64,000 bases of DNA. It comes from a virus. The notes under the pieces were generated by a model. It was not told the origin of the DNA. It searched no databases and was given only the letters and a program-made list of their open reading frames with translations. The stretch covers positions 6,724-70,723 of the IMG/VR virus record IMGVR_UViG_3300036800_000041. One strand, written 5' to 3'. Positions 1 through 64,000 of this stretch are shown here, in pieces. Made by a program: the position numbers and the translations under genes. Numbering within the stretch: the stretch's first letter is position 1; each line of letters starts with the position of its first letter.

Positions 1-483
1 TGAGGCGGCATAGTTAGGGGCGCTGGCCACCTGATGTTCAATGGCCTGAATCTCGTCTTTTCCCAGGCCAGTAGCAATTCGTATCGCTTTGATCACCGAC
101 TCGGGTAGTTCAGGCGACTCGCCGACAGGGGTCTCTGGCGGCTCCATATCCAGCGCAAACAGAGTCTGCGTCAGAGCTACCGCCCAAATGACGGCGAGGC
201 CCGTTAGGATCAGCTCACCAGAGTGCTGATCCCAACGACCGGCGGCCTGTCCCGATGTGAACGCAGCAAGGTTCGGTGGTAATGATTTTCCCGGTTGACG
301 ATCGGCATATGGATCGCCGTTATAGCTTGACCCCGAGGCGGCCAGATTGCCGGCCAGCGTGGGGAGCACAGAACTTTCCACGGATGGCAGCCAGCGTTCG
401 ATCGCGGCGCTCACCAGGTCGCTGATCGCCTGCTCGGCGGCCAACGTGTGATCGAGGGCTTCACCCTTCGATTGCGGCCACAT
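1..483 (-). CDS. capsid maturation protease / MuF-like head protein, N-terminal part (runs off window)
   Basis: ATG at 483 (MWPQSKGEALDHTLAAEQAISDLVSAAIERWLP...), open to window edge. Lies downstream of portal as in cluster B-like phages. Function from synteny only. Confidence 0.6.
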   Translation of the reverse strand, partial: MWPQSKGEALDHTLAAEQAISDLVSAAIERWLPSVESSVLPTLAGNLAASGSSYNGDPYADRQPGKSLPPNLAAFTSGQAAGRWDQHSGELILTGLAVIWAVALTQTLFALDMEPPETPVGESPELPESVIKAIRIATGLGKDEIQAIEHQVASAPNYAAS

Positions 484-650
484 CAGGCGTTCACCGCATT
501 GGGTAGCGGTACGTCTGTGGTTGGTTTTGCGGTTGGTTTTGCTTTCGTACCGTATTCACGTTCCCACAGTTCAGCGCCTACCTTGGCCAAGGTGGTTTTA
601 AGCTTGCGTGTGCTGTCGTTCTGCAAATCGACAATGAAAGGGCGCCCCAT
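483..650 (-). CDS. small hypothetical protein (55 aa)
   Basis: MGRPFIVDLQNDSTRKLK...AVNA; TGATG overlaps with both neighbouring genes. Confidence 0.65.
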   Translation of the reverse strand: MGRPFIVDLQNDSTRKLKTTLAKVGAELWEREYGTKAKPTAKPTTDVPLPNAVNA

Positions 651-2542
651 CAAGCGTTCACCACTTGGGTCGTGAGCTGACGGCGCACCTCGGCGCGCAC
701 ACGAGCACGCAACTGTTCACTGTCAATGCCCATTCGCGAGATGACATCGTCTTCTAAGGCCGTGTCCCAGCCACGAATCAGATCGGGAATCTTTCGTTCA
801 TCGACCGCCGGGAGCAAGCGGTGATATTCGTGGGGCTGGTAATTGGCAAGCCGATTGCGTTGCGCGGTGTCGCGGCTGTTGACCCTGCGCTTACCGGCGA
901 GCTCCAATGCACGAGTGACCAGTAGGCGCTCTACCAGCGACAGCTCGTCGGCTCCGATCACTGAACGGGTCTCTCGCTCACTGGGCGGTGGAGCGCCTTC
1001 GCTACCCGGCTGCCCGTCGCCCTGTGTCTCGCTGTCACCGCCGCTGTCGCTCTCGACGTCGGTGTGATCGGCCGGCGCCGCCGGCAATGCAGGTACCGGC
1101 TCGGGGAAATCGAGTCCTTGCAGCGTCGTCGGCAGCAGTGGCATGAGCGGCTGGAGCAATGTGGGATCCTGGCTCACTCGGTCTGACGCCCATTGCTGCC
1201 AGCCTTGCAGCGTCGTGAAGTCATAACCGGTGTCGCCGAGATTCAGAAATTCACGGTAAGCCTCGGCGGTGATCGACCCGCGGTCGAAAGCGTCACTGGC
1301 CTGATCGGACTTGTCGGGGTCACTGGTCAGACCACCGGTGTCATACCAGAGCACGTACTGTTCTGGATCGATACCCTCACGTTCGAACACCACGGACAAA
1401 ATGTCTTTGGTGATCGCCTGGACGATCAGTTCCATCACCGGGGCGATGTGCAGCTGAACATCGGTGTCGCCGATCTGCCAAGCGCTCCAGTGGTTCGTGG
1501 AACTGCCCAGCCCAAGCAGCCGCTCGGGGCTGACGTCGAGGCCCATCGCCAGTCGGGCGATGGCATCGTTTCGGGTCTGAATGGCCAGTGCGGTGACTTC
1601 GTTATCGAACTTGACATGGCTTACCTTTTCGATCAAATCACTAGGCACACCGGCCATGATGGGAATCAATGCCGCCATCGAATCAGGATCGTCATAGGCC
1701 GTTTGCGCAACCTGGAACAACAGCTCTTGTAACTGTGTCGCGGCAGGCATGTTGACCGTGGGAAGTGCGGGCGACCCGTCGGGTTTTCCGGCGGCTGTCG
1801 GCGTGGCTTGTGTCGGCAGACTCATTTCCTGCGGAATCAGCACGATTCCGTTACCGATCAAACGCGACTTACTGGCGTTAGCAATAGTTTTCGTGGTTCG
1901 CACGATCTCGTTCAGCGGGTCCAAACATGCCCGGACCGGACTGTCTGGCTCGTAGGCTCGGCGCGGCCGAGGATTCCAGATCCGCAGCAAACTGTCGCTG
2001 TTAGTGCCTTGCAGATTCAGATCATGCTTTGTGCCGTTGGGTAGCGTCACGGTAACCACGTTGCCCTTGGTCTGCATTTCATCACGGCTTAGCGGCAGCC
2101 ACGTACCCGCCGAAGGGGCGCCGGGCAAGCCCATAACGATGGCGACCCACGTCTCGCCCGGCACACTCAAGCATTCCACCAGACGTTTGATCATCTGAGT
2201 TTGACCGAGCCGGCCACCGGCAATGGCCTTGACAATTTCTTTTACGCGCTCGTTGTCGCACTTACCGGTCGGAACACCTTCATCGTCCAGCTCGCTGGCG
2301 ATCAGCTTGGTCCGTGAGCACGACGCCGATCGCCAGCCCACGTAATAGCGCAGCTCGCCGACCAGATCGAGCATTTCCCACGCTATCTCTTGCCATCCGA
2401 GACTCGTCGCACCAATGCCGACGCCGGCCGTCGATTTGAACAACTGTGACGGGTCGGTGATCGGTTGCGACGCAGCGGTTAATGCAGGCTGTCGAGCAGG
2501 CTGGCCCTTGGGACGACGAACAACACGAAGGGCACCAGCCAT
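650..2542 (-). CDS. portal protein
   Basis: 630 aa; VGELRYYVGW, IWNPRPRRAYEPDSP, SRLIGNG, RLAMGLDVSPERLLG and NHWSAW motifs typical of cluster B-like portals; near terminase. Confidence 0.9.
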   Translation of the reverse strand: MAGALRVVRRPKGQPARQPALTAASQPITDPSQLFKSTAGVGIGATSLGWQEIAWEMLDLVGELRYYVGWRSASCSRTKLIASELDDEGVPTGKCDNERVKEIVKAIAGGRLGQTQMIKRLVECLSVPGETWVAIVMGLPGAPSAGTWLPLSRDEMQTKGNVVTVTLPNGTKHDLNLQGTNSDSLLRIWNPRPRRAYEPDSPVRACLDPLNEIVRTTKTIANASKSRLIGNGIVLIPQEMSLPTQATPTAAGKPDGSPALPTVNMPAATQLQELLFQVAQTAYDDPDSMAALIPIMAGVPSDLIEKVSHVKFDNEVTALAIQTRNDAIARLAMGLDVSPERLLGLGSSTNHWSAWQIGDTDVQLHIAPVMELIVQAITKDILSVVFEREGIDPEQYVLWYDTGGLTSDPDKSDQASDAFDRGSITAEAYREFLNLGDTGYDFTTLQGWQQWASDRVSQDPTLLQPLMPLLPTTLQGLDFPEPVPALPAAPADHTDVESDSGGDSETQGDGQPGSEGAPPPSERETRSVIGADELSLVERLLVTRALELAGKRRVNSRDTAQRNRLANYQPHEYHRLLPAVDERKIPDLIRGWDTALEDDVISRMGIDSEQLRARVRAEVRRQLTTQVVNA

Positions 2543-2567
2543 CTGCTCAGGCTAACGGGTCAGCGTG

Positions 2568-2972
2568 TCAATTGACCGTCTCATCTTCATAGTCCATCTC
2601 CTCGGTATCTGCGGCGAAAGCGAACACGCCAATCAGATGCGACGCCGCGAGACCGACCGGGAACAATGCCCACCACGACCAACCGATCAAACGAACCGGG
2701 ACGATGGCGCCGGCCAGGGCCAGCCACATGCTGATGCACCAGGGACATTGCACGAAATACAAGGCCGTCTGCCAGCGTCGGGCCAACGACCGGTGATATT
2801 CATGCAATTTCGGCTGTGTAAGGTCCACTTCCAGCCCTTTGGCAACGCTTCGATGTTGGCGCTCACGAGCGGCGATTGCCAACCGCGGTGCATCTAGAAT
2901 CGTGTCTGCGTTGATCAGGCGCGTTAAACGCGCAATGGCCAGAACATAGATCGTCAAAATGAACAATGTCAT
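2568..2972 (-). CDS. membrane protein, DUF1360-like
   Basis: LAIARLTRLINADTI...CPWCISMW with hydrophobic segments; ATG at 2972. Confidence 0.7.
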   Translation of the reverse strand: MTLFILTIYVLAIARLTRLINADTILDAPRLAIAARERQHRSVAKGLEVDLTQPKLHEYHRSLARRWQTALYFVQCPWCISMWLALAGAIVPVRLIGWSWWALFPVGLAASHLIGVFAFAADTEEMDYEDETVN

Positions 2973-3031
2973 GGCGCCAACACTACCGGGACAATGCCGA
3001 TAACGGCGGCAATGTGCGTTAGGATGAGCCC

Positions 3032-3598
3032 ATGCCGCGCATTCTAGGGATCGACAGCTCACTAACGGCGACGGGGCTGTGTCGCGTTGACATCGACACT
3101 CACAAGCCGGGTCCATTCAGCGCGACACTGGTAGAGGCGAAGATCGACGTTTGCACCGTCAGCGCGCCCAAGCCGGCAAAAGACAAGAGCAAACGTGCGA
3201 TGGCCCGGCGGGTGTCCGTGCTGCTGGAGCAGATCGAAGCAGCACTGGAAGGCGTCGACTTGGTGGCCCTGGAAGAACTCGCTTACGGTGCTAAGGGTGA
3301 ATCCTCATGGGTGCTGCCGTGGATCTGGGGAGAAGTCATCCGGCTGTGCGAACGCCACGACATCGATCTCGTCATCGTCAATGTTGCCACCGTGAAAAAG
3401 TACGCGACCGGCAAGGGCAACGCTGACAAAGACACCGTCCTATTAACGACGACACGGCGCTACCCTGACGTTACGCTGACCAACAATAACGAAGCCGACG
3501 CCATGGTTATCGCTGCAATCGGCTGCCGTTATCTTGGGTTTCCAATTGACACAGTCCCCAAGGTCAACCTCGAATTTATGGGAAAGCTGCATTGGTAG
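3032..3598 (+). CDS. ruvC: RuvC-like Holliday junction resolvase
   Basis: ILGIDSSLTATG, VALEE, KKYATGKGNADK and NEADA acidic catalytic motifs. Confidence 0.9.
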   Translation: MPRILGIDSSLTATGLCRVDIDTHKPGPFSATLVEAKIDVCTVSAPKPAKDKSKRAMARRVSVLLEQIEAALEGVDLVALEELAYGAKGESSWVLPWIWGEVIRLCERHDIDLVIVNVATVKKYATGKGNADKDTVLLTTTRRYPDVTLTNNNEADAMVIAAIGCRYLGFPIDTVPKVNLEFMGKLHW

Positions 3599-3723
3599 AC
3601 GATTCAGATCTGGAGGGTATCCGGGTGTACAACTTCCGGGGGGCTCCTCCCCCGTTGCAACCCAAGATCCTCTTAACTCGCGGCTACGATGCGGAAGATG
3701 ATGGCCGAGATGGCGGCGCGGCG

Positions 3724-3869
3724 ATGACCGATGAACACCTGCTCGACCGGATCACCGAGATGGTGCGCGACCACCGGCAAGCCCCGATCGAGACGATATC
3801 TGGAGACTCATTCGGGAGCATCGCCAGGTCGGCTGGCGTCGGCGCTTTACCGCCAACGACCCGACGTAA
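3724..3869 (+). pseudogene. small gene apparently broken by a frameshift near 3780
   Basis: MTDEHLLDRITEMVRDHRQ in one frame continues plausibly as SPDRDDIWRLIREHRQVGWRRRFTANDPT* in another frame; that TAA lies inside the dif-like site. Confidence 0.4.
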
Positions 3870-3887
3870 CGCACGATTATCGGCACT
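3859..3887 (-). other. dif-like (XerC/XerD) recombination site, type A
   Basis: Minus strand AGTGCCGATAA-TCGTGCG-TTACGTCGGGT: 11-bp arms, 7-bp spacer. Confidence 0.65.
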
Positions 3888-3901
3888 CGACGGAGGAAGA
3901 C

Positions 3902-4099
3902 ATGACAAACCCAGATACCGAGCGCGGCTTGTACGGCAAGTACCGCGTCGAGAAGATCAACGGCAAGCCAGTCGGGCGTGCGTTCGTCCTTGCCTACGAC
4001 AGCGACCCGCACGCCCGTGTCGCCCTTGCGGCGTATGCAGATTCATGCGAGGCGGATTATCCACAGTTGGCCGCTGACCTGCATAAACAATTGGCCTAG
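3902..4099 (+). CDS. small phage protein (GLYGKYRVEK...FVL...DPHARVALAAYA)
   Basis: GGAGGA RBS; recognisable small phage-protein motif; lies between two dif-like sites. Confidence 0.8.
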   Translation: MTNPDTERGLYGKYRVEKINGKPVGRAFVLAYDSDPHARVALAAYADSCEADYPQLAADLHKQLA

Positions 4100-4105
4100 C
4101 GCAAC

Positions 4106-4291
4106 ATGAAGCAATGGCGAGTGGTGTCGCGTGAGGACAAACTAGGCAACCTACTGTGGTCTCTGCAATACGACGTGATCTGGCTAGATGGTTCGCAGTA
4201 TGGCCTGTGGCGGGAGGATCGGGTGTTCCGCGACGAGGACATGGCAATGACTGATCTAGCCTTCGTTCAGAGCCATCCCGAGACGACATAA
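4106..4291 (+). CDS. hypothetical protein (61 aa)
   Basis: ORF whose TAA stop is part of the downstream dif-like site. Confidence 0.65.
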   Translation: MKQWRVVSREDKLGNLLWSLQYDVIWLDGSQYGLWREDRVFRDEDMAMTDLAFVQSHPETT

Positions 4292-4309
4292 GGCCCGGTT
4301 ATCGGGCTA
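4281..4309 (-). other. dif-like recombination site, type B
   Basis: Minus strand TAGCCCGATAA-CCGGGCC-TTATGTCGTCT. Confidence 0.65.
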
Positions 4310-4372
4310 AGTGGGTCAAAGGCACGGCCCAGCACCCCCTTGGCCGTTATCGGCGGACCGGTAACCCGATGG

Positions 4373-4471
4373 TTAAAGGTCTAATGATTCGTCAGCGTCG
4401 AGCTGTACCGCATCATGATCAAAATGTCGACGCCTTCGTCGTCGCCACCAGCGAATCAGTAGCGCGATCAT
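4373..4471 (-). CDS. tiny Arg-rich peptide (32 aa)
   Basis: MIALLIRWWRRRRRRHFDHDAVQLDADESLDL; ATGA overlap with the terminase stop. Confidence 0.4.
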   Translation of the reverse strand: MIALLIRWWRRRRRRHFDHDAVQLDADESLDL

Positions 4472-6243
4472 CGTGCTACTACCCGGCGTAGGAACGGGTT
4501 GTTGCGCCCGGATACGGGCTCGGTGATCCGACGTTTCATCCATGCCGGTACATCATTCATGCGCCCGGTGATCGGCGCCGCCAAGCTCATTTGTCCGGAT
4601 CCCAGCGCCGCGAGCCGGTGATGGGTGATGATGGCCGCACTCACCCGGTCAGGGCAGTGTTGGCCGGCCTGCCAGTCGGCCGCCTGGCTCTCAAACACAC
4701 TTAGTTTGTATTCAACAGTGCGGCATTTCTTGATTTCGAGCGCCTGGCGTAACTGGGCGGCGCGGCCGACCGGATCACCGGGCGTGCGCCATTTGTAGAT
4801 TGTGAAAGGCATGTCGGCCACGCAAGCGCGTTGTTCAATTGGAGTGAGCACTGCGCCGGCATTCGCCTTTTTAACCGCATCGCCGTGGATCGTGCGCCAT
4901 GCGCTTTTGATTACGTTGACGTAGGCGTTCGCCGCGGCGAACGCTTCCATCGCTATCTCGCGCGCGCCAATGGTCAATGCCAACTTAACTGCCTGGACGC
5001 CCCACGCATCCGAGCTCAGTTGGGCTGACCAGTCCTCAGCGAGCACCACAGTGCCATTCTGAGTCAAATAGCCGCCGATGATGCCGGTTTCGTCGCCTTC
5101 ACCGGAATCGGCCGGGTCGACGCCGATCACCGCGGCGACCGGCATGGTGGGAGGATTCTCCAGTCGTGGTTCGAACCAGGCGCGTTCGAACAGGCCACCG
5201 GCCGGATTACGTGGGCTACCTTGATACATCGCGTACCAGGTGCGCTCGCCGACGGCGCGGCGTGTCGCCTCGAATTGTGCTTTGGTCCGGCCGCGCGAAC
5301 TGATCATGGATTCGCCAGGTTCTCGCTGAAGGGAATCAGTGATGATGACCTCGCCAGTGTTGGCTTCGGCGACCGCGGGAATGTTGATCAACTTCCAGGT
5401 GCGATGCTCGGGCGCCAGCTTCCGCTCATTGTCAATCACTATGCCGGCTAGGTCATCGGGATGCCAGCGGGTCTGAATCAAGATCATACTAGCTTGAGGA
5501 GACAGCCGGGTCCGCGCGACAGTGTTCATCCATTCGTTGATCTTGCGACGATGAGCCGGTGAGTCGGCTTCCATCATGTTCTTGAAAGGGTCGTCAATAA
5601 TGAACAGGTCGGCGGCACGACCGGTGATCGCAGACCCGATGCCAACTGCTTTTAGGCCGCCGATGCCGCCGTCGATTCCCCAGCTCGCCACTCGGTTAGC
5701 GCGTGAGCTCAGTTTCAACCCGATCTTGTCTTGGATCTGCAATCCAGTGATCGAGTCCATAACGTCGGTGCCGTGGCTGTCGATGATCGTGCGAATTTTC
5801 GTGCTGTGTTCTTCGGCCAGCGTGTCACCGTAGGCGGCCAGGATGATTCGGCGGTTAGGGTCGAGCTGAAGCGCACGGATCGGTGTCCACACCGCGGCCA
5901 GCGTCGATTTCCCCTCCTGCGGCGGCATCGTGATAATCAGGTTACGTTGCGCGCCGGCGAGCGGGCCAGCCTCGATTTCATCGCTGATCAATCGCAAGGC
6001 CGGGGTGACGTTGAAGTCGGGATCAACGCTGGCGGCCAGGTCAACGGCATTGGCGTACTTCGTCTTGATCTCTTCGCGCCGTGCTGCCGAACGCAGCCAG
6101 GTCAGCATGGCGGTTTTTTGCTCGTCGGGCCACTTCGCGCGTTTGATTTCGGTGTAGATCAACTCGGCTTTTTCCGAGCTAAAACTGCCGTCGGTGTTCC
6201 AGACGTCGGGCGCCACGAACTCCGGCTCTTTACGGCGCGCCAT
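4468..6243 (-). CDS. terL: terminase large subunit
   Basis: Walker A-like MPPQEGKS, Walker B IIDDP, QTRWHPDDLAG, nuclease GVDPA and final PDRV. Confidence 0.95.
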   Translation of the reverse strand: MARRKEPEFVAPDVWNTDGSFSSEKAELIYTEIKRAKWPDEQKTAMLTWLRSAARREEIKTKYANAVDLAASVDPDFNVTPALRLISDEIEAGPLAGAQRNLIITMPPQEGKSTLAAVWTPIRALQLDPNRRIILAAYGDTLAEEHSTKIRTIIDSHGTDVMDSITGLQIQDKIGLKLSSRANRVASWGIDGGIGGLKAVGIGSAITGRAADLFIIDDPFKNMMEADSPAHRRKINEWMNTVARTRLSPQASMILIQTRWHPDDLAGIVIDNERKLAPEHRTWKLINIPAVAEANTGEVIITDSLQREPGESMISSRGRTKAQFEATRRAVGERTWYAMYQGSPRNPAGGLFERAWFEPRLENPPTMPVAAVIGVDPADSGEGDETGIIGGYLTQNGTVVLAEDWSAQLSSDAWGVQAVKLALTIGAREIAMEAFAAANAYVNVIKSAWRTIHGDAVKKANAGAVLTPIEQRACVADMPFTIYKWRTPGDPVGRAAQLRQALEIKKCRTVEYKLSVFESQAADWQAGQHCPDRVSAAIITHHRLAALGSGQMSLAAPITGRMNDVPAWMKRRITEPVSGRNNPFLRRVVAR

Positions 6244-6253
6244 CAGCTCATTC

Positions 6254-6367
6254 TCACACCCAATCAGCTTTAACCAACAACGCCACGATCAGCAATAAGA
6301 TAAACACTACCGATAAAGTAACAACTATCGTCTCTATTCCCGACGAACCAGGATCCTGATCGGTCAC
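6254..6367 (-). CDS. small single-TM peptide
   Basis: GTG...IVVTLSVVFILLLIVALLVKADWV; GTGA overlap with the upstream kinase stop. Confidence 0.45.
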   Translation of the reverse strand: MTDQDPGSSGIETIVVTLSVVFILLLIVALLVKADWV

Positions 6368-6954
6368 GCGGTCACCTTCAATTGTGCTACCGCTTGAAGT
6401 TTGTCAATCAGCTCATCGGGATGACCACGTACCACGCTGACACCCGCCGGTGGATTATCGGCAAGGTTCCGTGTAACCGTCAATCGCCCGCGGACCCAGC
6501 CCGTGTTCTGGAAGTTGCCCAGCTGTTTGGACCGGATCTGATGCCACGCTTCGACGTCAGGATGATCGAGCACCACCAGCAACACGGCGTAGCCGGCTTG
6601 CACCGCCGCGGTCAGGAATCGGGTATTGCCGAGCCGGGCACCCTCGGCCAGCAGGATCGGATAGGGCCGGGTCGCGATCCATGGCATGGCGCGGGTGATG
6701 ATCGAGCTCGCCAAGGCGTCGGTGCCGCTGAAGTCGCCACGTTGACGCCCGATTTCGGCGTGGGTCGCGGCGCCCAGAGCAGATGTGAGCAACTGGTCAT
6801 GAGGCACGGGATTGTCTATCGGAAGCCGGTCGAAGTCCTGTGTCAGCCGACGCATCAGTGTCGATTTGCCCGAGCCAGGCGCTCCGATCAGATAAATCAA
6901 CCGGTAATTGGCCTGCATGACGATGAACTCAGGAACACTGACGAAAGAGACCAT
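6364..6954 (-). CDS. P-loop nucleotide kinase (adenylate kinase-like)
   Basis: YLIGAPGSGKST Walker A, FSGTDAL, EGARL; upstream of terminase as in cluster B. Start uncertain (6954 or 6918). Confidence 0.75.
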   Translation of the reverse strand: MVSFVSVPEFIVMQANYRLIYLIGAPGSGKSTLMRRLTQDFDRLPIDNPVPHDQLLTSALGAATHAEIGRQRGDFSGTDALASSIITRAMPWIATRPYPILLAEGARLGNTRFLTAAVQAGYAVLLVVLDHPDVEAWHQIRSKQLGNFQNTGWVRGRLTVTRNLADNPPAGVSVVRGHPDELIDKLQAVAQLKVTA

Positions 6955-7008
6955 GCTGAGCACTATACCGATCCCAACGGCATTGTCGTACTAGGCGTTA
7001 CGACGGCA

Positions 7009-7842
7009 TCATGGAATTGTCGCGGCCGCCTCAGGGGTATTCACCCATGCCGGCGCAGGAAACGGCACTTGCTGGCTCGTCGCGGCGGCGCGCTGTGCCG
7101 GCGTCGAGCCCGCTCGCGCGTAAGCGGTATTGATCTGAATGTGCTGGGCGTCTTCGATGGCCTGCGACGGCGCCATACCCACCGCCCGCAGGTAGGCGTT
7201 CTGCGGAAGGTGCAGTGTGGGAACTAAAACGGCCTTGATATTGCCCTTTTTCGTGACCACGTTGGCCAGGTCGTCGGGGTTCGCATTGCGGTAGTAGTGC
7301 AGAATTTGGGTGCCGAATCCTGCAGTCAGCCACGCCAGACCGTAACCGGGGGCACTGGGTATCGTCGGTAGGTCACTGTAACCGTCGAATTCATTGACCA
7401 CCATGAGCACGCTGTTCGGTGTATTAGCCGGAATACCGACGGGTGGCGTATGCGCATTGAAGGCGTCATTGCGCGCAAAAGTGTCACCGGCCAGCACCAC
7501 ATTGACAAAGCCGGGCACTTTGCCCTGTGACATTGCCAATGAAATGTTCTGCGCCCCGAGCGAGAATCCCAGCAGCATGTCACCGGGCTGAAACTTCACC
7601 TTGCCGATGTTGTCGGCGGCCAGCTGATTGTGCGCGGGGGTTCCGTCTGCCGGGTAAGGGATCTTGACGCATGGGCGGCAGTATCGACCGCCGAACTGAA
7701 GCTGTGTGACGGTCATCGTGATGCCCGCGACACCATCGAAGTCGAACGGCTCGACGGTGTAGGTCGTCGGTCCGATCGCGGCGGCGCGCGCGGGACTGAT
7801 CAGCTCAATCAGTAAAATCATCGCAGTGATGAGTCGTTTCAT
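7009..7842 (-). CDS. secreted PE-PPE-domain-like serine alpha/beta hydrolase
   Basis: Signal peptide ending in ARA-A; GFSLG nucleophile elbow; EFDGYSDLP; ILHYY (Ser-Asp-His triad). Confidence 0.75.
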   Translation of the reverse strand: MKRLITAMILLIELISPARAAAIGPTTYTVEPFDFDGVAGITMTVTQLQFGGRYCRPCVKIPYPADGTPAHNQLAADNIGKVKFQPGDMLLGFSLGAQNISLAMSQGKVPGFVNVVLAGDTFARNDAFNAHTPPVGIPANTPNSVLMVVNEFDGYSDLPTIPSAPGYGLAWLTAGFGTQILHYYRNANPDDLANVVTKKGNIKAVLVPTLHLPQNAYLRAVGMAPSQAIEDAQHIQINTAYARAGSTPAQRAAATSQQVPFPAPAWVNTPEAAATIP

Positions 7843-7890
7843 GTCGTGCACTTTACCGATTATGGTGCCGTTGTCATGTGGAAATTATCA

Positions 7891-7947
7891 TTGACAATCC
7901 CGACTTAGGAGGTCTACTGTCAGTGGTGTAGGCGGGATGGTCCCGCT
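7891..7947 (+). promoter_or_regulatory. SigA-like promoter plus conserved leader hairpin
   Basis: TTGACA-N18-TACTGT, then GGCGGG-ATGGT-CCCGCT. Confidence 0.7.
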
Positions 7948-7966
7948 GAACTGCCTGATAGAGAGG

Positions 7967-8326
7967 ATGTTTCCCGTGAAACATCACATGAACCAGGTCA
8001 AGCATTTCGTCATGCACAGCGTATGGTGTCGTACCTGCAACCCCATCTCGGCCCGCCGGCAGCGCAAAGCCATTACAGCGGCTCACGACAACGCACACAT
8101 CGTTTGGTCGGACAAACTGGCCGCCGATACTCGATTCGCCAATATTCGTCAAATGGTCATGGCCGATGCTCGATTCCAGGCCGCCCTAGAACGTCGCCGG
8201 GAACGGTTGCGCGTCGCACTGGAAGAATCCGGTGCAGATCCATGGGAGGCCGCATTGTTGGTCGAGGCCGTCGATCGTTTCCGCGCCGGCAACGATGTCA
8301 TCGCGATCACGGGAAGGCAATCGTGA
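7967..8326 (+). CDS. hypothetical protein
   Basis: ORF directly after promoter; HSVWCRTC motif. Confidence 0.7.
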   Translation: MFPVKHHMNQVKHFVMHSVWCRTCNPISARRQRKAITAAHDNAHIVWSDKLAADTRFANIRQMVMADARFQAALERRRERLRVALEESGADPWEAALLVEAVDRFRAGNDVIAITGRQS

Positions 8327-8478
8327 GCACACTGCATGCATTAATTTTCATTTGCTTCATGGCCTGCTACTGGTTGAGTAGGGCGCCGCGGCACAGTGTC
8401 AGCGAAATGATCACTGCAACTGTTGCCTTGACCTCGTTATTTACCGTGATGTTCATCGCGGGCGGAATAGCTGCATGA
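8323..8478 (+). CDS. small two-TM membrane protein
   Basis: GTG overlapping the upstream stop; two hydrophobic stretches. Confidence 0.55.
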   Translation: MSTLHALIFICFMACYWLSRAPRHSVSEMITATVALTSLFTVMFIAGGIAA

Positions 8479-8603
8479 TTGCCCGATTTATCGCCGCCGT
8501 GACCAATCAGATCATTGACAATTTACTGTTACCGCCAGTGGCGTTCGGCGTCGATCCTGATGTCGACCCGAAATATAACCCTGAAATGTCTCCGCGAAAC
8601 TAG
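8475..8603 (+). CDS. small hypothetical protein (42 aa)
   Basis: ATGA overlap; MIARFIAAVTNQIIDNLLLPP... Confidence 0.5.
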   Translation: MIARFIAAVTNQIIDNLLLPPVAFGVDPDVDPKYNPEMSPRN

Positions 8604-8716
8604 TTACCTGGTCAGAGGGGAAAACGCGGAACAGTGCGACCCCGGCAGTCTGACCACTGCCGGGTCCATCACTTCACCCTTTACTTCACACCACAGCCAT
8701 TGAAAGTAGGACCGCC

Positions 8717-9115
8717 ATGAACCATGTTCTTACCAATGTCGTGATCGCGGGAGCGATCATAAGCCTTACTGCGTCAATACCCGTCGCTCATGGCGCTCCC
8801 GATGACGCTGGCCAGGTCCAGTACGTCATCGATCTCTCCGGCGCCGGAATTCCGTTGGGTGCTCCGGCCCAAGAGGTTTACGTCGGTCAATTGATTTGCG
8901 CCAATCTAGCTGACGGATTGCCTATCGTAGAAGCCGTGCAACGGCTGATCACCGGCGCGGGCGTGCCCACTACCACGGCAATCGAGATTGTCAGTCTGGC
9001 TGTGGTCGACATGTGCCCGCAGTATGCACCCTCGGGCACAACCCGGTCGACAGAGCCCTTGCGCGTCACGATCGCGGACGCGACTCATGACATGATTCCG
9101 CCGCCGGGATATTGA
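8717..9115 (+). CDS. secreted DUF732-like protein
   Basis: Signal peptide (..PVAHG), GQLICANLADG...AVVDMCP two-Cys pattern; AGGA RBS. Confidence 0.7.
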   Translation: MNHVLTNVVIAGAIISLTASIPVAHGAPDDAGQVQYVIDLSGAGIPLGAPAQEVYVGQLICANLADGLPIVEAVQRLITGAGVPTTTAIEIVSLAVVDMCPQYAPSGTTRSTEPLRVTIADATHDMIPPPGY

Positions 9116-9118
9116 TCG

Positions 9119-9298
9119 ATGATCGACGTGGTGATCGTGCAACACAGCAGCGATATTGAACGCCCGGTCATTCCACGCGAGGTGCACAAGGTGCTCAGCG
9201 GCGGCGTACTGGTCGTACGAAGCGTGACTGTGCTCAACGCCAACACCGGGCTGACGGCGACTTTTCGTGACGATGACGTGGTACGGCCCGAGGTCTAA
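9119..9298 (+). CDS. small hypothetical protein
   Basis: 59-aa ORF filling the gap (MIDVVIVQHSSD...). Confidence 0.5.
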   Translation: MIDVVIVQHSSDIERPVIPREVHKVLSGGVLVVRSVTVLNANTGLTATFRDDDVVRPEV

Positions 9299-9308
9299 CA
9301 TCAACCCC

Positions 9309-9656
9309 ATGGCTAGAACACGCACCAAATCACGAAGTGTGAAGTGGGGCAAAGGGTCACGGGGCAATCGCAAGATGCCTGTTCGTGGCCGTAATGCTCG
9401 GATGACATTCAGCAAAGGCAGTAGCTCCCCCAGTGCCGCGGCCCGGCGCAAATACGGTGGCGGCAAGGGCCTGAAAAAGGGCAGCTATCCCGTCGACAGC
9501 GTGGCACATGCCAAGTCGGCGATTCGGTTACGCGGACATGGCAACAAAAAAGCTGTACTCAACAAAGTGGCCAGATCACGGTACGCGAAGAATCCCACGG
9601 TCAAGCGAATGCTGGCGAACGCACGCAAGAAAGACGCGGGCAAAAAGGCAGCCTGA
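9309..9656 (+). CDS. highly basic Lys/Arg-rich protein
   Basis: Almost no acidic residues; YPVDSVAHAKSAIR motif. Confidence 0.7.
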   Translation: MARTRTKSRSVKWGKGSRGNRKMPVRGRNARMTFSKGSSSPSAAARRKYGGGKGLKKGSYPVDSVAHAKSAIRLRGHGNKKAVLNKVARSRYAKNPTVKRMLANARKKDAGKKAA

Positions 9657-9685
9657 CGCGCCGGGGGCATCGCTAGACTCGCGCC

Positions 9686-9805
9686 ATGGCTGCTAACACA
9701 CCGAGTGCGCCCGCCGGCACGCCGAAGGCAAACCCGTCACTGCCCGTTACGTCGACCGGTGACCCGAAGGCCAATGCGACCCCGAGCCGGGGCGGCGTCA
9801 AGTAA
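9686..9805 (+). CDS. small Pro/Ala/Thr-rich peptide
   Basis: TAGACT-N6-ATG leaderless start; fills the gap between the two basic proteins. Confidence 0.5.
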   Translation: MAANTPSAPAGTPKANPSLPVTSTGDPKANATPSRGGVK

Positions 9806-9807
9806 CG

Positions 9808-10098
9808 ATGGCGCGTGGGCGCTCGCGCGGCACGGGATCGGCAAAACCAACCGCCGGCGGTAAATCAAACGCTGCCCGTGGTATGGCCAAGGTCGGCGTC
9901 GGCAAGAAACGCGGCACCTATCGCGGCTTCAAGAGCAAAAAGCAATGGAAATGGGCGTGGGCCAGCAAGCAGCCATGGGCCGACCAGAAATCGCATCGCA
10001 CCGCCGGCGGCCCGAAGATCCGCTACCGCCGATTACCCGAGAGCAAGCACAGCGGCAAAAAGGGCGCCCGCGGACCGACGTCGATCAATCCGAATTGA
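9808..10098 (+). CDS. highly basic protein
   Basis: FKSKKQWKWAWASKQPWA...YRRLPE; K/R/G-rich. Confidence 0.7.
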   Translation: MARGRSRGTGSAKPTAGGKSNAARGMAKVGVGKKRGTYRGFKSKKQWKWAWASKQPWADQKSHRTAGGPKIRYRRLPESKHSGKKGARGPTSINPN

Positions 10099-10116
10099 GG
10101 CGGTGGACACGACAAA

Positions 10117-10148
10117 GCCCCGGCTGCCTTATTAGGCGATGCCGGGGC
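10117..10148. terminator. hairpin between convergent genes
   Basis: GCCCCGGC...GCCGGGGC stem. Confidence 0.6.
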
Positions 10149-10172
10149 GATGTCGCTAGCTCTCCTACTAGA

Positions 10173-10559
10173 TCAGGACGCTGGCGGGGTACCGGTGCCT
10201 GAAGTTGGATCGCCTGGAGCGGCGGTAGCACCGGTGGCACCGGTGGCGCCGGTCGATCCACCGGTTGGGCCGCCCCCAGTTACCGGGGTCGATGCCGCGT
10301 CCAACTTGGTCTTGAAGTCGGCCAGACTGGCATTGATGCCGTCAAGGCTGCCGGCCGGAATTGCCGGGTTCGCGGCGACGAAAGCCTCGAATTCAGTTTC
10401 GAGTGAATTGACCGCGGTTCCTACCGCGGCCAAGGCATCGGAGTCGACAGTGACAAGGGTCATGAGCTGATCCAATCTTTCGATGATGGGGCGAGTGACG
10501 GCTTCGGTTATCAACCACACAGCCATTCGCAACTGGCGATTGTCGATGAACCAGGGCAC
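10173..10559 (-). CDS. hypothetical protein with G/T/A/P low-complexity tail
   Basis: ORF with a helical core and GAT repeats. Confidence 0.65.
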   Translation of the reverse strand: MPWFIDNRQLRMAVWLITEAVTRPIIERLDQLMTLVTVDSDALAAVGTAVNSLETEFEAFVAANPAIPAGSLDGINASLADFKTKLDAASTPVTGGGPTGGSTGATGATGATAAPGDPTSGTGTPPAS

Positions 10560-10589
10560 GCGGCCCAGGATAGCCGACGTACGTGACGG

Positions 10590-11264
10590 TTAAACTGTCA
10601 CTGCTCCCGGTGTGTCCTGACCTATCGACGCCGTGCTAGCCGGGCGTAGCACGTTTTCGATGACAATGTCCAGATCCCCGCGGCGACGTGCATCACGAAT
10701 TAGTTGAACGGGTAAATTCAGCTTGCGGGCTAAACGGTAATCACGTTGGCGACTGGCATGGCATTCGCGACACCAGCGTCGGCCGGCATTCCAGTAGGTA
10801 TTCCAGTCAGCCATCAAATGACCTTGGCCGCAGGTGTCGATCGGCTGACCGACCAAACGAGCGTCGAGCACCCGATCGAATTGTGCTTTGATCCGGTCCC
10901 GGTCGGCGGCCATGTCGCTTAGATCGCGGCGCAGAGTACGTGCGTCGGAATCCGCCAGCGCCATCTGATTAGCGAACGCCTCGACCTCACGCTGATAGAT
11001 CAGACAGACCTGTGTCATGTCGGCGGCGCGCACCGATCGCACCAACCGCAGACTGCACCCGAGCCGGTCGGCGATATCCTCGGCGGTGAAGCCACCCAAG
11101 GTCAGGCCGGCGACCACCCACGATCGATCGGCGTCGGTGAGATTGCTCATTTTTCTTGAGCTTGAGCCACAGCGCACCGCGGCGATCAGCTGATCATCAG
11201 GCTCCCAGCGCGATCTTGCGACGGTATTTATCGTCCTGCGTGAGCGCCCCGAGTCATTTGTCAT
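10590..11264 (-). CDS. HTH / coiled-coil / Zn-finger DNA-binding protein
   Basis: FTAEDIADRLGCSLRLV (HTH); CGQGH...NTY...RWCRECH Zn module. Confidence 0.75.
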   Translation of the reverse strand: MTNDSGRSRRTINTVARSRWEPDDQLIAAVRCGSSSRKMSNLTDADRSWVVAGLTLGGFTAEDIADRLGCSLRLVRSVRAADMTQVCLIYQREVEAFANQMALADSDARTLRRDLSDMAADRDRIKAQFDRVLDARLVGQPIDTCGQGHLMADWNTYWNAGRRWCRECHASRQRDYRLARKLNLPVQLIRDARRRGDLDIVIENVLRPASTASIGQDTPGAVTV

Positions 11265-12353
11265 TCATTTCCCTTCCATCGCTGCCCTGGCGGCCAATAT
11301 CTGCAGGGACGGTTTCAAATTCGGAACACCGAGCCCTGTCACGTCGTCACGGCCCGGCCCGGCACGATAAGCGCCGTTGCGCCCGATCGTCACGTCGTAG
11401 AAGCTGCCCGGCGTCCCGGCCAACAGACCTAGATAATCGAACGTATGGCCGTTGGCCCCGGCCGCCTCCCACAACAACGCATGACCGGCCACCATCAGCG
11501 GTGCCACCAGCGACGTCCCCGCGATAACGACATGGTTACCGTCGATGACCACTTCATAGCCGGTATCAGGGTCGGCATTTCCTGCGATATCGGGCACTTG
11601 ACGACCCGGAAACGCTTTACTGACGCCGCCCCCGGTCGCGTCAGTGCGCGGGTTGTCGTCCCAGGTCACCTCGGTAAACCGCTGACCCGCGGTAGTCAGC
11701 ACCAACCTGGTACCACCACAGCCGATCGCACTGGGCGCCGACGCCGGAAAATCGACCTGGCTCCCGTCATCGGAGCCGTCACCGGATCCCGCGTCACCGG
11801 CCGCGACGAACAACGGCACATGATGTCCTTTGGCCGCGGCGATGACCGTTTCGAAGCGCGCCATCACCGCTGGATCCCAGGTGTTCTCCGGGCCGCCCCA
11901 GCTCAACGTCACCCCATTGCACTCGGAAAAGGCCAGTGACAATGCCGCCTCGAAGTCCTCATCGGTATTGCCGGCGAAATAAACCCGCCACGTCGCGCCC
12001 GGTGCCACCGCACCGGCGACCTGCATATCCGATTGCACTTCCCCGTCGGCACCCTGCGGATCCATCCCACCGCCGTTGGCGCCCTGACCAACCGGCACCG
12101 CGATGAACGCCGGCACCGGATAGCCGTAACGCGCAAACGGTGCGAAATAGCTGTTCATCTGCGTAGTGCTGTAGCCGCCGCCGAGCTCGATAATGCCACC
12201 GACATAACCACGACCGGTGTAACCGGCGCGCGTCGCGGGATTGTAGAGCGGGAAGCCGTACGCCCAGGCCGCCGCGCGCGCTGTCATCGACACCGGCGCA
12301 GCGGTCCGGGGAAACCTCAGGTAATCACGCCGGCGCCCCACATCAACCGTCAT
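11265..12353 (-). CDS. S53 (sedolisin/kumamolisin) serine peptidase, catalytic domain only
   Basis: IIELGGG, GEVQSD (E-x3-D), SWG, AAGDAG (oxyanion Asp), FPAS, GTSLVAP (Ser), DVTGLG. Confidence 0.9.
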   Translation of the reverse strand: MTVDVGRRRDYLRFPRTAAPVSMTARAAAWAYGFPLYNPATRAGYTGRGYVGGIIELGGGYSTTQMNSYFAPFARYGYPVPAFIAVPVGQGANGGGMDPQGADGEVQSDMQVAGAVAPGATWRVYFAGNTDEDFEAALSLAFSECNGVTLSWGGPENTWDPAVMARFETVIAAAKGHHVPLFVAAGDAGSGDGSDDGSQVDFPASAPSAIGCGGTRLVLTTAGQRFTEVTWDDNPRTDATGGGVSKAFPGRQVPDIAGNADPDTGYEVVIDGNHVVIAGTSLVAPLMVAGHALLWEAAGANGHTFDYLGLLAGTPGSFYDVTIGRNGAYRAGPGRDDVTGLGVPNLKPSLQILAARAAMEGK

Positions 12354-12868
12354 TCGTCTTCCATATTGGTGATCCCCAGCGCCGCGGCGAGCCGGCGCGA
12401 ATCCAGGTCGATCACATCACCGGAGGCGACACCGGCCCGATGTGCCGGGGTCGCGTTATTGCGTACTAAGCCCATCAGCACATCGGCCCAATACGTCCAG
12501 CGCGCCGACCAATACCATGCGTCCTGACGATAAGCACCGCTGCGCCCGCTCGCCCGGCCGATGATCATGGTGAAACGCACTCCCACCCGATCCGCGTCGA
12601 TGAACGCGACGACCTGATCGTCGCTGCCCATGTCGAGACCGTGCGTCTCCATCCATCGGCGCGCCAGCACATCGCACGCCGCGATCATCGAAGACTCCAC
12701 CGCGTCACGCACACCGTCGGTGACCAGTCCCGTGCTACACGCCGCGGCCAGCACATCGGCGTCATCGAGTCGTGGCAGCCACACCTCACGCACCTCGGCC
12801 AGCGTCGCATCATGGAACGGCTCGGCAATCCTGGCCGGCATCACGGGTGTTCGATGCGCCATCTTCAT
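12350..12868 (-). CDS. hypothetical protein
   Basis: Open frame; start uncertain (12868 or 12913). Confidence 0.6.
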   Translation of the reverse strand: MKMAHRTPVMPARIAEPFHDATLAEVREVWLPRLDDADVLAAACSTGLVTDGVRDAVESSMIAACDVLARRWMETHGLDMGSDDQVVAFIDADRVGVRFTMIIGRASGRSGAYRQDAWYWSARWTYWADVLMGLVRNNATPAHRAGVASGDVIDLDSRRLAAALGITNMEDE

Positions 12869-12872
12869 CGCA

Positions 12873-13682
12873 TCAGAGATTGGACCAGCCGTTGTCGTGA
12901 TCTCCCTTTTCATTCGCACTGCCCTCACTGTCCCTGCTGGTTGCGGGTCCGGTGCTACCGAATCGGTCAGGGTCGATAGCAGCAGCCGCAGCCGCGCCGA
13001 TCGCATTGTCACCGATATCGGCAGCCACCCTGTCGACGAAATATGGATCAGCATCGATCGGCAGATCGAACGCCGGAATGTCGAAGCCCAGATCGGCGAT
13101 GCGTTCGATGATCCCGTCCACGATCTCGGAGGCATTGAGAGCTTCAGTTGCGCGAGCCAGATTTGCCGCAAGCTCTGCACGCTCGGTTCCGGTGGCATGA
13201 GGCATCAACTCTTTCGGCGGTGTCAGTCCCAGCTTCGAAATGAGCTCGGCGGCCTGCTCGGCGAAATCGACGTCGCTGATACCCACCGCCATCCGCGCCG
13301 GTGCATACAGGCCCAACAGTTTGGCCTCCTGCTCCAAACAGCGAACAATCGCCATGATCGAGTCCTTGTCACCCTGCATCGCCAGCGGATAAGCGCCGCG
13401 CTGACAATCCAGTAACACCGAGCGCTGGCGCGCGACGAAATCCTCGGTCGTCTCGTTGAGCACCTCCCGATAGGCAACGCGCACATCGGCACGAGCCACC
13501 GTGGCACTTACGCCCAGCTCCGCGGCGATCACCGAAAACGTACAGCCCATGTTGCGTAAAGTCAGCGCACGCATGCGGCGCTCCCACAACTCTTCGTCCA
13601 CCGGCGCGATCACACCGGCAGCGACCGCGCGCGTGATGGCGTCAGCGGTAATCCCCTGCGATGCAAAATCGGGTGATGCCAT
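12873..13682 (-). CDS. HTH protein, candidate terminase small subunit
   Basis: RALTLRNMGCTFSVIAAELGVS (HTH) and EAKLLGL motif, as in actinophage TerS-like proteins. Confidence 0.65.
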   Translation of the reverse strand: MASPDFASQGITADAITRAVAAGVIAPVDEELWERRMRALTLRNMGCTFSVIAAELGVSATVARADVRVAYREVLNETTEDFVARQRSVLLDCQRGAYPLAMQGDKDSIMAIVRCLEQEAKLLGLYAPARMAVGISDVDFAEQAAELISKLGLTPPKELMPHATGTERAELAANLARATEALNASEIVDGIIERIADLGFDIPAFDLPIDADPYFVDRVAADIGDNAIGAAAAAAIDPDRFGSTGPATSRDSEGSANEKGDHDNGWSNL

Positions 13683-13939
13683 GATCGGCAGGGTAACGCG
13701 CCAGGCGGCGGTTTACATTTCTCTCGACACGCTGACCAGGCCGCTAACAACAAAACCGCAGGTCAACTTTCGATAAAATCTCGGGCAAAAATCTCGACGT
13801 TTTGTGCGCGTGAGTCGAAGTAACGGGCCGCAAGAGCCCGGCGCGCGCCGGCCAAAACGGGAGGGGCACCATCCCCAAAGGTACTGCCGCGCAACATGTT
13901 TCAGCGCTGCGGCCGAATGATGCTGCCGCGCAACACATT

Positions 13940-14188
13940 TCAGTTATGATGCAACGGCGCTTGGACAATGCCGCGTTCGATGGCCTTTTCGCGTAGGTCT
14001 AGCAAACTGTCAATGAGTTCAGCGCTAGTCAAGCCGTCTGCCGCGCATGCCTCACGCAGGCGCCTATGCAGGTAATGCGTCCCTTTGATGCCGATCAATT
14101 TGCGGCCACGTCCATCACTGCCAGCAAACTTGCCGCCGCGCGCGCGCGACACCCTATCGACGTCGCGCGTCACTCCGTCTACCGTCAT
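13940..14188 (-). CDS. small DNA-binding-like protein (RHH-like)
   Basis: RKLIGIKG..LHRRLREACAADGLTSAELIDSLLD. Confidence 0.55.
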   Translation of the reverse strand: MTVDGVTRDVDRVSRARGGKFAGSDGRGRKLIGIKGTHYLHRRLREACAADGLTSAELIDSLLDLREKAIERGIVQAPLHHN

Positions 14189-14189
14189 G

Positions 14190-15090
14190 CCCTCACGTTA
14201 TACCGTCGCCAGCGCCATTGGCTCGCACGCGCGCGGATAAAGGCATGCTCTCCCATGTCATCACTGCCTACCGCTGCACTGAGCACATGAGCGGAACACG
14301 CGCGCGACAATCCATACCGTCTATCGGATCCGCTGTCGTTTCAATGCCTACGCGCCACACTGAGCACCGAACGGCCGGCGAGCGATAGACACTGCCCTAC
14401 CCGATCACTCACACGTTCAGCGTCCCGTGTCGCTGCCTACCGCTGCACTGTGGCCCATCACTGCCATGCGTACGCGCGTGGCTGTCACCCGATACCAGCA
14501 CCGGCACTGTCATCGTCAGGTACGCACTGCCTACTCCAACGCTGTGGTCGACGCTCAGACCGCTCGGCTACGTGCGTCAACGTACGGATCCGCTCGGCTA
14601 CGCTCAGACCGCTCGGCTACGTGCGTCGAGCTCATCCGTCCTGCGGCGTGTGCCCATGCATAGGTTCGCGCGAGTTCGCGAGCGAACCTATATGCGTAGG
14701 CGTGTGCCCGTGTCCATATGACGCCTGGCTCGACCCTATTATCTGTATCTACATATCTGCATACATTCGTAGTCATGCATATATAAAAGGCTGCCCTGAC
14801 TAACGATGTTGTCTAACGATGATGTCTAACGGTTGTCGGCTGACCGCGACCCCTGTAGGCGCTCAGCCTACCCTACCCTGTCAATGTCAAACAACAACCG
14901 ATTTTCTTAGCGTTCTCTTACTTGACACTCTCGGTGCCAGTATGGTTGGATTTCGCGCGCGCGTGAGGGACGCGGCCGGATCACGCCGGCATGGATCCGC
15001 TCAGGCAGTCGACAACGGCTCAGTTGCCCTAGAACGCACCGAGCGCCGCTGCCCGATGGATGACAGCGGCGCTCGGCCGTTATGCGCTCA
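14190..15090. repeat. repeat-rich non-coding region
   Basis: 28-bp direct repeat at 14551 and 14600; CTGCCTACCGCTGCACTG twice; inverted repeat 14660-14691; AT-rich 14737-14790; 13-bp tandem 14800-14836. Confidence 0.7.
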
Positions 15091-15107
15091 GTGTCCAAGC
15101 GCGGCGC

Positions 15108-15440
15108 CTAAGCGCTGCGCCATGCGGCCGGTATGCCGGCGCGCAGCTCTGCGCGCATGACCGGCTTGGCAGCCGCAAAGCCGGCGACCACGATGAGCAC
15201 GATGAGTTCGTCGACCGGACCGGGTATCGCCAGCGCGACGGCTAGTGCGACACCGAGCCACGCCGGCACGTGGCGCCGGGTAATCGTGATGACCGCGTGC
15301 AACGTGCGCCACACACGCCGGGTGAACCGCACGACAGCGAGCGCGGCACCGGCGATGCCGGTATCCACCACGGCGGCCGAAACTAGGCCGGCCGTGACAG
15401 CAGTGCCCTGCATCGCGTGCATGGCCAGAACCGTGCTCAT
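15108..15440 (-). CDS. membrane protein
   Basis: Hydrophobic helices; IPGPVDE motif. Confidence 0.6.
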   Translation of the reverse strand: MSTVLAMHAMQGTAVTAGLVSAAVVDTGIAGAALAVVRFTRRVWRTLHAVITITRRHVPAWLGVALAVALAIPGPVDELIVLIVVAGFAAAKPVMRAELRAGIPAAWRSA

Positions 15441-15514
15441 CGGTCGGCCGCCATCTCGTAAGCGGTGACCATGAGCCCAAGCACTACCGTGAGCCAGATA
15501 ATCAAGGCGATCAT
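15437..15514 (-). CDS. tiny TM peptide
   Basis: MIALIIWLTVVLGLMVTAYEMAADR; ATGA overlaps at both ends. Confidence 0.5.
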   Translation of the reverse strand: MIALIIWLTVVLGLMVTAYEMAADR

Positions 15515-15762
15515 GCGAGCACCGCGATAGGGTGTCGATAGCCAGCGAGTGTTGACCCGCAGTAGTCACAACGAGCGGTACTGAATTCACCTTCGCAACC
15601 TTCATCGCCCGCCATGACGACATGACCTAGCTCGCCCAGGCCAACATGCGCAATCTGGGCGTCGTGCAATTCCGGCGACGCGATACCGGACCAATCGTCG
15701 TTGGCGATGATCATCACACAATCGCTGCAGGCGAAGCCTTCATAAACCACAGAAACCGACAT
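15511..15762 (-). CDS. small Zn-ribbon protein
   Basis: CSDC...CDYC; follows a repeated promoter/RBS unit. Confidence 0.8.
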   Translation of the reverse strand: MSVSVVYEGFACSDCVMIIANDDWSGIASPELHDAQIAHVGLGELGHVVMAGDEGCEGEFSTARCDYCGSTLAGYRHPIAVLA

Positions 15763-15831
15763 TTCGAGCCTTCCCGGCGGGTACCTCCCGCCTATGCCGT
15801 CGACACTACCGACAACGGTAGGGATTGTCAA
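15763..15831 (-). promoter_or_regulatory. repeated promoter-operator-hairpin-RBS unit, copy 1
   Basis: TTGACA-ATCCCTACCGTTGTCGG-TAGTGT...GGCGGGAGGTACCCGCC-GGGAAGG-ATG. Confidence 0.85.
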
Positions 15832-15930
15832 CCATCCCTTCAGAAGTGATGATCTCGATTACTCCGGCACGCCATGCCAGCGCGTAAACCTGCTCTACGA
15901 TCGTGGCGCTTATGCGCTGCACTGCCCTGG

Positions 15931-16644
15931 TCATGGCCTCAGGCCCTCGCTGTCGTCTGTGCTGTCGTCGTCGGCCGGCAACATGGCGCTAGCGCTGCGC
16001 TGTGTTTCGGCGATATAAGCATCCGAGTAGGCCTGCTCGTATTCGTTCAGTAGGTCGTCTGCCTCGTCGTCATCTTCGGTTACGCCTACCTCGGCGAGAA
16101 CGTCGCGCGGCAACGGTCCATCTGACCATTCGCCGGACAACGGCGCCGGAACGTCGAACTCGAAATCGTCGGACAGAACCGCGCGCAGCGTTTCGATCGA
16201 CGTGTTGCCGTCGATGACCCAAGAACCGGCCGCGCGTCCCGCCTCGGCGCCGAGCTCACGCATACGGTCGGCCGGATCCTCGGCGAGCATGCTCAGTTCG
16301 TCTTCAAAGTGATACGCCCATTCGTTGACGTGCGCCGGGAACAGATCAGAGTTTTCAGACGTGCTACCGCGGCGCATTTCGTAGCGATAGGCCTCGGCCG
16401 CGGCACCGAGAAAACTTGCCAGCGTGCGCAGTATGTCCGCGACGTCGACAACGGCGCCGCAGCCTGACCGAATGTCGTTGCCCTCGTAGATCCAAGGGTC
16501 ATGAGCAGGGTTGATTGTGTAGGCGTAGCGCTGACGGTAGCCGCTGTCTTCGGGCTGCCATTCGGCACCGATGGATTCCACTGTGAGTGTCGACCCGTCA
16601 GACAGAGTGACAGTTTTGATAGGCGATGTGCTGGTCTGAGACAT
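15931..16644 (-). CDS. acidic hypothetical protein
   Basis: 237 aa, very D/E-rich; has its own promoter unit. Confidence 0.85.
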   Translation of the reverse strand: MSQTSTSPIKTVTLSDGSTLTVESIGAEWQPEDSGYRQRYAYTINPAHDPWIYEGNDIRSGCGAVVDVADILRTLASFLGAAAEAYRYEMRRGSTSENSDLFPAHVNEWAYHFEDELSMLAEDPADRMRELGAEAGRAAGSWVIDGNTSIETLRAVLSDDFEFDVPAPLSGEWSDGPLPRDVLAEVGVTEDDDEADDLLNEYEQAYSDAYIAETQRSASAMLPADDDSTDDSEGLRP

Positions 16645-16714
16645 TTCGAACCTTTCCCGGCGGGTACCTCCCGCCTATGCAGTCGACACTACCGACAACG
16701 GTAGGGATTGTCAA
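16645..16714 (-). promoter_or_regulatory. repeated promoter unit, copy 2
   Basis: Near-identical to 15763-15831. Confidence 0.85.
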
Positions 16715-16729
16715 CGGGTCTCAGACAGT

Positions 16730-16778
16730 CAATCACCGGGCCCGCCTAAATGATCTAGGTTGGCGGATCCGGTGATTG
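16730..16778 (-). terminator. long hairpin downstream of a unit gene
   Basis: CAATCACCGG...CCGGTGATTG; repeated at 17351. Confidence 0.6.
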
Positions 16779-16801
16779 TGTTGACGTGCGCCGCGCCGGC
16801 G

Positions 16802-17269
16802 CTATGCGTTCTCGCAAATGTCCTCCCAACGATATCCGCTCGCGAGCCGGCGGAGCAGAGCGCCGCACTTGCACGATTGGACGTAGTAAGCGCCGCCGGC
16901 GCTTTGACCGTTCGTATCACCGGACAACCAATTGTGTTTGACGTGTGCCGCGTCGCGCGTAAGCGTCCGGTACCGATCGCCGGTTGCCCAATGGAATTGT
17001 TCGGCACCCTCATAGACACGCGGCACACGTGCGGCCGAATCGACGTTGAACAGGTGCGCGAGCACGATGCCCCACTCATCCCAGGTTGCGGTGGGATAAC
17101 CGAGATTTCCGTACATTCCGCCATTGCGGCCGGATCCGCTTAGCGTGACGTTGAATGCGCGAGCGCGCGAGTATGAGCCCTTGACGTTGAAGCCTTGCAA
17201 GTCGACGCCGGCCGCGGTAGCGGCTGCGTCGAAGTCACTGTAAACAAGCGTGTCGCTGTGGATGATCAT
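16802..17269 (-). CDS. hypothetical protein
   Basis: 155 aa; ATWDEWG motif, C-terminal CKCG. Confidence 0.85.
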   Translation of the reverse strand: MIIHSDTLVYSDFDAAATAAGVDLQGFNVKGSYSRARAFNVTLSGSGRNGGMYGNLGYPTATWDEWGIVLAHLFNVDSAARVPRVYEGAEQFHWATGDRYRTLTRDAAHVKHNWLSGDTNGQSAGGAYYVQSCKCGALLRRLASGYRWEDICENA

Positions 17270-17346
17270 GGTGAGCCCTTCAGATTGTGCGGCGAGTACC
17301 TCCCGCCTATGCGATTCACACTACCGACAACGGTAGGGAATGTCAA
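17270..17346 (-). promoter_or_regulatory. repeated promoter unit, copy 3
   Basis: TTGACA-TTCCCTACCGTTGTCGG-TAGTGT; hairpin GGCGGGAGGTACTCGCC. Confidence 0.85.
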
Positions 17347-17350
17347 ACGA

Positions 17351-17384
17351 CAATCACCGGACCCGTTGCCGGATCCGGTGATTG
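17351..17384 (-). terminator. hairpin, second copy
   Basis: CAATCACCGGA...TCCGGTGATTG. Confidence 0.6.
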
Positions 17385-17403
17385 TATTGACGTGCGCCGG
17401 CCG

Positions 17404-17643
17404 CTATCGGCCAGCCTTACTCGCGAGTCTGTCGATTGCCTTCCAACTGTATTCGGCGCTGAAACCGGCGAGCGGATGCCCATTGCGGACAGTGACGCGG
17501 GCAAATGGCAGCACAGCGCCGGATACCTGGACCGGTACACCGGCGACGCTAAGACCAGCGCCAGAATTTGCACGAGCCATAATCCGGCGCGCGCGGTCCG
17601 CTCCGCTGTCGCCGCGCGCGTCATCCTTCGGCGCCGCGCTCAT
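17404..17643 (-). CDS. hypothetical protein
   Basis: ATGA overlap with the upstream gene. Confidence 0.65.
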   Translation of the reverse strand: MSAAPKDDARGDSGADRARRIMARANSGAGLSVAGVPVQVSGAVLPFARVTVRNGHPLAGFSAEYSWKAIDRLASKAGR

Positions 17644-17957
17644 TTCGGACCTTCCACCCTGCTCGCGAGCGAGCGAACCGCGGCAACGTGATCGGCTCGG
17701 TACGTGGTTCGGCTCGGTGCGCTGAAATATTGGCGAATGATCCAAGCCTCGGCCGTGTCGTCATAGCCGGCGCGTTCGTTTACCAGCGTGTCGACCGTTC
17801 TATCCCACGGGTCACAGATTGTTACCCGCCGTGCTTTGTACCCGTCAAGCAAGCGCCGGCGTTCGCGCACCGGTTCGTCCAATGCCCACATGAGTGCTGC
17901 AATGGCCATGTCATTGTGAGAGTCGTATGCGCCCGGCGACGCTGGATTAAATGACAT
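17640..17957 (-). CDS. hypothetical protein
   Basis: Follows the leader hairpin and GGAAGG RBS. Confidence 0.75.
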   Translation of the reverse strand: MSFNPASPGAYDSHNDMAIAALMWALDEPVRERRRLLDGYKARRVTICDPWDRTVDTLVNERAGYDDTAEAWIIRQYFSAPSRTTYRADHVAAVRSLASRVEGPK

Positions 17958-17959
17958 TT

Positions 17960-18090
17960 CAATGAGCCTTCCCGGCGGGTACCTCCCGCCTACAGAACAG
18001 ACCCTAGCGTGTTCGGCCGCTATTGACAAGTCTTACTTAGTCGGTATTGTCGGACTGTTAGGCGGGAGATACCCGCCGGATAGGAGGGCA
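17960..18090. promoter_or_regulatory. back-to-back divergent promoters sharing a TTGACAA -35 core, each followed by the leader hairpin
   Basis: Minus: TTGTCA-N17-TAGGGT. Plus: TTGACA-N16-TATTGT. Hairpins at 17974-17990 and 18061-18077. Confidence 0.7.
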
Positions 18091-18147
18091 TTCTGACCAG
18101 CACATATGCGATATTACACATATGTCTAGTGGCACCTGTCACTGGAT

Positions 18148-18280
18148 AAGTTCGGCGACCCGAACTTTTAATTTTGGTCGACCCTAACTTTTGAGTTCGG
18201 TGACCCTAAACCATGGTTTCGGGCAGCCGAAACTGTAAGTTCGGGCGACCCTAACATTCAAGATCGGGAAAGACGAACAT
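18148..18280. repeat. six degenerate 22-23-bp tandem repeats
   Basis: Units start at 18148, 18170, 18193, 18215, 18237 and 18260; consensus about AAGTTCGG(G)CGACCC(G/T)AAC. Confidence 0.8.
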
Positions 18281-18437
18281 ACATGCGCGGGAATCCTAAA
18301 GCATGCTTTTTCCTGACAATTCGACATGCGCGGGAATCCTAAAGCATGCTTTTTCCTGACAATTCGACATGCGCGGGAATCCTAAAGCATGCTTTTTCCT
18401 GACAATTCGACATGCACGGGAATCCTAAAGCATGCTT
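18281..18437. repeat. 43-bp tandem repeat, about 3.6 copies
   Basis: ACATGCGCGGGAATCCTAAAGCATGCTTTTTCCTGACAATTCG at 18281, 18324 and 18367; partial copy at 18410. Confidence 0.95.
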
Positions 18438-18458
18438 ATTAGCTGAAATGGAAATTGA

Positions 18459-18800
18459 TTACCGTCGACCGGTCGCTGCCCAGCGCTGCCCGCGATCGGC
18501 CGCGTAGAGTATGTTGATTCGACGCGCCAGATCAGGGTCGAGCGCGCTGAGGATTTCGTAGTAGACCTTGCGGCGGATCAGTTCATCACACAGCGCCGCG
18601 ATCCGGCCCGGCGTCGCGCGGGCTGTGTCAGAGCCGGCCACAAAGCCCAACACCAGCACCAGCGAGGCGGTCGGTTGATCGGCGATGTCGGCGGCGATCG
18701 ATCGTACCGTGGTGACCGTTTCGGCGTTCGCGACGATCGATCGATTCGAGCCGTCGGTATATCCCTGCCGGGCGAAGTGCTCAGGGTTGCTGTTCGACAT
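18459..18800 (-). CDS. hypothetical protein
   Basis: MSNSNPEHFARQG...; open frame. Confidence 0.7.
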   Translation of the reverse strand: MSNSNPEHFARQGYTDGSNRSIVANAETVTTVRSIAADIADQPTASLVLVLGFVAGSDTARATPGRIAALCDELIRRKVYYEILSALDPDLARRINILYAADRGQRWAATGRR

Positions 18801-18810
18801 GGTGGTCAGC

Positions 18811-19593
18811 CTATTCCGCGTAGTCGTCAAACGACTCAGGATCGTCATCATCAAGGCGCGCCAGGCAGAGCCGTGTCGAGCCACCGCGCACCTTTTCGAC
18901 GGCGAGCTCATCGAAGATATCCGGCGCAATCTCAGCCAAGTGATCAGCGTCGAATCGCAGGGATCGCAGCCCGATGCTCCAGCTGTCGGTGAAGGTCATC
19001 GGCATGCCATCCCAACCGAATTCGTCGGCGATCCTTTCCAGTAGGCGAACCGTTCGATTCTCGGTCTCGCGCAGCCCGGCGAGACGATCGAACGCGCGGT
19101 GCTTGTAGGCGGCGACGCAACGGTCTAGCGGTGCGCTAGAGCCTGGCACAATCGGCATCTTGGGCATGGGAATTTCCAGTGCATATGACTTCGGCGCGCT
19201 CACCGCTACCCGAGACACAGCCACGCGCGCCGCCTGCCAGGTTTCGGGATACTTGCGCTTGATCGTGTCGCTTTCCACCGTGCGAACCGTGACCAGCGGC
19301 GTTGGTCGACTCATCCGCAGCACGTACTCGCCATCGCTGGTCACCGCGGTGCCGCCGGCGTAGCGGTGCTTGATCTGCTCGAAAACGAGGTCACGCCGTG
19401 CTTTGAGCATTTTCACGGCAACGCGCGTCTGCGCGAGCTCGATCACGCTGGTCATAAACGGGATCGGCTTACCGGCGTGATCGGCCAGCGCCGCGGCAAA
19501 TTCGGCCAGCGTCTCGCTGCGGCGGCCGACGTCGCTGGTCTGCTTGCGCCGTGGGCGATTGATGACAGTCTGGGATTTCATTTGCGCGGTCAT
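18811..19593 (-). CDS. hypothetical protein (basic, possibly nucleic-acid binding)
   Basis: 260-aa ORF, divergent from the HTH gene. Confidence 0.8.
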   Translation of the reverse strand: MTAQMKSQTVINRPRRKQTSDVGRRSETLAEFAAALADHAGKPIPFMTSVIELAQTRVAVKMLKARRDLVFEQIKHRYAGGTAVTSDGEYVLRMSRPTPLVTVRTVESDTIKRKYPETWQAARVAVSRVAVSAPKSYALEIPMPKMPIVPGSSAPLDRCVAAYKHRAFDRLAGLRETENRTVRLLERIADEFGWDGMPMTFTDSWSIGLRSLRFDADHLAEIAPDIFDELAVEKVRGGSTRLCLARLDDDDPESFDDYAE

Positions 19594-19598
19594 GGGGG

Positions 19599-19679
19599 TT
19601 GACCATACCCGCCTTAGTCGGTATTGTCGATGCAGTCAGAAACAAACACAGGCGGGATCGACTCGCCGGGAAGGCCATC
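19599..19679 (+). promoter_or_regulatory. promoter plus leader hairpin plus RBS
   Basis: TTGACC-N17-TATTGT; GGCGGG-ATCGA-CTCGCC; GGAAGG. Confidence 0.7.
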
Positions 19680-19883
19680 ATGGCAACACCGACTATGCGT
19701 TACCTCAGCCGGGCCGAGGTGGCGCGCTATATCGGGCTGAAGAACGCGCACAGCCTATCCAATAATCGAGCACTGCCCGAGCCTGACGTCATGGTGGGAA
19801 ACCGCCGCGGCTGGAGCCACGAAACCATCGACTCCTGGAACGCTGCCCGGCCGGGCAGCGGCCGATGGGGATCACGCGAATGA
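19680..19883 (+). CDS. AlpA/excisionase-like HTH protein
   Basis: YLSRAEVARYIG...LPEPD...RGWSHETIDSWNAARPG. Confidence 0.85.
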   Translation: MATPTMRYLSRAEVARYIGLKNAHSLSNNRALPEPDVMVGNRRGWSHETIDSWNAARPGSGRWGSRE

Positions 19884-19980
19884 CACCGACATGAACGGCG
19901 GTTCTGGCCCCCTCTGCACCGCCCGTGAGCTATAAAGGCTAAACCACAACCACCCGCCCCTCCCACGATCGGGGTTCGCC

Positions 19981-20409
19981 GTGACATCTATTGACCGTAT
20001 CGCCTGTGAAGACAACGCCGTCCGTGTAATGCGTTCGCTCCCAGCCCAGCTCAAGTTCAACATCGCGGCGTGCGCCGCGGTCGATTTGTCCTTTTGGGCG
20101 GATCATCCCGGCGCCGCTCGGCGTGGTCGCTACGTCTGGGCGTTGGACGATCAACGTACCGCCCATATCGTGCATATTTGCGGAGACGCGACCTTTCATG
20201 GAACCGCCGAACACGTCTGTGAACGTGCTGCACTACGCCGCGACGGTAAGCAATCGCACTGGCACGCTAAACCGTTCATCGACACGCACGGACATTCTCA
20301 CACCGTCGGTTATTGCACCACGCGCGGCATCAAGCACAGCTTCATGGGTACTCACGTGCCTGCCTGCGCCGGCGCAATTGATGCCACGCCAGTTCATTTC
20401 GACGTTTGA
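19981..20409 (+). CDS. hypothetical His/Cys-rich protein
   Basis: 142-aa ORF followed by a hairpin at 20415-20457. Confidence 0.65.
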   Translation: MTSIDRIACEDNAVRVMRSLPAQLKFNIAACAAVDLSFWADHPGAARRGRYVWALDDQRTAHIVHICGDATFHGTAEHVCERAALRRDGKQSHWHAKPFIDTHGHSHTVGYCTTRGIKHSFMGTHVPACAGAIDATPVHFDV

Positions 20410-20487
20410 CAGACCGCCGGCCCACGACCGGAGGGGATGCCGATCGTGGGCTGGTTTGCCTGTTCTGTTCATCCTTGCAAGAGAGCT

Positions 20488-21120
20488 ATGACCACAACCA
20501 CGATCGGAGCACATGATATGTCTTCTGGCCTTTTGAACACTGCAAAAGAGGTTGCCCAGTTACCTGACGGCACGCTGATCACCTGGATACCGGTGATGGA
20601 TGATCCCAGCAGTGAGGCTTGTGCGTTTATTCGTAAGACTGATCGTGAGAAATCGCGGCCGGACTCGCGTACTCCCCTTGACGTGTGGCTTGCGCCCGGC
20701 AATGGATGGGCGCCCGAAAGTCTTGACGCATTGGTGTTCCCGGTACGTGTAGTGCTGCTCGGTGTATGGCAGCCAGGTGACTTCATCCCTCTTACGACTT
20801 CGCCGCAGTTGATCGATTTCGGTTCCAATGGTGCCGCGAACAGTTCCGATTTCGTGGCGGAATCGATGCTGGCACCGATATCTGGCGGTACGTATCCGCG
20901 TGACGTCGCGCTGCAGGCGGCGGCCACGCTGTTTAGCCAGCAGCCCAAGGTCAGTGCCCAGCTGGTCACTAGCTTTGCCGAGACATTCGCCATGTGGCTG
21001 ATGGCCGAGCCCGTGACCCGCGCAGCTGACGATGATCAATTCGATCCCGTTCGTCTGGGCGATGTAGATGAAGACGATCCGATCAACAATCCGGTATTCG
21101 ACCCGAATCATCGATTCTGA
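20488..21120 (+). CDS. hypothetical protein
   Basis: ORF in the operon upstream of the polymerase. Confidence 0.75.
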   Translation: MTTTTIGAHDMSSGLLNTAKEVAQLPDGTLITWIPVMDDPSSEACAFIRKTDREKSRPDSRTPLDVWLAPGNGWAPESLDALVFPVRVVLLGVWQPGDFIPLTTSPQLIDFGSNGAANSSDFVAESMLAPISGGTYPRDVALQAAATLFSQQPKVSAQLVTSFAETFAMWLMAEPVTRAADDDQFDPVRLGDVDEDDPINNPVFDPNHRF

Positions 21121-21398
21121 TGTCCGGTGAGCTCCCCCCTTCCAGTCCGAGCCCCGACGTTGTGCCGGGCCTGGCCGCGACACTTGAACGCTGCGGTCTG
21201 GTGATCGGTGAAACGGTTAATCACCTGGTACGCGAGGCATTCACCGAAGGTGTGCGCAACGGCATGGAGATAGCCGCGCTGATCTGCGAAGCTAACATTC
21301 TTGCGTTGACACCCGAGTATGCCAGTTACGCAGAATGTATTGGCCATCTGCGTGACCAGATCCGATTGCAATCGTTGGCCGTTGAGGTTCCGCAATGA
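21120..21398 (+). CDS. hypothetical protein
   Basis: TGATG coupling. Confidence 0.7.
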   Translation: MSGELPPSSPSPDVVPGLAATLERCGLVIGETVNHLVREAFTEGVRNGMEIAALICEANILALTPEYASYAECIGHLRDQIRLQSLAVEVPQ

Positions 21399-21568
21399 AT
21401 CCTGACGACAAAGAACAATTCACACGTCTGGTCACATTGGGTCTCGCGGTTCATTGGACAGCCAACGTTAAGCCCGATGCTGAAGACGTGACGTTCGGCG
21501 ACCTGTTCGGTATCGCGGAACGATTTCGACTCTATATTGAGCACGGCTTGATGGGATGCGTCGACTGA
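21395..21568 (+). CDS. small hypothetical protein
   Basis: ATGA and TGATG coupling at the two ends. Confidence 0.6.
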   Translation: MNPDDKEQFTRLVTLGLAVHWTANVKPDAEDVTFGDLFGIAERFRLYIEHGLMGCVD

Positions 21569-23361
21569 TGAATGTTCCCGACCGCAGCTGGTATGACCCG
21601 GTGCTTGACGCCTACCTGCACACCGGTGATGATGCGTTGGGGTTAGCGCAACAATTCCAATATTGGAACGGGACTCCGGTCGCGATCGATATCGAGACGC
21701 CGGGATTGGCCCGTGCTTTCGAAATTAACTGTGTGACCGCGGCATGGAATCTTGACGGCAAAATTCATGCGATCTTGTTAGATCCGGTTCGTAACGAACA
21801 CCATTTTGATGCTGTCCGTTGGTTGTGTCAGCATGCAGGTCAGCTGATCCTGCACAATGCACCGTTCGATGTGCCGCCATTGGCACATCACAGTCTGATC
21901 AGCCTGGAAATGATCGATAAAATTGTCGATACACTGCTGCTGGCCCGCTTCGCCGAGCCCGACACAATGACCAGCAAAAAGCTGGAGTCATGCGTCAAGC
22001 GTCATCTAGGCATGGACGATTTCGCCGGCGGCATGGCGTTGGCGTTCAAGGCCGCCGGTTACCGCACGATCGCCGACGGCTACGAGGGTATGGACATTGA
22101 ATCGTCCATTTATCGGGTGGGCGCGATGGCTGACACCGTGCAAACACTGCGGCTGGAGCCGATACTGCGGGCCAAAGCGATCGATTGGACGCTCGATCAC
22201 CCGTTCATCGACCACGGCGCCGTGCATCCCAACATGGCCGCGGAAATTCTGTCCAAACAGGAAACTGTCAACCGCGTGATGCTGCGCCGCTCCGCGGTTG
22301 GGCTGGCCGTCGACACGGAGTACCTGACTTTCTATGCCGAGAAAATTGACCAGCAGCGCAACATGCATATCGCCGAGCTCGCCGTTCATGGGCTGGAAGG
22401 GGGTATGGGCAAGGGGGCCGCGCTGGTCCAATATCTATTCGATCGTGGTGAATTGCCGTCAGGATGGCCGCGTACCCGCACCGGCAAATTATCATCCACA
22501 AAAGACGATCTGCAACGTCTTGACCACCCCGCTGCGCAAGCACAACGTCAGCTAGCCGAAACCGACAAGATCATGGGCTATCTGGAAAAGGTTTACCGTC
22601 AGGCCGAAGTGACCGGTCGCTGCCATCCCCAAGTCGGTGTGCTCGGCGCCAGCGCCACTGGACGTATGGCGTACTCATCACCTGAGCTCCAACAGTTTCC
22701 GAAAGATGCCCGGCCGATTATCGCCGATGACGGTCAAGGGCTCACATCGATCGACTGGTCACAGATCGAGCCGGTGACGATGGCGTTGATGGCCAAAGAC
22801 GACATTTTCTTGGCACCTTTCGAGGCCGGGGAGGATTTGTACGAACCGATTCAACGTAGCTGCGGGGTTGATCGTGATCTGGCCAAAGTTGTGCTATTGG
22901 CAACGATGTACGGCCAGGGGCCGCGATCGTTGGGTGCACGTATCGGTCACACCGAAGAATCAGCAGCACAAATTCGCCGGCAGATGCTCGCCGCGATGCC
23001 GCGATCGGGCAAGTGGATGAGCCAGGTTCAGCAGATCGCTGACATTCACGGTCGGATTATCACTGCCGGCGGCCGAATCCTGCCAGTTGACCCTGGTTTT
23101 GGCTACAAGGCGATCAACTTCGTGGTGCAGGGCAGCGCCTATGACGTTCTCGCGCACACGATCTGCGAAATGGACCGGCTTGGCATCGGCGATCACATTC
23201 AGCTGGCGATGCACGATGAAGTGGTGGTCGATACGCAGGTTGCCGAGCAGGTGCAGCAGATCATGATGACGCCGCCGCCGTTCCTGACCGCGTGGGCTGG
23301 CCGCGAGCCGGTACTGCGAACCGATCGTGCCGATATGGGCGCGAGTTGGGCAAAGGTATGA
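21568..23361 (+). CDS. polA: DNA polymerase, family A (3'-5' exonuclease plus polymerase)
   Basis: ExoI DIET, HNAPFD, TGRMAYSSPELQQ; motif A DWSQIE, motif B R..AK......YG, motif C HDE. Confidence 0.95.
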   Translation: MNVPDRSWYDPVLDAYLHTGDDALGLAQQFQYWNGTPVAIDIETPGLARAFEINCVTAAWNLDGKIHAILLDPVRNEHHFDAVRWLCQHAGQLILHNAPFDVPPLAHHSLISLEMIDKIVDTLLLARFAEPDTMTSKKLESCVKRHLGMDDFAGGMALAFKAAGYRTIADGYEGMDIESSIYRVGAMADTVQTLRLEPILRAKAIDWTLDHPFIDHGAVHPNMAAEILSKQETVNRVMLRRSAVGLAVDTEYLTFYAEKIDQQRNMHIAELAVHGLEGGMGKGAALVQYLFDRGELPSGWPRTRTGKLSSTKDDLQRLDHPAAQAQRQLAETDKIMGYLEKVYRQAEVTGRCHPQVGVLGASATGRMAYSSPELQQFPKDARPIIADDGQGLTSIDWSQIEPVTMALMAKDDIFLAPFEAGEDLYEPIQRSCGVDRDLAKVVLLATMYGQGPRSLGARIGHTEESAAQIRRQMLAAMPRSGKWMSQVQQIADIHGRIITAGGRILPVDPGFGYKAINFVVQGSAYDVLAHTICEMDRLGIGDHIQLAMHDEVVVDTQVAEQVQQIMMTPPPFLTAWAGREPVLRTDRADMGASWAKV

Positions 23362-23573
23362 GCCGTCATCGGTGTGGCCTGATCAATGCCAAGTGCTATC
23401 AGCACCGCGCGGTGTTCGGCGATCTGGTTCCCGTCGAGCAATATCGCAACGGTGGCGAAGGTCGTCATCACCGGTCTGGCAATCCATTCGGCCCGGAAAT
23501 TAGCGTTGATCGGCTCCGGCGACACGCAGCCTATGAAGCTTATAAAGCGACCATAACCACGAAAGAAGCCTGA
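23358..23573 (+). CDS. small hypothetical protein
   Basis: ATGA overlap with the polymerase stop. Confidence 0.5.
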   Translation: MSRHRCGLINAKCYQHRAVFGDLVPVEQYRNGGEGRHHRSGNPFGPEISVDRLRRHAAYEAYKATITTKEA

Positions 23574-23576
23574 ATC

Positions 23577-26438
23577 ATGCTCGGTGCCAAACCTTTAGAA
23601 GCCATCCTCGGTAGTGGTGTTGATTCTACTAATCACGATGCGATGCGGTCATTTGTCCGCGCCGCGTGCAGTGAAGGTTTATCGCTGCTGCTGATCCTGC
23701 CCAATTCAAAGCAGCCTGCCGATATGCGCACCCCGCGCCAGCGCACCGCCGATGATAAGGCCGTCCGGCTACAGGCCAAAGAAGCCGGCCGACACGACTG
23801 GGAGCGCGTACGCAGCCCATCGGGCTTGGCACTGGCCAGCACCGATGCAAAGACGGTGCTGAAGTACCTGGACCGCTATTGCGACATGTTCAGCAAGTGG
23901 CACGATCTGACCGACGATGGTGTTCTGGTGGATTTCGACGCCAAGCGCGCCAAGGCCGGCGAAATCGAGATTATCGAGCCGGTCGCGGTCAACCTGGCTG
24001 TCGAGGTCGGTGGATCCGGTCGTGTAGTGGTCGATTGCGACACCCGCGAACAATTGGGGCGGTTCTTAGAGGTCAGCCAAGCGCCGTCCGACATGCCGCC
24101 GACGGTGACCAGTCCCGGTCAGCGCAACGTTGAAGGTGTGTGGGCACACAAGGATGGTGGCCATTTTTGGTTCACTGTGCCCGATGAAGTGATCCCGATA
24201 TTGCCGCGAAACTCCGGCGCGCTGACGTGGGGCGGTGATCACGGCTTCGCGGTGCTGTGGGAGCGGCGCTATGTGCTGATTCCACCATCGTGTCGCCCAG
24301 AGGGCTGTTATGAACTAACCGGCCGTGAATATGAACTGCCGGAATGGCTTTCGGACGCAATTATCGAGCACGGCGAAGCCCGTTTTGAGCGCAGCGTCGG
24401 CAATCGTGAAGCATTCACCGATAGTGACGATGCGTTGAGTAAAGCAATCGACAGTTGGGCCGAATCGGCCAGCTGGGCCGACATTTTGGAGCCGTTGGGC
24501 TGGACGCCGGCGCCGCGGTCCGATGGCTGTGGCTGCGCCGTGTGGAGTGCGCCAGGGCAACATGCCAGTCCGAAGTCAGCTACCGCGCACGATTCCGGTT
24601 GCTCGCTGGGCCGCTACACCGAGGTCAACTGTCCGCTGCACATTTGGACTGACCACGACGCACCGCCCTTCACCGATGACATCGGCACTGAGGGCTGGTC
24701 CCCGACTTTTAGCAAGTTACAGGCCGTTGCACGGATCGACTATGGCGGCAACATCGGTAAAGCAATGGATGAGCTCGGCCTGACGCCCGATCTGGGCATT
24801 GGTGCGGATATGGGCGTCGGGCCGGCCCGCGACATCGGCGACGACGCCGACGTGAGCATGGGCAATCTGCGCGAGGCTGATGACGGTGAAATCGAGACTG
24901 TCGATCGCCTAGCGACTGCACAAGACGGGCGGTTTGACCAGTGGCCTTCCAGCGAATCGCCAGCCGCGCACGAATCTGCATACAACGAAGCTGAGCACGG
25001 TGAAAACTGGTGCGTGCCCTGTGGCACCGGTACGGGAATTTTCGTAACCGATCCCGAGGACGGCAACCTTTATCACGCCGTTGACGATGATGATGCAAGC
25101 GAAAGTGGTCACCTCGCGCAGCCTGTGATCGCGTCCGAGAACGGTGTCGACCACATCTCGGCTGATCAGTTCGACCTTGCCGGCGCACTGCCCGAGCGCG
25201 ATACGAAACGTATCGAGGCGACACAGAACGAATCGCCGTTCGCCGATCGTGTCGATAACGCGGATCCTGACGTGTTCGAATCGGGCATGACCGGCGTGCC
25301 GCGGATCGCGCCGTTCTCCCATTGGCGTGATCTTCCGCCGCCGGAGTTCGTCATCGACGGTCTAATCGAGCATGGCGGTTTCAGCTGCCTGATCGGCCCG
25401 CCCGGCGTCGGCAAGTCGACTGTGGCCCTCGATATGGCCTGCCACATCGCCACCGGTCGACGTTGGCAGGGCAGGCAAACCCTTAAGACGAAAATCATGT
25501 ATATGCCGGGAGAAGGGCTCTCAGGGGCGATTCAGCGGCTCATCGCGTGGTGTGATGCGCGCGGTATCGATGAAAGCGACCTGAGCGAGAATTTACTACT
25601 GGCCGATTCTATTTTGCAGCTCGCCGCCAAAAATGAAGCATGGGCCGAGTTCGGCGCCTATGTCGCGCGCCAGCAGGTCGGGCTGATTATTTTCGACACG
25701 TTTGCCCGTATGTCGTTGCGGCTGGAAGAAAATAGCGCCACCGACGTCGGTCTGGCCGTCGGTCGATTCGACAACGTGCGCAAGCTGACCAACGCAGGCG
25801 TGATGGTCATCCACCACACCGCCAAGGGCCAAGACTTCGCTCGTGGATCTTCGGCGCTCAATGGCGCAATCGAATCTGAGCTGTTGCTCAAGCATGGCGA
25901 ATGGGATTACACGCCGCTGCTGGACGCTGACGGTAAGCTGCCCGGTAGGCCGATTCAGCTGACCACCAGCAAGCAGCGCAACGCCGAGCAGTTGGACGAA
26001 CCATTGCCGCTGATGATGCGGTCGTACCCGCTGCCCGACAGCGACGAATTGACCGCGGCGATCATCACCGGCCCGAACGGTGAAATTGACCCGATGAGCG
26101 GCGAAATCGTGTTGGCACGGCCCGTCGCTGAGCCGTTGGTCGAAACGGCTATACGGATCCGCGAATTTGTCGATCGCTTGCCCCAACAGGGCGCCAGCCG
26201 AAGCGAATTGGTTATCGGAGTGCGCCCTGATCCGTATGCGTTGTCGCGTGCCGACGCTGGAGCTTATTGGAAGCTACGTATCGGTGAAGCGGTCGATAGA
26301 GCGTTGCGATATCGGTTGATCGAGACACTGACCGGCACACCGAGCGGCGGTCGGTACATTCCGTGTTCGCTGGGAACATCCGAGGATGCACGCCAACGTA
26401 CGGCTGACGAAGTGATCAACCAAAACAATCAGGATTGA
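23577..26438 (+). CDS. bifunctional primase-polymerase / RecA-type (AAA_25-like) helicase
   Basis: VVVDCD and GGHFWF (AEP motifs); GPPGVGKS Walker A, IIFDT Walker B, IHHTAK..RGSSAL. Confidence 0.9.
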   Translation: MLGAKPLEAILGSGVDSTNHDAMRSFVRAACSEGLSLLLILPNSKQPADMRTPRQRTADDKAVRLQAKEAGRHDWERVRSPSGLALASTDAKTVLKYLDRYCDMFSKWHDLTDDGVLVDFDAKRAKAGEIEIIEPVAVNLAVEVGGSGRVVVDCDTREQLGRFLEVSQAPSDMPPTVTSPGQRNVEGVWAHKDGGHFWFTVPDEVIPILPRNSGALTWGGDHGFAVLWERRYVLIPPSCRPEGCYELTGREYELPEWLSDAIIEHGEARFERSVGNREAFTDSDDALSKAIDSWAESASWADILEPLGWTPAPRSDGCGCAVWSAPGQHASPKSATAHDSGCSLGRYTEVNCPLHIWTDHDAPPFTDDIGTEGWSPTFSKLQAVARIDYGGNIGKAMDELGLTPDLGIGADMGVGPARDIGDDADVSMGNLREADDGEIETVDRLATAQDGRFDQWPSSESPAAHESAYNEAEHGENWCVPCGTGTGIFVTDPEDGNLYHAVDDDDASESGHLAQPVIASENGVDHISADQFDLAGALPERDTKRIEATQNESPFADRVDNADPDVFESGMTGVPRIAPFSHWRDLPPPEFVIDGLIEHGGFSCLIGPPGVGKSTVALDMACHIATGRRWQGRQTLKTKIMYMPGEGLSGAIQRLIAWCDARGIDESDLSENLLLADSILQLAAKNEAWAEFGAYVARQQVGLIIFDTFARMSLRLEENSATDVGLAVGRFDNVRKLTNAGVMVIHHTAKGQDFARGSSALNGAIESELLLKHGEWDYTPLLDADGKLPGRPIQLTTSKQRNAEQLDEPLPLMMRSYPLPDSDELTAAIITGPNGEIDPMSGEIVLARPVAEPLVETAIRIREFVDRLPQQGASRSELVIGVRPDPYALSRADAGAYWKLRIGEAVDRALRYRLIETLTGTPSGGRYIPCSLGTSEDARQRTADEVINQNNQD

Positions 26439-26499
26439 TCAGTCTTACAGATGGCGTCAGTTATTGGCATTTATCGGTATATGAAACGGAGAACAACAA

Positions 26500-26679
26500 G
26501 TGGCCAAGATTGTCATTACTTACGAATACGAGCCGAACATGGAACATTACCCGGCCGGGACAGAAACCGCAGCTGAGGCTATGAAGATAGATGTTGAACA
26601 GGTTCAAAATGGGTCCGTTTACTGGGATGAGTTCCTAGAGGGAGGATCGGGCAAGATCACCGTTGAAGTGGTCGAGTGA
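26500..26679 (+). CDS. small acidic hypothetical protein (59 aa)
   Basis: GGAG RBS; GTG AKIVITYEYEPN...VEVVE; lower GC; stop abuts a dif-like site. Confidence 0.7.
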   Translation: MAKIVITYEYEPNMEHYPAGTETAAEAMKIDVEQVQNGSVYWDEFLEGGSGKITVEVVE

Positions 26680-26706
26680 TCCGACGTAACGCGGATTATC
26701 GGTAGA
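26679..26706 (-). other. dif-like recombination site, type A
   Basis: Minus strand TCTACCGATAA-TCCGCG-TTACGTCGGAT, canonical 11-6-11 geometry. Confidence 0.7.
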
Positions 26707-26717
26707 GAGGGTAAGGG

Positions 26718-26867
26718 ATGTTTCCATACAGGATCATTCAGCAGGCGGCTGAGGAATGGTTTGACCCGGAGGGGATTCTCCCTGGTGAGGCGTCTACCGA
26801 ACTCTTCGCGCAATTCCTACTCGCGAAACTCGGGGAGCACGGATTCGCCATCACCGAGGCGACATAA
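26718..26867 (+). CDS. small hypothetical protein (49 aa)
   Basis: MFPYRIIQQAAEEWFDPEG...AITEAT; TAA within the next dif-like site. Confidence 0.65.
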   Translation: MFPYRIIQQAAEEWFDPEGILPGEASTELFAQFLLAKLGEHGFAITEAT

Positions 26868-26886
26868 GGCCCGGGTTATCGGCGAA
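26857..26886 (-). other. dif-like recombination site, type B
   Basis: Minus strand TTCGCCGATAA-CCCGGGCC-TTATGTCGCCT (8-bp spacer). Confidence 0.65.
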
Positions 26887-27108
26887 ATCTCGATCAAAAT
26901 TCCCCAAAAAATTTTTTCGTTAAATCGCCAGATATTTCAGTCCACAATCAGATTCGGAACACGCTATGGTCTGAAGCTAGACAAACCCGTCGAAGTCGGA
27001 CTACAGTGTGAACCAGTCAGTGAGCCGGGGACAGCCCCCTAGCTTGGCCCGGCTCACCGACCACCACGCACCCGTATACGCTCACTACAACTCTGAAAGC
27101 ATCTGCAC

Positions 27109-28830
27109 ATGAATGCACCGATGGAGGCTTCCCGCTCAGTTGCACCAAGAGCCTTGCGGCCATACCAGATCGAAGCAGCTGATGCTGTCGAAGCTAATTG
27201 GGCCGATGGCATTTGGCGTACCGGTGTCGTGCTGCCGACCGGCGCCGGTAAATCGACCGTCATCGGCGAGCTATTGCTACGTGCCTACCGCCGCGGCCAG
27301 CGCAGTATTGCTGTCGCTCACCGCGGCGAGCTGCTTGACCAGATGCGTCGCGACTTTCACGCTGTCGCGCCTGATGTCCCGACAACACAGACCGGGATCG
27401 TGCGCGCCGAGCAGGATGATCACCATTGCCCGATCGTGTTCGCTACCTTGCAAACGCTAGCCACCGCTCACCGGCGCGAAGCATTGGGGCACCGTGACGT
27501 ACTGATCTGGGACGAAGTGCACCACGCTGGCGCCGACGGTTTCCACACCACGTTCAGCGAGCTCGGCGGCTACGACGGCGCGCGTATGGCCGGCTTCACT
27601 GCCACGATGGCCCGCGCCGAACGCGGTCGGATCGGTCTCGGCGACGTCATCGAAAAGATCAGCTATGAGCGCGACCTGGCGTGGGCGATCAAGCACGGCT
27701 ACCTGGTGATGCCACACGGACTGACGGTACGGATCAAGGGGCTGAATGCTCTGAACGACGTTCGTAATGTAGCCGGAGATTTCCACCAGACCGAGCTCGC
27801 CGAAATCATGGAAGCGGCTTCAACTTACGTCGTGGAAGCCATTGAGAAGCACGCCATCGACCGGCGCAGCATCATTTTCGCCGCCAGTGTCGACGCCGCC
27901 GAAGAAATCAGCCGGGCGATCAACGCCAGCGGCAAATTGAAAGCCGACTACGTTACCGGCGCAATGAATTACGAATCACGTAAGCCTATCTATGATAACT
28001 TCCGTACCGGCGCGATCGACTGCCTGGTAACCGTCATGGTGCTAACCGAAGGCGCCGACTTCCCAATGTGTGATTGCGTAGTGCTGGCCCGGCCTACACG
28101 CTCGCGCAACCTGTACAGCCAGATGATCGGGCGCAGCCTCCGTCTCTATGAGAACAAAAACGATGCGTTAGTTCTGGACCTGGCGGGCAGTGCCCGCAAT
28201 ATGAAGCTGGTCAGGTTGACCGAGCTGCTGGAAGGCGTCGAGCAGACTGACGTTGACCCCGACGGCAACCTGATTGAGCCGGAACCCCTAGAGGACATCG
28301 GCGCATTCGAGGCGGAAACCAAGATCGTCCGTGTCGGACCGGTCGACATGGTGACGATCGATCTGCTGGCCAACGATGACACGCTCTGGCTGCAGACCCC
28401 GGCCGGCGTCCCGTTCCTGTCGCTGATGGGCGCCGGTGACGTCGTGTTCCTATGGCCGCAGGACGGTCGACGACCGAGCGGTGATGAAAAGCTGAAATGG
28501 GCTGTCGGCCAGATCAACACACGCCGCCCCAAGATCGGTGGATGGGTCAACGAAACAGGCCGTTACCCGAGCGACGAGCCGGTCTATATCGACCTTCCCG
28601 ATGCGCTGGAAGCCGCCGAGGTATGGGTTGTCACGACTGAGCAAGGCCTTGCCAGCCGCAATGCTGGCTGGCGGCGCAATCAGGCGCCCAGCGATAAGCA
28701 GATGAATCTGGCCCGCAATCTGGGCATTGTCGGCTACGACTTCATGACCAAGGCACGCCTGAGCGATGAAATCAGCATCACGTTCGCCAGCCGGGTGCTC
28801 GACGGTGCGATGGAAGGGACCGTGAGATGA
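27109..28830 (+). CDS. superfamily 2 DEAD/DEAH-like helicase
   Basis: PTGAGKS, DEVH, TAT, LTEGAD.P, QMIGRSLR. Confidence 0.95.
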   Translation: MNAPMEASRSVAPRALRPYQIEAADAVEANWADGIWRTGVVLPTGAGKSTVIGELLLRAYRRGQRSIAVAHRGELLDQMRRDFHAVAPDVPTTQTGIVRAEQDDHHCPIVFATLQTLATAHRREALGHRDVLIWDEVHHAGADGFHTTFSELGGYDGARMAGFTATMARAERGRIGLGDVIEKISYERDLAWAIKHGYLVMPHGLTVRIKGLNALNDVRNVAGDFHQTELAEIMEAASTYVVEAIEKHAIDRRSIIFAASVDAAEEISRAINASGKLKADYVTGAMNYESRKPIYDNFRTGAIDCLVTVMVLTEGADFPMCDCVVLARPTRSRNLYSQMIGRSLRLYENKNDALVLDLAGSARNMKLVRLTELLEGVEQTDVDPDGNLIEPEPLEDIGAFEAETKIVRVGPVDMVTIDLLANDDTLWLQTPAGVPFLSLMGAGDVVFLWPQDGRRPSGDEKLKWAVGQINTRRPKIGGWVNETGRYPSDEPVYIDLPDALEAAEVWVVTTEQGLASRNAGWRRNQAPSDKQMNLARNLGIVGYDFMTKARLSDEISITFASRVLDGAMEGTVR

Positions 28831-28913
28831 GCGCTGGAGACCGGACTATGAAGCTTTTGTCGGCATCCCCGACGAAGGGAAAACCTCACAACCACAACCC
28901 GAAAGGAACGATT

Positions 28914-29162
28914 ATGCGGACCTACAACGAGGAAACTATCACGCCCGAAATCGCGCGCGAATATCTCACCTACAACACCCATAACCGCCCAATAAAAGAC
29001 GATCGCGTCTTTATGTATGCCGAGCAGATGGGTCAAGGTAAATGGCGACCTAACGGCGAAGCGATCAAGTTCGGCACCACCTACCGCCAAGGCCGCGCCG
29101 TTAATGTACTGGTCTGGCGTTCCGGTGGCAGTAGTCCCGAGGCATTCCCCGAGGCCGTGTGA
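28914..29162 (+). pseudogene. truncated ParB/DGQHR-like protein N-terminus
   Basis: ITPEIAREYL..NTHNRPI...YAEQM..GKWRPNGEAIKF, then diverges before the expected DGQHR motif; GAAAGGA RBS. Confidence 0.6.
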
Positions 29163-29419
29163 TGAGCAGTGACCAGCTAGGTGACGCGCCAATCGAAAAG
29201 CGATTCACGCGCCTGATGAAGTCAGTAGCGCGCGAGCTCGACACACGCTTCAACCCTGACACCGCCGGTGTGGGCCGGACCGTCGGCTTCGTGCTGTTGG
29301 TGTTCCCATACCGCAGCGAGGACGGCCGGTGCAACTACATCAGCAATGGTGCTGACCGCGGTGATGTGCTGCGTCTGCTGGAAGAACAGGCCCAGCGATT
29401 CAGGGAGCAGGGGCTATGA
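29162..29419 (+). CDS. hypothetical protein
   Basis: GFVLLVFP...CNYISNGADR small phage-protein motif. Confidence 0.8.
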   Translation: MSSDQLGDAPIEKRFTRLMKSVARELDTRFNPDTAGVGRTVGFVLLVFPYRSEDGRCNYISNGADRGDVLRLLEEQAQRFREQGL

Positions 29420-29577
29420 CCGGCGACCCGTTCGTGTTCCGCGACGGCGTACCCGACGACTATGACGGCGACTGGCTTGACGAGCAGGCCGAGAAGCGCA
29501 TGGGCCTCGTATCGCGGCCGACCGAAAGGCTGTGTCCTGACCGCTACACCTGGCACGCCGGATCGGAGTGCATCTAA
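29416..29577 (+). CDS. small hypothetical protein
   Basis: Coupled at both ends. Confidence 0.6.
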   Translation: MTGDPFVFRDGVPDDYDGDWLDEQAEKRMGLVSRPTERLCPDRYTWHAGSECI

Positions 29578-29867
29578 TGGCTAGCGTCGCAGACGACTAC
29601 CCGGCACGCCGGGAAGTTGACAGCCGAGGTGAGCGCGTGTGGTTCAAATCGGCCGTTCGTGACTCCAGCGAAACGTGGGGATGGACCTGCGACCCGACCC
29701 AGGCCCATTCCGATTACCAGGTCAAGATCGGTGGTGACGGCAGTGCGGTGACGTGGGTCGGCGACCCGTGGGGCGGTGCCGACACCGTGATACTGCCGCC
29801 GGTCGCCGACACCGACCTGCCCAAGATCACCATGAACGGCCATCGCGTCGACTGGCCCGATACCTAA
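29577..29867 (+). CDS. hypothetical protein
   Basis: TAATG coupling. Confidence 0.65.
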   Translation: MASVADDYPARREVDSRGERVWFKSAVRDSSETWGWTCDPTQAHSDYQVKIGGDGSAVTWVGDPWGGADTVILPPVADTDLPKITMNGHRVDWPDT

Positions 29868-30008
29868 TGCGAGCACTGCGTCAATTTCGCTCTCCAGGGT
29901 GGTGACGAAATCACGTTCGTGCACCATGACGGATTGCATACGCAGCACCGACTACTCCCGACGGCGGAACAGGCCGTCGCAGTATCACACCCACAACAGG
30001 AGGAAACA

Positions 30009-31184
30009 ATGACCCAACTAGCCGAGGACGGCACCGAGGTCGAAGAACAGCGATTCACTCAATGGTCGCGCTATCCGCTGCCGCCGGCGCCTCCGCGGTT
30101 CACAGTGGTCTACGACGGTTATGGCCGCTACAAGCTGCCCAGCCCCTCGACCGGCCGGCCGACGGCGTTCTCTCGTGCTACCACGATCGCCGACACGCTG
30201 GACGAAACCTACAACCTGAACCGCTGGAAACGACGCAACGCCGTTAAAGCGATCTTTACCGCGCTAGCTATGACGGAGATTCCCGCGGCCCAGGCTGCTT
30301 CACCCGACGCTTTTGACGTCCCTGGGGACAAGTCGTTAGTTGACGTGTTCGCCGACGCCAGAGAGGCAATCAGAATCGAAGATGACCGTGCGCTGGACGT
30401 CGCGATTGACCTGCTCGACAACATGACCGGCGGCCGGGATGCCGCCGAGCTCGGTGAAGCGGTGCATGCGTGGCTGGAAGCGGTCGATGTCGGCACCGTG
30501 TTGCCTGCCGACGTGCCCGACATGTTCAAGCCTTACGTGGCCGCCTACCGGGATGCGCTGCGCCGCGCCGGTCTAATCGCGCTGCAGCAGTACGTCGAGC
30601 GCGTCGTGCTCAACGATCGCGGCGAAGAAACGATCGCAGGCACGATTGACCGGATATTCCAAGTCGTAACCACCGGTGAACTGATCATGGGCGATGTCAA
30701 GACGTCCAAGACACTGGAGTATGGCTGGCTCACCTACTCGGTACAGGTGGGGGGTGTTTATGGTTTTGCCACCAAGATGATGGCCGTCGACGGGTCCGGT
30801 TGGGAGCCGATGCCCGAAATTGGCCAGGAATACGCCATCATCCTGCACATTCCGTCTGATCAACCAGAACGGTCGGCGGCGGTGACCATTGACATGTGGT
30901 TCGGCGGCGAAACGATGATCACTTCACTGGAGACACGCCGTCGGCGCAAGGCTGCACCCAAAGCCGTCCCGTTCGTTCATGAAATTCCGGTGCCCAGCAA
31001 AGCGGCGCTGCGCTACGTCGAGGCGCGTGACGCGCTATTGGATATCAGCTATGTCGGTGATTTGCCAGATATCTGGGAGCAGTACGAAGACGTGTGGGAT
31101 GACAGTCTCACCGAGCTAGGCAACCACATTGCCGAGCTGTTTCAAAAACGTGACCGCATAAGCGCTCGCGACACGCACAAGTAG
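30009..31184 (+). CDS. Cas4/RecB-like PD-(D/E)XK exonuclease
   Basis: GEAVH, VE, AGTIDR, GDVKT; AGGAGG RBS. Confidence 0.85.
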   Translation: MTQLAEDGTEVEEQRFTQWSRYPLPPAPPRFTVVYDGYGRYKLPSPSTGRPTAFSRATTIADTLDETYNLNRWKRRNAVKAIFTALAMTEIPAAQAASPDAFDVPGDKSLVDVFADAREAIRIEDDRALDVAIDLLDNMTGGRDAAELGEAVHAWLEAVDVGTVLPADVPDMFKPYVAAYRDALRRAGLIALQQYVERVVLNDRGEETIAGTIDRIFQVVTTGELIMGDVKTSKTLEYGWLTYSVQVGGVYGFATKMMAVDGSGWEPMPEIGQEYAIILHIPSDQPERSAAVTIDMWFGGETMITSLETRRRRKAAPKAVPFVHEIPVPSKAALRYVEARDALLDISYVGDLPDIWEQYEDVWDDSLTELGNHIAELFQKRDRISARDTHK

Positions 31185-31197
31185 AAAGAACACGCGC

Positions 31198-31815
31198 ATG
31201 CCTAACCCGTTTGACAAGAACAAAGGCAGCGGCATAACCGCTGCCAAGCGCGCCACGCCGTCGACTCCGCCGCGTATTGCTGCGGCGCCACGCGCCGCGG
31301 CGCCCCGCAATGGCTCCCCTCCCAAGGCAAAGCCAGAAGCCGGCGACGGCTTCGACACTACCGACGCCGACGGTTCACATGTTACTGGCAACGCCGGTGA
31401 CCCCTTCAGCACGCCGCCAGGCGTGTCGGAGTACAAGATCACTGAGCTGGTGGGCGCACTCATGTTGGTTAAGCCGACTGAGGTAATCGAACAGATGGAC
31501 ACGGATATTGGCACGGCTGAGAACGTGGTCCGTGCTGATGTAACCGTGCTGGAAGATGCGGCGCTGATCGATCCGGAGACACAAGGACCGACCGGCGAAA
31601 CGTTGGCCGCCGGTTCAACCGTCGAGGACATTCTAATTTTCCAGATGGCCCTTAAGCGTGCTTTGTTGCGCGTGATGGACGGCCCGAACCCGTACCTGCT
31701 TGGTCGTCTGGGCATGGGCAATGCGAAAAAGGGGAAGAACGCCCCGTTTATTTTCGAGCGCCCTGACGAAGATGACGCCGTCTTGGCGCGACAGTATCTC
31801 GCATCAGTCAGCTAG
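31198..31815 (+). CDS. hypothetical protein (possible ssDNA-binding/recombination partner)
   Basis: Follows the exonuclease; beta-rich C-terminal half. Confidence 0.75.
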   Translation: MPNPFDKNKGSGITAAKRATPSTPPRIAAAPRAAAPRNGSPPKAKPEAGDGFDTTDADGSHVTGNAGDPFSTPPGVSEYKITELVGALMLVKPTEVIEQMDTDIGTAENVVRADVTVLEDAALIDPETQGPTGETLAAGSTVEDILIFQMALKRALLRVMDGPNPYLLGRLGMGNAKKGKNAPFIFERPDEDDAVLARQYLASVS

Positions 31816-31826
31816 TCCCAGCAGCA

Positions 31827-31865
31827 ACAAAGGCCCGGTACTTCTTAGGAGGTACCGGGCCTTTG
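31827..31865. terminator. bidirectional intrinsic terminator
   Basis: CAAAGGCCCGGTAC...GTACCGGGCCTTTG between convergent operons. Confidence 0.85.
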
Positions 31866-31928
31866 CCCCTCTAGCGACCACAACCACGCAGTTCGCTGTT
31901 GACATAATATCAGGTAGTGTTTTCACGG

Positions 31929-33086
31929 CTATGTAGCCGGCGACGCTGCCGTGATTGCGCCACCTGATAGCACATAACGGTTATGCCATGCGGTGATCTT
32001 TCGAATGCCCAATGCGATCATCGGGGTGATGTCGTAGTCGAAGTGATCCGCCGCGGCGCCCCCGGCTGCGAACGTTATGCCATTGTAAATCTCCATGAAC
32101 ATGCCGACCGGCTCACCCAGCGCACTGATGACGCCGACCACAGTTCTGAAAGTTTGATTGACCACGGCATTGTAGACCAACGTTCCGACCTTGCCGGCAC
32201 CGCTTACGTCGTTCCAGGGATTTGCCGTGTAGAGCTCGGTCTGGCCATCATCGCTGCCCAGCCACACGTAATCGTAGAAGATCCCTGGTGTGGTCTGAAC
32301 AGGGGTCAGGCAGTCGGCCGGTCCGGCGATACCGCTGGTTATCGCACCGTCTTTCATCGGCGACTTACCCCAGCCCGCGTCATCGTTACCGTGAGCCGTA
32401 TCCGGCGCACGCAGTGGGTTTCCTTCGGTGATGACGAAAAGGACATCGTTCTGGCGATGATGCAGAACGCCGCTGGGCGCGATAATGTCATCGCGCCACC
32501 AATGCGAACCGAAGATTGCCGACTGACTGTAGAAGATGCCTGCGCACGGTCCCGTCGGGTAGACCGGACCCGGACCGGACCCCTCGCCCATCAGTCGTTT
32601 CAGCTCGGTGTGGCCCATTTCCGCGGAAACACCCATCGCCGGGCCGGTGATACTGGCCGGATAGTTGCCGATCGGCTGGACAGTCACCATGCCGGGTAGC
32701 GCTTGAGCGATTGCCAGCGCAATGCCATAGGGCTGTGGCCAGTCGGCGTCCCACATGTCGACACCGGTGCCCTGAGCGGTGAACAGAACCACCTTAGGCG
32801 CCTTGACGAACCCGCAGCGAACCTGCCAACTGAAGCCCATGATTCCATTGACAATTAGATGAGGGTTGATCGCTGGATTCGGGCCATAGCGGGTTTGCAT
32901 TTCACGCACGACATCGACCATTGCGGAGTCATAGGACATCGCCGCGGTGCCGCCGGCATCAAGACTGGCCTGGAGCGGTTCCGCGTAACTACGAAACATC
33001 CCCAGCAGGTACGCCTTCATCTGCTGGACTACCGGACTGACGTCGCCGAGACCGTAACCGATCCATTTGCCACCTATTTGCATCAC
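31929..33086 (-). CDS. lysB: lysin B (mycolylarabinogalactan esterase-like)
   Basis: N-terminal peptidoglycan-binding-like region; FTAQGTG, YPA, YSQ nucleophile, GNPLR; follows lysin A. Confidence 0.8.
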   Translation of the reverse strand: MMQIGGKWIGYGLGDVSPVVQQMKAYLLGMFRSYAEPLQASLDAGGTAAMSYDSAMVDVVREMQTRYGPNPAINPHLIVNGIMGFSWQVRCGFVKAPKVVLFTAQGTGVDMWDADWPQPYGIALAIAQALPGMVTVQPIGNYPASITGPAMGVSAEMGHTELKRLMGEGSGPGPVYPTGPCAGIFYSQSAIFGSHWWRDDIIAPSGVLHHRQNDVLFVITEGNPLRAPDTAHGNDDAGWGKSPMKDGAITSGIAGPADCLTPVQTTPGIFYDYVWLGSDDGQTELYTANPWNDVSGAGKVGTLVYNAVVNQTFRTVVGVISALGEPVGMFMEIYNGITFAAGGAAADHFDYDITPMIALGIRKITAWHNRYVLSGGAITAASPAT

Positions 33087-33111
33087 AGCCCTTTCAGTAG
33101 TTCAGTGATCT

Positions 33112-34713
33112 TTATGAGATCGGAGGCGGGCTCGGTCGAACGGTGCTCGGCGCAACGACAGGGGCAGTGGAAACTGGCGCCGGTGCCGCCGCTGCGCCTT
33201 GATTGAGCCACTTGCTGATCTGACAAACCGCCGGTGTGTTAATGACATTGGCCGGGGCCGCTAGGGCGGTGACTATCGCGTTCAGCTTAGCGATCAGGCC
33301 GTCGCGCTCAGTCATTTCACTGCCATCAGGGTAAATGCCAAATGATGACGCGCTACCCCATGCGGGCAGCCGCGGTCCTACCTGGTCGAAGATGTACCGA
33401 ACTTTGTCCAGCAGCTCTTGCTGTTCGTCGTCGGTCAAGGCCATAAGTGCTCCCCCTGGTGTTGTTGTCGTGGTCGATTGCTGAATCAGTGCGAGCAGGT
33501 CATTACCTTGCGCCAGTGCCAGATTCCAGCGCCGAGTGCGATCGTCAATGCCGTTCTGGCCGCCGTTGATCGCCTGCGTCACGCCCACGACGTCGCTGTT
33601 GTCGCACAGCCCGTTGATCTGCGGCCGGGCTATCGTCCAATACCAAGCAGGGCCGATCGCGGCGTATTGCAGGTCGCCCAGCGCTGCCGGATTGTCCACG
33701 AAATAGGTCGCGCTAGTGACGCCGGGCACGTTGTTGGCGTAGGCCCACTGGCTGAAGCTGGCGTAGTTGGCTTGGCCGGTGATTTGGATCCACGTTCGCC
33801 CTTGATAGGTCGTCCCGTCGATGGTTCCGATTTCGACGGTTGCGGTGAATCCGGCTGACTCTTCACCGATCTGGGCCAGCCACATGGCGATTCGATTGAT
33901 GTTAGTGCACTGGCTGTCGATGAGCCCTTGCGTGACGTCGGGCAGAATCTTGGCGGCTGTGTCGGCACTGACGCCGGTCGCCGCCACCAGCACGGTCGCA
34001 GGATCAGTTCCAGCTGGTGATGTCGTGTCGCCGACGGGTTGCACTGGCGTCGGACCGGTGGTCACGGTCGACGGAGGCGGCGTGGGCGACGAAGGTGGCG
34101 CGACGCCGGTGGTCACATCGGCGGGCCACACGGTGCCGTTCTGGCTGGTGCCACCACGCCGGTAGACGCTGAACATGTCAGGACGGATCTTGCGCTTGAT
34201 GAAGTCCATGCAGCTGGCGTCGCTGTGCATCGCAGGTGTCCAAGCGTCGCCGGTGTTACCACCGTCGTAGGTGCCGTACCCCATCTGGAAGTGCATGGAG
34301 TCTTTCGGAGTGGTCCAGTCCGCGCCCCAATAGACCATTCCCTCGTAGAAGTCGAGCAGTGTTCGCACTGCCGGTACTTCGTCGCCGGCGATCAGTGATG
34401 AGCCCTGCCAGCCCGCGGTCGGATCTTCGGCGGCCGGTCCCATCGGGTGATCGTTCCAATTGAAGTCGACGGCTGTGCCGCCCAGATGATTTGACGTGGC
34501 GACGCTGTTGGTGGGTGTCCAACCGCCCCAATCGTTTTCGCCGTTGTACGGCTCAACGTAGGCGTTCAGGTCGGCCAGGAATGCTTTGAGGATTGTGTTC
34601 GGCTCGCCGATCTGGACCGGAATGGACACTGATGTACCCGGCACGATCGATATGTCACAGTCGGCGTAGGCGCAGCTTGGCCAGCCATTTTCTGTCAGGG
34701 GTCCAAGACTCAC
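33112..34713 (-). CDS. lysA: lysin A (M15 peptidase plus GH19 domain)
   Basis: ENGW, SNHLGGTAVD, D.MHFQ (M15); AMWLAQIGEES, YQGRTWIQITG..NY, INGGQNGIDDR (GH19). Confidence 0.92.
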   Translation of the reverse strand: MSLGPLTENGWPSCAYADCDISIVPGTSVSIPVQIGEPNTILKAFLADLNAYVEPYNGENDWGGWTPTNSVATSNHLGGTAVDFNWNDHPMGPAAEDPTAGWQGSSLIAGDEVPAVRTLLDFYEGMVYWGADWTTPKDSMHFQMGYGTYDGGNTGDAWTPAMHSDASCMDFIKRKIRPDMFSVYRRGGTSQNGTVWPADVTTGVAPPSSPTPPPSTVTTGPTPVQPVGDTTSPAGTDPATVLVAATGVSADTAAKILPDVTQGLIDSQCTNINRIAMWLAQIGEESAGFTATVEIGTIDGTTYQGRTWIQITGQANYASFSQWAYANNVPGVTSATYFVDNPAALGDLQYAAIGPAWYWTIARPQINGLCDNSDVVGVTQAINGGQNGIDDRTRRWNLALAQGNDLLALIQQSTTTTTPGGALMALTDDEQQELLDKVRYIFDQVGPRLPAWGSASSFGIYPDGSEMTERDGLIAKLNAIVTALAAPANVINTPAVCQISKWLNQGAAAAPAPVSTAPVVAPSTVRPSPPPIS

Positions 34714-34775
34714 AACGCCGACTGTAGACGCCAGGTATGAATTATGCGCGTATTACCTCCGCGCGCCCCATGTGC

Positions 34776-34840
34776 TGGACAATGACGACTTGGGCGGGCT
34801 AGTCTTGACGTTGAGGCGGGAGGTACCCGCCGAGAGAGGC
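34776..34840 (+). promoter_or_regulatory. promoter plus conserved leader hairpin
   Basis: TGGACA-N18-TAGTCT; GGCGGGAGGTACCCGCC at 34815-34831. Confidence 0.7.
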
Positions 34841-34845
34841 ACATC

Positions 34846-35259
34846 ATGACCAATCCGACGGAGCCGACCGACGGCTACGGTGAGCTGATCCGTGCCCAAC
34901 GGCTCTATATGGGTCTCTCGCAGCGCGAGCTGGCGCGCACGGTCCCGATGGACCGGCGCACCTATCAGCGAATCGAGAACGGCACCGTACCGTGCCCGGT
35001 GGGTTTCTTGGACACGATGATCAAACTGGTCGACACATTCGACACCGAAGTATGGCAAACGGTCCAGACCGCCGAGAAAATGGCAGGCAGCAAGAGCGCG
35101 GGCAGTGTTCATTTCAACGTGCGTACCGATGAAGATTCGGCGCACGTCTGGACGCGCGCAGTGATCGGTCGCGCTGCTGTCGAGTCTGGTCTGATCGTCC
35201 CTGAAGCACGCCCCGAAGAATTGGTAACGACTCATGCTGGGAGGCTGGCCAATACATGA
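34846..35259 (+). CDS. XRE-family HTH protein
   Basis: IRAQRLYMGLSQRELA...RRTYQRIENG. Confidence 0.9.
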   Translation: MTNPTEPTDGYGELIRAQRLYMGLSQRELARTVPMDRRTYQRIENGTVPCPVGFLDTMIKLVDTFDTEVWQTVQTAEKMAGSKSAGSVHFNVRTDEDSAHVWTRAVIGRAAVESGLIVPEARPEELVTTHAGRLANT

Positions 35260-35654
35260 CCACTACAGGAACGTTGACCATCGTTGAGATGTACACCGTG
35301 CATTGCTGCACTGAATGTGGCGTAGACTATGCGATGACCAATGCTTATGAAGATCGCCGACGCAAGGATCATCGCACATTCTACTGCCTTAATGGCCACC
35401 AACAGTATTATCCGCAGCAAAATGAGGCTGAAAAGGAACGTGCCCGTGCCGAACGTCTTGAGCGTCAGCTGGCCAACCGGGATGAAGATTTGCGGTCTGT
35501 CCGAGCGTCCCTCACCGCTACCAAGGGACAGCTGACCAAGACACGTAAGCGTGTCGGAAACGGCGTATGCCCTTGCTGTAATCGAAGTTTCGCTAATCTC
35601 CAGCGTCACATGACTGGTCAGCATCCCGACTACATAGAGAGCGCCCAATCATGA
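35256..35654 (+). CDS. Zn-finger / coiled-coil protein
   Basis: CTEC, YCLNGH, coiled coil, CPCC..F..LQRHM...H. Confidence 0.8.
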   Translation: MTTTGTLTIVEMYTVHCCTECGVDYAMTNAYEDRRRKDHRTFYCLNGHQQYYPQQNEAEKERARAERLERQLANRDEDLRSVRASLTATKGQLTKTRKRVGNGVCPCCNRSFANLQRHMTGQHPDYIESAQS

Positions 35655-35857
35655 CCAAACGCAAGGCTCGAACGTACTTGTCGCGCACCCAGGTCGCCGA
35701 GCGCATTGGGCTAAAGAACGTCCGCAGTCTCTCGGGCCTGACACTGCCGCCACCCGACGTCATGGTGGGCGATCATGCCGGCTGGAATCCCGAAACGATC
35801 GACGCTTGGCAGGTCACCCGCCCTGGTCATGGACGCTGGAGCACCTACGTCCCATGA
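35651..35857 (+). CDS. AlpA/excisionase-like HTH protein (paralog of 19680-19883)
   Basis: YLSRTQVAERIGLKN...PDVMVG..GW.PETIDAW..RPG.GRW. Confidence 0.85.
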   Translation: MTKRKARTYLSRTQVAERIGLKNVRSLSGLTLPPPDVMVGDHAGWNPETIDAWQVTRPGHGRWSTYVP

Positions 35858-36057
35858 TGGCCGTTATCGCCGTGCAAGGCGACCAGCTGAATTTCATGAT
35901 CGAGGGCTGTGACCTGGCTACCGCTGCGCAGATGATGGACGCGGCGGCCAAAGCAATCCGCGACAAGCTGGCTAACGAGAAGCCTGCACCCGCGGCATCG
36001 CGGCTATATCTGCCGAATGGTCAGGTGCCTCCGCTTCCACCAATGCCTCTGCCTTAG
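35854..36057 (+). CDS. small hypothetical protein
   Basis: ATGA overlap. Confidence 0.6.
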   Translation: MMAVIAVQGDQLNFMIEGCDLATAAQMMDAAAKAIRDKLANEKPAPAASRLYLPNGQVPPLPPMPLP

Positions 36058-36065
36058 TAATTCTG

Positions 36066-36734
36066 TCAACCGCCCATACGCAGGAAAGCGTCAAAATTGC
36101 CTTCCATCGCATCCATATCGAAGCCAGCCGGTATTGACATTTCGCCGTCCTCTGTCTTTTCGTTGGGATCCGGCGCATAGAGCTTGAACATGAAATTATC
36201 GATCGCACGCTGCGCCTGCTGATGAGCGTTTTGACCTTCTCCTGACTTGGCCAGTGACTCCAACGTGATCTGCTCAGAGAAATCTAGCAAGGCGTGCATT
36301 GACGTCATGTTTCGCAATGGATCGGCGATGCCGTTGCAGGCCAGCTTGGCGCGCATGGAGCGCCAGTGATAGGCAGTGATCACCACCAGGTTGATTACCG
36401 CGGTGTACGGCCTAGCTGTGCCCCACGTCGCTACCCCTGATACGACACGCTGCATGGTGTCAGAGGCAATTTCGCCGTCGATCATTCGTTGCAACAGCTT
36501 CTCGACGTCCTCAGGCGGCAAATGCTCGCTCAGGAATAAGTGCAGATAGTCGACGCGCTCGGCATTTTTCAGCTTGCCGTTGCTAGCTTGGGCCAACGCG
36601 GCAGCTGACCGCGGTTTCGGATGACGAGCATGAATCGGGCCAATGCCACGGACATTGACGATGTCGTAATCGCCGGCCGGGTCGATCGCCTGCGCGTCGG
36701 CCATGAAGTCGTCGTAACCGGGGGGTGATTTCAT
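36066..36734 (-). CDS. tail assembly chaperone-like protein (GT-like)
   Basis: N-terminal half aligns by eye with 59504-60088; extra C-terminal helical domain. Confidence 0.6.
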   Translation of the reverse strand: MKSPPGYDDFMADAQAIDPAGDYDIVNVRGIGPIHARHPKPRSAAALAQASNGKLKNAERVDYLHLFLSEHLPPEDVEKLLQRMIDGEIASDTMQRVVSGVATWGTARPYTAVINLVVITAYHWRSMRAKLACNGIADPLRNMTSMHALLDFSEQITLESLAKSGEGQNAHQQAQRAIDNFMFKLYAPDPNEKTEDGEMSIPAGFDMDAMEGNFDAFLRMGG

Positions 36735-37675
36735 GACTGCTGGTCAAGCCATGTCAGACCAGGAGGTAGCACGGTCGACCAGGTGTGATCCGCGCCGCCA
36801 GTAGTGCCCGCGCCGCCTGGACTGGCACTGACAACGGTCAGACCTGCGAAGGGGTCATTACCTCCGGCAGTTGTCGGCGCGTCAGCGCCGCCTGCCGCAC
36901 CCGCGGCGCCGATCAAGGTACCGAGGATGGTCTGAAGGTCGCCAGCAATCAGGCTGGTGATATTAGGACTGGTCGATCGTGCGCCGCCGACAGTGGCCAC
37001 TTCGGCCTGCATGGATAACGCTATACTACGAAATCCCGTGCCCAGTGTAATGCCGCCAAAATCGTCATAGACTCCGACAATAAGACCATTTCTATACAGC
37101 GTGTGAAAATGCGCTAGTCCCCATGATTCAAGCCGAAGCCTGTCACCGATCTGATAGAAGCCAGCTCCCGTCACGACGTTTGTTATACCGCTGCTGCGTT
37201 GAACAATTGCCAGCGTCGAGTCCACCATTCGGAATCCGACACCTTGACTGCCGCTGCCGTTTTCGGGGTAATGCGTCAGTATGTCGGTGATCAGGCCTGT
37301 ATAGCCTTTGGACCCGACGATGACCTCGACATAAGAGTCGTCGGTTCCGGTTGTACCTTCACTACGCATGATGCTGGTGACGGTTCCAAGAATGGCCGCG
37401 ATACCGTCAGGAATCAGGAATTGGATCAGGTCACCGATAAAGGCAATGCCCGCGCCGATGAATGGGCCAATGATCGGTATCTCATCTACCCAAGCAGCAA
37501 CTTCGGAAAGCAGTCCACCGTCGACGTCTGATGCGATGGTGATAATGGGCATCGTCCATAGCGTTTCTTCGGTCAATGTATTGTTGACATAGATCACTTT
37601 GACGACTTGATTATTGCCCATGAACATGTTCATGGGTCCGCCCGGATCACCGCCCAGGGCTAGATCGAAAGACAT
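36731..37675 (-). CDS. minor tail protein
   Basis: In the tail operon; beta-rich lectin-like C-terminal region. Confidence 0.7.
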   Translation of the reverse strand: MSFDLALGGDPGGPMNMFMGNNQVVKVIYVNNTLTEETLWTMPIITIASDVDGGLLSEVAAWVDEIPIIGPFIGAGIAFIGDLIQFLIPDGIAAILGTVTSIMRSEGTTGTDDSYVEVIVGSKGYTGLITDILTHYPENGSGSQGVGFRMVDSTLAIVQRSSGITNVVTGAGFYQIGDRLRLESWGLAHFHTLYRNGLIVGVYDDFGGITLGTGFRSIALSMQAEVATVGGARSTSPNITSLIAGDLQTILGTLIGAAGAAGGADAPTTAGGNDPFAGLTVVSASPGGAGTTGGADHTWSTVLPPGLTWLDQQS

Positions 37676-38091
37676 TAGCTGGTAACGATATAGAGAGTGT
37701 TTGGGCTTTTCGGTGTCAGCGCAGTGTAATCGGAGCTATTGCATACGACGGCGGTCAATAGCACTGAATTTCCGTGAATATCAGTGACAGAGATAACGCC
37801 CGGACCACAGTTATTGGCGTTGATTGTGCCGTTGGCGATCTTGGCTCCGGTGACGGCCCCGTCGGCCAGGTTGCCGGTGGCTATACCGCCGTTGGCAATC
37901 TTAGGGGCCGTGATGGCGCCGTTTGCCATCTGATCGGTTCCCACTGCCCCGTCGGCTAACTTGTCGCCGGTGACGGTGCCGGGCTCGATCGTCATGGGCG
38001 CGACGTCACCAATTTCCTGGCGCACAGCAGTTGAGGGAAACCTGGACCCGGCTACAGCATCGGGGTCGAACAGAACGTTATTCAAACCCAT
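37675..38091 (-). CDS. minor tail protein with 10-aa KIANGAVT-type repeats
   Basis: KLADGAVGTD/QMANGAITAP/KIANGGIATG/NLADGAVTGA repeats; PNTLYIV terminus. Confidence 0.8.
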   Translation of the reverse strand: MGLNNVLFDPDAVAGSRFPSTAVRQEIGDVAPMTIEPGTVTGDKLADGAVGTDQMANGAITAPKIANGGIATGNLADGAVTGAKIANGTINANNCGPGVISVTDIHGNSVLLTAVVCNSSDYTALTPKSPNTLYIVTS

Positions 38092-38100
38092 GTTGACAGC

Positions 38101-38760
38101 CTAAAGCACCGGGAGGGCGAACAGGTCTAACCGCGTCGCACCGGTCAGGTAACTCGATTCGGTATCCAAGTTGCCGCCTTCGATGCCCGACGTCTCCCAG
38201 TAGTCGCTCGTAAAGTAGAGCTGAAGCTGTCCGGTGAACGTCACGCTGGGGGCTAATTTGTGCCAGCCGGTGCGCTCAGGTGCGAGGGGGAATGACGTGG
38301 CATTTTGGCGAACTTCCATGATGCAGTAAGCGGTACCGGCCGCCAAGATGCCGCCCAATCCCATATCGGCGCCACAGCCGAGCACCGAGCACGCGACCAG
38401 CGAATTGGTCAATTTCGTCAGGTCAGAGGGTATCGCCGTTTCGGCATAGCCACTAACCAAACTCAGGCCGCCGCGCGATCGGGCTTGAAGAGATACCCGG
38501 CAGCCATCGCGGGTGATGATGCCGTAGACCCACTGGTTAATCGGCGTGTCGTTCGTCCATGCCACCGTCAAATCTTGAAGCAGATCATTTTTTGTGACAG
38601 GTGAGCTGCTTGTGCTGGTAACTGTCGGCGCATAGCTGCCTGCCTTCGATGGCACACTGCCACTGGCAACTTGGCGGTACTGCATCCATGGCTGCGGTGC
38701 AATCGCTCCAACATCGTTTATCTGAAAGTGCAGAGGGTCAACGCATGTCGGGGCGCTCAT
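38101..38760 (-). CDS. minor tail protein
   Basis: One of three related adjacent genes (WTNDTP). Confidence 0.75.
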   Translation of the reverse strand: MSAPTCVDPLHFQINDVGAIAPQPWMQYRQVASGSVPSKAGSYAPTVTSTSSSPVTKNDLLQDLTVAWTNDTPINQWVYGIITRDGCRVSLQARSRGGLSLVSGYAETAIPSDLTKLTNSLVACSVLGCGADMGLGGILAAGTAYCIMEVRQNATSFPLAPERTGWHKLAPSVTFTGQLQLYFTSDYWETSGIEGGNLDTESSYLTGATRLDLFALPVL

Positions 38761-39365
38761 GTCGATCCTACCGGGGATGCTAGCGCTATCAACCGCGTCC
38801 AGTTCGCGGTCGCCTCCCATCGACCATCGAACTGCGACGGCTGAACCCATGTGTTCGGAGTCTGGATAGCGGCGATGTAGCGAAAATTAAACGTCCAATT
38901 CGGCGGCACGACACCGACGGGTGCATAGGTCTGGCAGTCGTCCATGTCTAGGAAATAACGCCCATAGAGAACGTTGGCGGGGTCGACAGACGGTCGATCG
39001 ATCTGAAGCCGGCCGCCCATCGAATCTGAATCGACGCTTGGATAATCGGCGGCTGTTCCGACCGGGCTGATCAGTGTCGTCCAGGCGTCTTGGATGATGA
39101 CTGTGTTGGGCGATTGCGCCACGATTGACCGCGGCGCGCGGTGAACGATCACACAGACATATTGCGAATCGTCGGTGTTGTTGTACCAGCTCAGATCGCC
39201 GGTGATCATCGTTACCGGGTCAGGACTGATCGAAACCTGACCGTCCTTGGTCGATTGCAGGAATGCTTCTTTGACCACGCGCGGTAACCAGTCTTGTGCA
39301 ACGCCGAGACCGTCGACCGTTGACAGCATGTATTCAAAGCTGCAAATTTTGAGGTTATTGGCCAT
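38757..39365 (-). CDS. minor tail protein
   Basis: WYNNTD; related to its neighbours. Confidence 0.75.
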   Translation of the reverse strand: MANNLKICSFEYMLSTVDGLGVAQDWLPRVVKEAFLQSTKDGQVSISPDPVTMITGDLSWYNNTDDSQYVCVIVHRAPRSIVAQSPNTVIIQDAWTTLISPVGTAADYPSVDSDSMGGRLQIDRPSVDPANVLYGRYFLDMDDCQTYAPVGVVPPNWTFNFRYIAAIQTPNTWVQPSQFDGRWEATANWTRLIALASPVGST

Positions 39366-39442
39366 TAGCGTGTCGCAATCAGCGCGATGATCACGAACAG
39401 AGTCATGGCGGCGGCACTCAGGAATGCCAACGACGCGATCAT
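39365..39442 (-). CDS. 25-aa single-TM peptide
   Basis: MIASLAFLSAAAMTLFVIIALIATR; ATGA and TAATG overlaps. Confidence 0.55.
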   Translation of the reverse strand: MIASLAFLSAAAMTLFVIIALIATR

Positions 39443-40092
39443 GGTTGCCCTGAGCTATCGATGACACCTTGGACGGTCGGACCTTGCTGCGGGAACACGA
39501 TCAGCTGGAGCCGCGACCAGCCGGCTTCGGCGTCATGGGTGGGTGCGTTCTTGTTGGCGTTGTCCGACCAAGGCGGCGGTGTCCAGACGTACGCCCGATA
39601 CCAGAGATTGAACACATCGCCGGGGTTTAGCGTTAACGGAACCCACTCGTCGCCGCTATTGCTGCCCAGCCACGCGGTGAATACGCCGGGCAGCGGTTCA
39701 GCGACGGTATCGGTTCCCAGGTCACCTGCCAAGCCAGCTTGGCCGTTCAAGATCGCACTGGTGATCGGCTCAACAGCGTCAGCGTTGATCTGCCATGCCC
39801 AACGATCGCGGAACTGGACCGCGTTGGGATTGCTGGTCACAACCTTTTTCCAGCGCCGGATTACCCGAATCAGCATCGTGTGGCCGACAGGTGAATCGTT
39901 AACCCATTGCGCCTGATGATCCATCAGCAGAACGCCGGGGCTCGTCGTCGTTTCGACCACTGCCCCGTCCCCGGATGACAGGATCGAAACGTCGTGAACC
40001 AGGCGTGGCACCGACCATTTAGCCATCTGGAGCAGTCCGGTAACGATGTCAGAGGTCAGGTTTTCCCCGATGCAGACTTGCGACGTGACCAT
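39439..40092 (-). CDS. minor tail protein
   Basis: WVNDSP; related to its neighbours. Confidence 0.75.
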   Translation of the reverse strand: MVTSQVCIGENLTSDIVTGLLQMAKWSVPRLVHDVSILSSGDGAVVETTTSPGVLLMDHQAQWVNDSPVGHTMLIRVIRRWKKVVTSNPNAVQFRDRWAWQINADAVEPITSAILNGQAGLAGDLGTDTVAEPLPGVFTAWLGSNSGDEWVPLTLNPGDVFNLWYRAYVWTPPPWSDNANKNAPTHDAEAGWSRLQLIVFPQQGPTVQGVIDSSGQP

Positions 40093-40104
40093 TCAGCTAG
40101 CCTA

Positions 40105-40566
40105 TTACGCCGCTGCCAAAATGTTCTGGTAAGCAATGCCAGTCAGGGGCCAGTTCACCGTGAAGTTACCGGCCGCCGGGGACTTACCCCCGCCGAAATT
40201 GATCAGCGTGGCCAGTGGGCGTGTCGCGTCGGTTGACGGTGTTGAATCGTAGACGACGCCGTAGTAGGCCGTGAACACTGCAGAGTTCCATTGCGGCGTC
40301 GTGGTCGTGGTCCATAGCCATCGACCTACGGTGATGTCCCACGTCAGCGCCAGGCCCGCTAGCGTGATGCCTCCGGCGGTGTAGCCGGTGCCGCTAATTT
40401 CGTTGGCTCCTAGATCGCTTTTGAATTGATGACCTCCGATACCTGATGTGTTAGGTATGTAATCATTGCTTAACAGCATGAATTTCCAGGTGTCACCGGT
40501 TAAATTACATAGCTGGTGTGCTGCTGATTTATAGAAGTTTGCATATTGAACCGCTGTTTCCGCCAT
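40105..40566 (-). CDS. tail-associated structural protein
   Basis: EISGTGYTAGG..L, F...W...GI motif of tail-fibre accessory proteins. Confidence 0.75.
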   Translation of the reverse strand: MAETAVQYANFYKSAAHQLCNLTGDTWKFMLLSNDYIPNTSGIGGHQFKSDLGANEISGTGYTAGGITLAGLALTWDITVGRWLWTTTTTPQWNSAVFTAYYGVVYDSTPSTDATRPLATLINFGGGKSPAAGNFTVNWPLTGIAYQNILAAA

Positions 40567-40586
40567 TTTTCGAATAGACCTTTCTT

Positions 40587-43500
40587 CTAACTCCAATTAC
40601 CGACTGTTTGGACGCCTTGTGCGCCAATGGGCATGATTCTGAAGTAACTGCCCGCTCCGACCTGCACTGAGGGGCCTTGAGCACCGGAGGTCATGGAGAC
40701 CTGCGGGACAACGGTTCCAGCAGTACTGATCACGATCCGGCCCTTGATGAGAACCTGGCCGACCGTGTTGGCGTTGGCGCCCGTCAACGCTGTGGTCGCT
40801 GTGGTGTTATAGCTGAGGAATGGGGAGGCTGCACCGGCAGCCTTAGCGGCCAAGGCAACCCACTGCTGGCTGGCGATAGTTGCGCCGCCGGATGATCCGG
40901 GTACCAGAGCGAACCCGAATTGGCCGGAAACAGCCGCCATTGCAGACAGCGAGAATGCGCACTCGAAAAGATAAGCACCCACGCCGAGTTGAACCGCGCC
41001 ATTAGTGGAGGCGTTGAGCAACTGTTGTGCCGCCGTTTGTTGTGTGAGCGTATAGGCGCTGGTCAGTACGCAGAACTGCTCGGTGTCGATAAGTTGGCGG
41101 GTACTGGCTAGCGCGGTGGCGTAGAAAACGGTTCCGTCGAACTCCTCGGCACCTGCGGCGGGAGTGGTCAGGTTCGATCCGGACGTGAATGTCAGGGGGG
41201 CAACGCTTGTGGTGCCTGCGGGCAGCGTGATCGCGCCAGAGCCGCCTGAGCCTTGCGGTCCCTGCGCACCCTGAGCACCCGCTGATCCTTGTGCCCCGGC
41301 CGACCCCTGCGGTCCCGCTGATCCTTGTGCCCCGGCCGACCCCTGCGGTCCCGCTGATCCTTGCGGACCCGTTGCGCCAACCGTGTTCCAGTCAGCGGCA
41401 GCGGTCGGCGTCGCTTTCTGGGACCGGAACGCCATCGCGGTGCCCGCCGGCACCGTGGTAATAGTGTTCGCCCCGGACGATTGCACTGTGACAGCACCCG
41501 TGCTCTGGTTAACGATCACCATGTCGTATCCGACAGGAACCGAAGTCGTTGGAAGCTTGACGGTTTGCGTAGTGGTGCCGGTAAAAACCTGGACTTGGGT
41601 GCTGGTGATCGTCAAAGTTGTGGTTCCGGCAGCCGTAACTGTCGATGTCGACAGGCGAATGAACGCATTCGCCGACATGTCTAGGCTGCCATCCCATTCG
41701 GCGACGGTGTTTGCCGTCGGTGTGGACGTGCCCCCTGCTACCGAGCCCTGCGGTCCTTGGAATCCTTGCGCCCCGGCCGCGCCTTGGGCCCCGGCTGCGC
41801 CTTGAGCGCCAGCAGAGCCTTGAGCACCCGCAGCACCTTGTGCGCCGACGGAACCTTGCGCCCCAACACTGCCCTGTGGGCCGCTCGATCCTTGCGGACC
41901 CTGCGGGCCTTGTGTCCCTTGAAATGCCCAGTTCGCCGCCGTGGTCGGGGTGATCACCCGCGCGGTGAACAGCATCGACGTGCCGGGAGGCACGGTCGAG
42001 ATAGTGTTGGCCCCCGAGGACTCGACGGTGACCACACCAGTGCCGGTGCAACTATTGATGATCAGGAATTGCAAGCCGGCTGGAACACTTGCTGTCGGCA
42101 GTTTGATGAGCTGGTTAGTGTTGGTGCCGGTGATTTCCTGAGTACCGGCCGACGAAATAGTAAGCGTTATCAGCGATGCGCTCGCTGCGGTGGTGGCGAA
42201 TCCCTGAATGAAGTTGTTTGCGCTGAAATTGACAGAGCTGTCCCATTCGGCCACTGAGTTTGCCGTTGGAGTTGACGTTCCACCTACTACCGAACCCTGC
42301 GGACCTTGGAATCCTTGCGCTCCGGCCGCACCTTGCGCTCCGGCCGCACCTTGCGCTCCGGCCGCACCTTGAGAACCTGCTGCGCCTTGAGAACCTGCTG
42401 CGCCTTGTGGGCCAGTCGGTCCCTGTGGGCCTTGCGGTCCTGCAGCGAGGTAACCGTTATCCCATGTCCCGGCTGTGGTGCCGTTGGCCATCAAAGTGAA
42501 TCGCGCCAGAGTTCCGGCCGACATCGGCTGTAATGTCGAGCCGCCGTTGGTTTTAACGGTGACTATGCCGGTGGACCGGTTAGCGATCCAGAACGAGCGC
42601 CCGACGCCTAACGTCGTCGCATCCGGCAGCACCACCGACTGCGTGGTAGTTCCGGTGAACTGCTGAAAGTCTTTGCTGCTCACCGTCAGAGTCGTGGTAC
42701 CGGCCGCTGTCGCAGTGGTCGCGGTGCCGACAAGCAGCGTGGTATTGGTTAACGTCTGGGTAGCTGTCAACCCGGCGAGGGTGTCGTTGATCGGTGGCAT
42801 CACCAGCGTGACGGGGTTAGCGCCCTGCAAGACCAAAGTCTGCTCTAGCAGCATGTATTGGCCGCCGAACGCGGAGAAAGCGTTGTATTGCGGCCACCAG
42901 GATGTTGCGGTAGTCGGAGTCGCTGTCAGTGCGGTGATTAGGGCTGAGCCGACGCCGCCACCGTAAATGATAATGATGGGTGTACCGTCACTGGCCTGCA
43001 CTGTGACCGTGCCCGTGGACTGGTTGAGGATGTAATAACCCATGCCTTCGACCACGCCGGTTGAAGGCAGTTTAATCGTCTGATTCGCGCTACCGGTGAC
43101 GACCTGGATACCGTCGGATGCCGCTGTCAGCGTGGTCGTAGTGCCCGCTGAGGTGATGCTGCTGCCGAGCGTGATCAAGTTGTGCGCGCTCAAGTTAACG
43201 TTGGTATCCCACTGAGCGTTAGTACTCGCCGTCGGGGTACTGGTACCGCTACCACCGCCGCCGCCGGTTCCCTGCGGGCCTTGTGCGCCCTGAGCGCCAG
43301 CCGCACCTTGAGCGCCGACTGCACCTTGTGGACCAGCGCCTTGTGGCCCCTGTGGTCCTGTCGGCCCTTCCCACACGAATCCTGAACCGCTGGCAGGGAA
43401 TGCGGTGCCTGACCAGATGTAGAGTAGGCCATCGCTGGCCACTATCCAGCCTTTTGTCGCGTCCCCGGAGCCTAGGCCGGAGGGCAGTGCAGCATAATTG

Positions 43501-44000
43501 GCAACTTGACCAACAAGAATGAATCCTGTTCCAGGGGCGCCGATTGCACCGGCCGGACCTTGCGGTCCGCGAATTGAGGTGACGGTTTGCACCCATTCGT
43601 TCTCAGAACCGGTGACGTTGACGTAATTCCAGACTGAACCGTCACTGCCAATGGCGACGTCGCCTAGCAGTGGCGATAAGTACATCGATGACAAGGTGCC
43701 GTAGATACGTGGCATTGCACCGGTCGGACCGATGACGCTGAGGGTATCGGCCCAGAAGTTATAGGACGCTGAATATATCCGCAGGATGCCCTTGGTGGGT
43801 CCGGCGACGACAACTTGCCAGTCGCCGGTGTTCGGCCAAACGACGTTGACAAATGGCGGATCGTCAGTGGTAGTGCCGAAGATCCGGGTGCCGGACTGTC
43901 CCGCCTGCCCAGTTGGGCCGCGCAGCCCGTAGGACGCGAGCAGCACACCGCCCAGTGCGGTGGCCTCGTCAGAGGCGATGGGGTCGAATACGTCGGTCAC
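40587..44000 (-). CDS. collagen-like tail fibre protein
   Basis: Several (G-X-Q/A) tracts alternating with four repeats of a TTTLT..S..Q..TG..Q.VKLP...I.N.STG.VTV domain. Confidence 0.85.
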
Positions 44001-44236
44001 AGGGCGTTATCCGAACCGGAGTGAGTAGGGGTAGTTAGTTCATGTGTATAGAGGAGGTTCGATTCTTGGTCTTCGCCAGTCGCTCCCTCTGTGGAGACAA
44101 CCTGGTAGGTTCCCATTCGTCCCTGAGCGCCCTCGGGTACTGGTTTGTATCCGCGGGAAATGTCGCCAGGAATGCCTTGCACCCCTTGCGATTCAGTGAC
44201 ACCCTGAGCCTGCGTCGAGCCTTGTGGTCCGGTCAT
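43997..44236 (-). CDS. small hypothetical protein with degenerate GxQG repeats
   Basis: GAGGAG RBS; GTGA overlap. Confidence 0.55.
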   Translation of the reverse strand: MTGPQGSTQAQGVTESQGVQGIPGDISRGYKPVPEGAQGRMGTYQVVSTEGATGEDQESNLLYTHELTTPTHSGSDNAL

Positions 44237-44246
44237 TTCATTCTCC

Positions 44247-44633
44247 TCATGGTAGTACCTCGTTGACAAGCCCTTGTCTAATTCGCAGCCCTCCGAAAGT
44301 TCCTTCGGGCATCCACACCTGCTGCCACGGCGTCGACACCGGTATGGCGTCAGCGATCGTGTTGGGCACCAACATCTCTGCCCCGGCCCCGAAAACTTGA
44401 AATTCCCACACTGACATGCCGCTGATCGAATACCCTTCCGGCGCACCATAAGACAAATCGGGAATGTCGAAAACCAGGAACAGTCTGCCCATCTGGAAGC
44501 TTTTCGGGTTACCCGACGCTGAGCCATCGCTGTTCATGGACTGCAACTGATATGTCCAATGAAAGTCGCGACCACGGGCCAGCCACAATGTGACCGAGGG
44601 CAGGGGCATACCTAAGTCCTCACCTTCACTCAT
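44247..44633 (-). CDS. minor tail / fibre-associated protein
   Basis: TLWLARGRDFHW motif; position in the tail operon. Confidence 0.7.
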   Translation of the reverse strand: MSEGEDLGMPLPSVTLWLARGRDFHWTYQLQSMNSDGSASGNPKSFQMGRLFLVFDIPDLSYGAPEGYSISGMSVWEFQVFGAGAEMLVPNTIADAIPVSTPWQQVWMPEGTFGGLRIRQGLVNEVLP

Positions 44634-46036
44634 GGGCTCACTGACGCCGTTATGCCGGTTACCGGCACGTAGGAATCCAGTGCCGTCATTATCGCTGCGC
44701 CGTTTGGGCTTCCGATTCCACTGACCAGATCACGGCCTGTCTTCATGGGATACACACCACTGCCGTTAGGCCAACTGGACACGTCGTAGTCGGAATAGGC
44801 AGTGGGGCCGATGGGCCACATTTGCGTGATCAGCGGGGTACCGGTGCCGGGCCAGTTTCCGGTCGGCGCCGTCCCGAGCGCTCCAGCGACCAGGCCAGAG
44901 TTACCGTCCCCCAAAGTTGAGTTAGCTCCGATGAACGCAGCGATTCGAGGATTCATCTCATCGCCCTCGACGTTGGTTTCGACAATATCGTAGAAACATT
45001 CCGGGTGCTTCAATGCGAAATCCATAAATGAAAAAGGACGCCCGAAATGCTGCACCATCAGGGTGTGCATCGCTGCCATCAGTGCGGCTGAGCCCGACGT
45101 GGATGAGTGATCTATCCAGGCGGTTATCGGTAATGTGCCGGCGTCAATAGGGCATGGAATACCGTTCTCCGGGTCTCCGAAACACGTTACAAACGGCACT
45201 TGTGTGTCGGGGAAATACTTGGAGATACCGCCGCCTGAAAATGTGCATGCCTTTTCGTTTATCCGGTTGCCGCTACCGTCGAGAAATAAATTCGTGCAAC
45301 CGACCGTAACATTGCTCGGGCAGTCCTGAGGATATCCGACAGCCGGGATAAAGCCTTCCCCGAAATTAGGACGGCCCGTATTGTTGGGGTACGGCCCGGC
45401 GTCAGCACCAAAGTCGCCCGAAGAGTTGAAGAAACTGACGCCGCGGCCCCGTGCCTCGGAAAGCATGTCCTCCATTTCCATGATCAGACTCTCGGGTATG
45501 CCTATCTCATCGCCATAGCCCCACGAACAGCTCACCAGGTCGCATTCGGCGAGTGCCCGCGCTATCGTGTCGTTGAACGCTTGAAAGGTGCCGGCCTGTG
45601 AGGTGTATGTCCTAATCTCCGCACCGGGAATGATCGGCACCATTGCACACAAGTCCAGCATCCATTCTCCAGTCCCGCCGGCCGGGTTTGGTGGGAGACC
45701 ATCGATCCTGATATTGGAAATGTTCAAGGTCTTGGTGACACCTAGCAGATTGGCGTATGCCTGTAAGACCGTGGTCTGCGGCTGAGCGCCAAACTCAATG
45801 ACGCCGACCTTGACGCCCGTCCCGTCGAGTGTGTCGGGGAGGCCATAACCTTTGGCGACGTCTACGGCGGTGATGAAAGGACTGCCATCGGTGTGGGTGA
45901 TGATCGGGGGCAGCGTCGGTATAACGACGGTCGGCCATACTTGTTGAACGCCGATAGCGATACCGGCCAGCGCCCCGAACGTCGAATGGCGAAAATCTCC
46001 GCCGACGATAAGATGCTGACCGAGTGCGACTCCCAT
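44630..46036 (-). CDS. S53 (sedolisin-like) peptidase in the tail module
   Basis: GVKVGVIEFG, GEWMLD, SCSWG, SSGDFG, SGGGIS, STSGSAALMAA, DLVSGIGSP. Confidence 0.8.
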   Translation of the reverse strand: MGVALGQHLIVGGDFRHSTFGALAGIAIGVQQVWPTVVIPTLPPIITHTDGSPFITAVDVAKGYGLPDTLDGTGVKVGVIEFGAQPQTTVLQAYANLLGVTKTLNISNIRIDGLPPNPAGGTGEWMLDLCAMVPIIPGAEIRTYTSQAGTFQAFNDTIARALAECDLVSCSWGYGDEIGIPESLIMEMEDMLSEARGRGVSFFNSSGDFGADAGPYPNNTGRPNFGEGFIPAVGYPQDCPSNVTVGCTNLFLDGSGNRINEKACTFSGGGISKYFPDTQVPFVTCFGDPENGIPCPIDAGTLPITAWIDHSSTSGSAALMAAMHTLMVQHFGRPFSFMDFALKHPECFYDIVETNVEGDEMNPRIAAFIGANSTLGDGNSGLVAGALGTAPTGNWPGTGTPLITQMWPIGPTAYSDYDVSSWPNGSGVYPMKTGRDLVSGIGSPNGAAIMTALDSYVPVTGITASVSP

Positions 46037-46587
46037 TACGCGCCCCCGTCAAACCAAACATACAATGTGGATGGATCGGGACTTGAGATAGCCTCCCAAT
46101 CAGCTTGAGTAGCAAGCATTAAAACGTTTAAGGTTTGTGGCCCTTGAGCCCCGACTACACCGGCCACGGACACGGTTCCTGATGGTCCCGCAGCCCCTTG
46201 CGGACCTGTGACTCCCACCGGGGATGTGCCATTGATGATCTTCCAATGCCTACTTACACCGCTATCACGGCTGATGACTTGAAATTCCAGCGTGTCTCCG
46301 GCACTCCCGAGAGACACGTTTGTAGACCCTCCATCGAACGTGTCGGAACCATTGCAAGCGAAGGTGATTGTGTTGGTGTTGGCGTCGAGGACGTATTTTT
46401 CCACGATCATGCCCGCACCAATGGTGGTGATCGAGGACAGTGACGGCAGGGTTATCGCCATCGGGCCGGCCACGATACGACTGTCGTAAGTGTTGATGAA
46501 TCCGACCTGTGGTGTGACCGCGGTCGTATTGACCGGCAACGTCGGATAAGCAGTTTTACCTACTCGCGGAGTCGGAGGTGTTGTCAT
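46036..46587 (-). CDS. minor tail protein with short collagen tract
   Basis: ITLP domain, GPQG, PDPSTLY terminus. Confidence 0.75.
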   Translation of the reverse strand: MTTPPTPRVGKTAYPTLPVNTTAVTPQVGFINTYDSRIVAGPMAITLPSLSSITTIGAGMIVEKYVLDANTNTITFACNGSDTFDGGSTNVSLGSAGDTLEFQVISRDSGVSRHWKIINGTSPVGVTGPQGAAGPSGTVSVAGVVGAQGPQTLNVLMLATQADWEAISSPDPSTLYVWFDGGA

Positions 46588-46600
46588 GAGAACTTTCCGA

Positions 46601-49249
46601 TCATGTTTGCCTCGCCACTATCCACACGCCCCCGTCCGCGCCGTTGGCCCCGAACAAAAAGAAAACTGCACCGCCGCCGCCACCACCTGGCGCATTGCCA
46701 GGGAAGTTGATCCCGGCTTCTAGGCCGCCCTGATATTTTTTCCCATTCCAGGTGAAATCTCCGGCAGCTTGGCCATCGTAATTGAAGATGTCTATTTCCG
46801 TGGTACCTCCGGCTCCTCCGGCTCCGGTCAATGGGGATGTAACAGTCGAGCCCCCAAGCGGTGTCCAGCTCACCGTACTGGCTTCTCCAGGGCTGCCGTC
46901 TTCCCAGTAAAATGTCGGGTGGGCGCCCCCTGCGCCAACCGTCACACTGAGTGCAGCACTGGCAGCGACGTCGACACCGACCTCCAGTGTCACACCGGCC
47001 CAATGACCCGCCATTCCGCCCTGACCTTCGTTGTAGCCCTGCTCTGATTGGCCGCCGCCGCCGGCCCCCAGCACGATGATGTCGACGTGCGCTGCCCACG
47101 GGGGCACATCGTAAGTGTGGCTGCCCGATGCTCCGTAGAATGTCTGAGTGTCGCCTTGAACCCCGTGTGTCGATGTGCTTTCCGATGACATCGCCACCCA
47201 CGGCACTATGCTGGAATAGGTCGGGGACGGGATAGACACTGGCGCAAAGATTGTCGTACCGATCAGTCGCAATGATATGGCTCCCCAATTGGTGATAAAA
47301 CTTCCCAGAGATGAAGAGAAACCCGTGGTACCGAGGGCATCAGAGTCACCGCCAATGTAAATAACGGTGTCAGCGGCAGTGGCAGTGGCGTCGTAAATGC
47401 GTTGATTTCCAAGCGAAAACGTCATTGTTTGAGCGCCGCCGAACAAATTCTCAGCACCGAATCCAGCCACCATCAGCGTTCCGGCGATACCTTCCACGGC
47501 TACTGTAAGCGCACTTCCAGATCCGTAGTTGTTGGGTCCGCTCGACACGTCGGCTACGTCGGCATATCCCATGGCATTGACGGTGACGAAATTCCCCGCT
47601 GAGGTAGCGACAATGCTGGCGGGAGCCGTGGATGGCGCGTAGATACCATAGAACTGGAGAGCTCCGTTGGTGGCGATGTTGTCCAGATCAACGCCGGTGA
47701 CCAAAGTCATCGGGGTACCGTCGTATGTGCAGCCCGTCGGCACAGCTCCATAGCCGGTGACTTGAGCCACGATGTAGTCACCCACATTGACGGGGGTAAT
47801 GCTGGCTGTCGCTGTTCCGGTTCCGTGCCCTGGAGTTCCGACCGAATTGTTCGTCGGGGTAGTTTGCGAAGTACGAATTGCACCCATCTGGGGCGGAAAC
47901 ACATTTGAATTTGGCGCAAGTGGATGATCGGGATAGCCCAACATAGTATGTGTCCCGTCACCCTCGACCTGAATTTCAGTGCGGTAACAAGACAACTGTG
48001 TCACGGTTATGGGAATCGTCAATGGAGCATAAATCCACGGATTTGTCGGATCACTGCCAATGGAACTGAGAACGTCTCCAGTTTCGCCTACCAAAGTTTC
48101 AACACCAGTTAAAAGGTCGACGTCATAGACGTTGGCGCGTGCTCCCGTCAATCCGGTAGTGTTCCACCCTTGCCATGCGACGTCATTTTTAATCATACCG
48201 GCGTTCATCCAGATATAAGAACTGACAGCGATGCCAGGAACTACATCAATGGTCTGCTGCGGAACAAATGTGCCAAGATCGAAACTGGCGGTCAAGCTTG
48301 GATCGACAGCATGATGAATAGGGTTATTAACTGCCATCTGGGCCACATAAGTCGAGTTGCCCTGGCCCATTTCCACCGCTTGCGCGAGATTAGCCATTGC
48401 CATTGTGCCCGCATTGATGATGTCTGACAGTGATGCCCCCGCCGGCAAGTGCCCGAAAGCTGTCGATACCGCGTCCCACGTCTGCTGAAATGTCTCGCCG
48501 AGATTGGTGCCCGTCTGATATCCGGTGATGTTAACGACATTGATAGCGGTAAGCGCAGCTCCCAAAGTGGCCAGGTTGTTGCCTGTTTGAGTTCCCGCAA
48601 TGCCTGGAGCATTGGATAGCTGTGTAACCAGCATATCGAGAATTTGCTGACCCGTTTTAAGATCGTTGTCGATGAAATTTCGAACAAGCTGCGGGGTGTT
48701 CATCACTGTGCCGTCGCCAGTTTCAAGAGCAGTGAATGCTTCATCGACAAGGATAGTGAAAGTGCCATCGCCATTGTCAAGTGTGCCGGGAAGTAATCCT
48801 AAAGTGCCATCGAGATTGTCTATGAAGGTGTTGAATTGTCCTTGTAACGCCGCGAGCCCGTTAGTGATGATTGAAAATGGGTCATTACTCAGGCCACTAG
48901 TATTTGGATTGAACAGCTTATTGATAGCTCCAATGATTTGCTGCAACCATGTCGCCAACGCGGCAGCCGTCTGCTTTGGTATTCCTAATTCAGTGAACAA
49001 GGTCGTCCAGTCAAAAGCAGACGTTGCAGCTAAAGCAGTCGTAGCCTGCTGAACCTGTTGCGGTATGTTATTGAGAGTAAATGTCGCAGCTCCAGGCTTA
49101 GACACCGCCAGATCGGTGCCCGTTTGTGAGAGGACATAATCACCTACCCGAGCGGTAGACGAACTCTCCAAGGTGCGTAGGCGCTGTTCCACATCTCGTG
49201 CCCATTGTGCGTCAGTGCTCGGCGTCTTACCGACCAGTACGCCGCTCAT
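46601..49249 (-). CDS. large minor tail protein with Gly-rich C-terminal domain
   Basis: DAQWARDVEQRL N-terminus; LGAGGGG...PGGGGGG C-terminus. Confidence 0.85.
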   Translation of the reverse strand: MSGVLVGKTPSTDAQWARDVEQRLRTLESSSTARVGDYVLSQTGTDLAVSKPGAATFTLNNIPQQVQQATTALAATSAFDWTTLFTELGIPKQTAAALATWLQQIIGAINKLFNPNTSGLSNDPFSIITNGLAALQGQFNTFIDNLDGTLGLLPGTLDNGDGTFTILVDEAFTALETGDGTVMNTPQLVRNFIDNDLKTGQQILDMLVTQLSNAPGIAGTQTGNNLATLGAALTAINVVNITGYQTGTNLGETFQQTWDAVSTAFGHLPAGASLSDIINAGTMAMANLAQAVEMGQGNSTYVAQMAVNNPIHHAVDPSLTASFDLGTFVPQQTIDVVPGIAVSSYIWMNAGMIKNDVAWQGWNTTGLTGARANVYDVDLLTGVETLVGETGDVLSSIGSDPTNPWIYAPLTIPITVTQLSCYRTEIQVEGDGTHTMLGYPDHPLAPNSNVFPPQMGAIRTSQTTPTNNSVGTPGHGTGTATASITPVNVGDYIVAQVTGYGAVPTGCTYDGTPMTLVTGVDLDNIATNGALQFYGIYAPSTAPASIVATSAGNFVTVNAMGYADVADVSSGPNNYGSGSALTVAVEGIAGTLMVAGFGAENLFGGAQTMTFSLGNQRIYDATATAADTVIYIGGDSDALGTTGFSSSLGSFITNWGAISLRLIGTTIFAPVSIPSPTYSSIVPWVAMSSESTSTHGVQGDTQTFYGASGSHTYDVPPWAAHVDIIVLGAGGGGQSEQGYNEGQGGMAGHWAGVTLEVGVDVAASAALSVTVGAGGAHPTFYWEDGSPGEASTVSWTPLGGSTVTSPLTGAGGAGGTTEIDIFNYDGQAAGDFTWNGKKYQGGLEAGINFPGNAPGGGGGGAVFFLFGANGADGGVWIVARQT

Positions 49250-50334
49250 GGGCTTGTCACATTCTGGACACCAGCCTGCATCGATAACTGGCCGCCATTC
49301 TGCTGGAGCTCGCCTAGCTCGGTCCAGTTCGGAACCTCTTGGAATGTGGGAATGATTTGAACAACGCCGTCAGCGCCTAAGTTGACTGATATGGACTCAA
49401 GTTCCATGCGGAGTCGAACGCCGTAAGCCTCGATCGCGAAGCGCGCGCTGGGCACCAACTGGTCAATTGTCACCGGCGCGTCGGGGTGAAGCAAAGCATT
49501 GCTGGGCACGTCAATGTCAGTTTTGATCATGCCGGTTTGCCGTACATATTGCGCGGTCGCCTTCGTCACGTTGGACACGCCGAACATGTTGTTCACGGTA
49601 ACGATCTGTTGGAGATTGACGCCAGCACCTAAATCGATACGCGCCCGTGCCAGATCATCAGGCCCCTTCAGCAGAATGTCGTTGTAGGTGTTGGTGCCAT
49701 CGCGCACGAGCTGAAGTCCGTCCCCGATAAAGTGGTTCTCGCCGAGGCTAGCGATCGGCTCTAGCGGCATGGGTCCAATCAGTGGCGTCCCGGCCACTAC
49801 GGTCCAGCGTAAACCGTAGCTTTCGAATGTCTTGATCGTCTTGTCCATCATCTCGGAATCAGTCGTGACAGTCAGACTGTAGAGGTCGCCCCACGGGTCA
49901 CGGCGCATTACCGGGCGCATGGTCAAACCATGTAGGTCGCAGAGCATTTGCCACATTTCGTTCATCGGAATGCATGGATCAACACCGTCCCATGACTTCG
50001 TGAGTGGCACTCGCGTACGGCTCAGATAAGCGCCAGGATCAAAGGCATCAATTTCGGTACCGAAACGGTTGCCGATGAATTTTTGAATCGGTCCGGTCCA
50101 GTACAACGACTTGGCGTCAGGTGCCCAGATGCTCATCCAATGTACCCAAGGGTAGATGTCGGGCAATTTACCGTTGCCGGTCATCATCGGCCCAGCGGTC
50201 ATCGTCGCTTTACTGACGTCACGCAGTTGGCGCCCCCATTGCAAACTGCTCTGCTGATTGGCAGCGAACTGATACATCAGGACACCTTTGACCGAATGCA
50301 CAGAAATGATTTGACCTGGCTCGATAATCGGCAT
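49246..50334 (-). CDS. minor tail protein (baseplate hub-like)
   Basis: Second gene after the tape measure; LQWGR.LRDVS. Confidence 0.8.
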   Translation of the reverse strand: MPIIEPGQIISVHSVKGVLMYQFAANQQSSLQWGRQLRDVSKATMTAGPMMTGNGKLPDIYPWVHWMSIWAPDAKSLYWTGPIQKFIGNRFGTEIDAFDPGAYLSRTRVPLTKSWDGVDPCIPMNEMWQMLCDLHGLTMRPVMRRDPWGDLYSLTVTTDSEMMDKTIKTFESYGLRWTVVAGTPLIGPMPLEPIASLGENHFIGDGLQLVRDGTNTYNDILLKGPDDLARARIDLGAGVNLQQIVTVNNMFGVSNVTKATAQYVRQTGMIKTDIDVPSNALLHPDAPVTIDQLVPSARFAIEAYGVRLRMELESISVNLGADGVVQIIPTFQEVPNWTELGELQQNGGQLSMQAGVQNVTSP

Positions 50335-51773
50335 TACGCCTCCCGATCGGCCAGTGCAATGTCCACCTCGAAATTGACGGCTTCGGGTGCGACAACGACG
50401 AACTGCCAGCATTGCGTTCGGTCGATCACCGGCGCTACCCATGGCGCGCCGTTGGGGGTCGACACAATTCCGACTGGAATGTAGGTGATCCGGCCACGTT
50501 TGGCCCAGAACATGCCGCTTACCGCATCAAGGGTGATGGCTGCGTTCGCTGGCAGGCCAGCGATCTGTACGGGGTATTGGTCATCACCGCACTCTTCGGA
50601 ATCATCGCACAGCTTCCAGTATCCTTGAACTGTAAGGGAATTGAACGGGTCAGTATTGGTTATCGTAACCGTGGCAGCGGTGGTTGTGCATCGTGCAGGA
50701 TATTCGTTCAATCGTGGTATCGCATAGGTGTACCGATCGATTGCGCACACCGGCAGACATCCGCCACACACCGGCGGCGGCGTATTGGTCCCGACGTTGA
50801 CTACTTCGGGCGGGCAGGTATCGCTGAACAAGACCGGCATCGGATCACAACTGGCCGGTTGCACGCACATTGGTGCGTGCGCCCAGGTGATCGGTTCGAT
50901 ACCGATGGTTTCCCAGGAAACAGTGCCCAGGTCGATGATCGGCAAAAACACATAGGGGTTGAGCACGGTCAATTCGAAACTGACCCGGTACATGTCAGCT
51001 TGTCGGTATGGCCTGCTGCCACTTTGCGATTGAGCGGTGATCGTGGGCGCCGCGGTCATCACTACACCATGCAGATCACGTATCAGCGTACCGGGATTGG
51101 CTGCCGTGAAATTTGGATGAGCAGTGAAATAGGTCAGTGTTGAGTTGGTGACGTCTTTCGTGCCGCGTAGCTCGCAGGCCAACCACTGCAGTCCATATTC
51201 CAAGCCGGCGTTAGTGCATGCCAGCAGTAGCGCGTCGAAGGTTAGTTTACGGCTGGTGTCACGATTAGGGCCGGCGGTTGCGCCGCTGCCGATGTTCTCG
51301 GTGACGGCTCGGCTGATTGTCAGCGGTCCGAAGCCTTTAGCGTCCATGACCCAAATACCGCCGAACTCCGCGGATTCGGGCATTCGGGTGTTGTACCAAG
51401 GGGCGAGCTCTACTCGATAGATCGTGTCGCCTAGCCACTCTTGTAGACCGGGCCAGCTGTCGTCGTACTGGACCTGCTTTCGGCATCCACAAAAATCTGA
51501 CGGCGGCCAGCATGTCGTGACCTCGGCAAGGCCAGGATCGTAGAGTCGACTGCCGTTGCCAGGCGTCGCTAAGCCATTTCCCAGATCGACTGAGCTGGAC
51601 GACAGTAGCGCCAAACCGGGATCGTCAGGATTGATCGTCTGGCTGCAATCGCCTTCACCGGTGAGGTTGAATACGAAATCGTCGGTGGGCGTCTCTCGCG
51701 CCAAATGCGCAATGACCCGGCTGTTGTTGACGATTTCAGTGCCATTGAGGGCAAAATACCCGCGAAACGGCAT
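50334..51773 (-). CDS. minor tail protein (distal-tail-like, Cys-rich)
   Basis: First gene after the tape measure; FRGYFALNG.EI.N.SR, APWY....ESAEF.G. Confidence 0.85.
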   Translation of the reverse strand: MPFRGYFALNGTEIVNNSRVIAHLARETPTDDFVFNLTGEGDCSQTINPDDPGLALLSSSSVDLGNGLATPGNGSRLYDPGLAEVTTCWPPSDFCGCRKQVQYDDSWPGLQEWLGDTIYRVELAPWYNTRMPESAEFGGIWVMDAKGFGPLTISRAVTENIGSGATAGPNRDTSRKLTFDALLLACTNAGLEYGLQWLACELRGTKDVTNSTLTYFTAHPNFTAANPGTLIRDLHGVVMTAAPTITAQSQSGSRPYRQADMYRVSFELTVLNPYVFLPIIDLGTVSWETIGIEPITWAHAPMCVQPASCDPMPVLFSDTCPPEVVNVGTNTPPPVCGGCLPVCAIDRYTYAIPRLNEYPARCTTTAATVTITNTDPFNSLTVQGYWKLCDDSEECGDDQYPVQIAGLPANAAITLDAVSGMFWAKRGRITYIPVGIVSTPNGAPWVAPVIDRTQCWQFVVVAPEAVNFEVDIALADREA

Positions 51774-51780
51774 GGCCCTC

Positions 51781-54700
51781 CTAGGTTAATAGCTCCAGCA
51801 GTCGATTAGCCGCCGCCTGGCCGCCCTCGGCGTTTCCGGTGACGGTAAATGGAGCATGGACCGTGACGTTGGTGCCACCGCCCAGCTTGCCGCTCTCCAG
51901 CACACTGACCAGTCTCTCGAATGATGCGGTCTGTTGCGGGCTCAACACGCGCTCCGGCGACATGGTAGCTTTCGGGAGCATACCGGCACCGTTGGCCATG
52001 CCGCCGTCATCGAACAGTGCGCCTGGACCGGATCCGGGGCCGAAAGCGACGCCCAGCGCGCCTAATCCCATGATCGGTAGCAGCAGCCCTGCCAAGGCTC
52101 CCGTCAATGAGGCAGTGCTTGGTACTCCGGTGTCCAGCCCGGTGATGGACGATATAGTCCCGGCCGGGGCAAAGATGGAGTTAAGGCCGGTGCCCGCCGC
52201 GTTCTGGAGCAGCCCGGTCGATATAGCATCGCCGATTGCTGGGATAGCTGCACCCCAAAAGTCTTGTCCGACTTGTCCGGCGATCTGCACTGAGGCATCA
52301 CCCAACGCAGAGGCCGCCGCGCCCGCGGCGGACCCCGCGCCCGGCGCAATCGCATTCAGTGCACCGCCGCCTGCCGACGCCGCGGCATTGATCGCCGCTT
52401 GGCCGACCGCTTCAGCAAGAGGGATAGCTACCTTGTCGATGAGATAGGTAATAACACCTTCAAGTACTTGCGTAAGGATCAGAACGCGCTGCTGAGTGAC
52501 TTCCGTCGAACTGGTCATCGATCGGTCGATCAGACCGCTGGTGTCGTCCAGTAGTCGGCCCTGAGCGTCGAATGCTTTGAAGCTGTCACCGCGGAATTGC
52601 CGGAAATTGTCAGTCAGGTTGAGCATCGTGTCACGGACGCTAATCTGAATGCCCATCATCGCCAGTAAGATATTTATTAGCACGTCAATGATCGCGCCGA
52701 TAATCGGTATCTGGCTCAGTCCGAAATAGTCGGCGCCCAGCGTTCCGGTCTGATTCGTGCCAGCGGTACCAGGGTTGATCGCGCCACCGGCGGCCATATG
52801 CTTTACTCCGTACTTGGCCAGGCCAGCCGTAAATTTGGTCATCCCCGTAAAGCCGCCCATTTTGGACACTTCATCGGTAGTCATAATCCACTCGCCGGGC
52901 ATCCCTAGAATCGGCACTGAATCGACACCCGGCATGCCCCCCGCTACGCCGCCACCCTCGGCTGCCACCAACGTATTGAGACCCTGGAACGTCGCAGCTG
53001 TCGCGTTAAACGGCAATGCACTGATGTCGCTGGCGGTACTGCCGCTGCCGCCTGCCTTGCCCACTGCGTTGGCGATAGGAGGGGCCATTGCAGTGCCCAG
53101 CTGTGTACCCATGCTGGCCAATGTCAATGACGGGATCGCGCCCATACCGGCGCTGACGCCGGCCGACAGCAGTGGCTCCAGAGCAGTTTTGTTCAGCTTG
53201 TTACCGACGTCGGTCGTCGCACCGACGATCTGGTCTTTCATGGCGACCAGGTTGGCGTTCAGATCAGCCGACGTGCGCTGATACAAGCTCGTTGTCGCGG
53301 ACAGCAAGCGTCCCTCGGCATCGAACGCACCGCCGCCGGTGCCGGCACCGCCCTGTTCAAATGTCGCGCCCGATAACCCGGTGGCGCCAGCCCGGCTCAG
53401 ATCAGGCACATTGATTCCCAGACCGGCCAATACCGCCTGGATAGGCTCGTGCTCGTTGAGTGCCTGCACCGTTCGGACCGGCGGCGCGGCAATTCCGGCC
53501 GGTGATTCGAAAACGCTCTGAACCGCGCCAGGAACCGCGCCGATGGCGGCGTTGGCGACTCCCGAAGCGACGTTGCCCGCAGCACCAAGCACTGGGCCAG
53601 CGGCGCCGGCGGCAATGTTGGCTATTTGTCCCAGCGCGCCCCCACCACCGAACATGCCAGCGCCCCCGGCACCGGGCCAGTTCGTCACCATGACCGGCAC
53701 GACACCGCCGCCGCCACCGAACACGCCGCCGGCACCGAACTGGCCGCCAAAGCCGGGGTAGCCGGCCGTGCCCGGCATACCGGGGATTGCGCCTCCCGCT
53801 AACGGTGAAGGCATTCCCGGCACCGGCGGTGGTCCGTAGCCTGTACCAGCGACAATGCCGCGTCCCTGCGACGCCTGATAAGCATCCGCAGCGGAAACGG
53901 AATACTGCCTGCCGCCGCCAGCGGTATCGGAGATATTGAGGGTGCCGTCGGGGTTGTAGCCGGTAACGGCGACGAAGTGGCCTTCGCCGAAATTCCGGCC
54001 CCCAAGCGAACTTCCAGGGGCAATGTTCAGGGTCGACCCCGCGCCGGTGTCAATCGACCTTTTGATGGCGTCGAACATGGCTTGCTGGCTGCCGCCAGAG
54101 CCTTCCATTGGGACGTACTTGCCCGCCGGGTTGACCTGATTCATACCCGCTGCTTGCGACCCAATGGTGCCGCCTGCCGCGATGACCTTTTGCAACTGAT
54201 CTTCGTCCAGGTTGGCGCCGGAGTGAGACAAGATGATCCGAGCCGAGGCGTCGATGCAGTCATTGGCGTACTTCTGCGCCGCGATAGGGATGGTGGCCAG
54301 GTTCAAACCACTGCCGGCAATCGCTGCCGGAGCCGCAGGCATTCCAGGTGGCGGCACAGCGCCCGGTGGCGCTGTTGGCGGCCAAGGTACCGCCGGCGGC
54401 GCGGCTGGAGCAGGTGTCGCGGGTAATGCGCCGGCAGGCCATTTGTTCCATGGCGCAGTAGGTCCACCGGGGGGCATCGGGGCTGGAGCGGTCGGAACTG
54501 GTGGTTGCGGCAAAGCAAACGGACCGCCCGGTGTCGGACGATCGAACCTGCCGGGAGGAGGCAAGAATGGCAAGCCAGCCACCGGGGGCGGTGCCGGGAG
54601 CGGCACGACAGGGGCGGTGGGCGGCGCAGCCGGAACGGGCGCGGGTGCCGGGCCGCCCGGCCATAGCGCTGGCGCACCAGGAGGTGCTTGCACCGGCGGC

Positions 54701-57700
54701 GGCGTGATCGGCAGCCCCGTTCCCGGTTGAGGGACTAACTGCGGCATCACGGGCAAACCGGGAGTCGCAGCGGGGGCGGCGCCGGTCATTCCCGAAATCA
54801 CGCGCTGCACGTACTCGGGAAATGACGGTTCACCTGGCGCGCCGTGCTGGCCGACAACGCGGGCGATCCATGTCGCCTGCTCTTGGTCGGTGCCGTTGAC
54901 CGGAAACGCCCCAGCAACCCCTGATCGGTCCTGCATCTGCTTAAGCAGTGCGTCGACATGTGAGCCGATGTCGGACGCGCCGCCCAGCTGAGCGTCTTTG
55001 AATCCCAGCGTCGGATTACCTGCGGGGTTGTTGCCCTCGGTCTGGGAAAACCCTTGAATCAGCCGGGCCAGCTGCGGAGGAACATTGCGGGATGCAAGTG
55101 CCGCCGCCAGGCTGGAATTGCCTGCGCCGCTGCTGGCGACACCGAATGCCGGCGCCCCGCCGGGCACGAGACCAGGAATCCCACCGCCCAGAATGCTCGG
55201 ATTGTCTTGCAGCAGTTTCGGAATGCCCGCGATGCCGCCGAACGGAAGCAATGTCTGATTCAGCTGTTGCTGTTTCAGAGCGTTCTTCATCGTGTCACCA
55301 CGGAAGGTGCCCAGTGCACCGAGTATCGACTGGTTCTCCGGCGTCAGTTGACCGGTGAAGCCCTGGCCACCCAGCGATTGCTGAATGTAGCCGGGCAGCT
55401 GCTCGTAGCCTTTCGCGCCGCGCGCACCCGTCAGCGCGCTGACGATCGGGCTGTTTTCATCGAGACCCATCGCTCGCATTTCGGGGGTCAGAACGCCGGT
55501 CTGCGCGAACTGTGTCAGCGGTCCGATGTAGGCAGACGGATCACCGGGACGTCCCAGCGCCGCCAGACCGCCGGGCTCGCCGACTGCTCCTCTGATCGCC
55601 TGCGTGGCGGCTTGCCCTTGCTGCTGGGCATACTCCACCGAAGATGGCCCCATGACGATGTCGGGGTTACCGCCAAGCGCCTGAATGGCGCCGCGGATCA
55701 TGGCCTCGGGTTTGTTGATCGGGGCAACCGGCGTGCCGAACGGACCAAGATGCCCTGGTGTCGTGCCCGGCGCGAGCGTTCCTGTTAACGCGCCACCGGT
55801 GGCAATCTGCTGGAGATACATCTGCTGAAGCTGATTGGAGAACTGCATCTGTGTCAGTGGACCGTATGCAGTGCCGCCCAACAGATTTCGTATATTCTCC
55901 AGTAAATTTTCGGTGTCACTCTTCGGTGACATGACACCAGACGGTCCGAAAGGCATATCAGGTTCAGGGCCGGGTCCGAACTGGCCGCCCGGCACGAAGC
56001 TACCCAGGATGCCGCCACCGGCGTAGTTGGTTCGCGGAAGGCCGGAGCGATATTTGCTGTTCAAGTTGTAGAGCCATTTCGGCCCGAGTGCCTTCATCGC
56101 CTCGGGGATCACGACACCTTCGCCGCCACCGACAGCGATGTTGCCCCCGCCATGGACCGGTAACAGCATGTTGTCGACACCGGGACTGTAGCCGGGCAGC
56201 ATTCCGTTGAAAGATCCGGCGCCGCCTACCATTCCGGCGACACCCGGCGCGCGCGGACCGAGACCCATGGACGTCGCATCACGGCCAGTGACGCGGGCCT
56301 GCGGGTCGATTGCATCCATGACGAACGGCGCAGCGACGCCGAGCGGTGCGATGACCTTGCCCGCCGCCTCCATGACTGGTCCGAGTGCCCCTTTGCCTCC
56401 GGCTAATGCCGCCGAACCAAACTTCGTCGCGGCTACTGCGGCGTCATCAATGAAATTCGACCCTAAGCCGAGCAGGGTGCGTAGCGGACTGCCCCCGCTA
56501 GTGTCATTGTCGCCGCCTTCGTCGTAATGTCCGATGATGCCGCCGGTGGCTCGGCCGGGGAACAAACCTTGCAGACCCGGTGGCAGGTCGGTGGCCGGAT
56601 TTCCGTAAGTCGGCGGTGTCGCCGGAGTGCCGTCGGTCGTCGTCAGTCCCAGGCCGGGGAACAGTTTCGCCAGTTTGTCATGCAACACGTCAGTTTCATG
56701 CTGAGCTGTGTTCAATTGGCTGGTATCAATGGCGATCAAACCGCTAGGCAGTGAATGAACCGCGCCGCCGAGTTCCTTTATGCGTTCAAGAATGTCTGGT
56801 GTTGGGTCAGTCAGCACGACCTCGCCGGTAGGCAGGTCGGTGATAGCGCCTCCCAGACTGTCCAGTGCACTGCCCGCCGTCTGTGCCTGCTTCATGATCC
56901 GATCGAGAAACTGCGGCGCATTGTCTGCGGTGAGGCCGGGAATCGAACTGAACGCGCCGCCCTGCTTTTGCATTTCGGTGAGCACGGTCTGATAGTTGAC
57001 GTCGCCGCGCTGCATGCTCGCGTAGGGGGATTTACGTGGATCGAAGCTGCCGCTGGCTCCGTAGACCGTCTGGTCGACAAGCTGCTGATTCCACGGCGCG
57101 CCGCCAGGGCCGCCGGGTGACACGATTTGGTTCAATGCGCTCTGGTAGTCCTGACCTGTTAATGCACCGGGCACCAGCGGCTTGGGGCCTTCCGGTCCCT
57201 TGAAGGCGTCAAGGATACCTTTCAGTGCCGGGCCAAGCACCGCGCCCGCCGCCGCGCCGAACGCTGCGCCTTCGGGTCCGAGCATTGCGCCAATCGATGC
57301 GCCGGTAACCGCGCCGCCGCCGATGGCCTGTAACCAGCCCCCGGTGCCCTGACCGCTGGCGTTGCCAGGATCGACACCTTGGAATAGCTGGTCGATTCCG
57401 ACGCCCAGACCCAATGCCCCGGCTGTGCGGCCAACGCGACCCATACGCCCGCGACCGCCGCGGGCAGCGGCACCCCCTACACCCGCTCCGCCAGCGGCAG
57501 CTTCATCATCCATTGCCGCGATCGCTGCGCCCGCGGTTCGTGCCTTGGCCGGTATCGCATCCAAACTGCGACCGACACCGCCCAAGTGATCGAGCAAGCT
57601 CGTGATTCCGGCTATCGTGCGCCACGCCAGAAATGCAACTGTCACCGCTTGGATCAAGCCAGGCATGTGCAGCAGCACCGAGCTCGCACTGTTCAAGAAC

Positions 57701-59475
57701 GGCAACATGACATGCGACCATGCTTGTGCGCCGCCGATGATCTGTCCGATGATCTTAAAGACGTTGCCCAGCACCGGCTCCCAGAGTTTCAGGTCGGCGC
57801 TGGCCTGCTTGAAGAACGCACTAAGCTGACTTTGGCCCTTAGTTGACCCGGTGAATTGCGCCCATCGTTGGGTCAGTTTTTCCAGCCATGTCAAGAATCC
57901 CTCGCCACCGCCGGCGGCAGCGAAGATATTAGTCAGCGTCTTACCGAAGTTGATCGCCGCGTTGCCCAAGTGAGTCATTCCGGTCAGGCCGTCGCTGATC
58001 CATTTATCGAGATTGCCATTCTGGACTGATTTGCTGATGAACTCGTCGAATCGGGTCGCTACCTTCGTCAGCCCATCGGCCAATCGAGGCAGGAAATTCG
58101 TGCTGGTCGCGGTCAACTGCGCCAGGCCGTGCGTCAATGGTGCGATAGCGGCATTCGCTCGCGTCTGAGCCTGAGCGGTGTTACCGAAAATCTGGTCAAG
58201 CAGGCTCAAATTGCCCTGACTGCCTGCCGTAGCGCCGATCGCCTTAAATGTACGATTCCACGCGGTTGCGACACTGCCCATCCCAGCCGTCAAATGCGGA
58301 ATCAGCACACCGGAAAGCTGTTTGATTTCGTCGGCAGTGCCGGCGAACATGTTGGTCTGGACCTGCTTGCGAAGATCAGTTAGCGGGCCGGTCGTCAACA
58401 TCGCGATGGCCTTGGCGGTATCCTGCGCCGCTGGCGCCATATTCTTCATCTCGTCGGTGGCCTTTTGCCACGCCTTCGGGTCGTCGGTGCTGATCGCGGT
58501 CACCATGTCGGTGACAACTTTCTTCAGCCCACTGACGCCGACGGCCAGCGTGCCGGCCGACGTGCCAATACCGGCGAAAATACCGGGTAGCGCCAGACCC
58601 GATTGCGCGACCTGCTCTAGTGCCGCGCCGAGTTCGGTAACGACCAGCGTAGCGGCCGGGATGCCCGCCAATGCCAGCCCGATGGTGTTCGCACCGATCG
58701 GATTCATGGCGAAGCGCGTCACGAAGTTGCGGCCACCGTAAACGCCGGTGCCGCCACCACCGGATCCGCCACCCCCACCGCCTCGGCCGCCGCCTCCTGC
58801 TGATCCACCGCCGCCGGCCACGCGCTCAGCAGCCCGCCTGGCGGCTTCGTCCAGCACCTTTTCGGTCTTGCCTACTTCGTCGCGGACTTTTTGCTCGGCC
58901 TTAACCCGACGCTCGGCGGATTCTTCGGCGACCTTTGCCGTCTTGGCCAGGGCATCCTGAATCGCTTTGTTGTTGGCGACTTGAGCGGTCGCGGTGCGCT
59001 TGCTCACGGTGGCCCGGCGCTCGGTGGCCGCCGCTGCCTCGTTCAGATTCTTAACCTCGCGGTCAGCTGCCATCGCCGACTGGCCGGTGACCTTTTCGTA
59101 GTCACGCATCGCCTGCGTTAGCTTGGACATGGCCAGTGAACGTTGGGCCAAATCACCTGATTTTTGCGCGGCGGCAAATTCCAGCTCAGCTTTTGCCAGG
59201 TCACGCAGTGCTTTGGCGTTGGCTTCGTTCTCAGTGGCAGCCCGAGCGCTGGCGTCGCCTTGCTTGCTGATTTCACGTTCAGCGGCCTTGGCGTCGACAG
59301 CGACCTCGACGAACTTTTTGCCATCGATTTTGTTGAGGTCGCGCGCCGTTTCATTGATCTGGGCGCGAATCTTCGCCAATACCGGCTCTAGCTGCGCCTC
59401 GACGGCTTTCGTTATCTCACTGGCCAGGTCATCGGCATTTAGATCAACGGTGATCTGCAGCTTGCCGACGTCCAC
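51781..59475 (-). CDS. tape measure protein with embedded C39-like peptidase domain
   Basis: 2564 aa, Ala/Gly-rich helical; LPGYSPGVDN, PGEWIM, FDDGG..PERVL motifs. Confidence 0.95.
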   Translation of the reverse strand: MDVGKLQITVDLNADDLASEITKAVEAQLEPVLAKIRAQINETARDLNKIDGKKFVEVAVDAKAAEREISKQGDASARAATENEANAKALRDLAKAELEFAAAQKSGDLAQRSLAMSKLTQAMRDYEKVTGQSAMAADREVKNLNEAAAATERRATVSKRTATAQVANNKAIQDALAKTAKVAEESAERRVKAEQKVRDEVGKTEKVLDEAARRAAERVAGGGGSAGGGGRGGGGGGSGGGGTGVYGGRNFVTRFAMNPIGANTIGLALAGIPAATLVVTELGAALEQVAQSGLALPGIFAGIGTSAGTLAVGVSGLKKVVTDMVTAISTDDPKAWQKATDEMKNMAPAAQDTAKAIAMLTTGPLTDLRKQVQTNMFAGTADEIKQLSGVLIPHLTAGMGSVATAWNRTFKAIGATAGSQGNLSLLDQIFGNTAQAQTRANAAIAPLTHGLAQLTATSTNFLPRLADGLTKVATRFDEFISKSVQNGNLDKWISDGLTGMTHLGNAAINFGKTLTNIFAAAGGGEGFLTWLEKLTQRWAQFTGSTKGQSQLSAFFKQASADLKLWEPVLGNVFKIIGQIIGGAQAWSHVMLPFLNSASSVLLHMPGLIQAVTVAFLAWRTIAGITSLLDHLGGVGRSLDAIPAKARTAGAAIAAMDDEAAAGGAGVGGAAARGGRGRMGRVGRTAGALGLGVGIDQLFQGVDPGNASGQGTGGWLQAIGGGAVTGASIGAMLGPEGAAFGAAAGAVLGPALKGILDAFKGPEGPKPLVPGALTGQDYQSALNQIVSPGGPGGAPWNQQLVDQTVYGASGSFDPRKSPYASMQRGDVNYQTVLTEMQKQGGAFSSIPGLTADNAPQFLDRIMKQAQTAGSALDSLGGAITDLPTGEVVLTDPTPDILERIKELGGAVHSLPSGLIAIDTSQLNTAQHETDVLHDKLAKLFPGLGLTTTDGTPATPPTYGNPATDLPPGLQGLFPGRATGGIIGHYDEGGDNDTSGGSPLRTLLGLGSNFIDDAAVAATKFGSAALAGGKGALGPVMEAAGKVIAPLGVAAPFVMDAIDPQARVTGRDATSMGLGPRAPGVAGMVGGAGSFNGMLPGYSPGVDNMLLPVHGGGNIAVGGGEGVVIPEAMKALGPKWLYNLNSKYRSGLPRTNYAGGGILGSFVPGGQFGPGPEPDMPFGPSGVMSPKSDTENLLENIRNLLGGTAYGPLTQMQFSNQLQQMYLQQIATGGALTGTLAPGTTPGHLGPFGTPVAPINKPEAMIRGAIQALGGNPDIVMGPSSVEYAQQQGQAATQAIRGAVGEPGGLAALGRPGDPSAYIGPLTQFAQTGVLTPEMRAMGLDENSPIVSALTGARGAKGYEQLPGYIQQSLGGQGFTGQLTPENQSILGALGTFRGDTMKNALKQQQLNQTLLPFGGIAGIPKLLQDNPSILGGGIPGLVPGGAPAFGVASSGAGNSSLAAALASRNVPPQLARLIQGFSQTEGNNPAGNPTLGFKDAQLGGASDIGSHVDALLKQMQDRSGVAGAFPVNGTDQEQATWIARVVGQHGAPGEPSFPEYVQRVISGMTGAAPAATPGLPVMPQLVPQPGTGLPITPPPVQAPPGAPALWPGGPAPAPVPAAPPTAPVVPLPAPPPVAGLPFLPPPGRFDRPTPGGPFALPQPPVPTAPAPMPPGGPTAPWNKWPAGALPATPAPAAPPAVPWPPTAPPGAVPPPGMPAAPAAIAGSGLNLATIPIAAQKYANDCIDASARIILSHSGANLDEDQLQKVIAAGGTIGSQAAGMNQVNPAGKYVPMEGSGGSQQAMFDAIKRSIDTGAGSTLNIAPGSSLGGRNFGEGHFVAVTGYNPDGTLNISDTAGGGRQYSVSAADAYQASQGRGIVAGTGYGPPPVPGMPSPLAGGAIPGMPGTAGYPGFGGQFGAGGVFGGGGGVVPVMVTNWPGAGGAGMFGGGGALGQIANIAAGAAGPVLGAAGNVASGVANAAIGAVPGAVQSVFESPAGIAAPPVRTVQALNEHEPIQAVLAGLGINVPDLSRAGATGLSGATFEQGGAGTGGGAFDAEGRLLSATTSLYQRTSADLNANLVAMKDQIVGATTDVGNKLNKTALEPLLSAGVSAGMGAIPSLTLASMGTQLGTAMAPPIANAVGKAGGSGSTASDISALPFNATAATFQGLNTLVAAEGGGVAGGMPGVDSVPILGMPGEWIMTTDEVSKMGGFTGMTKFTAGLAKYGVKHMAAGGAINPGTAGTNQTGTLGADYFGLSQIPIIGAIIDVLINILLAMMGIQISVRDTMLNLTDNFRQFRGDSFKAFDAQGRLLDDTSGLIDRSMTSSTEVTQQRVLILTQVLEGVITYLIDKVAIPLAEAVGQAAINAAASAGGGALNAIAPGAGSAAGAAASALGDASVQIAGQVGQDFWGAAIPAIGDAISTGLLQNAAGTGLNSIFAPAGTISSITGLDTGVPSTASLTGALAGLLLPIMGLGALGVAFGPGSGPGALFDDGGMANGAGMLPKATMSPERVLSPQQTASFERLVSVLESGKLGGGTNVTVHAPFTVTGNAEGGQAAANRLLELLT

Positions 59476-59503
59476 CGATTAAGGCTAACGCAGGTACAGG
59501 CGA

Positions 59504-60088
59504 TTATTGCTGCGTGTCGCTCCGATTGCCAACGATCGCGCCCATGAGCTCGCCAATTGTTTCGACAGTGTAATCGGTATCGTCGGGGTCCATGAGCCGT
59601 GAAAATACACGGTCATAGCTTTGAGGAGATAAATGCCTGGCAATGAACAGGCCAGTGATGTCGTTTCGAGTTGTCATCTTGACGTACTTGCTGCTGGACA
59701 ATGACAATCCCGCAAGAGCCTGGTCAGTCGGCTTTCGAACGTTCAACATGTCGCCACGGAAGTCGACCGTTTCGTGATCCCACGGCTCATCGTTCGTCCA
59801 TACCTCCAGCTCAACATTAGAGTCTGGCACCGCGACGTCGGTACCAGGTTCGGCCGATGTATCCGCTTCAATCACTTCCGGCTCAGGATCCGACGCTGGT
59901 GTCGGCGCAGTCTGCGTTGGCGCGGCCGGTGGTGCGCTAGGCACCGGATCAAGATTCGGCGCTGACAATGAAACAACCGACGCACTATTGGGCTGGCCAT
60001 TTGATTCGGCAACTAAATCCTCTACCGGGCGCGGCTGCTGCTGATGGAGTACGGCATCGGTCAGTGGAGCACCGCTTGGTTGAGTCAC
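59504..60088 (-). CDS. tail assembly chaperone
   Basis: Directly upstream of the tape measure; GAAAGG RBS before GTG at 60088. Confidence 0.7.
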   Translation of the reverse strand: MTQPSGAPLTDAVLHQQQPRPVEDLVAESNGQPNSASVVSLSAPNLDPVPSAPPAAPTQTAPTPASDPEPEVIEADTSAEPGTDVAVPDSNVELEVWTNDEPWDHETVDFRGDMLNVRKPTDQALAGLSLSSSKYVKMTTRNDITGLFIARHLSPQSYDRVFSRLMDPDDTDYTVETIGELMGAIVGNRSDTQQ

Positions 60089-60146
60089 ACGAGGCCTTTC
60101 ATCAGGGGTTATCTGGCGATGACAATACCACCGTAACGACGCTGAA

Positions 60147-60587
60147 TCAGCCAGGCGTGACGTCGGGATCGGTTGCCGCGGCACGAATCATGGCGTTACG
60201 TAGGAACGGGCGCGCCGCCACGCCAGGATGGTGGACCGACCTAAATGCAACATTACGGCCGACCTTTTCCCAAAAGAATCGAAGCATCGGCGCGCGCCGG
60301 GCTCGGATGACATGTCGGCGAGAACCTTCATGGACCGGGATCGCATACGGCGCGCCGCGGCCGCCGGCATGAACGCCGGCGCTGACGCTGAACGGTCCGG
60401 TTGGCGTGGCCAGATCGATACCGATCGTCCGGCCCAAGTTGCCAGAACGCACCGGAACATCAGTCCTGGCCTGATTGGCGCCGCGGCGCGCCAAGCTATT
60501 GCCCTTTTTGACCAAGATGGGCAGTATTGCCCGGCTCAGCGCTGCTTCATTCAGGTGGAATTCGGCGTGCGCGTGCCCTTCAGCCAC
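60147..60587 (-). CDS. HK97 gp10-like tail-completion protein
   Basis: PVRSGNL, YA..VHEG, HPG..ARPFLRNA. Confidence 0.8.
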   Translation of the reverse strand: MAEGHAHAEFHLNEAALSRAILPILVKKGNSLARRGANQARTDVPVRSGNLGRTIGIDLATPTGPFSVSAGVHAGGRGAPYAIPVHEGSRRHVIRARRAPMLRFFWEKVGRNVAFRSVHHPGVAARPFLRNAMIRAAATDPDVTPG

Positions 60588-60960
60588 CAGTGCCGCTTTC
60601 GGCCGCCAGTGCTGCTTTTGGGTCGTTCAACGGCGCCTCAGCTAAATGAGCGCCCGAAGTTAGCGGCGTCGTGTCCTCCACGGGCTGTTCGACAGGCGGT
60701 AATGTCTTTCCTGATCCATCGCCACTTATTTCGTGGAATGTGCCGTCGGCCGGAACTTCGATGCCAACATTAAGTACCCCGGTACCTTCAGCGACACGTT
60801 CAGGTACGTCGGGAATCTCGCGCCGATCACCGACGATTACGATGAAACCCTTTTTGACCAGTCGCGCAATCCGGTCGGTGTAAACAACGTCACGGCGTTG
60901 GCCCCGCGGCAGATCCGCGCTCGGTGTCGTGCTGCCTTCGATAGTGACCATTTGTGTCAC
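60580..60960 (-). CDS. hypothetical structural-region protein
   Basis: GGAGG RBS; in the head-tail cluster. Confidence 0.7.
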   Translation of the reverse strand: MTQMVTIEGSTTPSADLPRGQRRDVVYTDRIARLVKKGFIVIVGDRREIPDVPERVAEGTGVLNVGIEVPADGTFHEISGDGSGKTLPPVEQPVEDTTPLTSGAHLAEAPLNDPKAALAAESGTGG

Positions 60961-60969
60961 GATTACCTC

Positions 60970-61497
60970 CTAGAACGAAACGTGAGTGGATGTCATCCAC
61001 GCCATGATGCCGCCCTCTGGACCATACGGCGCGATGATGTCAATGGCGACTTTGTGGTCACTTTGCCGGAGTGTCGTCATTGCCGCACATCGTGCTTTAT
61101 CGAGCCGCCAGCTGTGTATCAGGCTGGCCTCTGCGTCGCTGGCATAGTCAGCCGGCGTTGCGGTACTGGCAATCGTGGCACACCAAGCGACACCCATCTC
61201 GACTTCGATCGCGCTCGGGACCGTGCAGTCGACCGCGCCGGTTACCGGATCAGGGAAGTCGCGCGTCCGGTAGCGGCCGGCGAATCGGACCCACAAGAAC
61301 GGAACATCGCAACCGGGATCGGCGCTGTGCGCGTTCCAAGCCTCCAGCGGGGCAGTCTCGCCGCCGAAAAAGTACACCGCAGGTGTCACGGTCAAACCGT
61401 CGGGCGGGCACACTGACGTCGCGTCATATGCCGCCGTCAAACCGGCGGTGAAAGCGTTGATGATGTCGCTGGCCGGATCATCGCAAGGCGACGTCAT
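60970..61497 (-). CDS. tail terminator-like protein
   Basis: Synteny; PYGPEGG motif. Confidence 0.6.
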   Translation of the reverse strand: MTSPCDDPASDIINAFTAGLTAAYDATSVCPPDGLTVTPAVYFFGGETAPLEAWNAHSADPGCDVPFLWVRFAGRYRTRDFPDPVTGAVDCTVPSAIEVEMGVAWCATIASTATPADYASDAEASLIHSWRLDKARCAAMTTLRQSDHKVAIDIIAPYGPEGGIMAWMTSTHVSF

Positions 61498-62303
61498 AGA
61501 ACGCTCGGCGCTTGCTGAATGTGGTTTGGATTGACGCCCATCAGCCAGAGGTCAATTTCGGGCAATCCTGTCTTGCCGGCGGCGTAGAACGTGGTTGGGT
61601 CATAGACCTGGTAACTGACACCGTTGCGGGTCACAGCCACCACGTTGCGCGGTAGCCGGCATTTCGACGGCGCCTTGACCGCATTCAACATTTCCAATGC
61701 CAATTGTCCGGTCAGTTGAGCTACACCGTCGGGCACTGGGATGCCACGCTGGTAGTCGACGCTCCACGTGCCCGACTCGCCGAGAGGTCGGGCTAGATCC
61801 TGAAACGGCCACGCATGCCCACTGCGATAGAGGACATTGCCCTCCAACGTATAGGTTGTGGGATCTTGCACAACGCCATCGATAGTCACACTGGTAATCG
61901 ATTGCGCCGGGCCGGGCAGATGAATCATGCGTGGACCATCGACGCGGCACTGGCCGCCGACGCAGCCGCACGCGCCGCTGAACCATTCGCCTTCATTTCC
62001 GCAGATGAACATATTCCAGAACACCACCCCGAGAGGGCCGTAGAACTCGCTGCGGTAACCGAACCCGCGCCCCCAGGTACCGCTGCCAAAACTACGCTCC
62101 CGACGGCAGGGTCGAACGGTCACGTCATTGACACCGAACTGGCGCCCAGACAGCGCCCAAAGGATGGTGACGGCCAAATCTTCAGCACCGCTCTGAACGG
62201 CCAGGGCTTCGTCATAGGCCGCCTGCTCAGGTCCGGTGGGAGGATCCGACAGCAGGGGGAGCGGCGGGTAAGAGCTCCGGTCGACCGGCCAATCGAAAGC
62301 CAT
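61494..62303 (-). CDS. head-to-tail adaptor
   Basis: LWALSGRQFG, CRLP, RNGVS, TGLPEIDLW...NP. Confidence 0.8.
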   Translation of the reverse strand: MAFDWPVDRSSYPPLPLLSDPPTGPEQAAYDEALAVQSGAEDLAVTILWALSGRQFGVNDVTVRPCRRERSFGSGTWGRGFGYRSEFYGPLGVVFWNMFICGNEGEWFSGACGCVGGQCRVDGPRMIHLPGPAQSITSVTIDGVVQDPTTYTLEGNVLYRSGHAWPFQDLARPLGESGTWSVDYQRGIPVPDGVAQLTGQLALEMLNAVKAPSKCRLPRNVVAVTRNGVSYQVYDPTTFYAAGKTGLPEIDLWLMGVNPNHIQQAPSVL

Positions 62304-62331
62304 GCTGATCAGGTTAGCCGGTCAGGGGGCG

Positions 62332-62370
62332 AAAACGACGAAGCGCCGAGGATCGCCCGGCGCTCGTCGT
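62332..62370 (-). terminator. intrinsic terminator after the major tail gene
   Basis: ACGACGAGCGCCG...CGGCGCTTCGTCGT followed by TTT. Confidence 0.75.
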
Positions 62371-62386
62371 ACTGCGTGATTGCGTG

Positions 62387-63463
62387 TCAGGAAATGGCAG
62401 CTGTGGTGGTCGGTGTCAGGCTGTTCGTGCCAATTTCGATGTTCGCATCGAAATCGGTGGCGATGACCAACGGTGTGCCAGGCAACGGACCGCCGGTGAC
62501 GGTGAAGTCGCTGGCGGTGTAGCCATCGTCCAACGCCACCAGCAGTGTCTTGGCTGCGGCTGCCGTTGAGTTGTACGTAATGGGCGCTTCCAGGCCGTTG
62601 ACCTTGACACCGATCGTGCCTGCGGTCGGAGGACCGCCGGTCAGCGTCAGCGTATGGGTTTCGGCGCTGCCCTGCGCCGGGGCAACCTCAGCTGCCGGTG
62701 CGTTCGCCGGACCGCCGAAGTAGTAAGTCGTCCCGGTAAACAAAGTGCTGATCGCCAACGCGGCGGGCTCAGCGCCCGGCGTGTCGGTGGGGGGCGCCAC
62801 CGGTGTACGGAACATGAGCAGCTGACTGTCGTTGTTGGTCGGCGTCAGCAGTCGGCCCGGTGTGCCGTTAACGTCGGTGCCGGCCACGTTGTAGGGGCCT
62901 TTGCCCCACTGTGGCCCGGTGAAGGTGATGCCGGTCAGAGTCAGCGTCGACACCTGAGCGCCTACATTTACGTTGCCCAGCATGAATTCGGTGCCGAAGG
63001 CCAGCATGTAGCCATATTGCTTGCCGGTCCCCGCGGTGCTGAAAATAGAGTCGGTGAGTTGTTCTGGGCAATCGGTGTCCGACTTGCCGCCAGTCCAGAT
63101 TTCGATGGCCACGCCCAGGTCAGATTCCACACTTTCGGAGTCTTGGAAACCGTTGGGGTTGTCGGCGTAGTCGAGCAGCTGTTCCCAGCTGGTCAGCAAT
63201 GCAATGACGCCGGTGTTCACGCTGCAAAGCTCCAGCGCGAGCTGCCAACGCTTGCGCTGTGGTTGCGTGCGCTCAGTGACGCAGATCAAACCTTCAGCGT
63301 TGTTCTGGTCGAGGTCGGCAGCTTCTTTGAGCTGCGGCGTGAAATTGGCGGTCACGAACCCGCTGGTGACGATGCGGTTGGCCGGGCCGGCGAGCGGCAG
63401 ACCACAGCTGTTGACCTTGGTCAGCCGCAACTTCACTCCGAATACGAGTGGGTAAACGGACAT
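62387..63463 (-). CDS. major tail protein
   Basis: AGGAGG RBS, ATG at 63463; LRLTKVNSCG, WGKGPYNV; C-terminal accessory domain. Confidence 0.88.
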   Translation of the reverse strand: MSVYPLVFGVKLRLTKVNSCGLPLAGPANRIVTSGFVTANFTPQLKEAADLDQNNAEGLICVTERTQPQRKRWQLALELCSVNTGVIALLTSWEQLLDYADNPNGFQDSESVESDLGVAIEIWTGGKSDTDCPEQLTDSIFSTAGTGKQYGYMLAFGTEFMLGNVNVGAQVSTLTLTGITFTGPQWGKGPYNVAGTDVNGTPGRLLTPTNNDSQLLMFRTPVAPPTDTPGAEPAALAISTLFTGTTYYFGGPANAPAAEVAPAQGSAETHTLTLTGGPPTAGTIGVKVNGLEAPITYNSTAAAAKTLLVALDDGYTASDFTVTGGPLPGTPLVIATDFDANIEIGTNSLTPTTTAAIS

Positions 63464-63524
63464 TGGTCCCGGTCCTCCTAGTCGTCCGATGAGGCTGGTT
63501 GTGACACTAGGGAATGGCCGTGCA

Positions 63525-64000
63525 TCAGTTGCCGGTTGGTTGAAGCGAATCAGGATTCGGCGGTGTGGGGTTAGTGTCGACGCCAGTCTCCGGTGGTGTC
63601 GGCTCGGCCAATGGTTGAATGCCAAACGGTGGGGGAGCCGGACCGACGGGCTGACACGGTGGTGGGTGAATTTCCTTGTTCCATGCTCCCGGTGGATTAG
63701 GCCAGTTGGCCTTTTGCAGGTCAGGGCACCGGTAGCTGCATGACCATCCACTGCCTCCGAAGGCGAACGTAGATCCGAGTCCGTTACCCTGGATCGCGCC
63801 TCCGACACCGCCCGCGCCCTGCTCACAATGCCGATGTGAACCGTTAATCTCAGTCGGGAAGTCGCAATAGAAACCTTCAGCGTGTATCAGCGCGACATCG
63901 ACCTGCACCTGTTGACCGATGGCTGGATATTCGCATTCGATCAGATCAGCTTGTGCATGTGCGGCTCGGTAGATCATCGCACCGACCAGGGCCAATAAAA
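63525..64000 (-). CDS. secreted Cys/Pro-rich protein (5' end off window)
   Basis: AHA-QA signal cleavage site, six Cys, Pro-rich tail. Confidence 0.6.
   Translation of the reverse strand, partial: LLALVGAMIYRAAHAQADLIECEYPAIGQQVQVDVALIHAEGFYCDFPTEINGSHRHCEQGAGGVGGAIQGNGLGSTFAFGGSGWSCSYRCPDLQKANWPNPPGAWNKEIHPPPCQPVGPAPPPFGIQPLAEPTPPETGVDTNPTPPNPDSLQPTGN

What the first reader, a model, noticed from the sequence alone, without database searches (positions are those of the whole stretch)
3859..4309. Small genes bracketed by directly repeated dif-like (XerCD) sites: candidate phage gene-cassette system, locus 1
Seen: ACCCGACGTAA-CGCACGA-TTATCGGCACT (3859-3887) and AGACGACATAA-GGCCCGG-TTATCGGGCTA (4281-4309) flank two small genes inserted between ruvC and terL. 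The TAA in each left arm serves as the stop codon of the preceding reading frame. A lone TTATCGGCGGA half-site follows at 4347. Established: dif sites are two 11-bp arms around a 6-8-bp spacer (E. coli GGTGCGCATAA-TGTATA-TTATGTTAAAT). From memory, actinobacterial dif has an XerC arm ending CCGATAA and an XerD arm starting TTATGT. The minus-strand reading here fits (..CCGATAA-N7-TTA(T/C)GTCG..). Inference: host XerCD inserts or excises small accessory genes in this phage, analogous to plasmid pdif modules but in direct orientation. I found no tyrosine recombinase in the window.
Basis: partly seen in the sequence, partly recalled or inferred. Interest (0 to 1): 0.85.

Follow-up and report, generated by a model that had tools for sequence, protein, structure and literature searches.

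The report
dif-like repeats bracketing small phage genes
A soil mycobacteriophage-like genome carries four copies of a short two-armed DNA motif, whose arms match the bacterial chromosome-resolution site dif, at the edges of small accessory genes; the motif is real, but whether host recombinases use it is unproven.

Summary
The sequences are at the stated coordinates. GACRTAA-N6-8-TTATCGG occurs 4 times in the 70,723-bp virus record, all on the + strand, with 0 in the backwards-read control. Read on the minus strand, the sites match the inner 7+7 bases of the actinobacterial dif printed in PMC3025954 with 0, 0, 1 and 1 mismatches. Simulations gave a mean of 0.09 sites per genome at exactly one mismatch and none at zero.

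There are two sequence types, A and B. At both loci an A site precedes, and a B site closes, one or two small genes in junctions that vary among relatives.

The Xer cassette reading is only partly supported:
- The four spacers differ in length (6, 7, 7, 8) and sequence, so no pair looks able to recombine.
- The outer XerD-arm bases differ from dif.
- None of 39 related virus records has an exact site.
- Breakpoints against the closest relative lie at gene ends, not in the spacers.
- The TAA is a stop codon only in the two B sites.
- Contigs of the single run available show no excision joint.

One parallel exists: a Rhodococcus plasmid has two direct dif-like sites (spacers 6 and 7) around a 5.2-kb module, beside tyrosine-recombinase genes.

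Best reading, at about 0.3: Xer-type recombinase core sites, now mutually incompatible. A regulatory or boundary-repeat role is almost as likely.

The parts
3859..3887 (+). Site A1 (core 3863-3883: GACGTAA, 7-nt spacer, TTATCGG). It lies 18 nt upstream of the ATG of gene 3902.
   Evidence: It has 1 mismatch to the dif core. It shares 12+9 nt with A2.
4281..4309 (+). Site B1 (core 4285-4305: GACATAA, 7-nt spacer, TTATCGG). Its TAA at 4289-4291 is the stop codon of gene 4106-4291.
   Evidence: It has 0 mismatches to the dif core. It matches B2 at 28 of 29 positions with one gap.
4341..4357 (+). Half-site B1': part of a B-type spacer plus the TTATCGG arm, with no left arm.
   Evidence: GTTATCGGCG (4346-4355) is identical to the right part of B2 at 10 of 10 positions.
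26679..26706 (+). Site A2 (core 26683-26702: GACGTAA, 6-nt spacer, TTATCGG). It starts 4 nt after the TGA of gene 26500-26679 and ends 15 nt upstream of the ATG of gene 26718.
   Evidence: It has 1 mismatch to the dif core.
26857..26886 (+). Site B2 (core 26861-26882: GACATAA, 8-nt spacer, TTATCGG). Its TAA at 26865-26867 is the stop codon of gene 26718-26867.
   Evidence: It has 0 mismatches to the dif core.
2993..3026 (-). Degenerate A-type copy A0. It has TAACGCAC and TTATCGGCA as in A1, but 15 nt lie between TAA and TTATCGG. It sits on the minus strand, 24 nt upstream of the ATG (2972) of the DUF1360-type gene.
   Evidence: read directly from the sequence. Membership of the family is an inference.
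6310..6334 (-). Degenerate copy C0 (GAGACGA, then 11 nt, then TTATCGG, followed at once by TAGTGT). It lies on the minus strand, 66 nt upstream of the terL start.
   Evidence: The promoter-like reading (TAGTGT as in the repeat family) is an inference.
3902..4099 (+). Small gene g3902 (65 aa), bracketed by A1 and B1.
   Evidence: Coding score. phrog_9572, E 3.8e-24. tblastn hits in 54 phage records, mostly Mycobacterium and Gordonia.
4106..4291 (+). Small gene g4106 (61 aa), bracketed by A1 and B1.
   Evidence: Coding score. phrog_18047. tblastn hits in 20 phage records, all Mycobacterium.
26718..26867 (+). Small gene g26718 (49 aa), bracketed by A2 and B2.
   Evidence: Coding score. No tblastn match in the phage collection and no Pfam or PHROG family.
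26500..26679 (+). Small gene g26500 (59 aa), just upstream of A2 and outside the bracket. A lone TTATCGG at 26471-26477 lies 22 nt before its GTG.
   Evidence: hits in 10 Mycobacterium phage records; phrog_1673.
3592..3790 (+). ORF 3592. It looks coding to about 3760. Its frame then runs on through A1 with no stop until 4077.
   Evidence: No homologue found.
3032..3598 (+). RuvC-like Holliday-junction resolvase gene. It is the conserved left flank of locus 1.
   Evidence: phrog_159, E 3.2e-51. The Pfam RuvC match is below cut-off. Conserved in L005.
4373..4543 (-). Convergent 56-aa gene after terL. Its stop is the right edge of the segment that differs from L005.
   Evidence: the C-terminus matches the L005 homologue at 13 of 19 residues.
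4468..6243 (-). Terminase large subunit gene.
   Evidence: Pfam Terminase_6N. About 60% amino-acid identity to Mycobacterium and Gordonia phage terminases.

Best explanation
The four sites are a lineage-specific family of two-armed core sites of the tyrosine-recombinase (Xer/dif) type. Read on the minus strand, each has an XerC-type arm ending CCGATAA, a 6-8-bp central region, and an XerD-type arm starting TTA(T/C)GTCG.

They mark the edges of promoterless mini-cassettes at the 3' ends of two + strand operons:
- A1, then g3902 and g4106, then B1.
- A2, then g26718, then B2.

The proposed mechanism is inferred, not shown. Host XerC/XerD, or a related tyrosine recombinase of a co-resident element, recombined a cassette-borne site with a phage-borne site. 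This left an A-type junction upstream and a B-type junction downstream; the B junction supplies the TAA stop of the last cassette gene. The present central regions differ in length and sequence, so the cassettes are now frozen rather than freely excisable.

Shown: the sites, their non-randomness, their identity to the dif inner arms, their position and orientation, and the lack of a phage recombinase.
Inferred: any binding, any recombination, and the direction of events.
For: - The pattern occurs 4 times forward, 0 reverse and 0 in the control in the 70.7-kb record.
- These are the only 4 places in the genome within 2 mismatches of CCGATAA-N5-9-TTATGTC. They score 0, 0, 1 and 1 mismatches. In 100 Markov simulations the means were 0, 0.09 and 1.04 for 0, 1 and 2 mismatches.
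- The target core comes from the F. alni dif printed in PMC3025954. The motifs CCGATAA and the complement of TTATGTCAAGT also stand in primers for the putative mycobacterial dif cassette in PMC5364183.
- The arms are shared by the A and B types while the spacers are not, so the conservation sits on the arms.
- The two arms differ from each other in the same way as the XerC and XerD arms of dif do.
- The spacers, 6-8 bp, fall in the range I recall for Xer sites (dif and psi 6, cer 8; recalled, not checked here).
- All four sites have one orientation and lie at the ends of small accessory genes. These genes' relatives sit in unrelated phages without such sites.
- Both loci are junctions whose content differs among relatives.
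- There is no tyrosine or serine recombinase in the phage, so any recombinase would have to come from outside it.
- Parallel in the same bacterial order: Rhodococcus sp. M8 plasmid p1 has exactly two core sites on the same strand, 5.2 kb apart, with spacers of 7 and 6. They flank a four-gene module plus one hypothetical ORF. They lie next to a frameshifted tyrosine recombinase (PF00589, 43 bits) and a gene annotated 'recombinase XerD'. The 7-bp-spaced site is identical to the B1 core, spacer included, at 20 of 21 positions.
Against: - No two of the four central regions match. On the minus strand they read TCGTGCG, CCGGGCC, TCCGCG and CCCGGGCC. Mycobacterial dif has a 6-bp central region, and sites with unlike central regions do not recombine (passages of bioRxiv 10.1101/758037).
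- Within each type the spacer length has changed by one base. This argues against constraint on the spacer.
- Positions 8-10 of the XerD-type arm (GTC, GCC, GGG, GGA) differ from the AAG of dif.
- dif-like sites with the full canonical arm in IMG/VR are 6-bp spaced: 35 contigs for N6, against 4 contigs for N7 and N8 together. They are single per record: 34 of 35 records have one site and one record has a tandem pair.
- Degenerate copies have 9-15-nt spacers or lack an arm, and they follow the orientation of local genes on the minus strand as well.
- Exact sites are absent from 39 related records; 4 records have one single-mismatch hit each. They are also absent from 80 terL loci, 11 other loci and 80 RuvC loci.
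- Against L005, the differing segment is 3599-4372, so the breakpoints are gene ends rather than the spacers.
- The exact B pattern has 0 hits in viral, metagenome and genome contigs. The exact A pattern has 0 hits in viral contigs, the only collection scanned for it.
- The Rhodococcus match has a BLAST E-value of 6, so on its own it is within chance.
- The resemblance to dif was noticed after the fact, in a very large scan.
Confidence: 0.3

Rival explanations
1. The motif is a gene-boundary regulatory signal of this phage and has nothing to do with Xer. It could be a promoter-like or operator-like DNA element, or an RNA signal. In this reading, a factor reads GACRTAA and TTATCGG in the direction of transcription, and the likeness to dif is a coincidence.
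For: - 7 of 17 TTATCGG copies lie in the 10.6% of the genome called non-coding (binomial p about 0.001, on crude gene calls of my own).
- Copies are co-oriented with the neighbouring genes on both strands: A0 and C0 on the minus strand, and 26471 and 4347 on the plus strand.
- TTATCGG ends 15-24 nt before the start codons at 3902, 26718, 26500 and 2972.
- In C0 it is followed at once by TAGTGT, which is the -10 of this phage's repeated promoter-like family (TTGACA, 17 nt ending in TTGTCGG, then TAGTGT).
- From GAC to the end of TTATCGG is 16-18 nt. That is the tolerance of a sigma-70 spacer, and 'conserved arms with a spacer of +/-1' is a typical promoter pattern.
Against: - The hexamers after TTATCGG in the four full sites (CACTCG, GCTAAG, TAGAGA, CGAAAT) are poor -10 elements, and the promoter scan found nothing at the sites.
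- There is no terminator-like hairpin at the sites. The RNA folds differ between copies, with z-scores of -0.6 to -2.8. No Rfam family matched.
- The B sites sit at operon ends with no gene directly downstream.
- No regulator can be named.
- An exact 14-of-14 match to the host-clade dif core would be a coincidence.
Confidence: 0.27
2. These are passive boundary repeats. Short intergenic linkers were carried in with small genes from one donor phage, or copied between the two loci by recombination. They now serve at most as patches of homology for module shuffling, like the boundary sequences of lambdoid phages or the PeSL cassettes of T4-type phages (both recalled, not checked here).
For: - Similarity between the loci is confined to the sites and falls into two sequence types that include the spacers: A1/A2 share 12+9 nt, and B1/B2 share 28 of 29.
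- The copies differ by single-base indels, and there are decayed copies and half-sites.
- The motif is unique to this genome among everything searched.
- Both loci are variable junctions.
Against: - No donor was found.
- The arms are shared across the A and B types although the spacers are unrelated. This points to selection on the arms rather than to shared descent alone.
- The bracketed genes have different, unlinked distributions in other phages, and there they have no such linkers.
- The exact match to the dif core would again be a coincidence.
Confidence: 0.25
3. Chance: the four matches are unrelated sequences that merely look alike.
For: None beyond the small size of the motif.
Against: - 4 sites observed against 0 in the control.
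- 0 of 100 shuffles reach the observed TTATCGG count.
- Simulations give a mean of 0.09 sites per genome at exactly one mismatch and none at zero.
- B1 and B2 match at 28 of 29 positions.
Confidence: 0.02

Closest known systems
Chromosomal dif / XerCD of Actinobacteria (F. alni dif as printed in PMC3025954; mycobacterial dif as described in bioRxiv 10.1101/758037)
   Same: The sites have two arms around a short central region. The inner 7 bases of each arm are identical in B1 and B2 and differ by one base in A1 and A2. The host, not the element, would supply the recombinase.
   Different: dif is a single 28-bp site with a 6-bp central region. Here there are four sites with central regions of 6, 7, 7 and 8 bp, and the outer XerD-arm bases differ (AAG in dif; GTC, GCC, GGG, GGA here). 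The sites are in a phage, at gene ends.
dif modules flanked by pdif sites on Acinetobacter plasmids (PMC9455709, abstract and passages read; PMC7399989, start of the abstract in the search listing only)
   Same: Accessory genes are bracketed by Xer-type sites on a mobile replicon that relies on host XerC/XerD. There are several sites per replicon.
   Different: pdif sites are drawn as C/D and D/C, that is in both orientations; that they alternate around a module is my recollection. Here all four sites are direct. Those modules sit on plasmids and are seen moving between plasmids. Here no second carrier of any cassette with its sites was found, and the replicon is a tailed-phage genome.
Integrative mobile elements exploiting Xer (IMEX: CTX, VGJ and TLC phages; TLC paper PMC9226527, abstract in the listing only; the rest recalled)
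   Same: A virus without an integrase uses dif-like sites and host Xer. Integrated IMEX elements are flanked by direct dif-like sites with unlike central regions (recalled).
   Different: IMEX elements integrate whole into the host dif. Here the sites lie inside a 70-kb tailed-phage genome around 150-400-bp gene cassettes.
Integron gene cassettes (attC / IntI; recalled)
   Same: Promoterless small ORFs lie at the end of a transcription unit. Each is closed by a recombination site that can contain the stop codon.
   Different: No IntI-type integrase was found (PF00589 gave 0 hits). No attC-like long imperfect inverted repeat is evident in the short A and B sites read; this was not tested formally. 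The site type is different.
Rhodococcus sp. M8 plasmid p1 (NZ_CP064066.1), two dif-like sites at 17087-17107 and 22280-22299
   Same: The core arms are the same. The sites are direct repeats with unlike central regions of 7 and 6 bp that bracket a gene module. One site matches the B1 core, spacer included, at 20 of 21 positions. The host belongs to Mycobacteriales.
   Different: Its XerD-type arm (TTATGTCAACC) is closer to dif. The module is 5.2 kb of metabolic and transport genes. Tyrosine-recombinase genes lie beside it. Nothing is known about its activity. I found no paper on it: one search returned 0 papers.
PeSL mobile regulatory cassettes of T4-type phages and boundary sequences of lambdoid phages (recalled, not checked)
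   Same: Short conserved intergenic sequences bracket small accessory ORFs in variable regions of lytic phage genomes.
   Different: Those are promoter plus stem-loop units, or plain patches of homology, used by homologous recombination. Here no promoter or conserved hairpin was found, and the arms equal a site-specific recombination core.

Membership tests
Xer (dif-type) recombination site | Two arms of about 11 bp whose inner bases match the host-clade dif (CCGATAA ... TTATGTC) | tested here: met
   the four sites have 0, 0, 1 and 1 mismatches to the 7+7 core taken from PMC3025954. They are the only four places in the genome within 2 mismatches.
Xer (dif-type) recombination site | Outer bases of the XerD arm conserved (TTATGTCAAGT in F. 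alni; 29 of 36 viral dif-like sites continue AAG with T) | tested here: not met
   the phage sites read TTAYGTCG plus two variable bases plus T. Positions 8-10 differ in all four sites.
Xer (dif-type) recombination site | Central region of 6 bp (6-8 bp in plasmid Xer sites; the latter range is recalled) | tested here: inconclusive
   The spacers are 6, 7, 7 and 8. Mycobacterial dif has 6. In viral contigs the canonical arms occur with N6 in 35 contigs, and with N7 or N8 in 4 contigs together. A 7-bp-spaced site exists on the Rhodococcus plasmid.
Xer (dif-type) recombination site | Partner sites share the same central region, so that strands can be exchanged | tested here: not met
   All four central regions differ in sequence, and three of the six possible pairs differ in length as well. 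The rule is taken from the passages of bioRxiv 10.1101/758037.
Xer (dif-type) recombination site | Bound and recombined by XerC and XerD of the host | not testable with these tools
   The host is unknown (metagenomic virus record).
dif module (pdif-flanked module) | The same module, with its flanking sites, is found in different replicons | tested here: not met
   Relatives of g3902 and g4106 in four other phages sit in tight operons without the motif. The exact sites are found nowhere else.
dif module (pdif-flanked module) | Presence/absence breakpoints in relatives fall at the sites | tested here: not met
   Against L005, the segment that differs is 3599-4372: from the ruvC stop to the stop of the convergent gene. 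At locus 2 the whole primase-helicase interval varies. Only distant relatives were available (at most 81% TerL identity).
Integron cassette array | An IntI-type tyrosine integrase with attI and attC sites | tested here: not met
   PF00589 and PF02899 gave 0 hits in the record.
Sigma-70-type promoter | -35 and -10 hexamers 16-18 nt apart, with A2 and T6 in the -10 | tested here: not met
   The scans found no promoter-like match at any of the four sites. The geometry fits, but the -10 hexamers do not (read).
Intrinsic terminator or structured RNA | A conserved G+C-rich hairpin (with a T run), or a known RNA family | tested here: not met
   No terminator-like site at the four sites. The folds differ between copies, with z-scores of -0.6 to -2.8. 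0 Rfam matches at E<=1 for locus 1; locus 2 was not scanned against Rfam.

The most novel reading that the evidence does not exclude
Host XerC/XerD, or a related tyrosine recombinase from a co-resident element, inserts promoterless mini-cassettes of one or two small genes at the 3' ends of operons in a lytic, integrase-less tailed mycobacteriophage. This would be an integron-like or dif-module-like gene-capture system in a phage. The pair of dif-like sites around a 5.2-kb module on a Rhodococcus plasmid would be the same system at work elsewhere in Mycobacteriales.
Probability: 0.2. Interest if true: 0.85.

Novelty: new variant of a known kind. Interest (0 to 1): 0.5.

Why it matters
Tailed phage genomes are mosaics, and how small accessory genes get in and out of them is largely unexplained.

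If host Xer recombinases, or related ones, act on sites like these, that would be a site-specific route for gene capture in an integrase-less phage. It would extend dif modules and IMEX elements from plasmids and filamentous phages to Caudoviricetes and to Actinobacteria. It would also give a sequence signature to search for in thousands of actinophage genomes.

If instead the motif is a regulatory signal, it is an ordinary lineage-specific phage motif. Its likeness to dif would then be a warning about after-the-fact matches in very large scans.

Tried and rejected
- **Exact site patterns in public collections.** The A and B patterns gave 0 hits in viral contigs. The B pattern gave 0 in metagenome contigs and 0 in genome contigs. 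The A pattern was not scanned in those two collections.
- **Relaxed B pattern** (TAAGGCCCGG, 0-1 base, TTATCGG): 5 viral contigs, all with unrelated left arms.
Each had a single site, and most belong to one conserved sequence in low-G+C contigs. This was uninformative.
- **Closer relatives.** TerL relatives: the best is L005 at 81% amino-acid identity, and 0 of 80 loci have the motif. Helicase relatives: 7 loci, 0 with the motif. RuvC relatives in metagenomes: the best is 51-56%, and 0 of 80 loci have the motif. No near-identical relative lacking a cassette was found, so breakpoints could be read only against a distant genome.
- **Megablast** of 3000-5000 against phages: no match.
- **Sequencing runs.** One run was found. 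It is kept as contigs and may be the source sample. Laid on 2800-5200, one contig covers 2978-4543 with no differences, and no joints are listed. Contigs drop rare variants, so this says little about excision.
- **Host dif.** A primer printed in PMC5364183 was scanned in genome contigs to reach a Mycobacterium genome. It gave one chance hit in an unrelated MAG, with no second arm. The host's own dif could therefore not be compared.
- **A1 against plasmids:** one chance hit. **B1 against phages:** one chance hit.
- **Homology between bracketed genes.** The four small proteins do not match each other. The best pair, g3902 against g4106, has E 0.5 over 21 residues.
- **Frameshift idea** (ORF 3592 shifting into the frame closed by the A1 TAA). 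Rejected: no frame scores as coding after about 3760.
- **RNA structure, Rfam, promoter and terminator scans:** nothing consistent.
- **DnaA-box likeness** of TTATCGGCA: considered by eye only (7 of 9 to the recalled box) and not pursued.
- **Tables in papers.** The dif sequence tables in bioRxiv 10.1101/758037 are images, and supplements are closed. The exact mycobacterial dif and its variants were therefore not seen.
- **Literature.** 'mycobacteriophage' plus 'XerCD' returned 13 papers, none on phage cassettes judging by title and abstract start. 'Rhodococcus, dif, XerC, plasmid, module' returned 0 papers.
Full report
**What the window is.** The window is bases 6724-70723 of a 70,723-bp IMG/VR virus record rated 100% complete.
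- Its large terminase (4468-6243, minus strand; Pfam Terminase_6N) is about 60% identical to terminases of Mycobacterium and Gordonia phages of about 70 kb.
- No near-identical phage is in the GenBank phage set.
- G+C content is 59.6%.
- Relatives of the small genes studied here are mostly (g3902), or only (g4106, g26500), in Mycobacterium phages and prophages. The host is therefore probably a Mycobacterium or a close relative. That is an inference.

**The observation.**
- TTATCGG occurs 16 times in the window, against 5.75 +/- 2.31 in 100 shuffles. The largest shuffle count was 12, and 0 shuffles reached 16.
- GACRTAA-N6-8-TTATCGG occurs four times in the whole record, all on the + strand. 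It occurs 0 times on the other strand and 0 times when the pattern is read backwards.
- The two extra copies are at 26683-26702 and 26861-26882.
- The four sites fall into two sequence types:
  - A type (3863-3883 and 26683-26702): CCGACGTAACGC, then 1-2 bases, then GATTATCGG.
  - B type (4285-4305 and 26861-26882): CCGAG, one base, CGACATAAGGCCCGG, 0-1 base, TTATCGG. The two copies match at 28 of 29 positions with one gap.
- Similarity between the two loci is confined to these sites. The four small proteins do not match each other.

**Anatomy.** Both loci have the same layout at the 3' end of a + strand operon.
- Locus 1, in order:
  - the RuvC-like resolvase gene (3032-3598; phrog_159, E 3e-51);
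  - ORF 3592;
  - A1;
  - a Shine-Dalgarno-like GGAGGAAG;
  - g3902 (65 aa);
  - g4106 (61 aa), whose TAA lies inside B1;
  - 41 nt;
  - a half-site that repeats the right part of B2 (10 of 10);
  - the stop of a convergent 56-aa gene that follows terL.
- Locus 2, in order:
  - the primase/helicase-type gene (23577-26438; Prim-Pol plus AAA_25);
  - a lone TTATCGG;
  - g26500;
  - A2;
  - g26718 (49 aa), whose TAA lies inside B2;
  - 240 nt of A+T-rich non-coding DNA;
  - a helicase gene.
  - At A1, the frame closed by the TAA has no start codon and scores as non-coding.
  - The coding-like frame, that of ORF 3592, stops looking like a gene at about 3760. It then runs through A1 with no stop until 4077.
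  - At A2, the upstream gene ends in TGA eight bases before the TAA.

**Likeness to dif.** I tested the likeness against a sequence from print, not from memory.
- PMC3025954 gives the suggested Frankia alni dif as an arm ending CCGATAA, six central bases, and an arm TTATGTCAAGT (passage read).
- Primers printed in PMC5364183 for a putative mycobacterial dif cassette contain CCGATAA and the complement of TTATGTCAAGT.
- I searched the whole genome on both strands for CCGATAA-N5-9-TTATGTC with up to two mismatches. This returns exactly the four sites, with 0 (B1), 0 (B2), 1 (A1) and 1 (A2) mismatches.
- In 100 first-order Markov simulations the mean counts were 0, 0.09 and 1.04 for 0, 1 and 2 mismatches.
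- The likeness of the inner arms is therefore exact and not a product of base composition.
- It stops there:
  - bases 8-10 of the XerD-type arm differ in all four sites;
  - the central regions are 7, 7, 6 and 8 bases long, and no two are alike.

**Is this what Xer sites look like in viruses?**
- The canonical core with six central bases and the arm continued to AAG occurs in 35 IMG/VR contigs (36 sites). In 29 of the 36, the next base is the T of dif.
- The whole records hold one site each, apart from one with a tandem pair. Nine of the records are at least 90% complete.
- The same arms with seven or eight central bases occur in only 4 contigs for the two lengths together.
- Natural dif-like sites in viral contigs are therefore single and 6-bp spaced. 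The four sites here are neither.
- In the passages of bioRxiv 10.1101/758037 that I read, the minimal mycobacterial site is 28 bp with a 6-bp central region, and sites whose central regions differ do not recombine with each other.
- By that rule, none of the six possible pairs here should recombine.

**Relatives.**
- None of 80 terL-linked loci, 11 other loci or 80 RuvC-linked metagenome loci has the motif.
- In 39 whole related records (about 2.3 Mb), an exact match occurs 0 times. Four records have one single-mismatch match each.
- The closest relative found is L005, with TerL 81% identical.
  - It aligns at 71-76% nucleotide identity on both sides of locus 1.
  - Between the ruvC stop and the stop of the convergent gene it has 190 bp, where the window has 774 bp.
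  - The small ORFs there are unrelated, while the convergent gene's C-terminus is conserved.
  - The replaced segment (3599-4372) therefore starts 260 bp before A1 and ends about 65 bp after B1.
- At locus 2, the interval between primase and helicase ranges from about 170 to 1790 bp in seven relatives. None has g26500, g26718 or the motif.
- Both loci are thus true variable junctions. With the distant relatives available, however, the breakpoints are gene ends, not the spacers.
- Relatives of g3902 and g4106 in four other phages sit in tightly packed operons with no such sites.

**Other copies and the regulatory rival.** Besides the four full sites there are decayed copies.
- A0 is on the minus strand at 2993-3026. 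It has A1-like TAACGCAC and TTATCGGCA, but 15 bases between TAA and TTATCGG. It lies 24 nt before the start of the DUF1360-type gene.
- C0 is on the minus strand at 6310-6334, upstream of terL. There, TTATCGG is followed directly by TAGTGT.
- TAGTGT is the -10 of a repeated promoter-like family in this phage: TTGACA, 17 nt ending in TTGTCGG, then TAGTGT.
- By my own crude gene calls, 7 of 17 TTATCGG copies lie in the 10.6% of the genome that is non-coding (p about 0.001).
- All non-coding copies point the same way as the neighbouring genes.
- The distance from GAC to the end of TTATCGG is 16-18 nt, which is the spacing of a sigma-70 promoter.
- These points favour a gene-boundary signal. Against it:
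  - the hexamers that follow the four full sites are poor -10 elements;
  - the consensus scans found no promoter or terminator at the sites;
  - the RNA folds differ from copy to copy;
  - Rfam has nothing at locus 1.

**An unexpected parallel.**
- A short-query blastn of B1 against plasmids hit Rhodococcus sp. M8 plasmid p1 and three variants of that plasmid. The match is 20 of 21 positions over exactly the core site, spacer included.
- The E-value is 6, so alone this is within chance.
- That plasmid has exactly two places matching CCGATAA-N6-8-TTAYGTC with one mismatch allowed.
  - Both are exact.
  - Both are on the same strand, 5.2 kb apart.
  - Both have the arm TTATGTCAACC.
  - Their central regions are 7 and 6 bases.
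- They flank alcohol dehydrogenase, thioesterase, GntR and MFS genes plus one hypothetical ORF.
- About 210 bp from the 7-bp-spaced site lies a frameshifted tyrosine recombinase (PF00589, 43 bits). Beyond it lie a Cro/C1-type regulator and a gene annotated 'recombinase XerD', which has no Pfam match at E<=0.01.
- By my own rough estimate, about 0.01 exact sites are expected in 173 kb, so the pair is not chance.
- This shows that direct pairs of dif-like sites with unlike central regions around a gene module do occur in Mycobacteriales.
- It also shows that the recombinase involved need not be XerCD.
- I found no paper on this: one search returned 0 papers.

**Direct evidence for excision.** There is none.
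- Only one sequencing run holds the region. It is kept as contigs and may be the source of the record.
- One contig covers 2978-4543 without a difference, and no joints are reported.

**Weighing.**
- The match to the host-clade dif core is too good to dismiss. Arms conserved across two otherwise unrelated site types, a 6-8-base spacer, one orientation and a position at the edges of accessory genes are what a tyrosine-recombinase core site would look like.
- On the other side stand:
  - the unlike and length-variable central regions;
  - the non-dif outer arm;
  - the decayed gene-oriented copies;
  - the absence from all relatives;
  - breakpoints that miss the sites;
  - the after-the-fact nature of the match in a very large scan.
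- My confidences are:

| Reading | Confidence |
|---|---|
| Xer-type sites, now frozen | about 0.3 |
| Regulatory boundary signal | 0.27 |
| Passive boundary repeats | 0.25 |
| Chance | 0.02 |
| Something not thought of | the rest |

- A live cassette system, the most novel reading, I put at about 0.2.

**Limits.**
- Supplements and the image tables with the mycobacterial dif sequences could not be read.
- The host's own dif could not be compared.
- The cer, psi, IMEX, integron, PeSL and lambdoid boundary-sequence comparisons rest on recall, except where a call is cited.

Noticed in passing
window 15771-15832, 16654-16715, 17286-17347, 17969-18030 (inverted copy 18040-18084; hairpin part also at 7914-7946, 19647-19675, 34814-34839): A 62-nt repeat family. 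Read on the minus strand it is a promoter-like TTGACA, 17 nt, TAGTGT, followed by a GGCGGGAGGTACCCGCC hairpin. It stands in front of small minus-strand genes and is probably an early promoter plus operator set.
   Followed up: partly
window 18281-18440 and 18151-18267: Three overlapping 74-nt copies of a 43-nt-period tandem repeat, spanning 160 nt (about 3.7 units), and a nearby 3-copy repeat. Both lie in a 1.2-kb stretch without called genes (17644-18810).
   Followed up: no
window 41242-43348, inside ORF 40587-44000 (minus strand, 1137 aa): About 20 copies of an 18-nt-period repeat in three blocks within a very long structural gene. This may encode a collagen-like or Gly-rich repeat in a tail-fibre-type protein.
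   Followed up: no
window 2840-2977 and 4801-4903: Contigs of run X1 show a second, less deep variant with about 9% differences in these two stretches (16 and 15 listed sites). No listed variant lies anywhere between 2978 and 4800. Two co-occurring strains may therefore share an identical 1.8-kb ruvC-to-terL-end segment. The left edge lies within about 20 nt of the degenerate A0 copy. The right edge is at no site.
   Followed up: partly
window 3592-4077: ORF 3592 starts at a TTG overlapping the ruvC stop and looks coding to about 3760. It then has no stop codon until 4077, so its frame overlaps all of g3902. It has no homologue in the phage set. It may be a gene whose 3' end was lost.
   Followed up: partly
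window 26868-27108 and 13683-13939: The non-coding stretch after B2 is A+T-rich (50% G+C), with an A6T6 run and AAATCTCG. That octamer occurs twice more in the 13683-13939 gap. Because it lies between the primase and helicase genes, it could be a replication origin.
   Followed up: no
Rhodococcus sp. M8 plasmid p1, NZ_CP064066.1 13919-22299 (L343): Two direct dif-like sites (central regions of 7 and 6 bp, both with the arm TTATGTCAACC) flank a 5.2-kb module of ADH, PaaI, GntR and MFS genes plus one hypothetical ORF. Next to them lie a frameshifted tyrosine recombinase, an HTH gene and a 465-aa 'recombinase XerD' with no Pfam match. This is a candidate dif-module-like unit in Actinobacteria.
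   Followed up: partly
IMG/VR loci L215-L249: 35 viral contigs carry a canonical actinobacterial-type dif core (6-bp centre), one per record; one record has a tandem pair. Nine of the records are at least 90% complete. L215 lies in the same 56-kb contig as L064, a distant TerL relative (38% identity). These are candidate Xer-dependent phages or plasmid-prophages.
   Followed up: partly
window 2568-4372: The DUF1360-type gene (minus strand) and the + strand block ruvC / ORF 3592 / g3902 / g4106 lie between the 630-aa gene (650-2542, probably the portal; that is an inference) and terL, both on the minus strand. The same ruvC placement is seen in L005.
   Followed up: no

What the first reader, a model, noticed from the sequence alone, without database searches (positions are those of the whole stretch)
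26454..26886. Second dif-like cassette array (site-gene-site-gene-site) between primase and helicase
Seen: a degenerate site at 26454-26481 (..TGGCAT-TTATCGGTATA), a 59-aa gene, ATCCGACGTAA-CGCGGA-TTATCGGTAGA (26679-26706), a 49-aa gene, then AGGCGACATAA-GGCCCGGG-TTATCGGCGAA (26857-26886). The same two site types occur in the same order as at 3.9-4.3 kb, 22 kb away: type A (CCGACGTAA-CGC..GA) upstream and type B (CGACATAA-GGCCCGG) downstream. Spacers are similar but the cargo genes are unrelated. The cargo genes look lower in GC, carry only an RBS and end at or in the site, as integron cassettes do. Inference: a reusable recombination-site system supplying promoterless mini-genes, which could explain some single-gene mosaicism in actinophages.
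Basis: partly seen in the sequence, partly recalled or inferred. Interest (0 to 1): 0.85.

Follow-up and report, generated by a model that had tools for sequence, protein, structure and literature searches.

The report
Host dif-like sites bracketing phage mini-genes
A mycobacteriophage-like virus carries four close copies of its host group's chromosome dimer-resolution site (dif) exactly at the joints between small accessory genes, which suggests, but does not show, that the host's Xer recombinase can swap these genes in and out.

Summary
The two full sites in the finding (26679-26706 and 26857-26886) are real. So is the matching pair at 3859-3887 and 4281-4309. The "degenerate site" at 26454-26481 is only a half-site (TTATCGG).

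Read on the minus strand, all four sites are CCGATAA-N6-8-TTA(T/C)GTCG. A pattern taken from the phage hits Mycobacterium genomes once each, at a site that agrees with primers built on the M. tuberculosis dif used for Xer-cise. So the sites copy both arms of host dif. The genome has 4 sites with at most 1 mismatch; simulation expects 0.035.

The phage matches neither recombinase Pfam model tried. The sites share no RNA fold. The cargo genes have no promoter and end at or in a site.

Mobility is not shown:
- Cargo homologs at 10 other loci lack the sites.
- No close relative is available. The more distant relatives swap genes in the same slot without sites.
- 13 other phage records hold one site in total.

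Similar sites occur at a small-gene joint in a mycobacterial prophage-like region and on a Rhodococcus plasmid.

Verdict: probably real Xer-type sites at module joints, and a new variant of dif modules or IMEX arrays. The scan has noted dif-like sites in other phages before (e1-1959362, e1-3466435).

The parts
26471..26477 (-). Lone XerC-arm-like half-site (TTATCGG on +, CCGATAA on -), 22 nt before the GTG of the 59-aa gene. It is not a full site.
   Evidence: My count on the letters gives 4 of 7 mismatches in the partner arm at the best spacing. The site is not among those with at most 3 mismatches.
26500..26679 (+). 59-aa cargo gene (GTG start, GGAG RBS), GC 0.50. Its TGA stop abuts site A2.
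   Evidence: ORF. phrog_1673, E 1.7e-11. Homologs at 45-51% identity in Aziz, Rey, GenevaB15 and Phlei. GC.
26679..26706 (-). Site A2. The XerD-like arm is ATCCGACGTAA (26679-26689), the 6-bp centre is CGCGGA (26690-26695) and the XerC-like arm is TTATCGGTAGA (26696-26706). On the minus strand it reads tcta CCGATAA TCCGCG TTACGTC ggat.
   Evidence: It matches 13 of 14 core positions of mycobacterial dif. Its XerD-like arm matches 10 of 11 positions of TTATGTCGGAT, seen in two actinobacterial genomes.
26718..26867 (+). 49-aa cargo gene (ATG start, RBS in GAGGGTAAGGG). Its TAA stop lies inside the XerD-like arm of B2. No homolog was found anywhere.
   Evidence: ORF. No tblastn hit in 50,697 phage records at E<=1. 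The only hit among 5.8 billion proteins is itself. No PHROG or Pfam family.
26857..26886 (-). Site B2. The XerD-like arm is AGGCGACATAA (26857-26867), the 8-bp centre is GGCCCGGG (26868-26875) and the XerC-like arm is TTATCGGCGAA (26876-26886). On the minus strand it reads ttcg CCGATAA CCCGGGCC TTATGTC gcct.
   Evidence: It matches 14 of 14 core positions of mycobacterial dif.
26887..27108 (+). Non-coding gap (GC 0.50) after the array, with one promoter-like site (26978-27007) ahead of the helicase gene.
3859..3887 (-). Site A1 (partner type of A2): ACCCGACGTAA-CGCACGA-TTATCGGCACT, with a 7-bp centre. Its TAA (3867-3869) is not in frame with any ORF that has a start codon. The frame-1 ORF 3592-4077 reads through the site.
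3902..4291 (+). Cargo of locus 1: a 65-aa gene (3902-4099, phrog_9572) and a 61-aa gene (4106-4291, phrog_18047). The TAA of the second lies in the XerD-like arm of B1.
4281..4309 (-). Site B1 (partner type of B2): AGACGACATAA-GGCCCGG-TTATCGGGCTA, with a 7-bp centre.
   Evidence: It matches 14 of 14 core positions.
4347..4353 (-). Lone XerC-arm-like half-site TTATCGGCGGA in the convergent gap before the terminase gene.

Best explanation
The two full sites of this array (A2, B2) and their partners 22 kb away (A1, B1) are copies of the host clade's dif site. Each has a XerC-type arm (CCGATAA) and a XerD-type arm (TTA(T/C)GTCG) around a 6-8-bp centre, and all four point the same way.

Shown:
- The sequence match to real mycobacterial dif, with the correct asymmetry.
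- The non-random number of sites.
- Their position exactly at joints between small promoterless genes.
- No match in the phage to the two recombinase Pfam models tried.

Inferred:
- The host XerC/XerD pair (or a close Xer-like tyrosine recombinase) binds these sites and can cut and rejoin them.
- Each module runs from one centre to the next. It therefore starts with a XerC-type arm plus RBS and ends with a XerD-type arm that supplies or abuts the stop codon.
- The two centre types (A: CGC..GA; B: GGCCCGG) make neighbouring sites unable to recombine with each other. That keeps a module in place, while like-with-like exchange (A with A, B with B) between two DNA molecules could replace what lies between them. 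This is the route proposed for single dif modules of Acinetobacter plasmids.

Whether such exchange still happens, or the sites are left over from past events, is open.
For: (1) Match to host dif.
- The phage-derived pattern hits 3 of 4 Mycobacterium genomes once each: CCGATAA-G(C/G)(T/C)ACA-TTATGTCA.. (control 0).
- It hits 114 of 151 family genomes, against 4 hits for the reversed control.
- Primers on the M. tuberculosis Xer-cise dif read ..GCCGATAAGCGACA and, in reverse complement, GACATTATGTCAAGT (PMC5364183).

(2) Number of sites. There are 4 sites with at most 1 mismatch, against 0.035 simulated (max 1 of 200), then a gap with none at 2 mismatches.

(3) The outer XerD-like arms fall within natural dif variety.
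- TTATGTCGGAT and TTATGTCGTGT occur once each, with dif-like centres, in four actinobacterial genomes.
- TTATGTCGGGT occurs at the presumed dif of G039.

(4) The centres are conserved by type between loci (A1/A2; B1/B2 differ by one G), while the outer XerC-like arms are not. Recombination needs matching centres (10.1101/758037, passages; PMC13141974, passages).

(5) No PF00589 or PF00239 match in the phage at E<=1.

(6) The four sites share no RNA fold. Z-scores are -0.4 to -1.9, and the B1 hairpin is not kept in B2.

(7) Independent look-alikes.
- G059, a prophage-like early region: a 40-aa gene ends ...NPT-stop inside ACCCGACATAA-GGCACCGG-TTATCGG, followed by RBS and ATG. A half-site precedes the neighbouring gene.
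- G081: one full site and a second with 2 core mismatches, direct and 570 bp apart, around a 65-aa gene.
- G177: a 7-nt-centre site lies 930 bp from the presumed dif, in direct orientation.
- Rhodococcus plasmid p1: CCGATAA-CCAGGCC-TTATGTC, whose centre matches B1 at 6 of 7 positions, pairs with a second site 5.2 kb away across an accessory module.
Against: - No recombination product, empty site or alternative cargo between the same sites was found anywhere.
- Cargo homologs at 10 of 10 other loci have no sites. The Hawkeye homolog of the G059 neighbour gene has none either.
- No exact A or B site occurs in IMG/VR. BLAST of the sites against 50,697 phage records gave only chance-level hits.
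- 13 other whole phage records hold one site in total.
- The relatives' primase-helicase gaps (Acadian, 7 IMG/VR loci, 17 metagenome loci) have none with at most 1 mismatch.
- The partner sites differ in centre length by one base (A 7 vs 6; B 7 vs 8). That should hinder recombination between the two loci.
- Three of four centres are longer than the 6 bp of chromosomal dif.
- Position 8 of the XerD-like arm is G, where the Mycobacteriaceae dif sites whose outer arm I read, and their extra full sites, mostly have A.
- Four direct sites would put a lytic-type genome at risk of deletion.
- Adjacent sites lie only 178 and 422 bp apart.
- The TAA of A1 is not the stop of any ORF that has a start codon.
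Confidence: 0.5

Rival explanations
1. The sites are real Xer substrates, but their job is not cassette exchange. Possible roles: circularising infecting, terminally redundant DNA when a site lies in the redundancy (as P1 does with lox); resolving multimers of a plasmid-like state; or inserting the phage at the host dif as IMEX elements do.
For: - The dif mimicry is the same.
- The phage matches neither recombinase model tried.
- Next to the XerC-like arm, the A centres begin TCG (A1) and TCC (A2). These are the first three bases of the common host centres TCGACA and TCCACA.
- I recall that cluster-B-type phages are circularly permuted; no call here shows it.
Against: - Four sites of two types at gene joints is more than any of these roles needs.
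- No prophage closer than 51% TerL identity turned up in 401 family genomes.
- This reading does not explain why the stops and starts of the small genes are built into the arms.
Confidence: 0.15
2. The sites are passive relics. The small modules were picked up, sites included, from Xer-site arrays of host plasmids, prophages or the dif neighbourhood, and the sites no longer do anything in the phage.
For: - Such arrays and sites exist in the host clade: G120 and G135 with 9 sites each, L141-L145, Rhodococcus p1, G177.
- The one-base differences in centre length, the half-sites at 26471 and 4347, and the out-of-frame TAA at A1 all look like decay.
- gene59 has low GC.
Against: - Two pairs remain 21/22 and 22/23 identical, centres included, while everything around them is unrelated. 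That argues for recent copying or for selection.
- 3 of 4 cargo genes belong to ordinary phage families, not to plasmid or chromosomal ones.
Confidence: 0.17
3. The sites are operators for a phage DNA-binding protein, or an RNA-level signal that couples the stop of one small gene to the start of the next. On this reading the likeness to dif is coincidental.
For: - The imperfect palindrome sits 4-10 nt before an RBS at A1, A2, the 26471 half-site and both G059 sites.
- TTATCGG is enriched overall (16 vs 5.75).
- A further copy lies 73 nt upstream of the terminase gene on its own strand.
Against: - Both arms match host dif with the correct asymmetry. Beyond the generic TAA..TTA core there are six more matching bases per site.
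- B1 and B2 are not followed by a gene.
- The sites share no RNA structure.
- There are only four full copies.
Confidence: 0.13
4. Chance resemblance of short repeats.
For: - The pattern was defined after the sites had been seen.
- A single 15-mer repeat in a 70-kb genome is not rare.
Against: - 4 observed vs 0.035 simulated.
- The match to host dif is independent of how the pattern was chosen.
- Both types occur in both loci in the same order, at gene ends.
Confidence: 0.02

Closest known systems
Chromosomal dif / XerCD of mycobacteria (the site used for Xer-cise)
   Same: - XerC-type arm ..CCGATAA and XerD-type arm TTATGTC.., with the same asymmetry.
- 14/14 (B sites) and 13/14 (A sites) core positions match.
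- Directly repeated sites around a cassette is the Xer-cise geometry (10.1101/758037, passages).
   Different: - Centres are 6, 7, 7 and 8 bp and GC-rich, not 6 bp ending ACA.
- The outer XerD arm has G at position 8.
- There are four copies in a phage, not one at a replication terminus.
- Neighbouring sites have unlike centres.
dif modules bounded by pdif sites in Acinetobacter plasmids
   Same: - Accessory genes are bracketed by Xer sites.
- Sites with identical or near-identical spacers recombine.
- The proposed replacement of a single module uses one like-spacer pair on the left and another on the right (PMC13141974, passages). The phage's two loci show the same A~A / B~B relation.
   Different: - pdif sites have 6-bp spacers and alternate in orientation (C and D modules). 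Here all four are direct.
- Here the carrier is a tailed phage and the modules are 180-420 bp single or double mini-genes.
- No second context of the same module is known.
IMEX arrays (CTXphi/TLCphi-type elements integrated at dif)
   Same: - Elements without an integrase are flanked by direct dif-like repeats and can stack as site-element-site-element-site. (The IMEX features here are from my own knowledge; of the papers I saw only listings and abstracts.)
- A candidate actinobacterial analogue is a 7-nt-centre site 930 bp from the presumed dif of G177.
   Different: - Here the target is a phage genome, not the chromosome's dif.
- The 'elements' are far too small to replicate or encode anything but one small protein.
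- No circular form is known.
Integron gene cassettes (attC, IntI)
   Same: Promoterless single genes, each with its own RBS, joined head to tail by recombination sites that overlap the gene ends.
   Different: - The phage has no tyrosine recombinase match.
- The sites are 28-bp duplex dif mimics. By my recollection (no call), attC sites are longer folded hairpins.
- No attI/Pc platform was identified.
Heterospecific lox/FRT pairs used for recombinase-mediated cassette exchange (engineering concept)
   Same: Two site types with the same arms but different centres flank the cargo. Only like sites recombine, so the cargo can be swapped but not excised.
   Different: That is a laboratory design using Cre or Flp. 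Here it would be natural and run by the host's Xer, and it is unproven.

Membership tests
XerC/XerD dif-type recombination site | Two unlike ~11-bp arms with inner ..ATAA / TTAT.., matching the host clade's dif arms | tested here: met
   The inner 7+7 positions match at 14/14 (B1, B2) and 13/14 (A1, A2) against the single-copy site of Mycobacterium genomes. That site agrees with the published Xer-cise primers.
XerC/XerD dif-type recombination site | Central region of 6 bp (chromosomal dif); the 6-8 bp range for plasmid Xer sites is recalled, not shown by a call | tested here: inconclusive
   A2 has 6 bp, A1 and B1 have 7, and B2 has 8. These fall in the 6-8 range, but only one equals the 6 bp of mycobacterial dif (10.1101/758037).
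XerC/XerD dif-type recombination site | Outer XerD arm conserved (AAGT/AGGT in Mycobacterium) | tested here: inconclusive
   The phage has GGGT, GGAT, GTCT and GCCT, unlike most Mycobacteriaceae sites. GGAT and GTGT and GGGT do occur at single-copy dif-like sites of some actinobacterial genomes.
XerC/XerD dif-type recombination site | Bound and recombined by XerC/XerD | not testable with these tools
   This needs EMSA and in vivo recombination assays.
Acinetobacter-type dif module | Module bounded by inversely oriented pdif sites (alternating C and D modules) with 6-bp spacers | tested here: not met
   All four phage sites share one orientation, and their spacers are 6-8 bp. The rule is taken from PMC13141974.
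Acinetobacter-type dif module | The same module found in different backbones or positions | tested here: not met
   No second copy of any cargo with sites was found. 10 of 10 homolog loci lack sites, and gene49 has no homolog at all.
IMEX | Integrase-less element flanked by direct dif-like repeats | tested here: met
   The repeats are direct. There is no PF00589 or PF00239 match.
IMEX | Integrated at the chromosomal dif; has a free circular or replicative form | tested here: not met
   The sites lie inside a 70.7-kb virus record. The modules are 180-420 bp and carry no replication functions.
Integron cassette array | IntI integrase, attI and folded attC sites | tested here: not met
   No tyrosine recombinase match. 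The sites are 28 bp and share no fold.
Intrinsic terminator / conserved RNA hairpin | A stable stem-loop shared by the copies | tested here: not met
   The four folds differ, and z-scores are -0.40 to -1.90. No terminator-like site was found on the + strand.

The most novel reading that the evidence does not exclude
Tailed actinophages, prophages and plasmids of the Mycobacteriales share a natural cassette-exchange system run by the host Xer recombinase. dif-mimic joints with 'address' centres of several types (here A and B) let promoterless mini-genes be swapped like-with-like between co-resident DNAs without any element-encoded recombinase. That would be a phage counterpart of Acinetobacter dif modules, working by the logic of heterospecific lox sites.
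Probability: 0.22. Interest if true: 0.85.

Novelty: new variant of a known kind. Interest (0 to 1): 0.66.

Why it matters
Gene-by-gene mosaicism of phage genomes is usually put down to illegitimate or short-homology recombination. A phage that keeps faithful copies of its host's dif site exactly at the joints of small accessory genes would point to a site-specific route run by a host enzyme.

To my knowledge, Xer-bounded gene modules are documented mainly in Acinetobacter plasmids, and Xer-exploiting phages are filamentous or other non-tailed phages. My three literature searches listed no report of either in tailed actinophages or in Actinobacteria.

The idea is directly testable in Mycolicibacterium smegmatis with existing Xer-cise tools. 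If the sites bind XerCD without recombining, that is still a new host-phage interface.

Tried and rejected
RNA hairpin or terminator reading: the four sites fold differently and no better than shuffles. Rejected.

Promoter reading: no promoter-like site lies at or just after the sites.

Phage-encoded recombinase: no match to PF00589 or PF00239.

Searches for the same sites elsewhere:
- A generic scan of IMG/VR gave at least 119 loci with one match each, which I judge to be about the chance level. None of the fetched stretches has a second site.
- Exact A and B patterns gave 0 hits in IMG/VR.
- BLAST of 40-bp sites against the phage collection gave only chance-level hits.
- BLAST of the A2 site against plasmids gave nothing meaningful.

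Relatives:
- No DNA relative of 26400-27110 was found in the phage collection.
- The helicase-based searches gave at best 68% identity (IMG/VR) and 75% (metagenomes). None has a site with at most 1 mismatch.
- TerL in 401 family genomes reaches at most 51% identity, so no close prophage was found.

The frame-1 product upstream of A1 (P0002) has no homolog in phages and no PHROG or Pfam family. I could not decide whether A1 interrupts a gene.

Sequencing runs:
- One DNA holder was listed, a soil metagenome that may be the source. No RNA holder was listed.
- Only contigs could be laid. One contig covers 24836-27447 without differences.
- The four joints listed lie elsewhere and have short sides (20-70 letters). 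None lies at a site.
- This says nothing about rare recombinants.

Small regions between paired sites in L143 and L144 showed no convincing genes. I did not pursue them.

Tools and files closed:
- Supplementary files of papers were closed. Tables of dif variants (images in 10.1101/758037) could not be read.
Full report
WHAT THE DNA IS. The window is bases 6724-70723 of a single 70,723-bp virus record. Its helicase is 67-69% identical to those of Acadian, Reprobate, Baee and other ~70-kb Mycobacterium smegmatis phages. I recall these as cluster B; no call here says so. Nothing closer turned up in GenBank phages, IMG/VR, JGI metagenomes or 401 genomes of the host family. The one sequencing run that holds the stretch is a soil metagenome.

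THE OBSERVATION. On the + strand the finding's region reads as follows:
- the primase stop at 26438;
- a 61-bp AT-rich gap holding TTATCGG (26471-26477);
- a 59-aa gene (26500-26679);
- ATCCGACGTAA-CGCGGA-TTATCGGTAGA (A2, 26679-26706);
- a 49-aa gene (26718-26867);
- AGGCGACATAA-GGCCCGGG-TTATCGGCGAA (B2, 26857-26886);
- 222 bp of non-coding DNA, and the helicase gene at 27109.

At 3.9-4.3 kb the same two types recur in the same order. ACCCGACGTAA-CGCACGA-TTATCGG (A1) and AGACGACATAA-GGCCCGG-TTATCGG (B1) lie around a 65-aa and a 61-aa gene.

By my reading of the letters, the other arm mismatches at 4 of 7 positions at the best spacing. It does not appear among sites with up to 3 mismatches. The array is therefore half-site, gene, site, gene, site.

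Three of the four cargo genes belong to ordinary phage families: phrog_1673, phrog_9572 and phrog_18047. The 49-aa gene has no relative at all. Cargo GC is 0.50, 0.56, 0.596 and 0.548, against 0.598 for the genome. No promoter-like site precedes any cargo gene.

IS IT dif-LIKE? On the minus strand all four sites read CCGATAA-N6-8-TTA(T/C)GTCG. I took the pattern CCGATAA-N{6,8}-TTATGTC from the phage and searched four Mycobacterium genomes reached through cargo-homolog loci. Three had exactly one hit, of the form CCGATAA-G(C/G)(T/C)ACA-TTATGTCA(A/G)(G/T)T. The reversed-pattern control gave none.

In 151 genomes of that family, 114 had a hit. Usually it was a single hit with a 6-nt centre ending ACA. 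The control gave 4 hits.

A paper that builds Xer-excisable cassettes on the putative M. tuberculosis dif lists primers ending ..GCCGATAAGCGACA and, in reverse complement, GACATTATGTCAAGT. That agrees with the same site (PMC5364183, passages). A second paper states that the mycobacterial site is 28 bp with a XerC left arm, a 6-bp centre and a XerD right arm. It also states that sites with unlike centres do not recombine (10.1101/758037, passages).

The phage sites thus copy both arms of host dif with the right asymmetry. The extra CCG and GTC on either side are specific to this host clade and were not part of that recognition.

In the phage genome, sites with at most 1 mismatch number 4, against 0.035 in 200 Markov simulations. 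None has exactly 2 mismatches.

The outer XerD-like arms (GGGT, GGAT, GTCT, GCCT) differ from the AAGT/AGGT of the Mycobacteriaceae sites whose outer arm I read. However, TTATGTCGGAT and TTATGTCGTGT occur as single-copy, dif-like sites in four other actinobacterial genomes, and TTATGTCGGGT occurs in G039. These arms therefore lie within natural dif variety, and the true host may carry such a dif.

WHAT IT IS NOT.
- The four sites share no RNA structure and fold no better than shuffles.
- They are not promoters or intrinsic terminators.
- The phage has no match to the tyrosine or serine recombinase models, so any recombination would have to be done by the host.

EVIDENCE ABOUT MOBILITY. This is the weak part.
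- Homologs of the cargo genes sit in ordinary overlapping operons without any such site. This holds for four phages (Aziz, phiGD23-1, WXIN, phiGD89-1) and six bacterial genome loci.
- The primase-helicase slot is variable in relatives. Acadian has three unrelated genes there. A metagenomic relative with a 75%-identical helicase has one 231-aa gene. Neither these nor 23 further related loci have a site.
- Thirteen other whole phage records hold a single exact site in total, in WXIN.
- The contigs of the source run show only the form in the window. That cannot exclude rare recombinants.
- The two sites of each type differ in centre length by one base. Nearest neighbours are only 178 and 422 bp apart and have unlike centres.

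EVIDENCE FROM ELSEWHERE THAT THE SITE TYPE IS REAL.
- G059. A prophage-like early region (HTH, PD-(D/E)XK nuclease, AAA_25/DnaB_C protein) holds a 40-aa gene that ends ..NPT-stop inside ACCCGACATAA-GGCACCGG-TTATCGG. An RBS and the ATG of a 45-aa gene follow. The gene before it is preceded by a lone TTATCGGCGAA half-site. This is the phage's layout again in unrelated DNA.
- G081. One full site and a second with 2 core mismatches lie 570 bp apart, in direct orientation, around a 65-aa gene.
- G177. A site with a 7-nt centre lies 930 bp from the presumed chromosomal dif, in direct orientation.
- Rhodococcus sp. M8 plasmid p1. It carries CCGATAA-CCAGGCC-TTATGTC, whose centre matches B1 at 6 of 7 positions. 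The BLAST E-value is 3, so the hit is weak on its own. A second full site lies 5.2 kb away in the same orientation across a four-gene accessory module, near a 465-aa 'recombinase XerD' gene.
- Several family genomes carry 4-9 extra full sites with varied centres clustered on single contigs.

MECHANISM I THINK MOST LIKELY (confidence 0.5). The sites are Xer-type recombination sites. A module runs from one centre to the next. It therefore begins with a XerC-type arm plus RBS and ends with a XerD-type arm that supplies or abuts the stop codon.
- At B1, B2 and G059 the TAA of the arm is the stop, always in the same phase (..NCG ACR TAA).
- At A2 a TGA abuts the arm.
- At A1 the TAA is out of frame with the only ORF that has a start codon.

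The centres differ between A and B, so neighbouring sites cannot complete an exchange with each other. Like sites on two molecules could. One A x A and one B x B event would replace the cargo. This is the two-step route proposed for replacing a single Acinetobacter dif module. There, the left spacers of the two plasmids are near-identical and so are the right ones (PMC13141974, Discussion passages).

Conservation of the centres by type between the two loci fits this reading, because the centre must match its partner for strand exchange. It fits a pure binding site less well.

- Shown: sequence mimicry, non-random count, placement, no match to either recombinase model.
- Inferred: Xer binding, exchange, and the meaning of the A and B types.

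RIVALS.
- The sites are Xer substrates used for another purpose: circularisation, multimer resolution, or integration at dif (0.15).
- They are relics carried in with modules captured from host Xer arrays (0.17).
- They are operators or coupling signals that only look like dif (0.13).
- Chance (0.02).

COMPARISON WITH KNOWN SYSTEMS.
- Chromosomal dif: the arms are shared, but not the centre length, copy number or location.
- Acinetobacter dif modules: the logic is shared, but the defining alternation of site orientation and the 6-bp spacer are not met, and no module has been seen in two contexts.
- IMEX arrays: the direct repeats and the lack of an integrase are shared, but the target is a phage and the 'elements' are mini-genes.
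- Integrons: these fail on integrase and site structure.

My three literature searches listed dif modules only for Acinetobacter. They listed Xer-exploiting phages only among filamentous and double-jelly-roll phages, and nothing for tailed actinophages (listings and abstracts only). Earlier notes of this scan report host-type dif sites or centre-coded joints in other phages (e1-1959362, e1-3466435, e1-5906091). I did not test those notes.

VERDICT. The dif-likeness is now tested and strong. The cassette-exchange inference is plausible and has a concrete precedent, but no recombination product supports it. It cannot account for actinophage mosaicism in general. I class this as a new variant of a known kind, with interest 0.66.

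Noticed in passing
window 3592-4077: The frame-1 ORF that starts overlapping the RuvC stop runs through site A1 and across the whole 65-aa gene in another frame, with no stop until 4077. The TAA of A1 is in a frame that is open from 3735 but has no start codon. This could be a frame change, an assembly indel, or a gene end disturbed by the site. The ORF has no homologs.
   Followed up: partly
window 15771-18030: Four copies of a 62-nt block (69-98% identical) lie at 15771, 16654, 17286 and 17969.
   Followed up: no
window 18281-18440: A near-perfect 43-bp tandem repeat of about 3.7 copies, each holding CATGC..GCATG.
   Followed up: no
window 41246-43369: Long runs of an 18-nt periodic repeat inside the 1137-aa minus-strand gene (40587-44000). 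They look like collagen-like Gly-X-Y coding repeats.
   Followed up: no
window 6310-6316 (minus strand) and 4347-4353, 6455-6461: Extra lone TTATCGG half-sites lie in or near intergenic DNA. One lies 73 nt upstream of the terminase gene on its own strand (TTATCGGTAG, as in A2). The 7-mer occurs 16 times in the window against 5.75 expected.
   Followed up: partly
L141, L142, L143, L145 (G120, G135, G046): Some genomes of the host family carry 4-9 extra full dif-like sites (..ACG CCGATAA NNNNNN TTATGTC AAGT) with varied centres. They are directly repeated 0.5-14 kb apart on one contig. These are candidate Xer-site arrays or dif modules in Actinobacteria.
   Followed up: partly
L180 (Rhodococcus sp. 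M8 plasmid p1, NZ_CP064066.1 17087-17107 and about 22.3 kb): Two direct dif-like sites bracket a 5.2-kb module (alcohol dehydrogenase, PaaI thioesterase, GntR, MFS). One has a 7-nt centre, CCAGGCC. A 465-aa 'recombinase XerD' and an HTH gene lie next to it.
   Followed up: partly
L191 7536-7976 (G059): A prophage-like early region has a full dif-like site and a half-site at joints between 84-, 40- and 45-aa genes, with the same stop-in-arm / arm-RBS-start layout as the phage. Hawkeye gp80, the nearest phage homolog of the 84-aa gene, has no such sites.
   Followed up: partly
L200 593 and 1523 (G177): A dif-like site with a 7-nt centre lies 930 bp from the presumed chromosomal dif (centre GATACA), in direct orientation. 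A 126-aa membrane-protein ORF lies between them. This is an IMEX-like arrangement.
   Followed up: no
window 24347-24863: The source run holds a second contig that differs at 73 of 517 positions over this part of the primase gene. A related strain is therefore present in the same sample.
   Followed up: no
L181 (Mycobacterium phage WXIN, OR813930.2 80183-80203): A single exact dif-like site, CCGATAA-GTCGACC-TTACGTCG, is the only one in 13 other phage records scanned.
   Followed up: no
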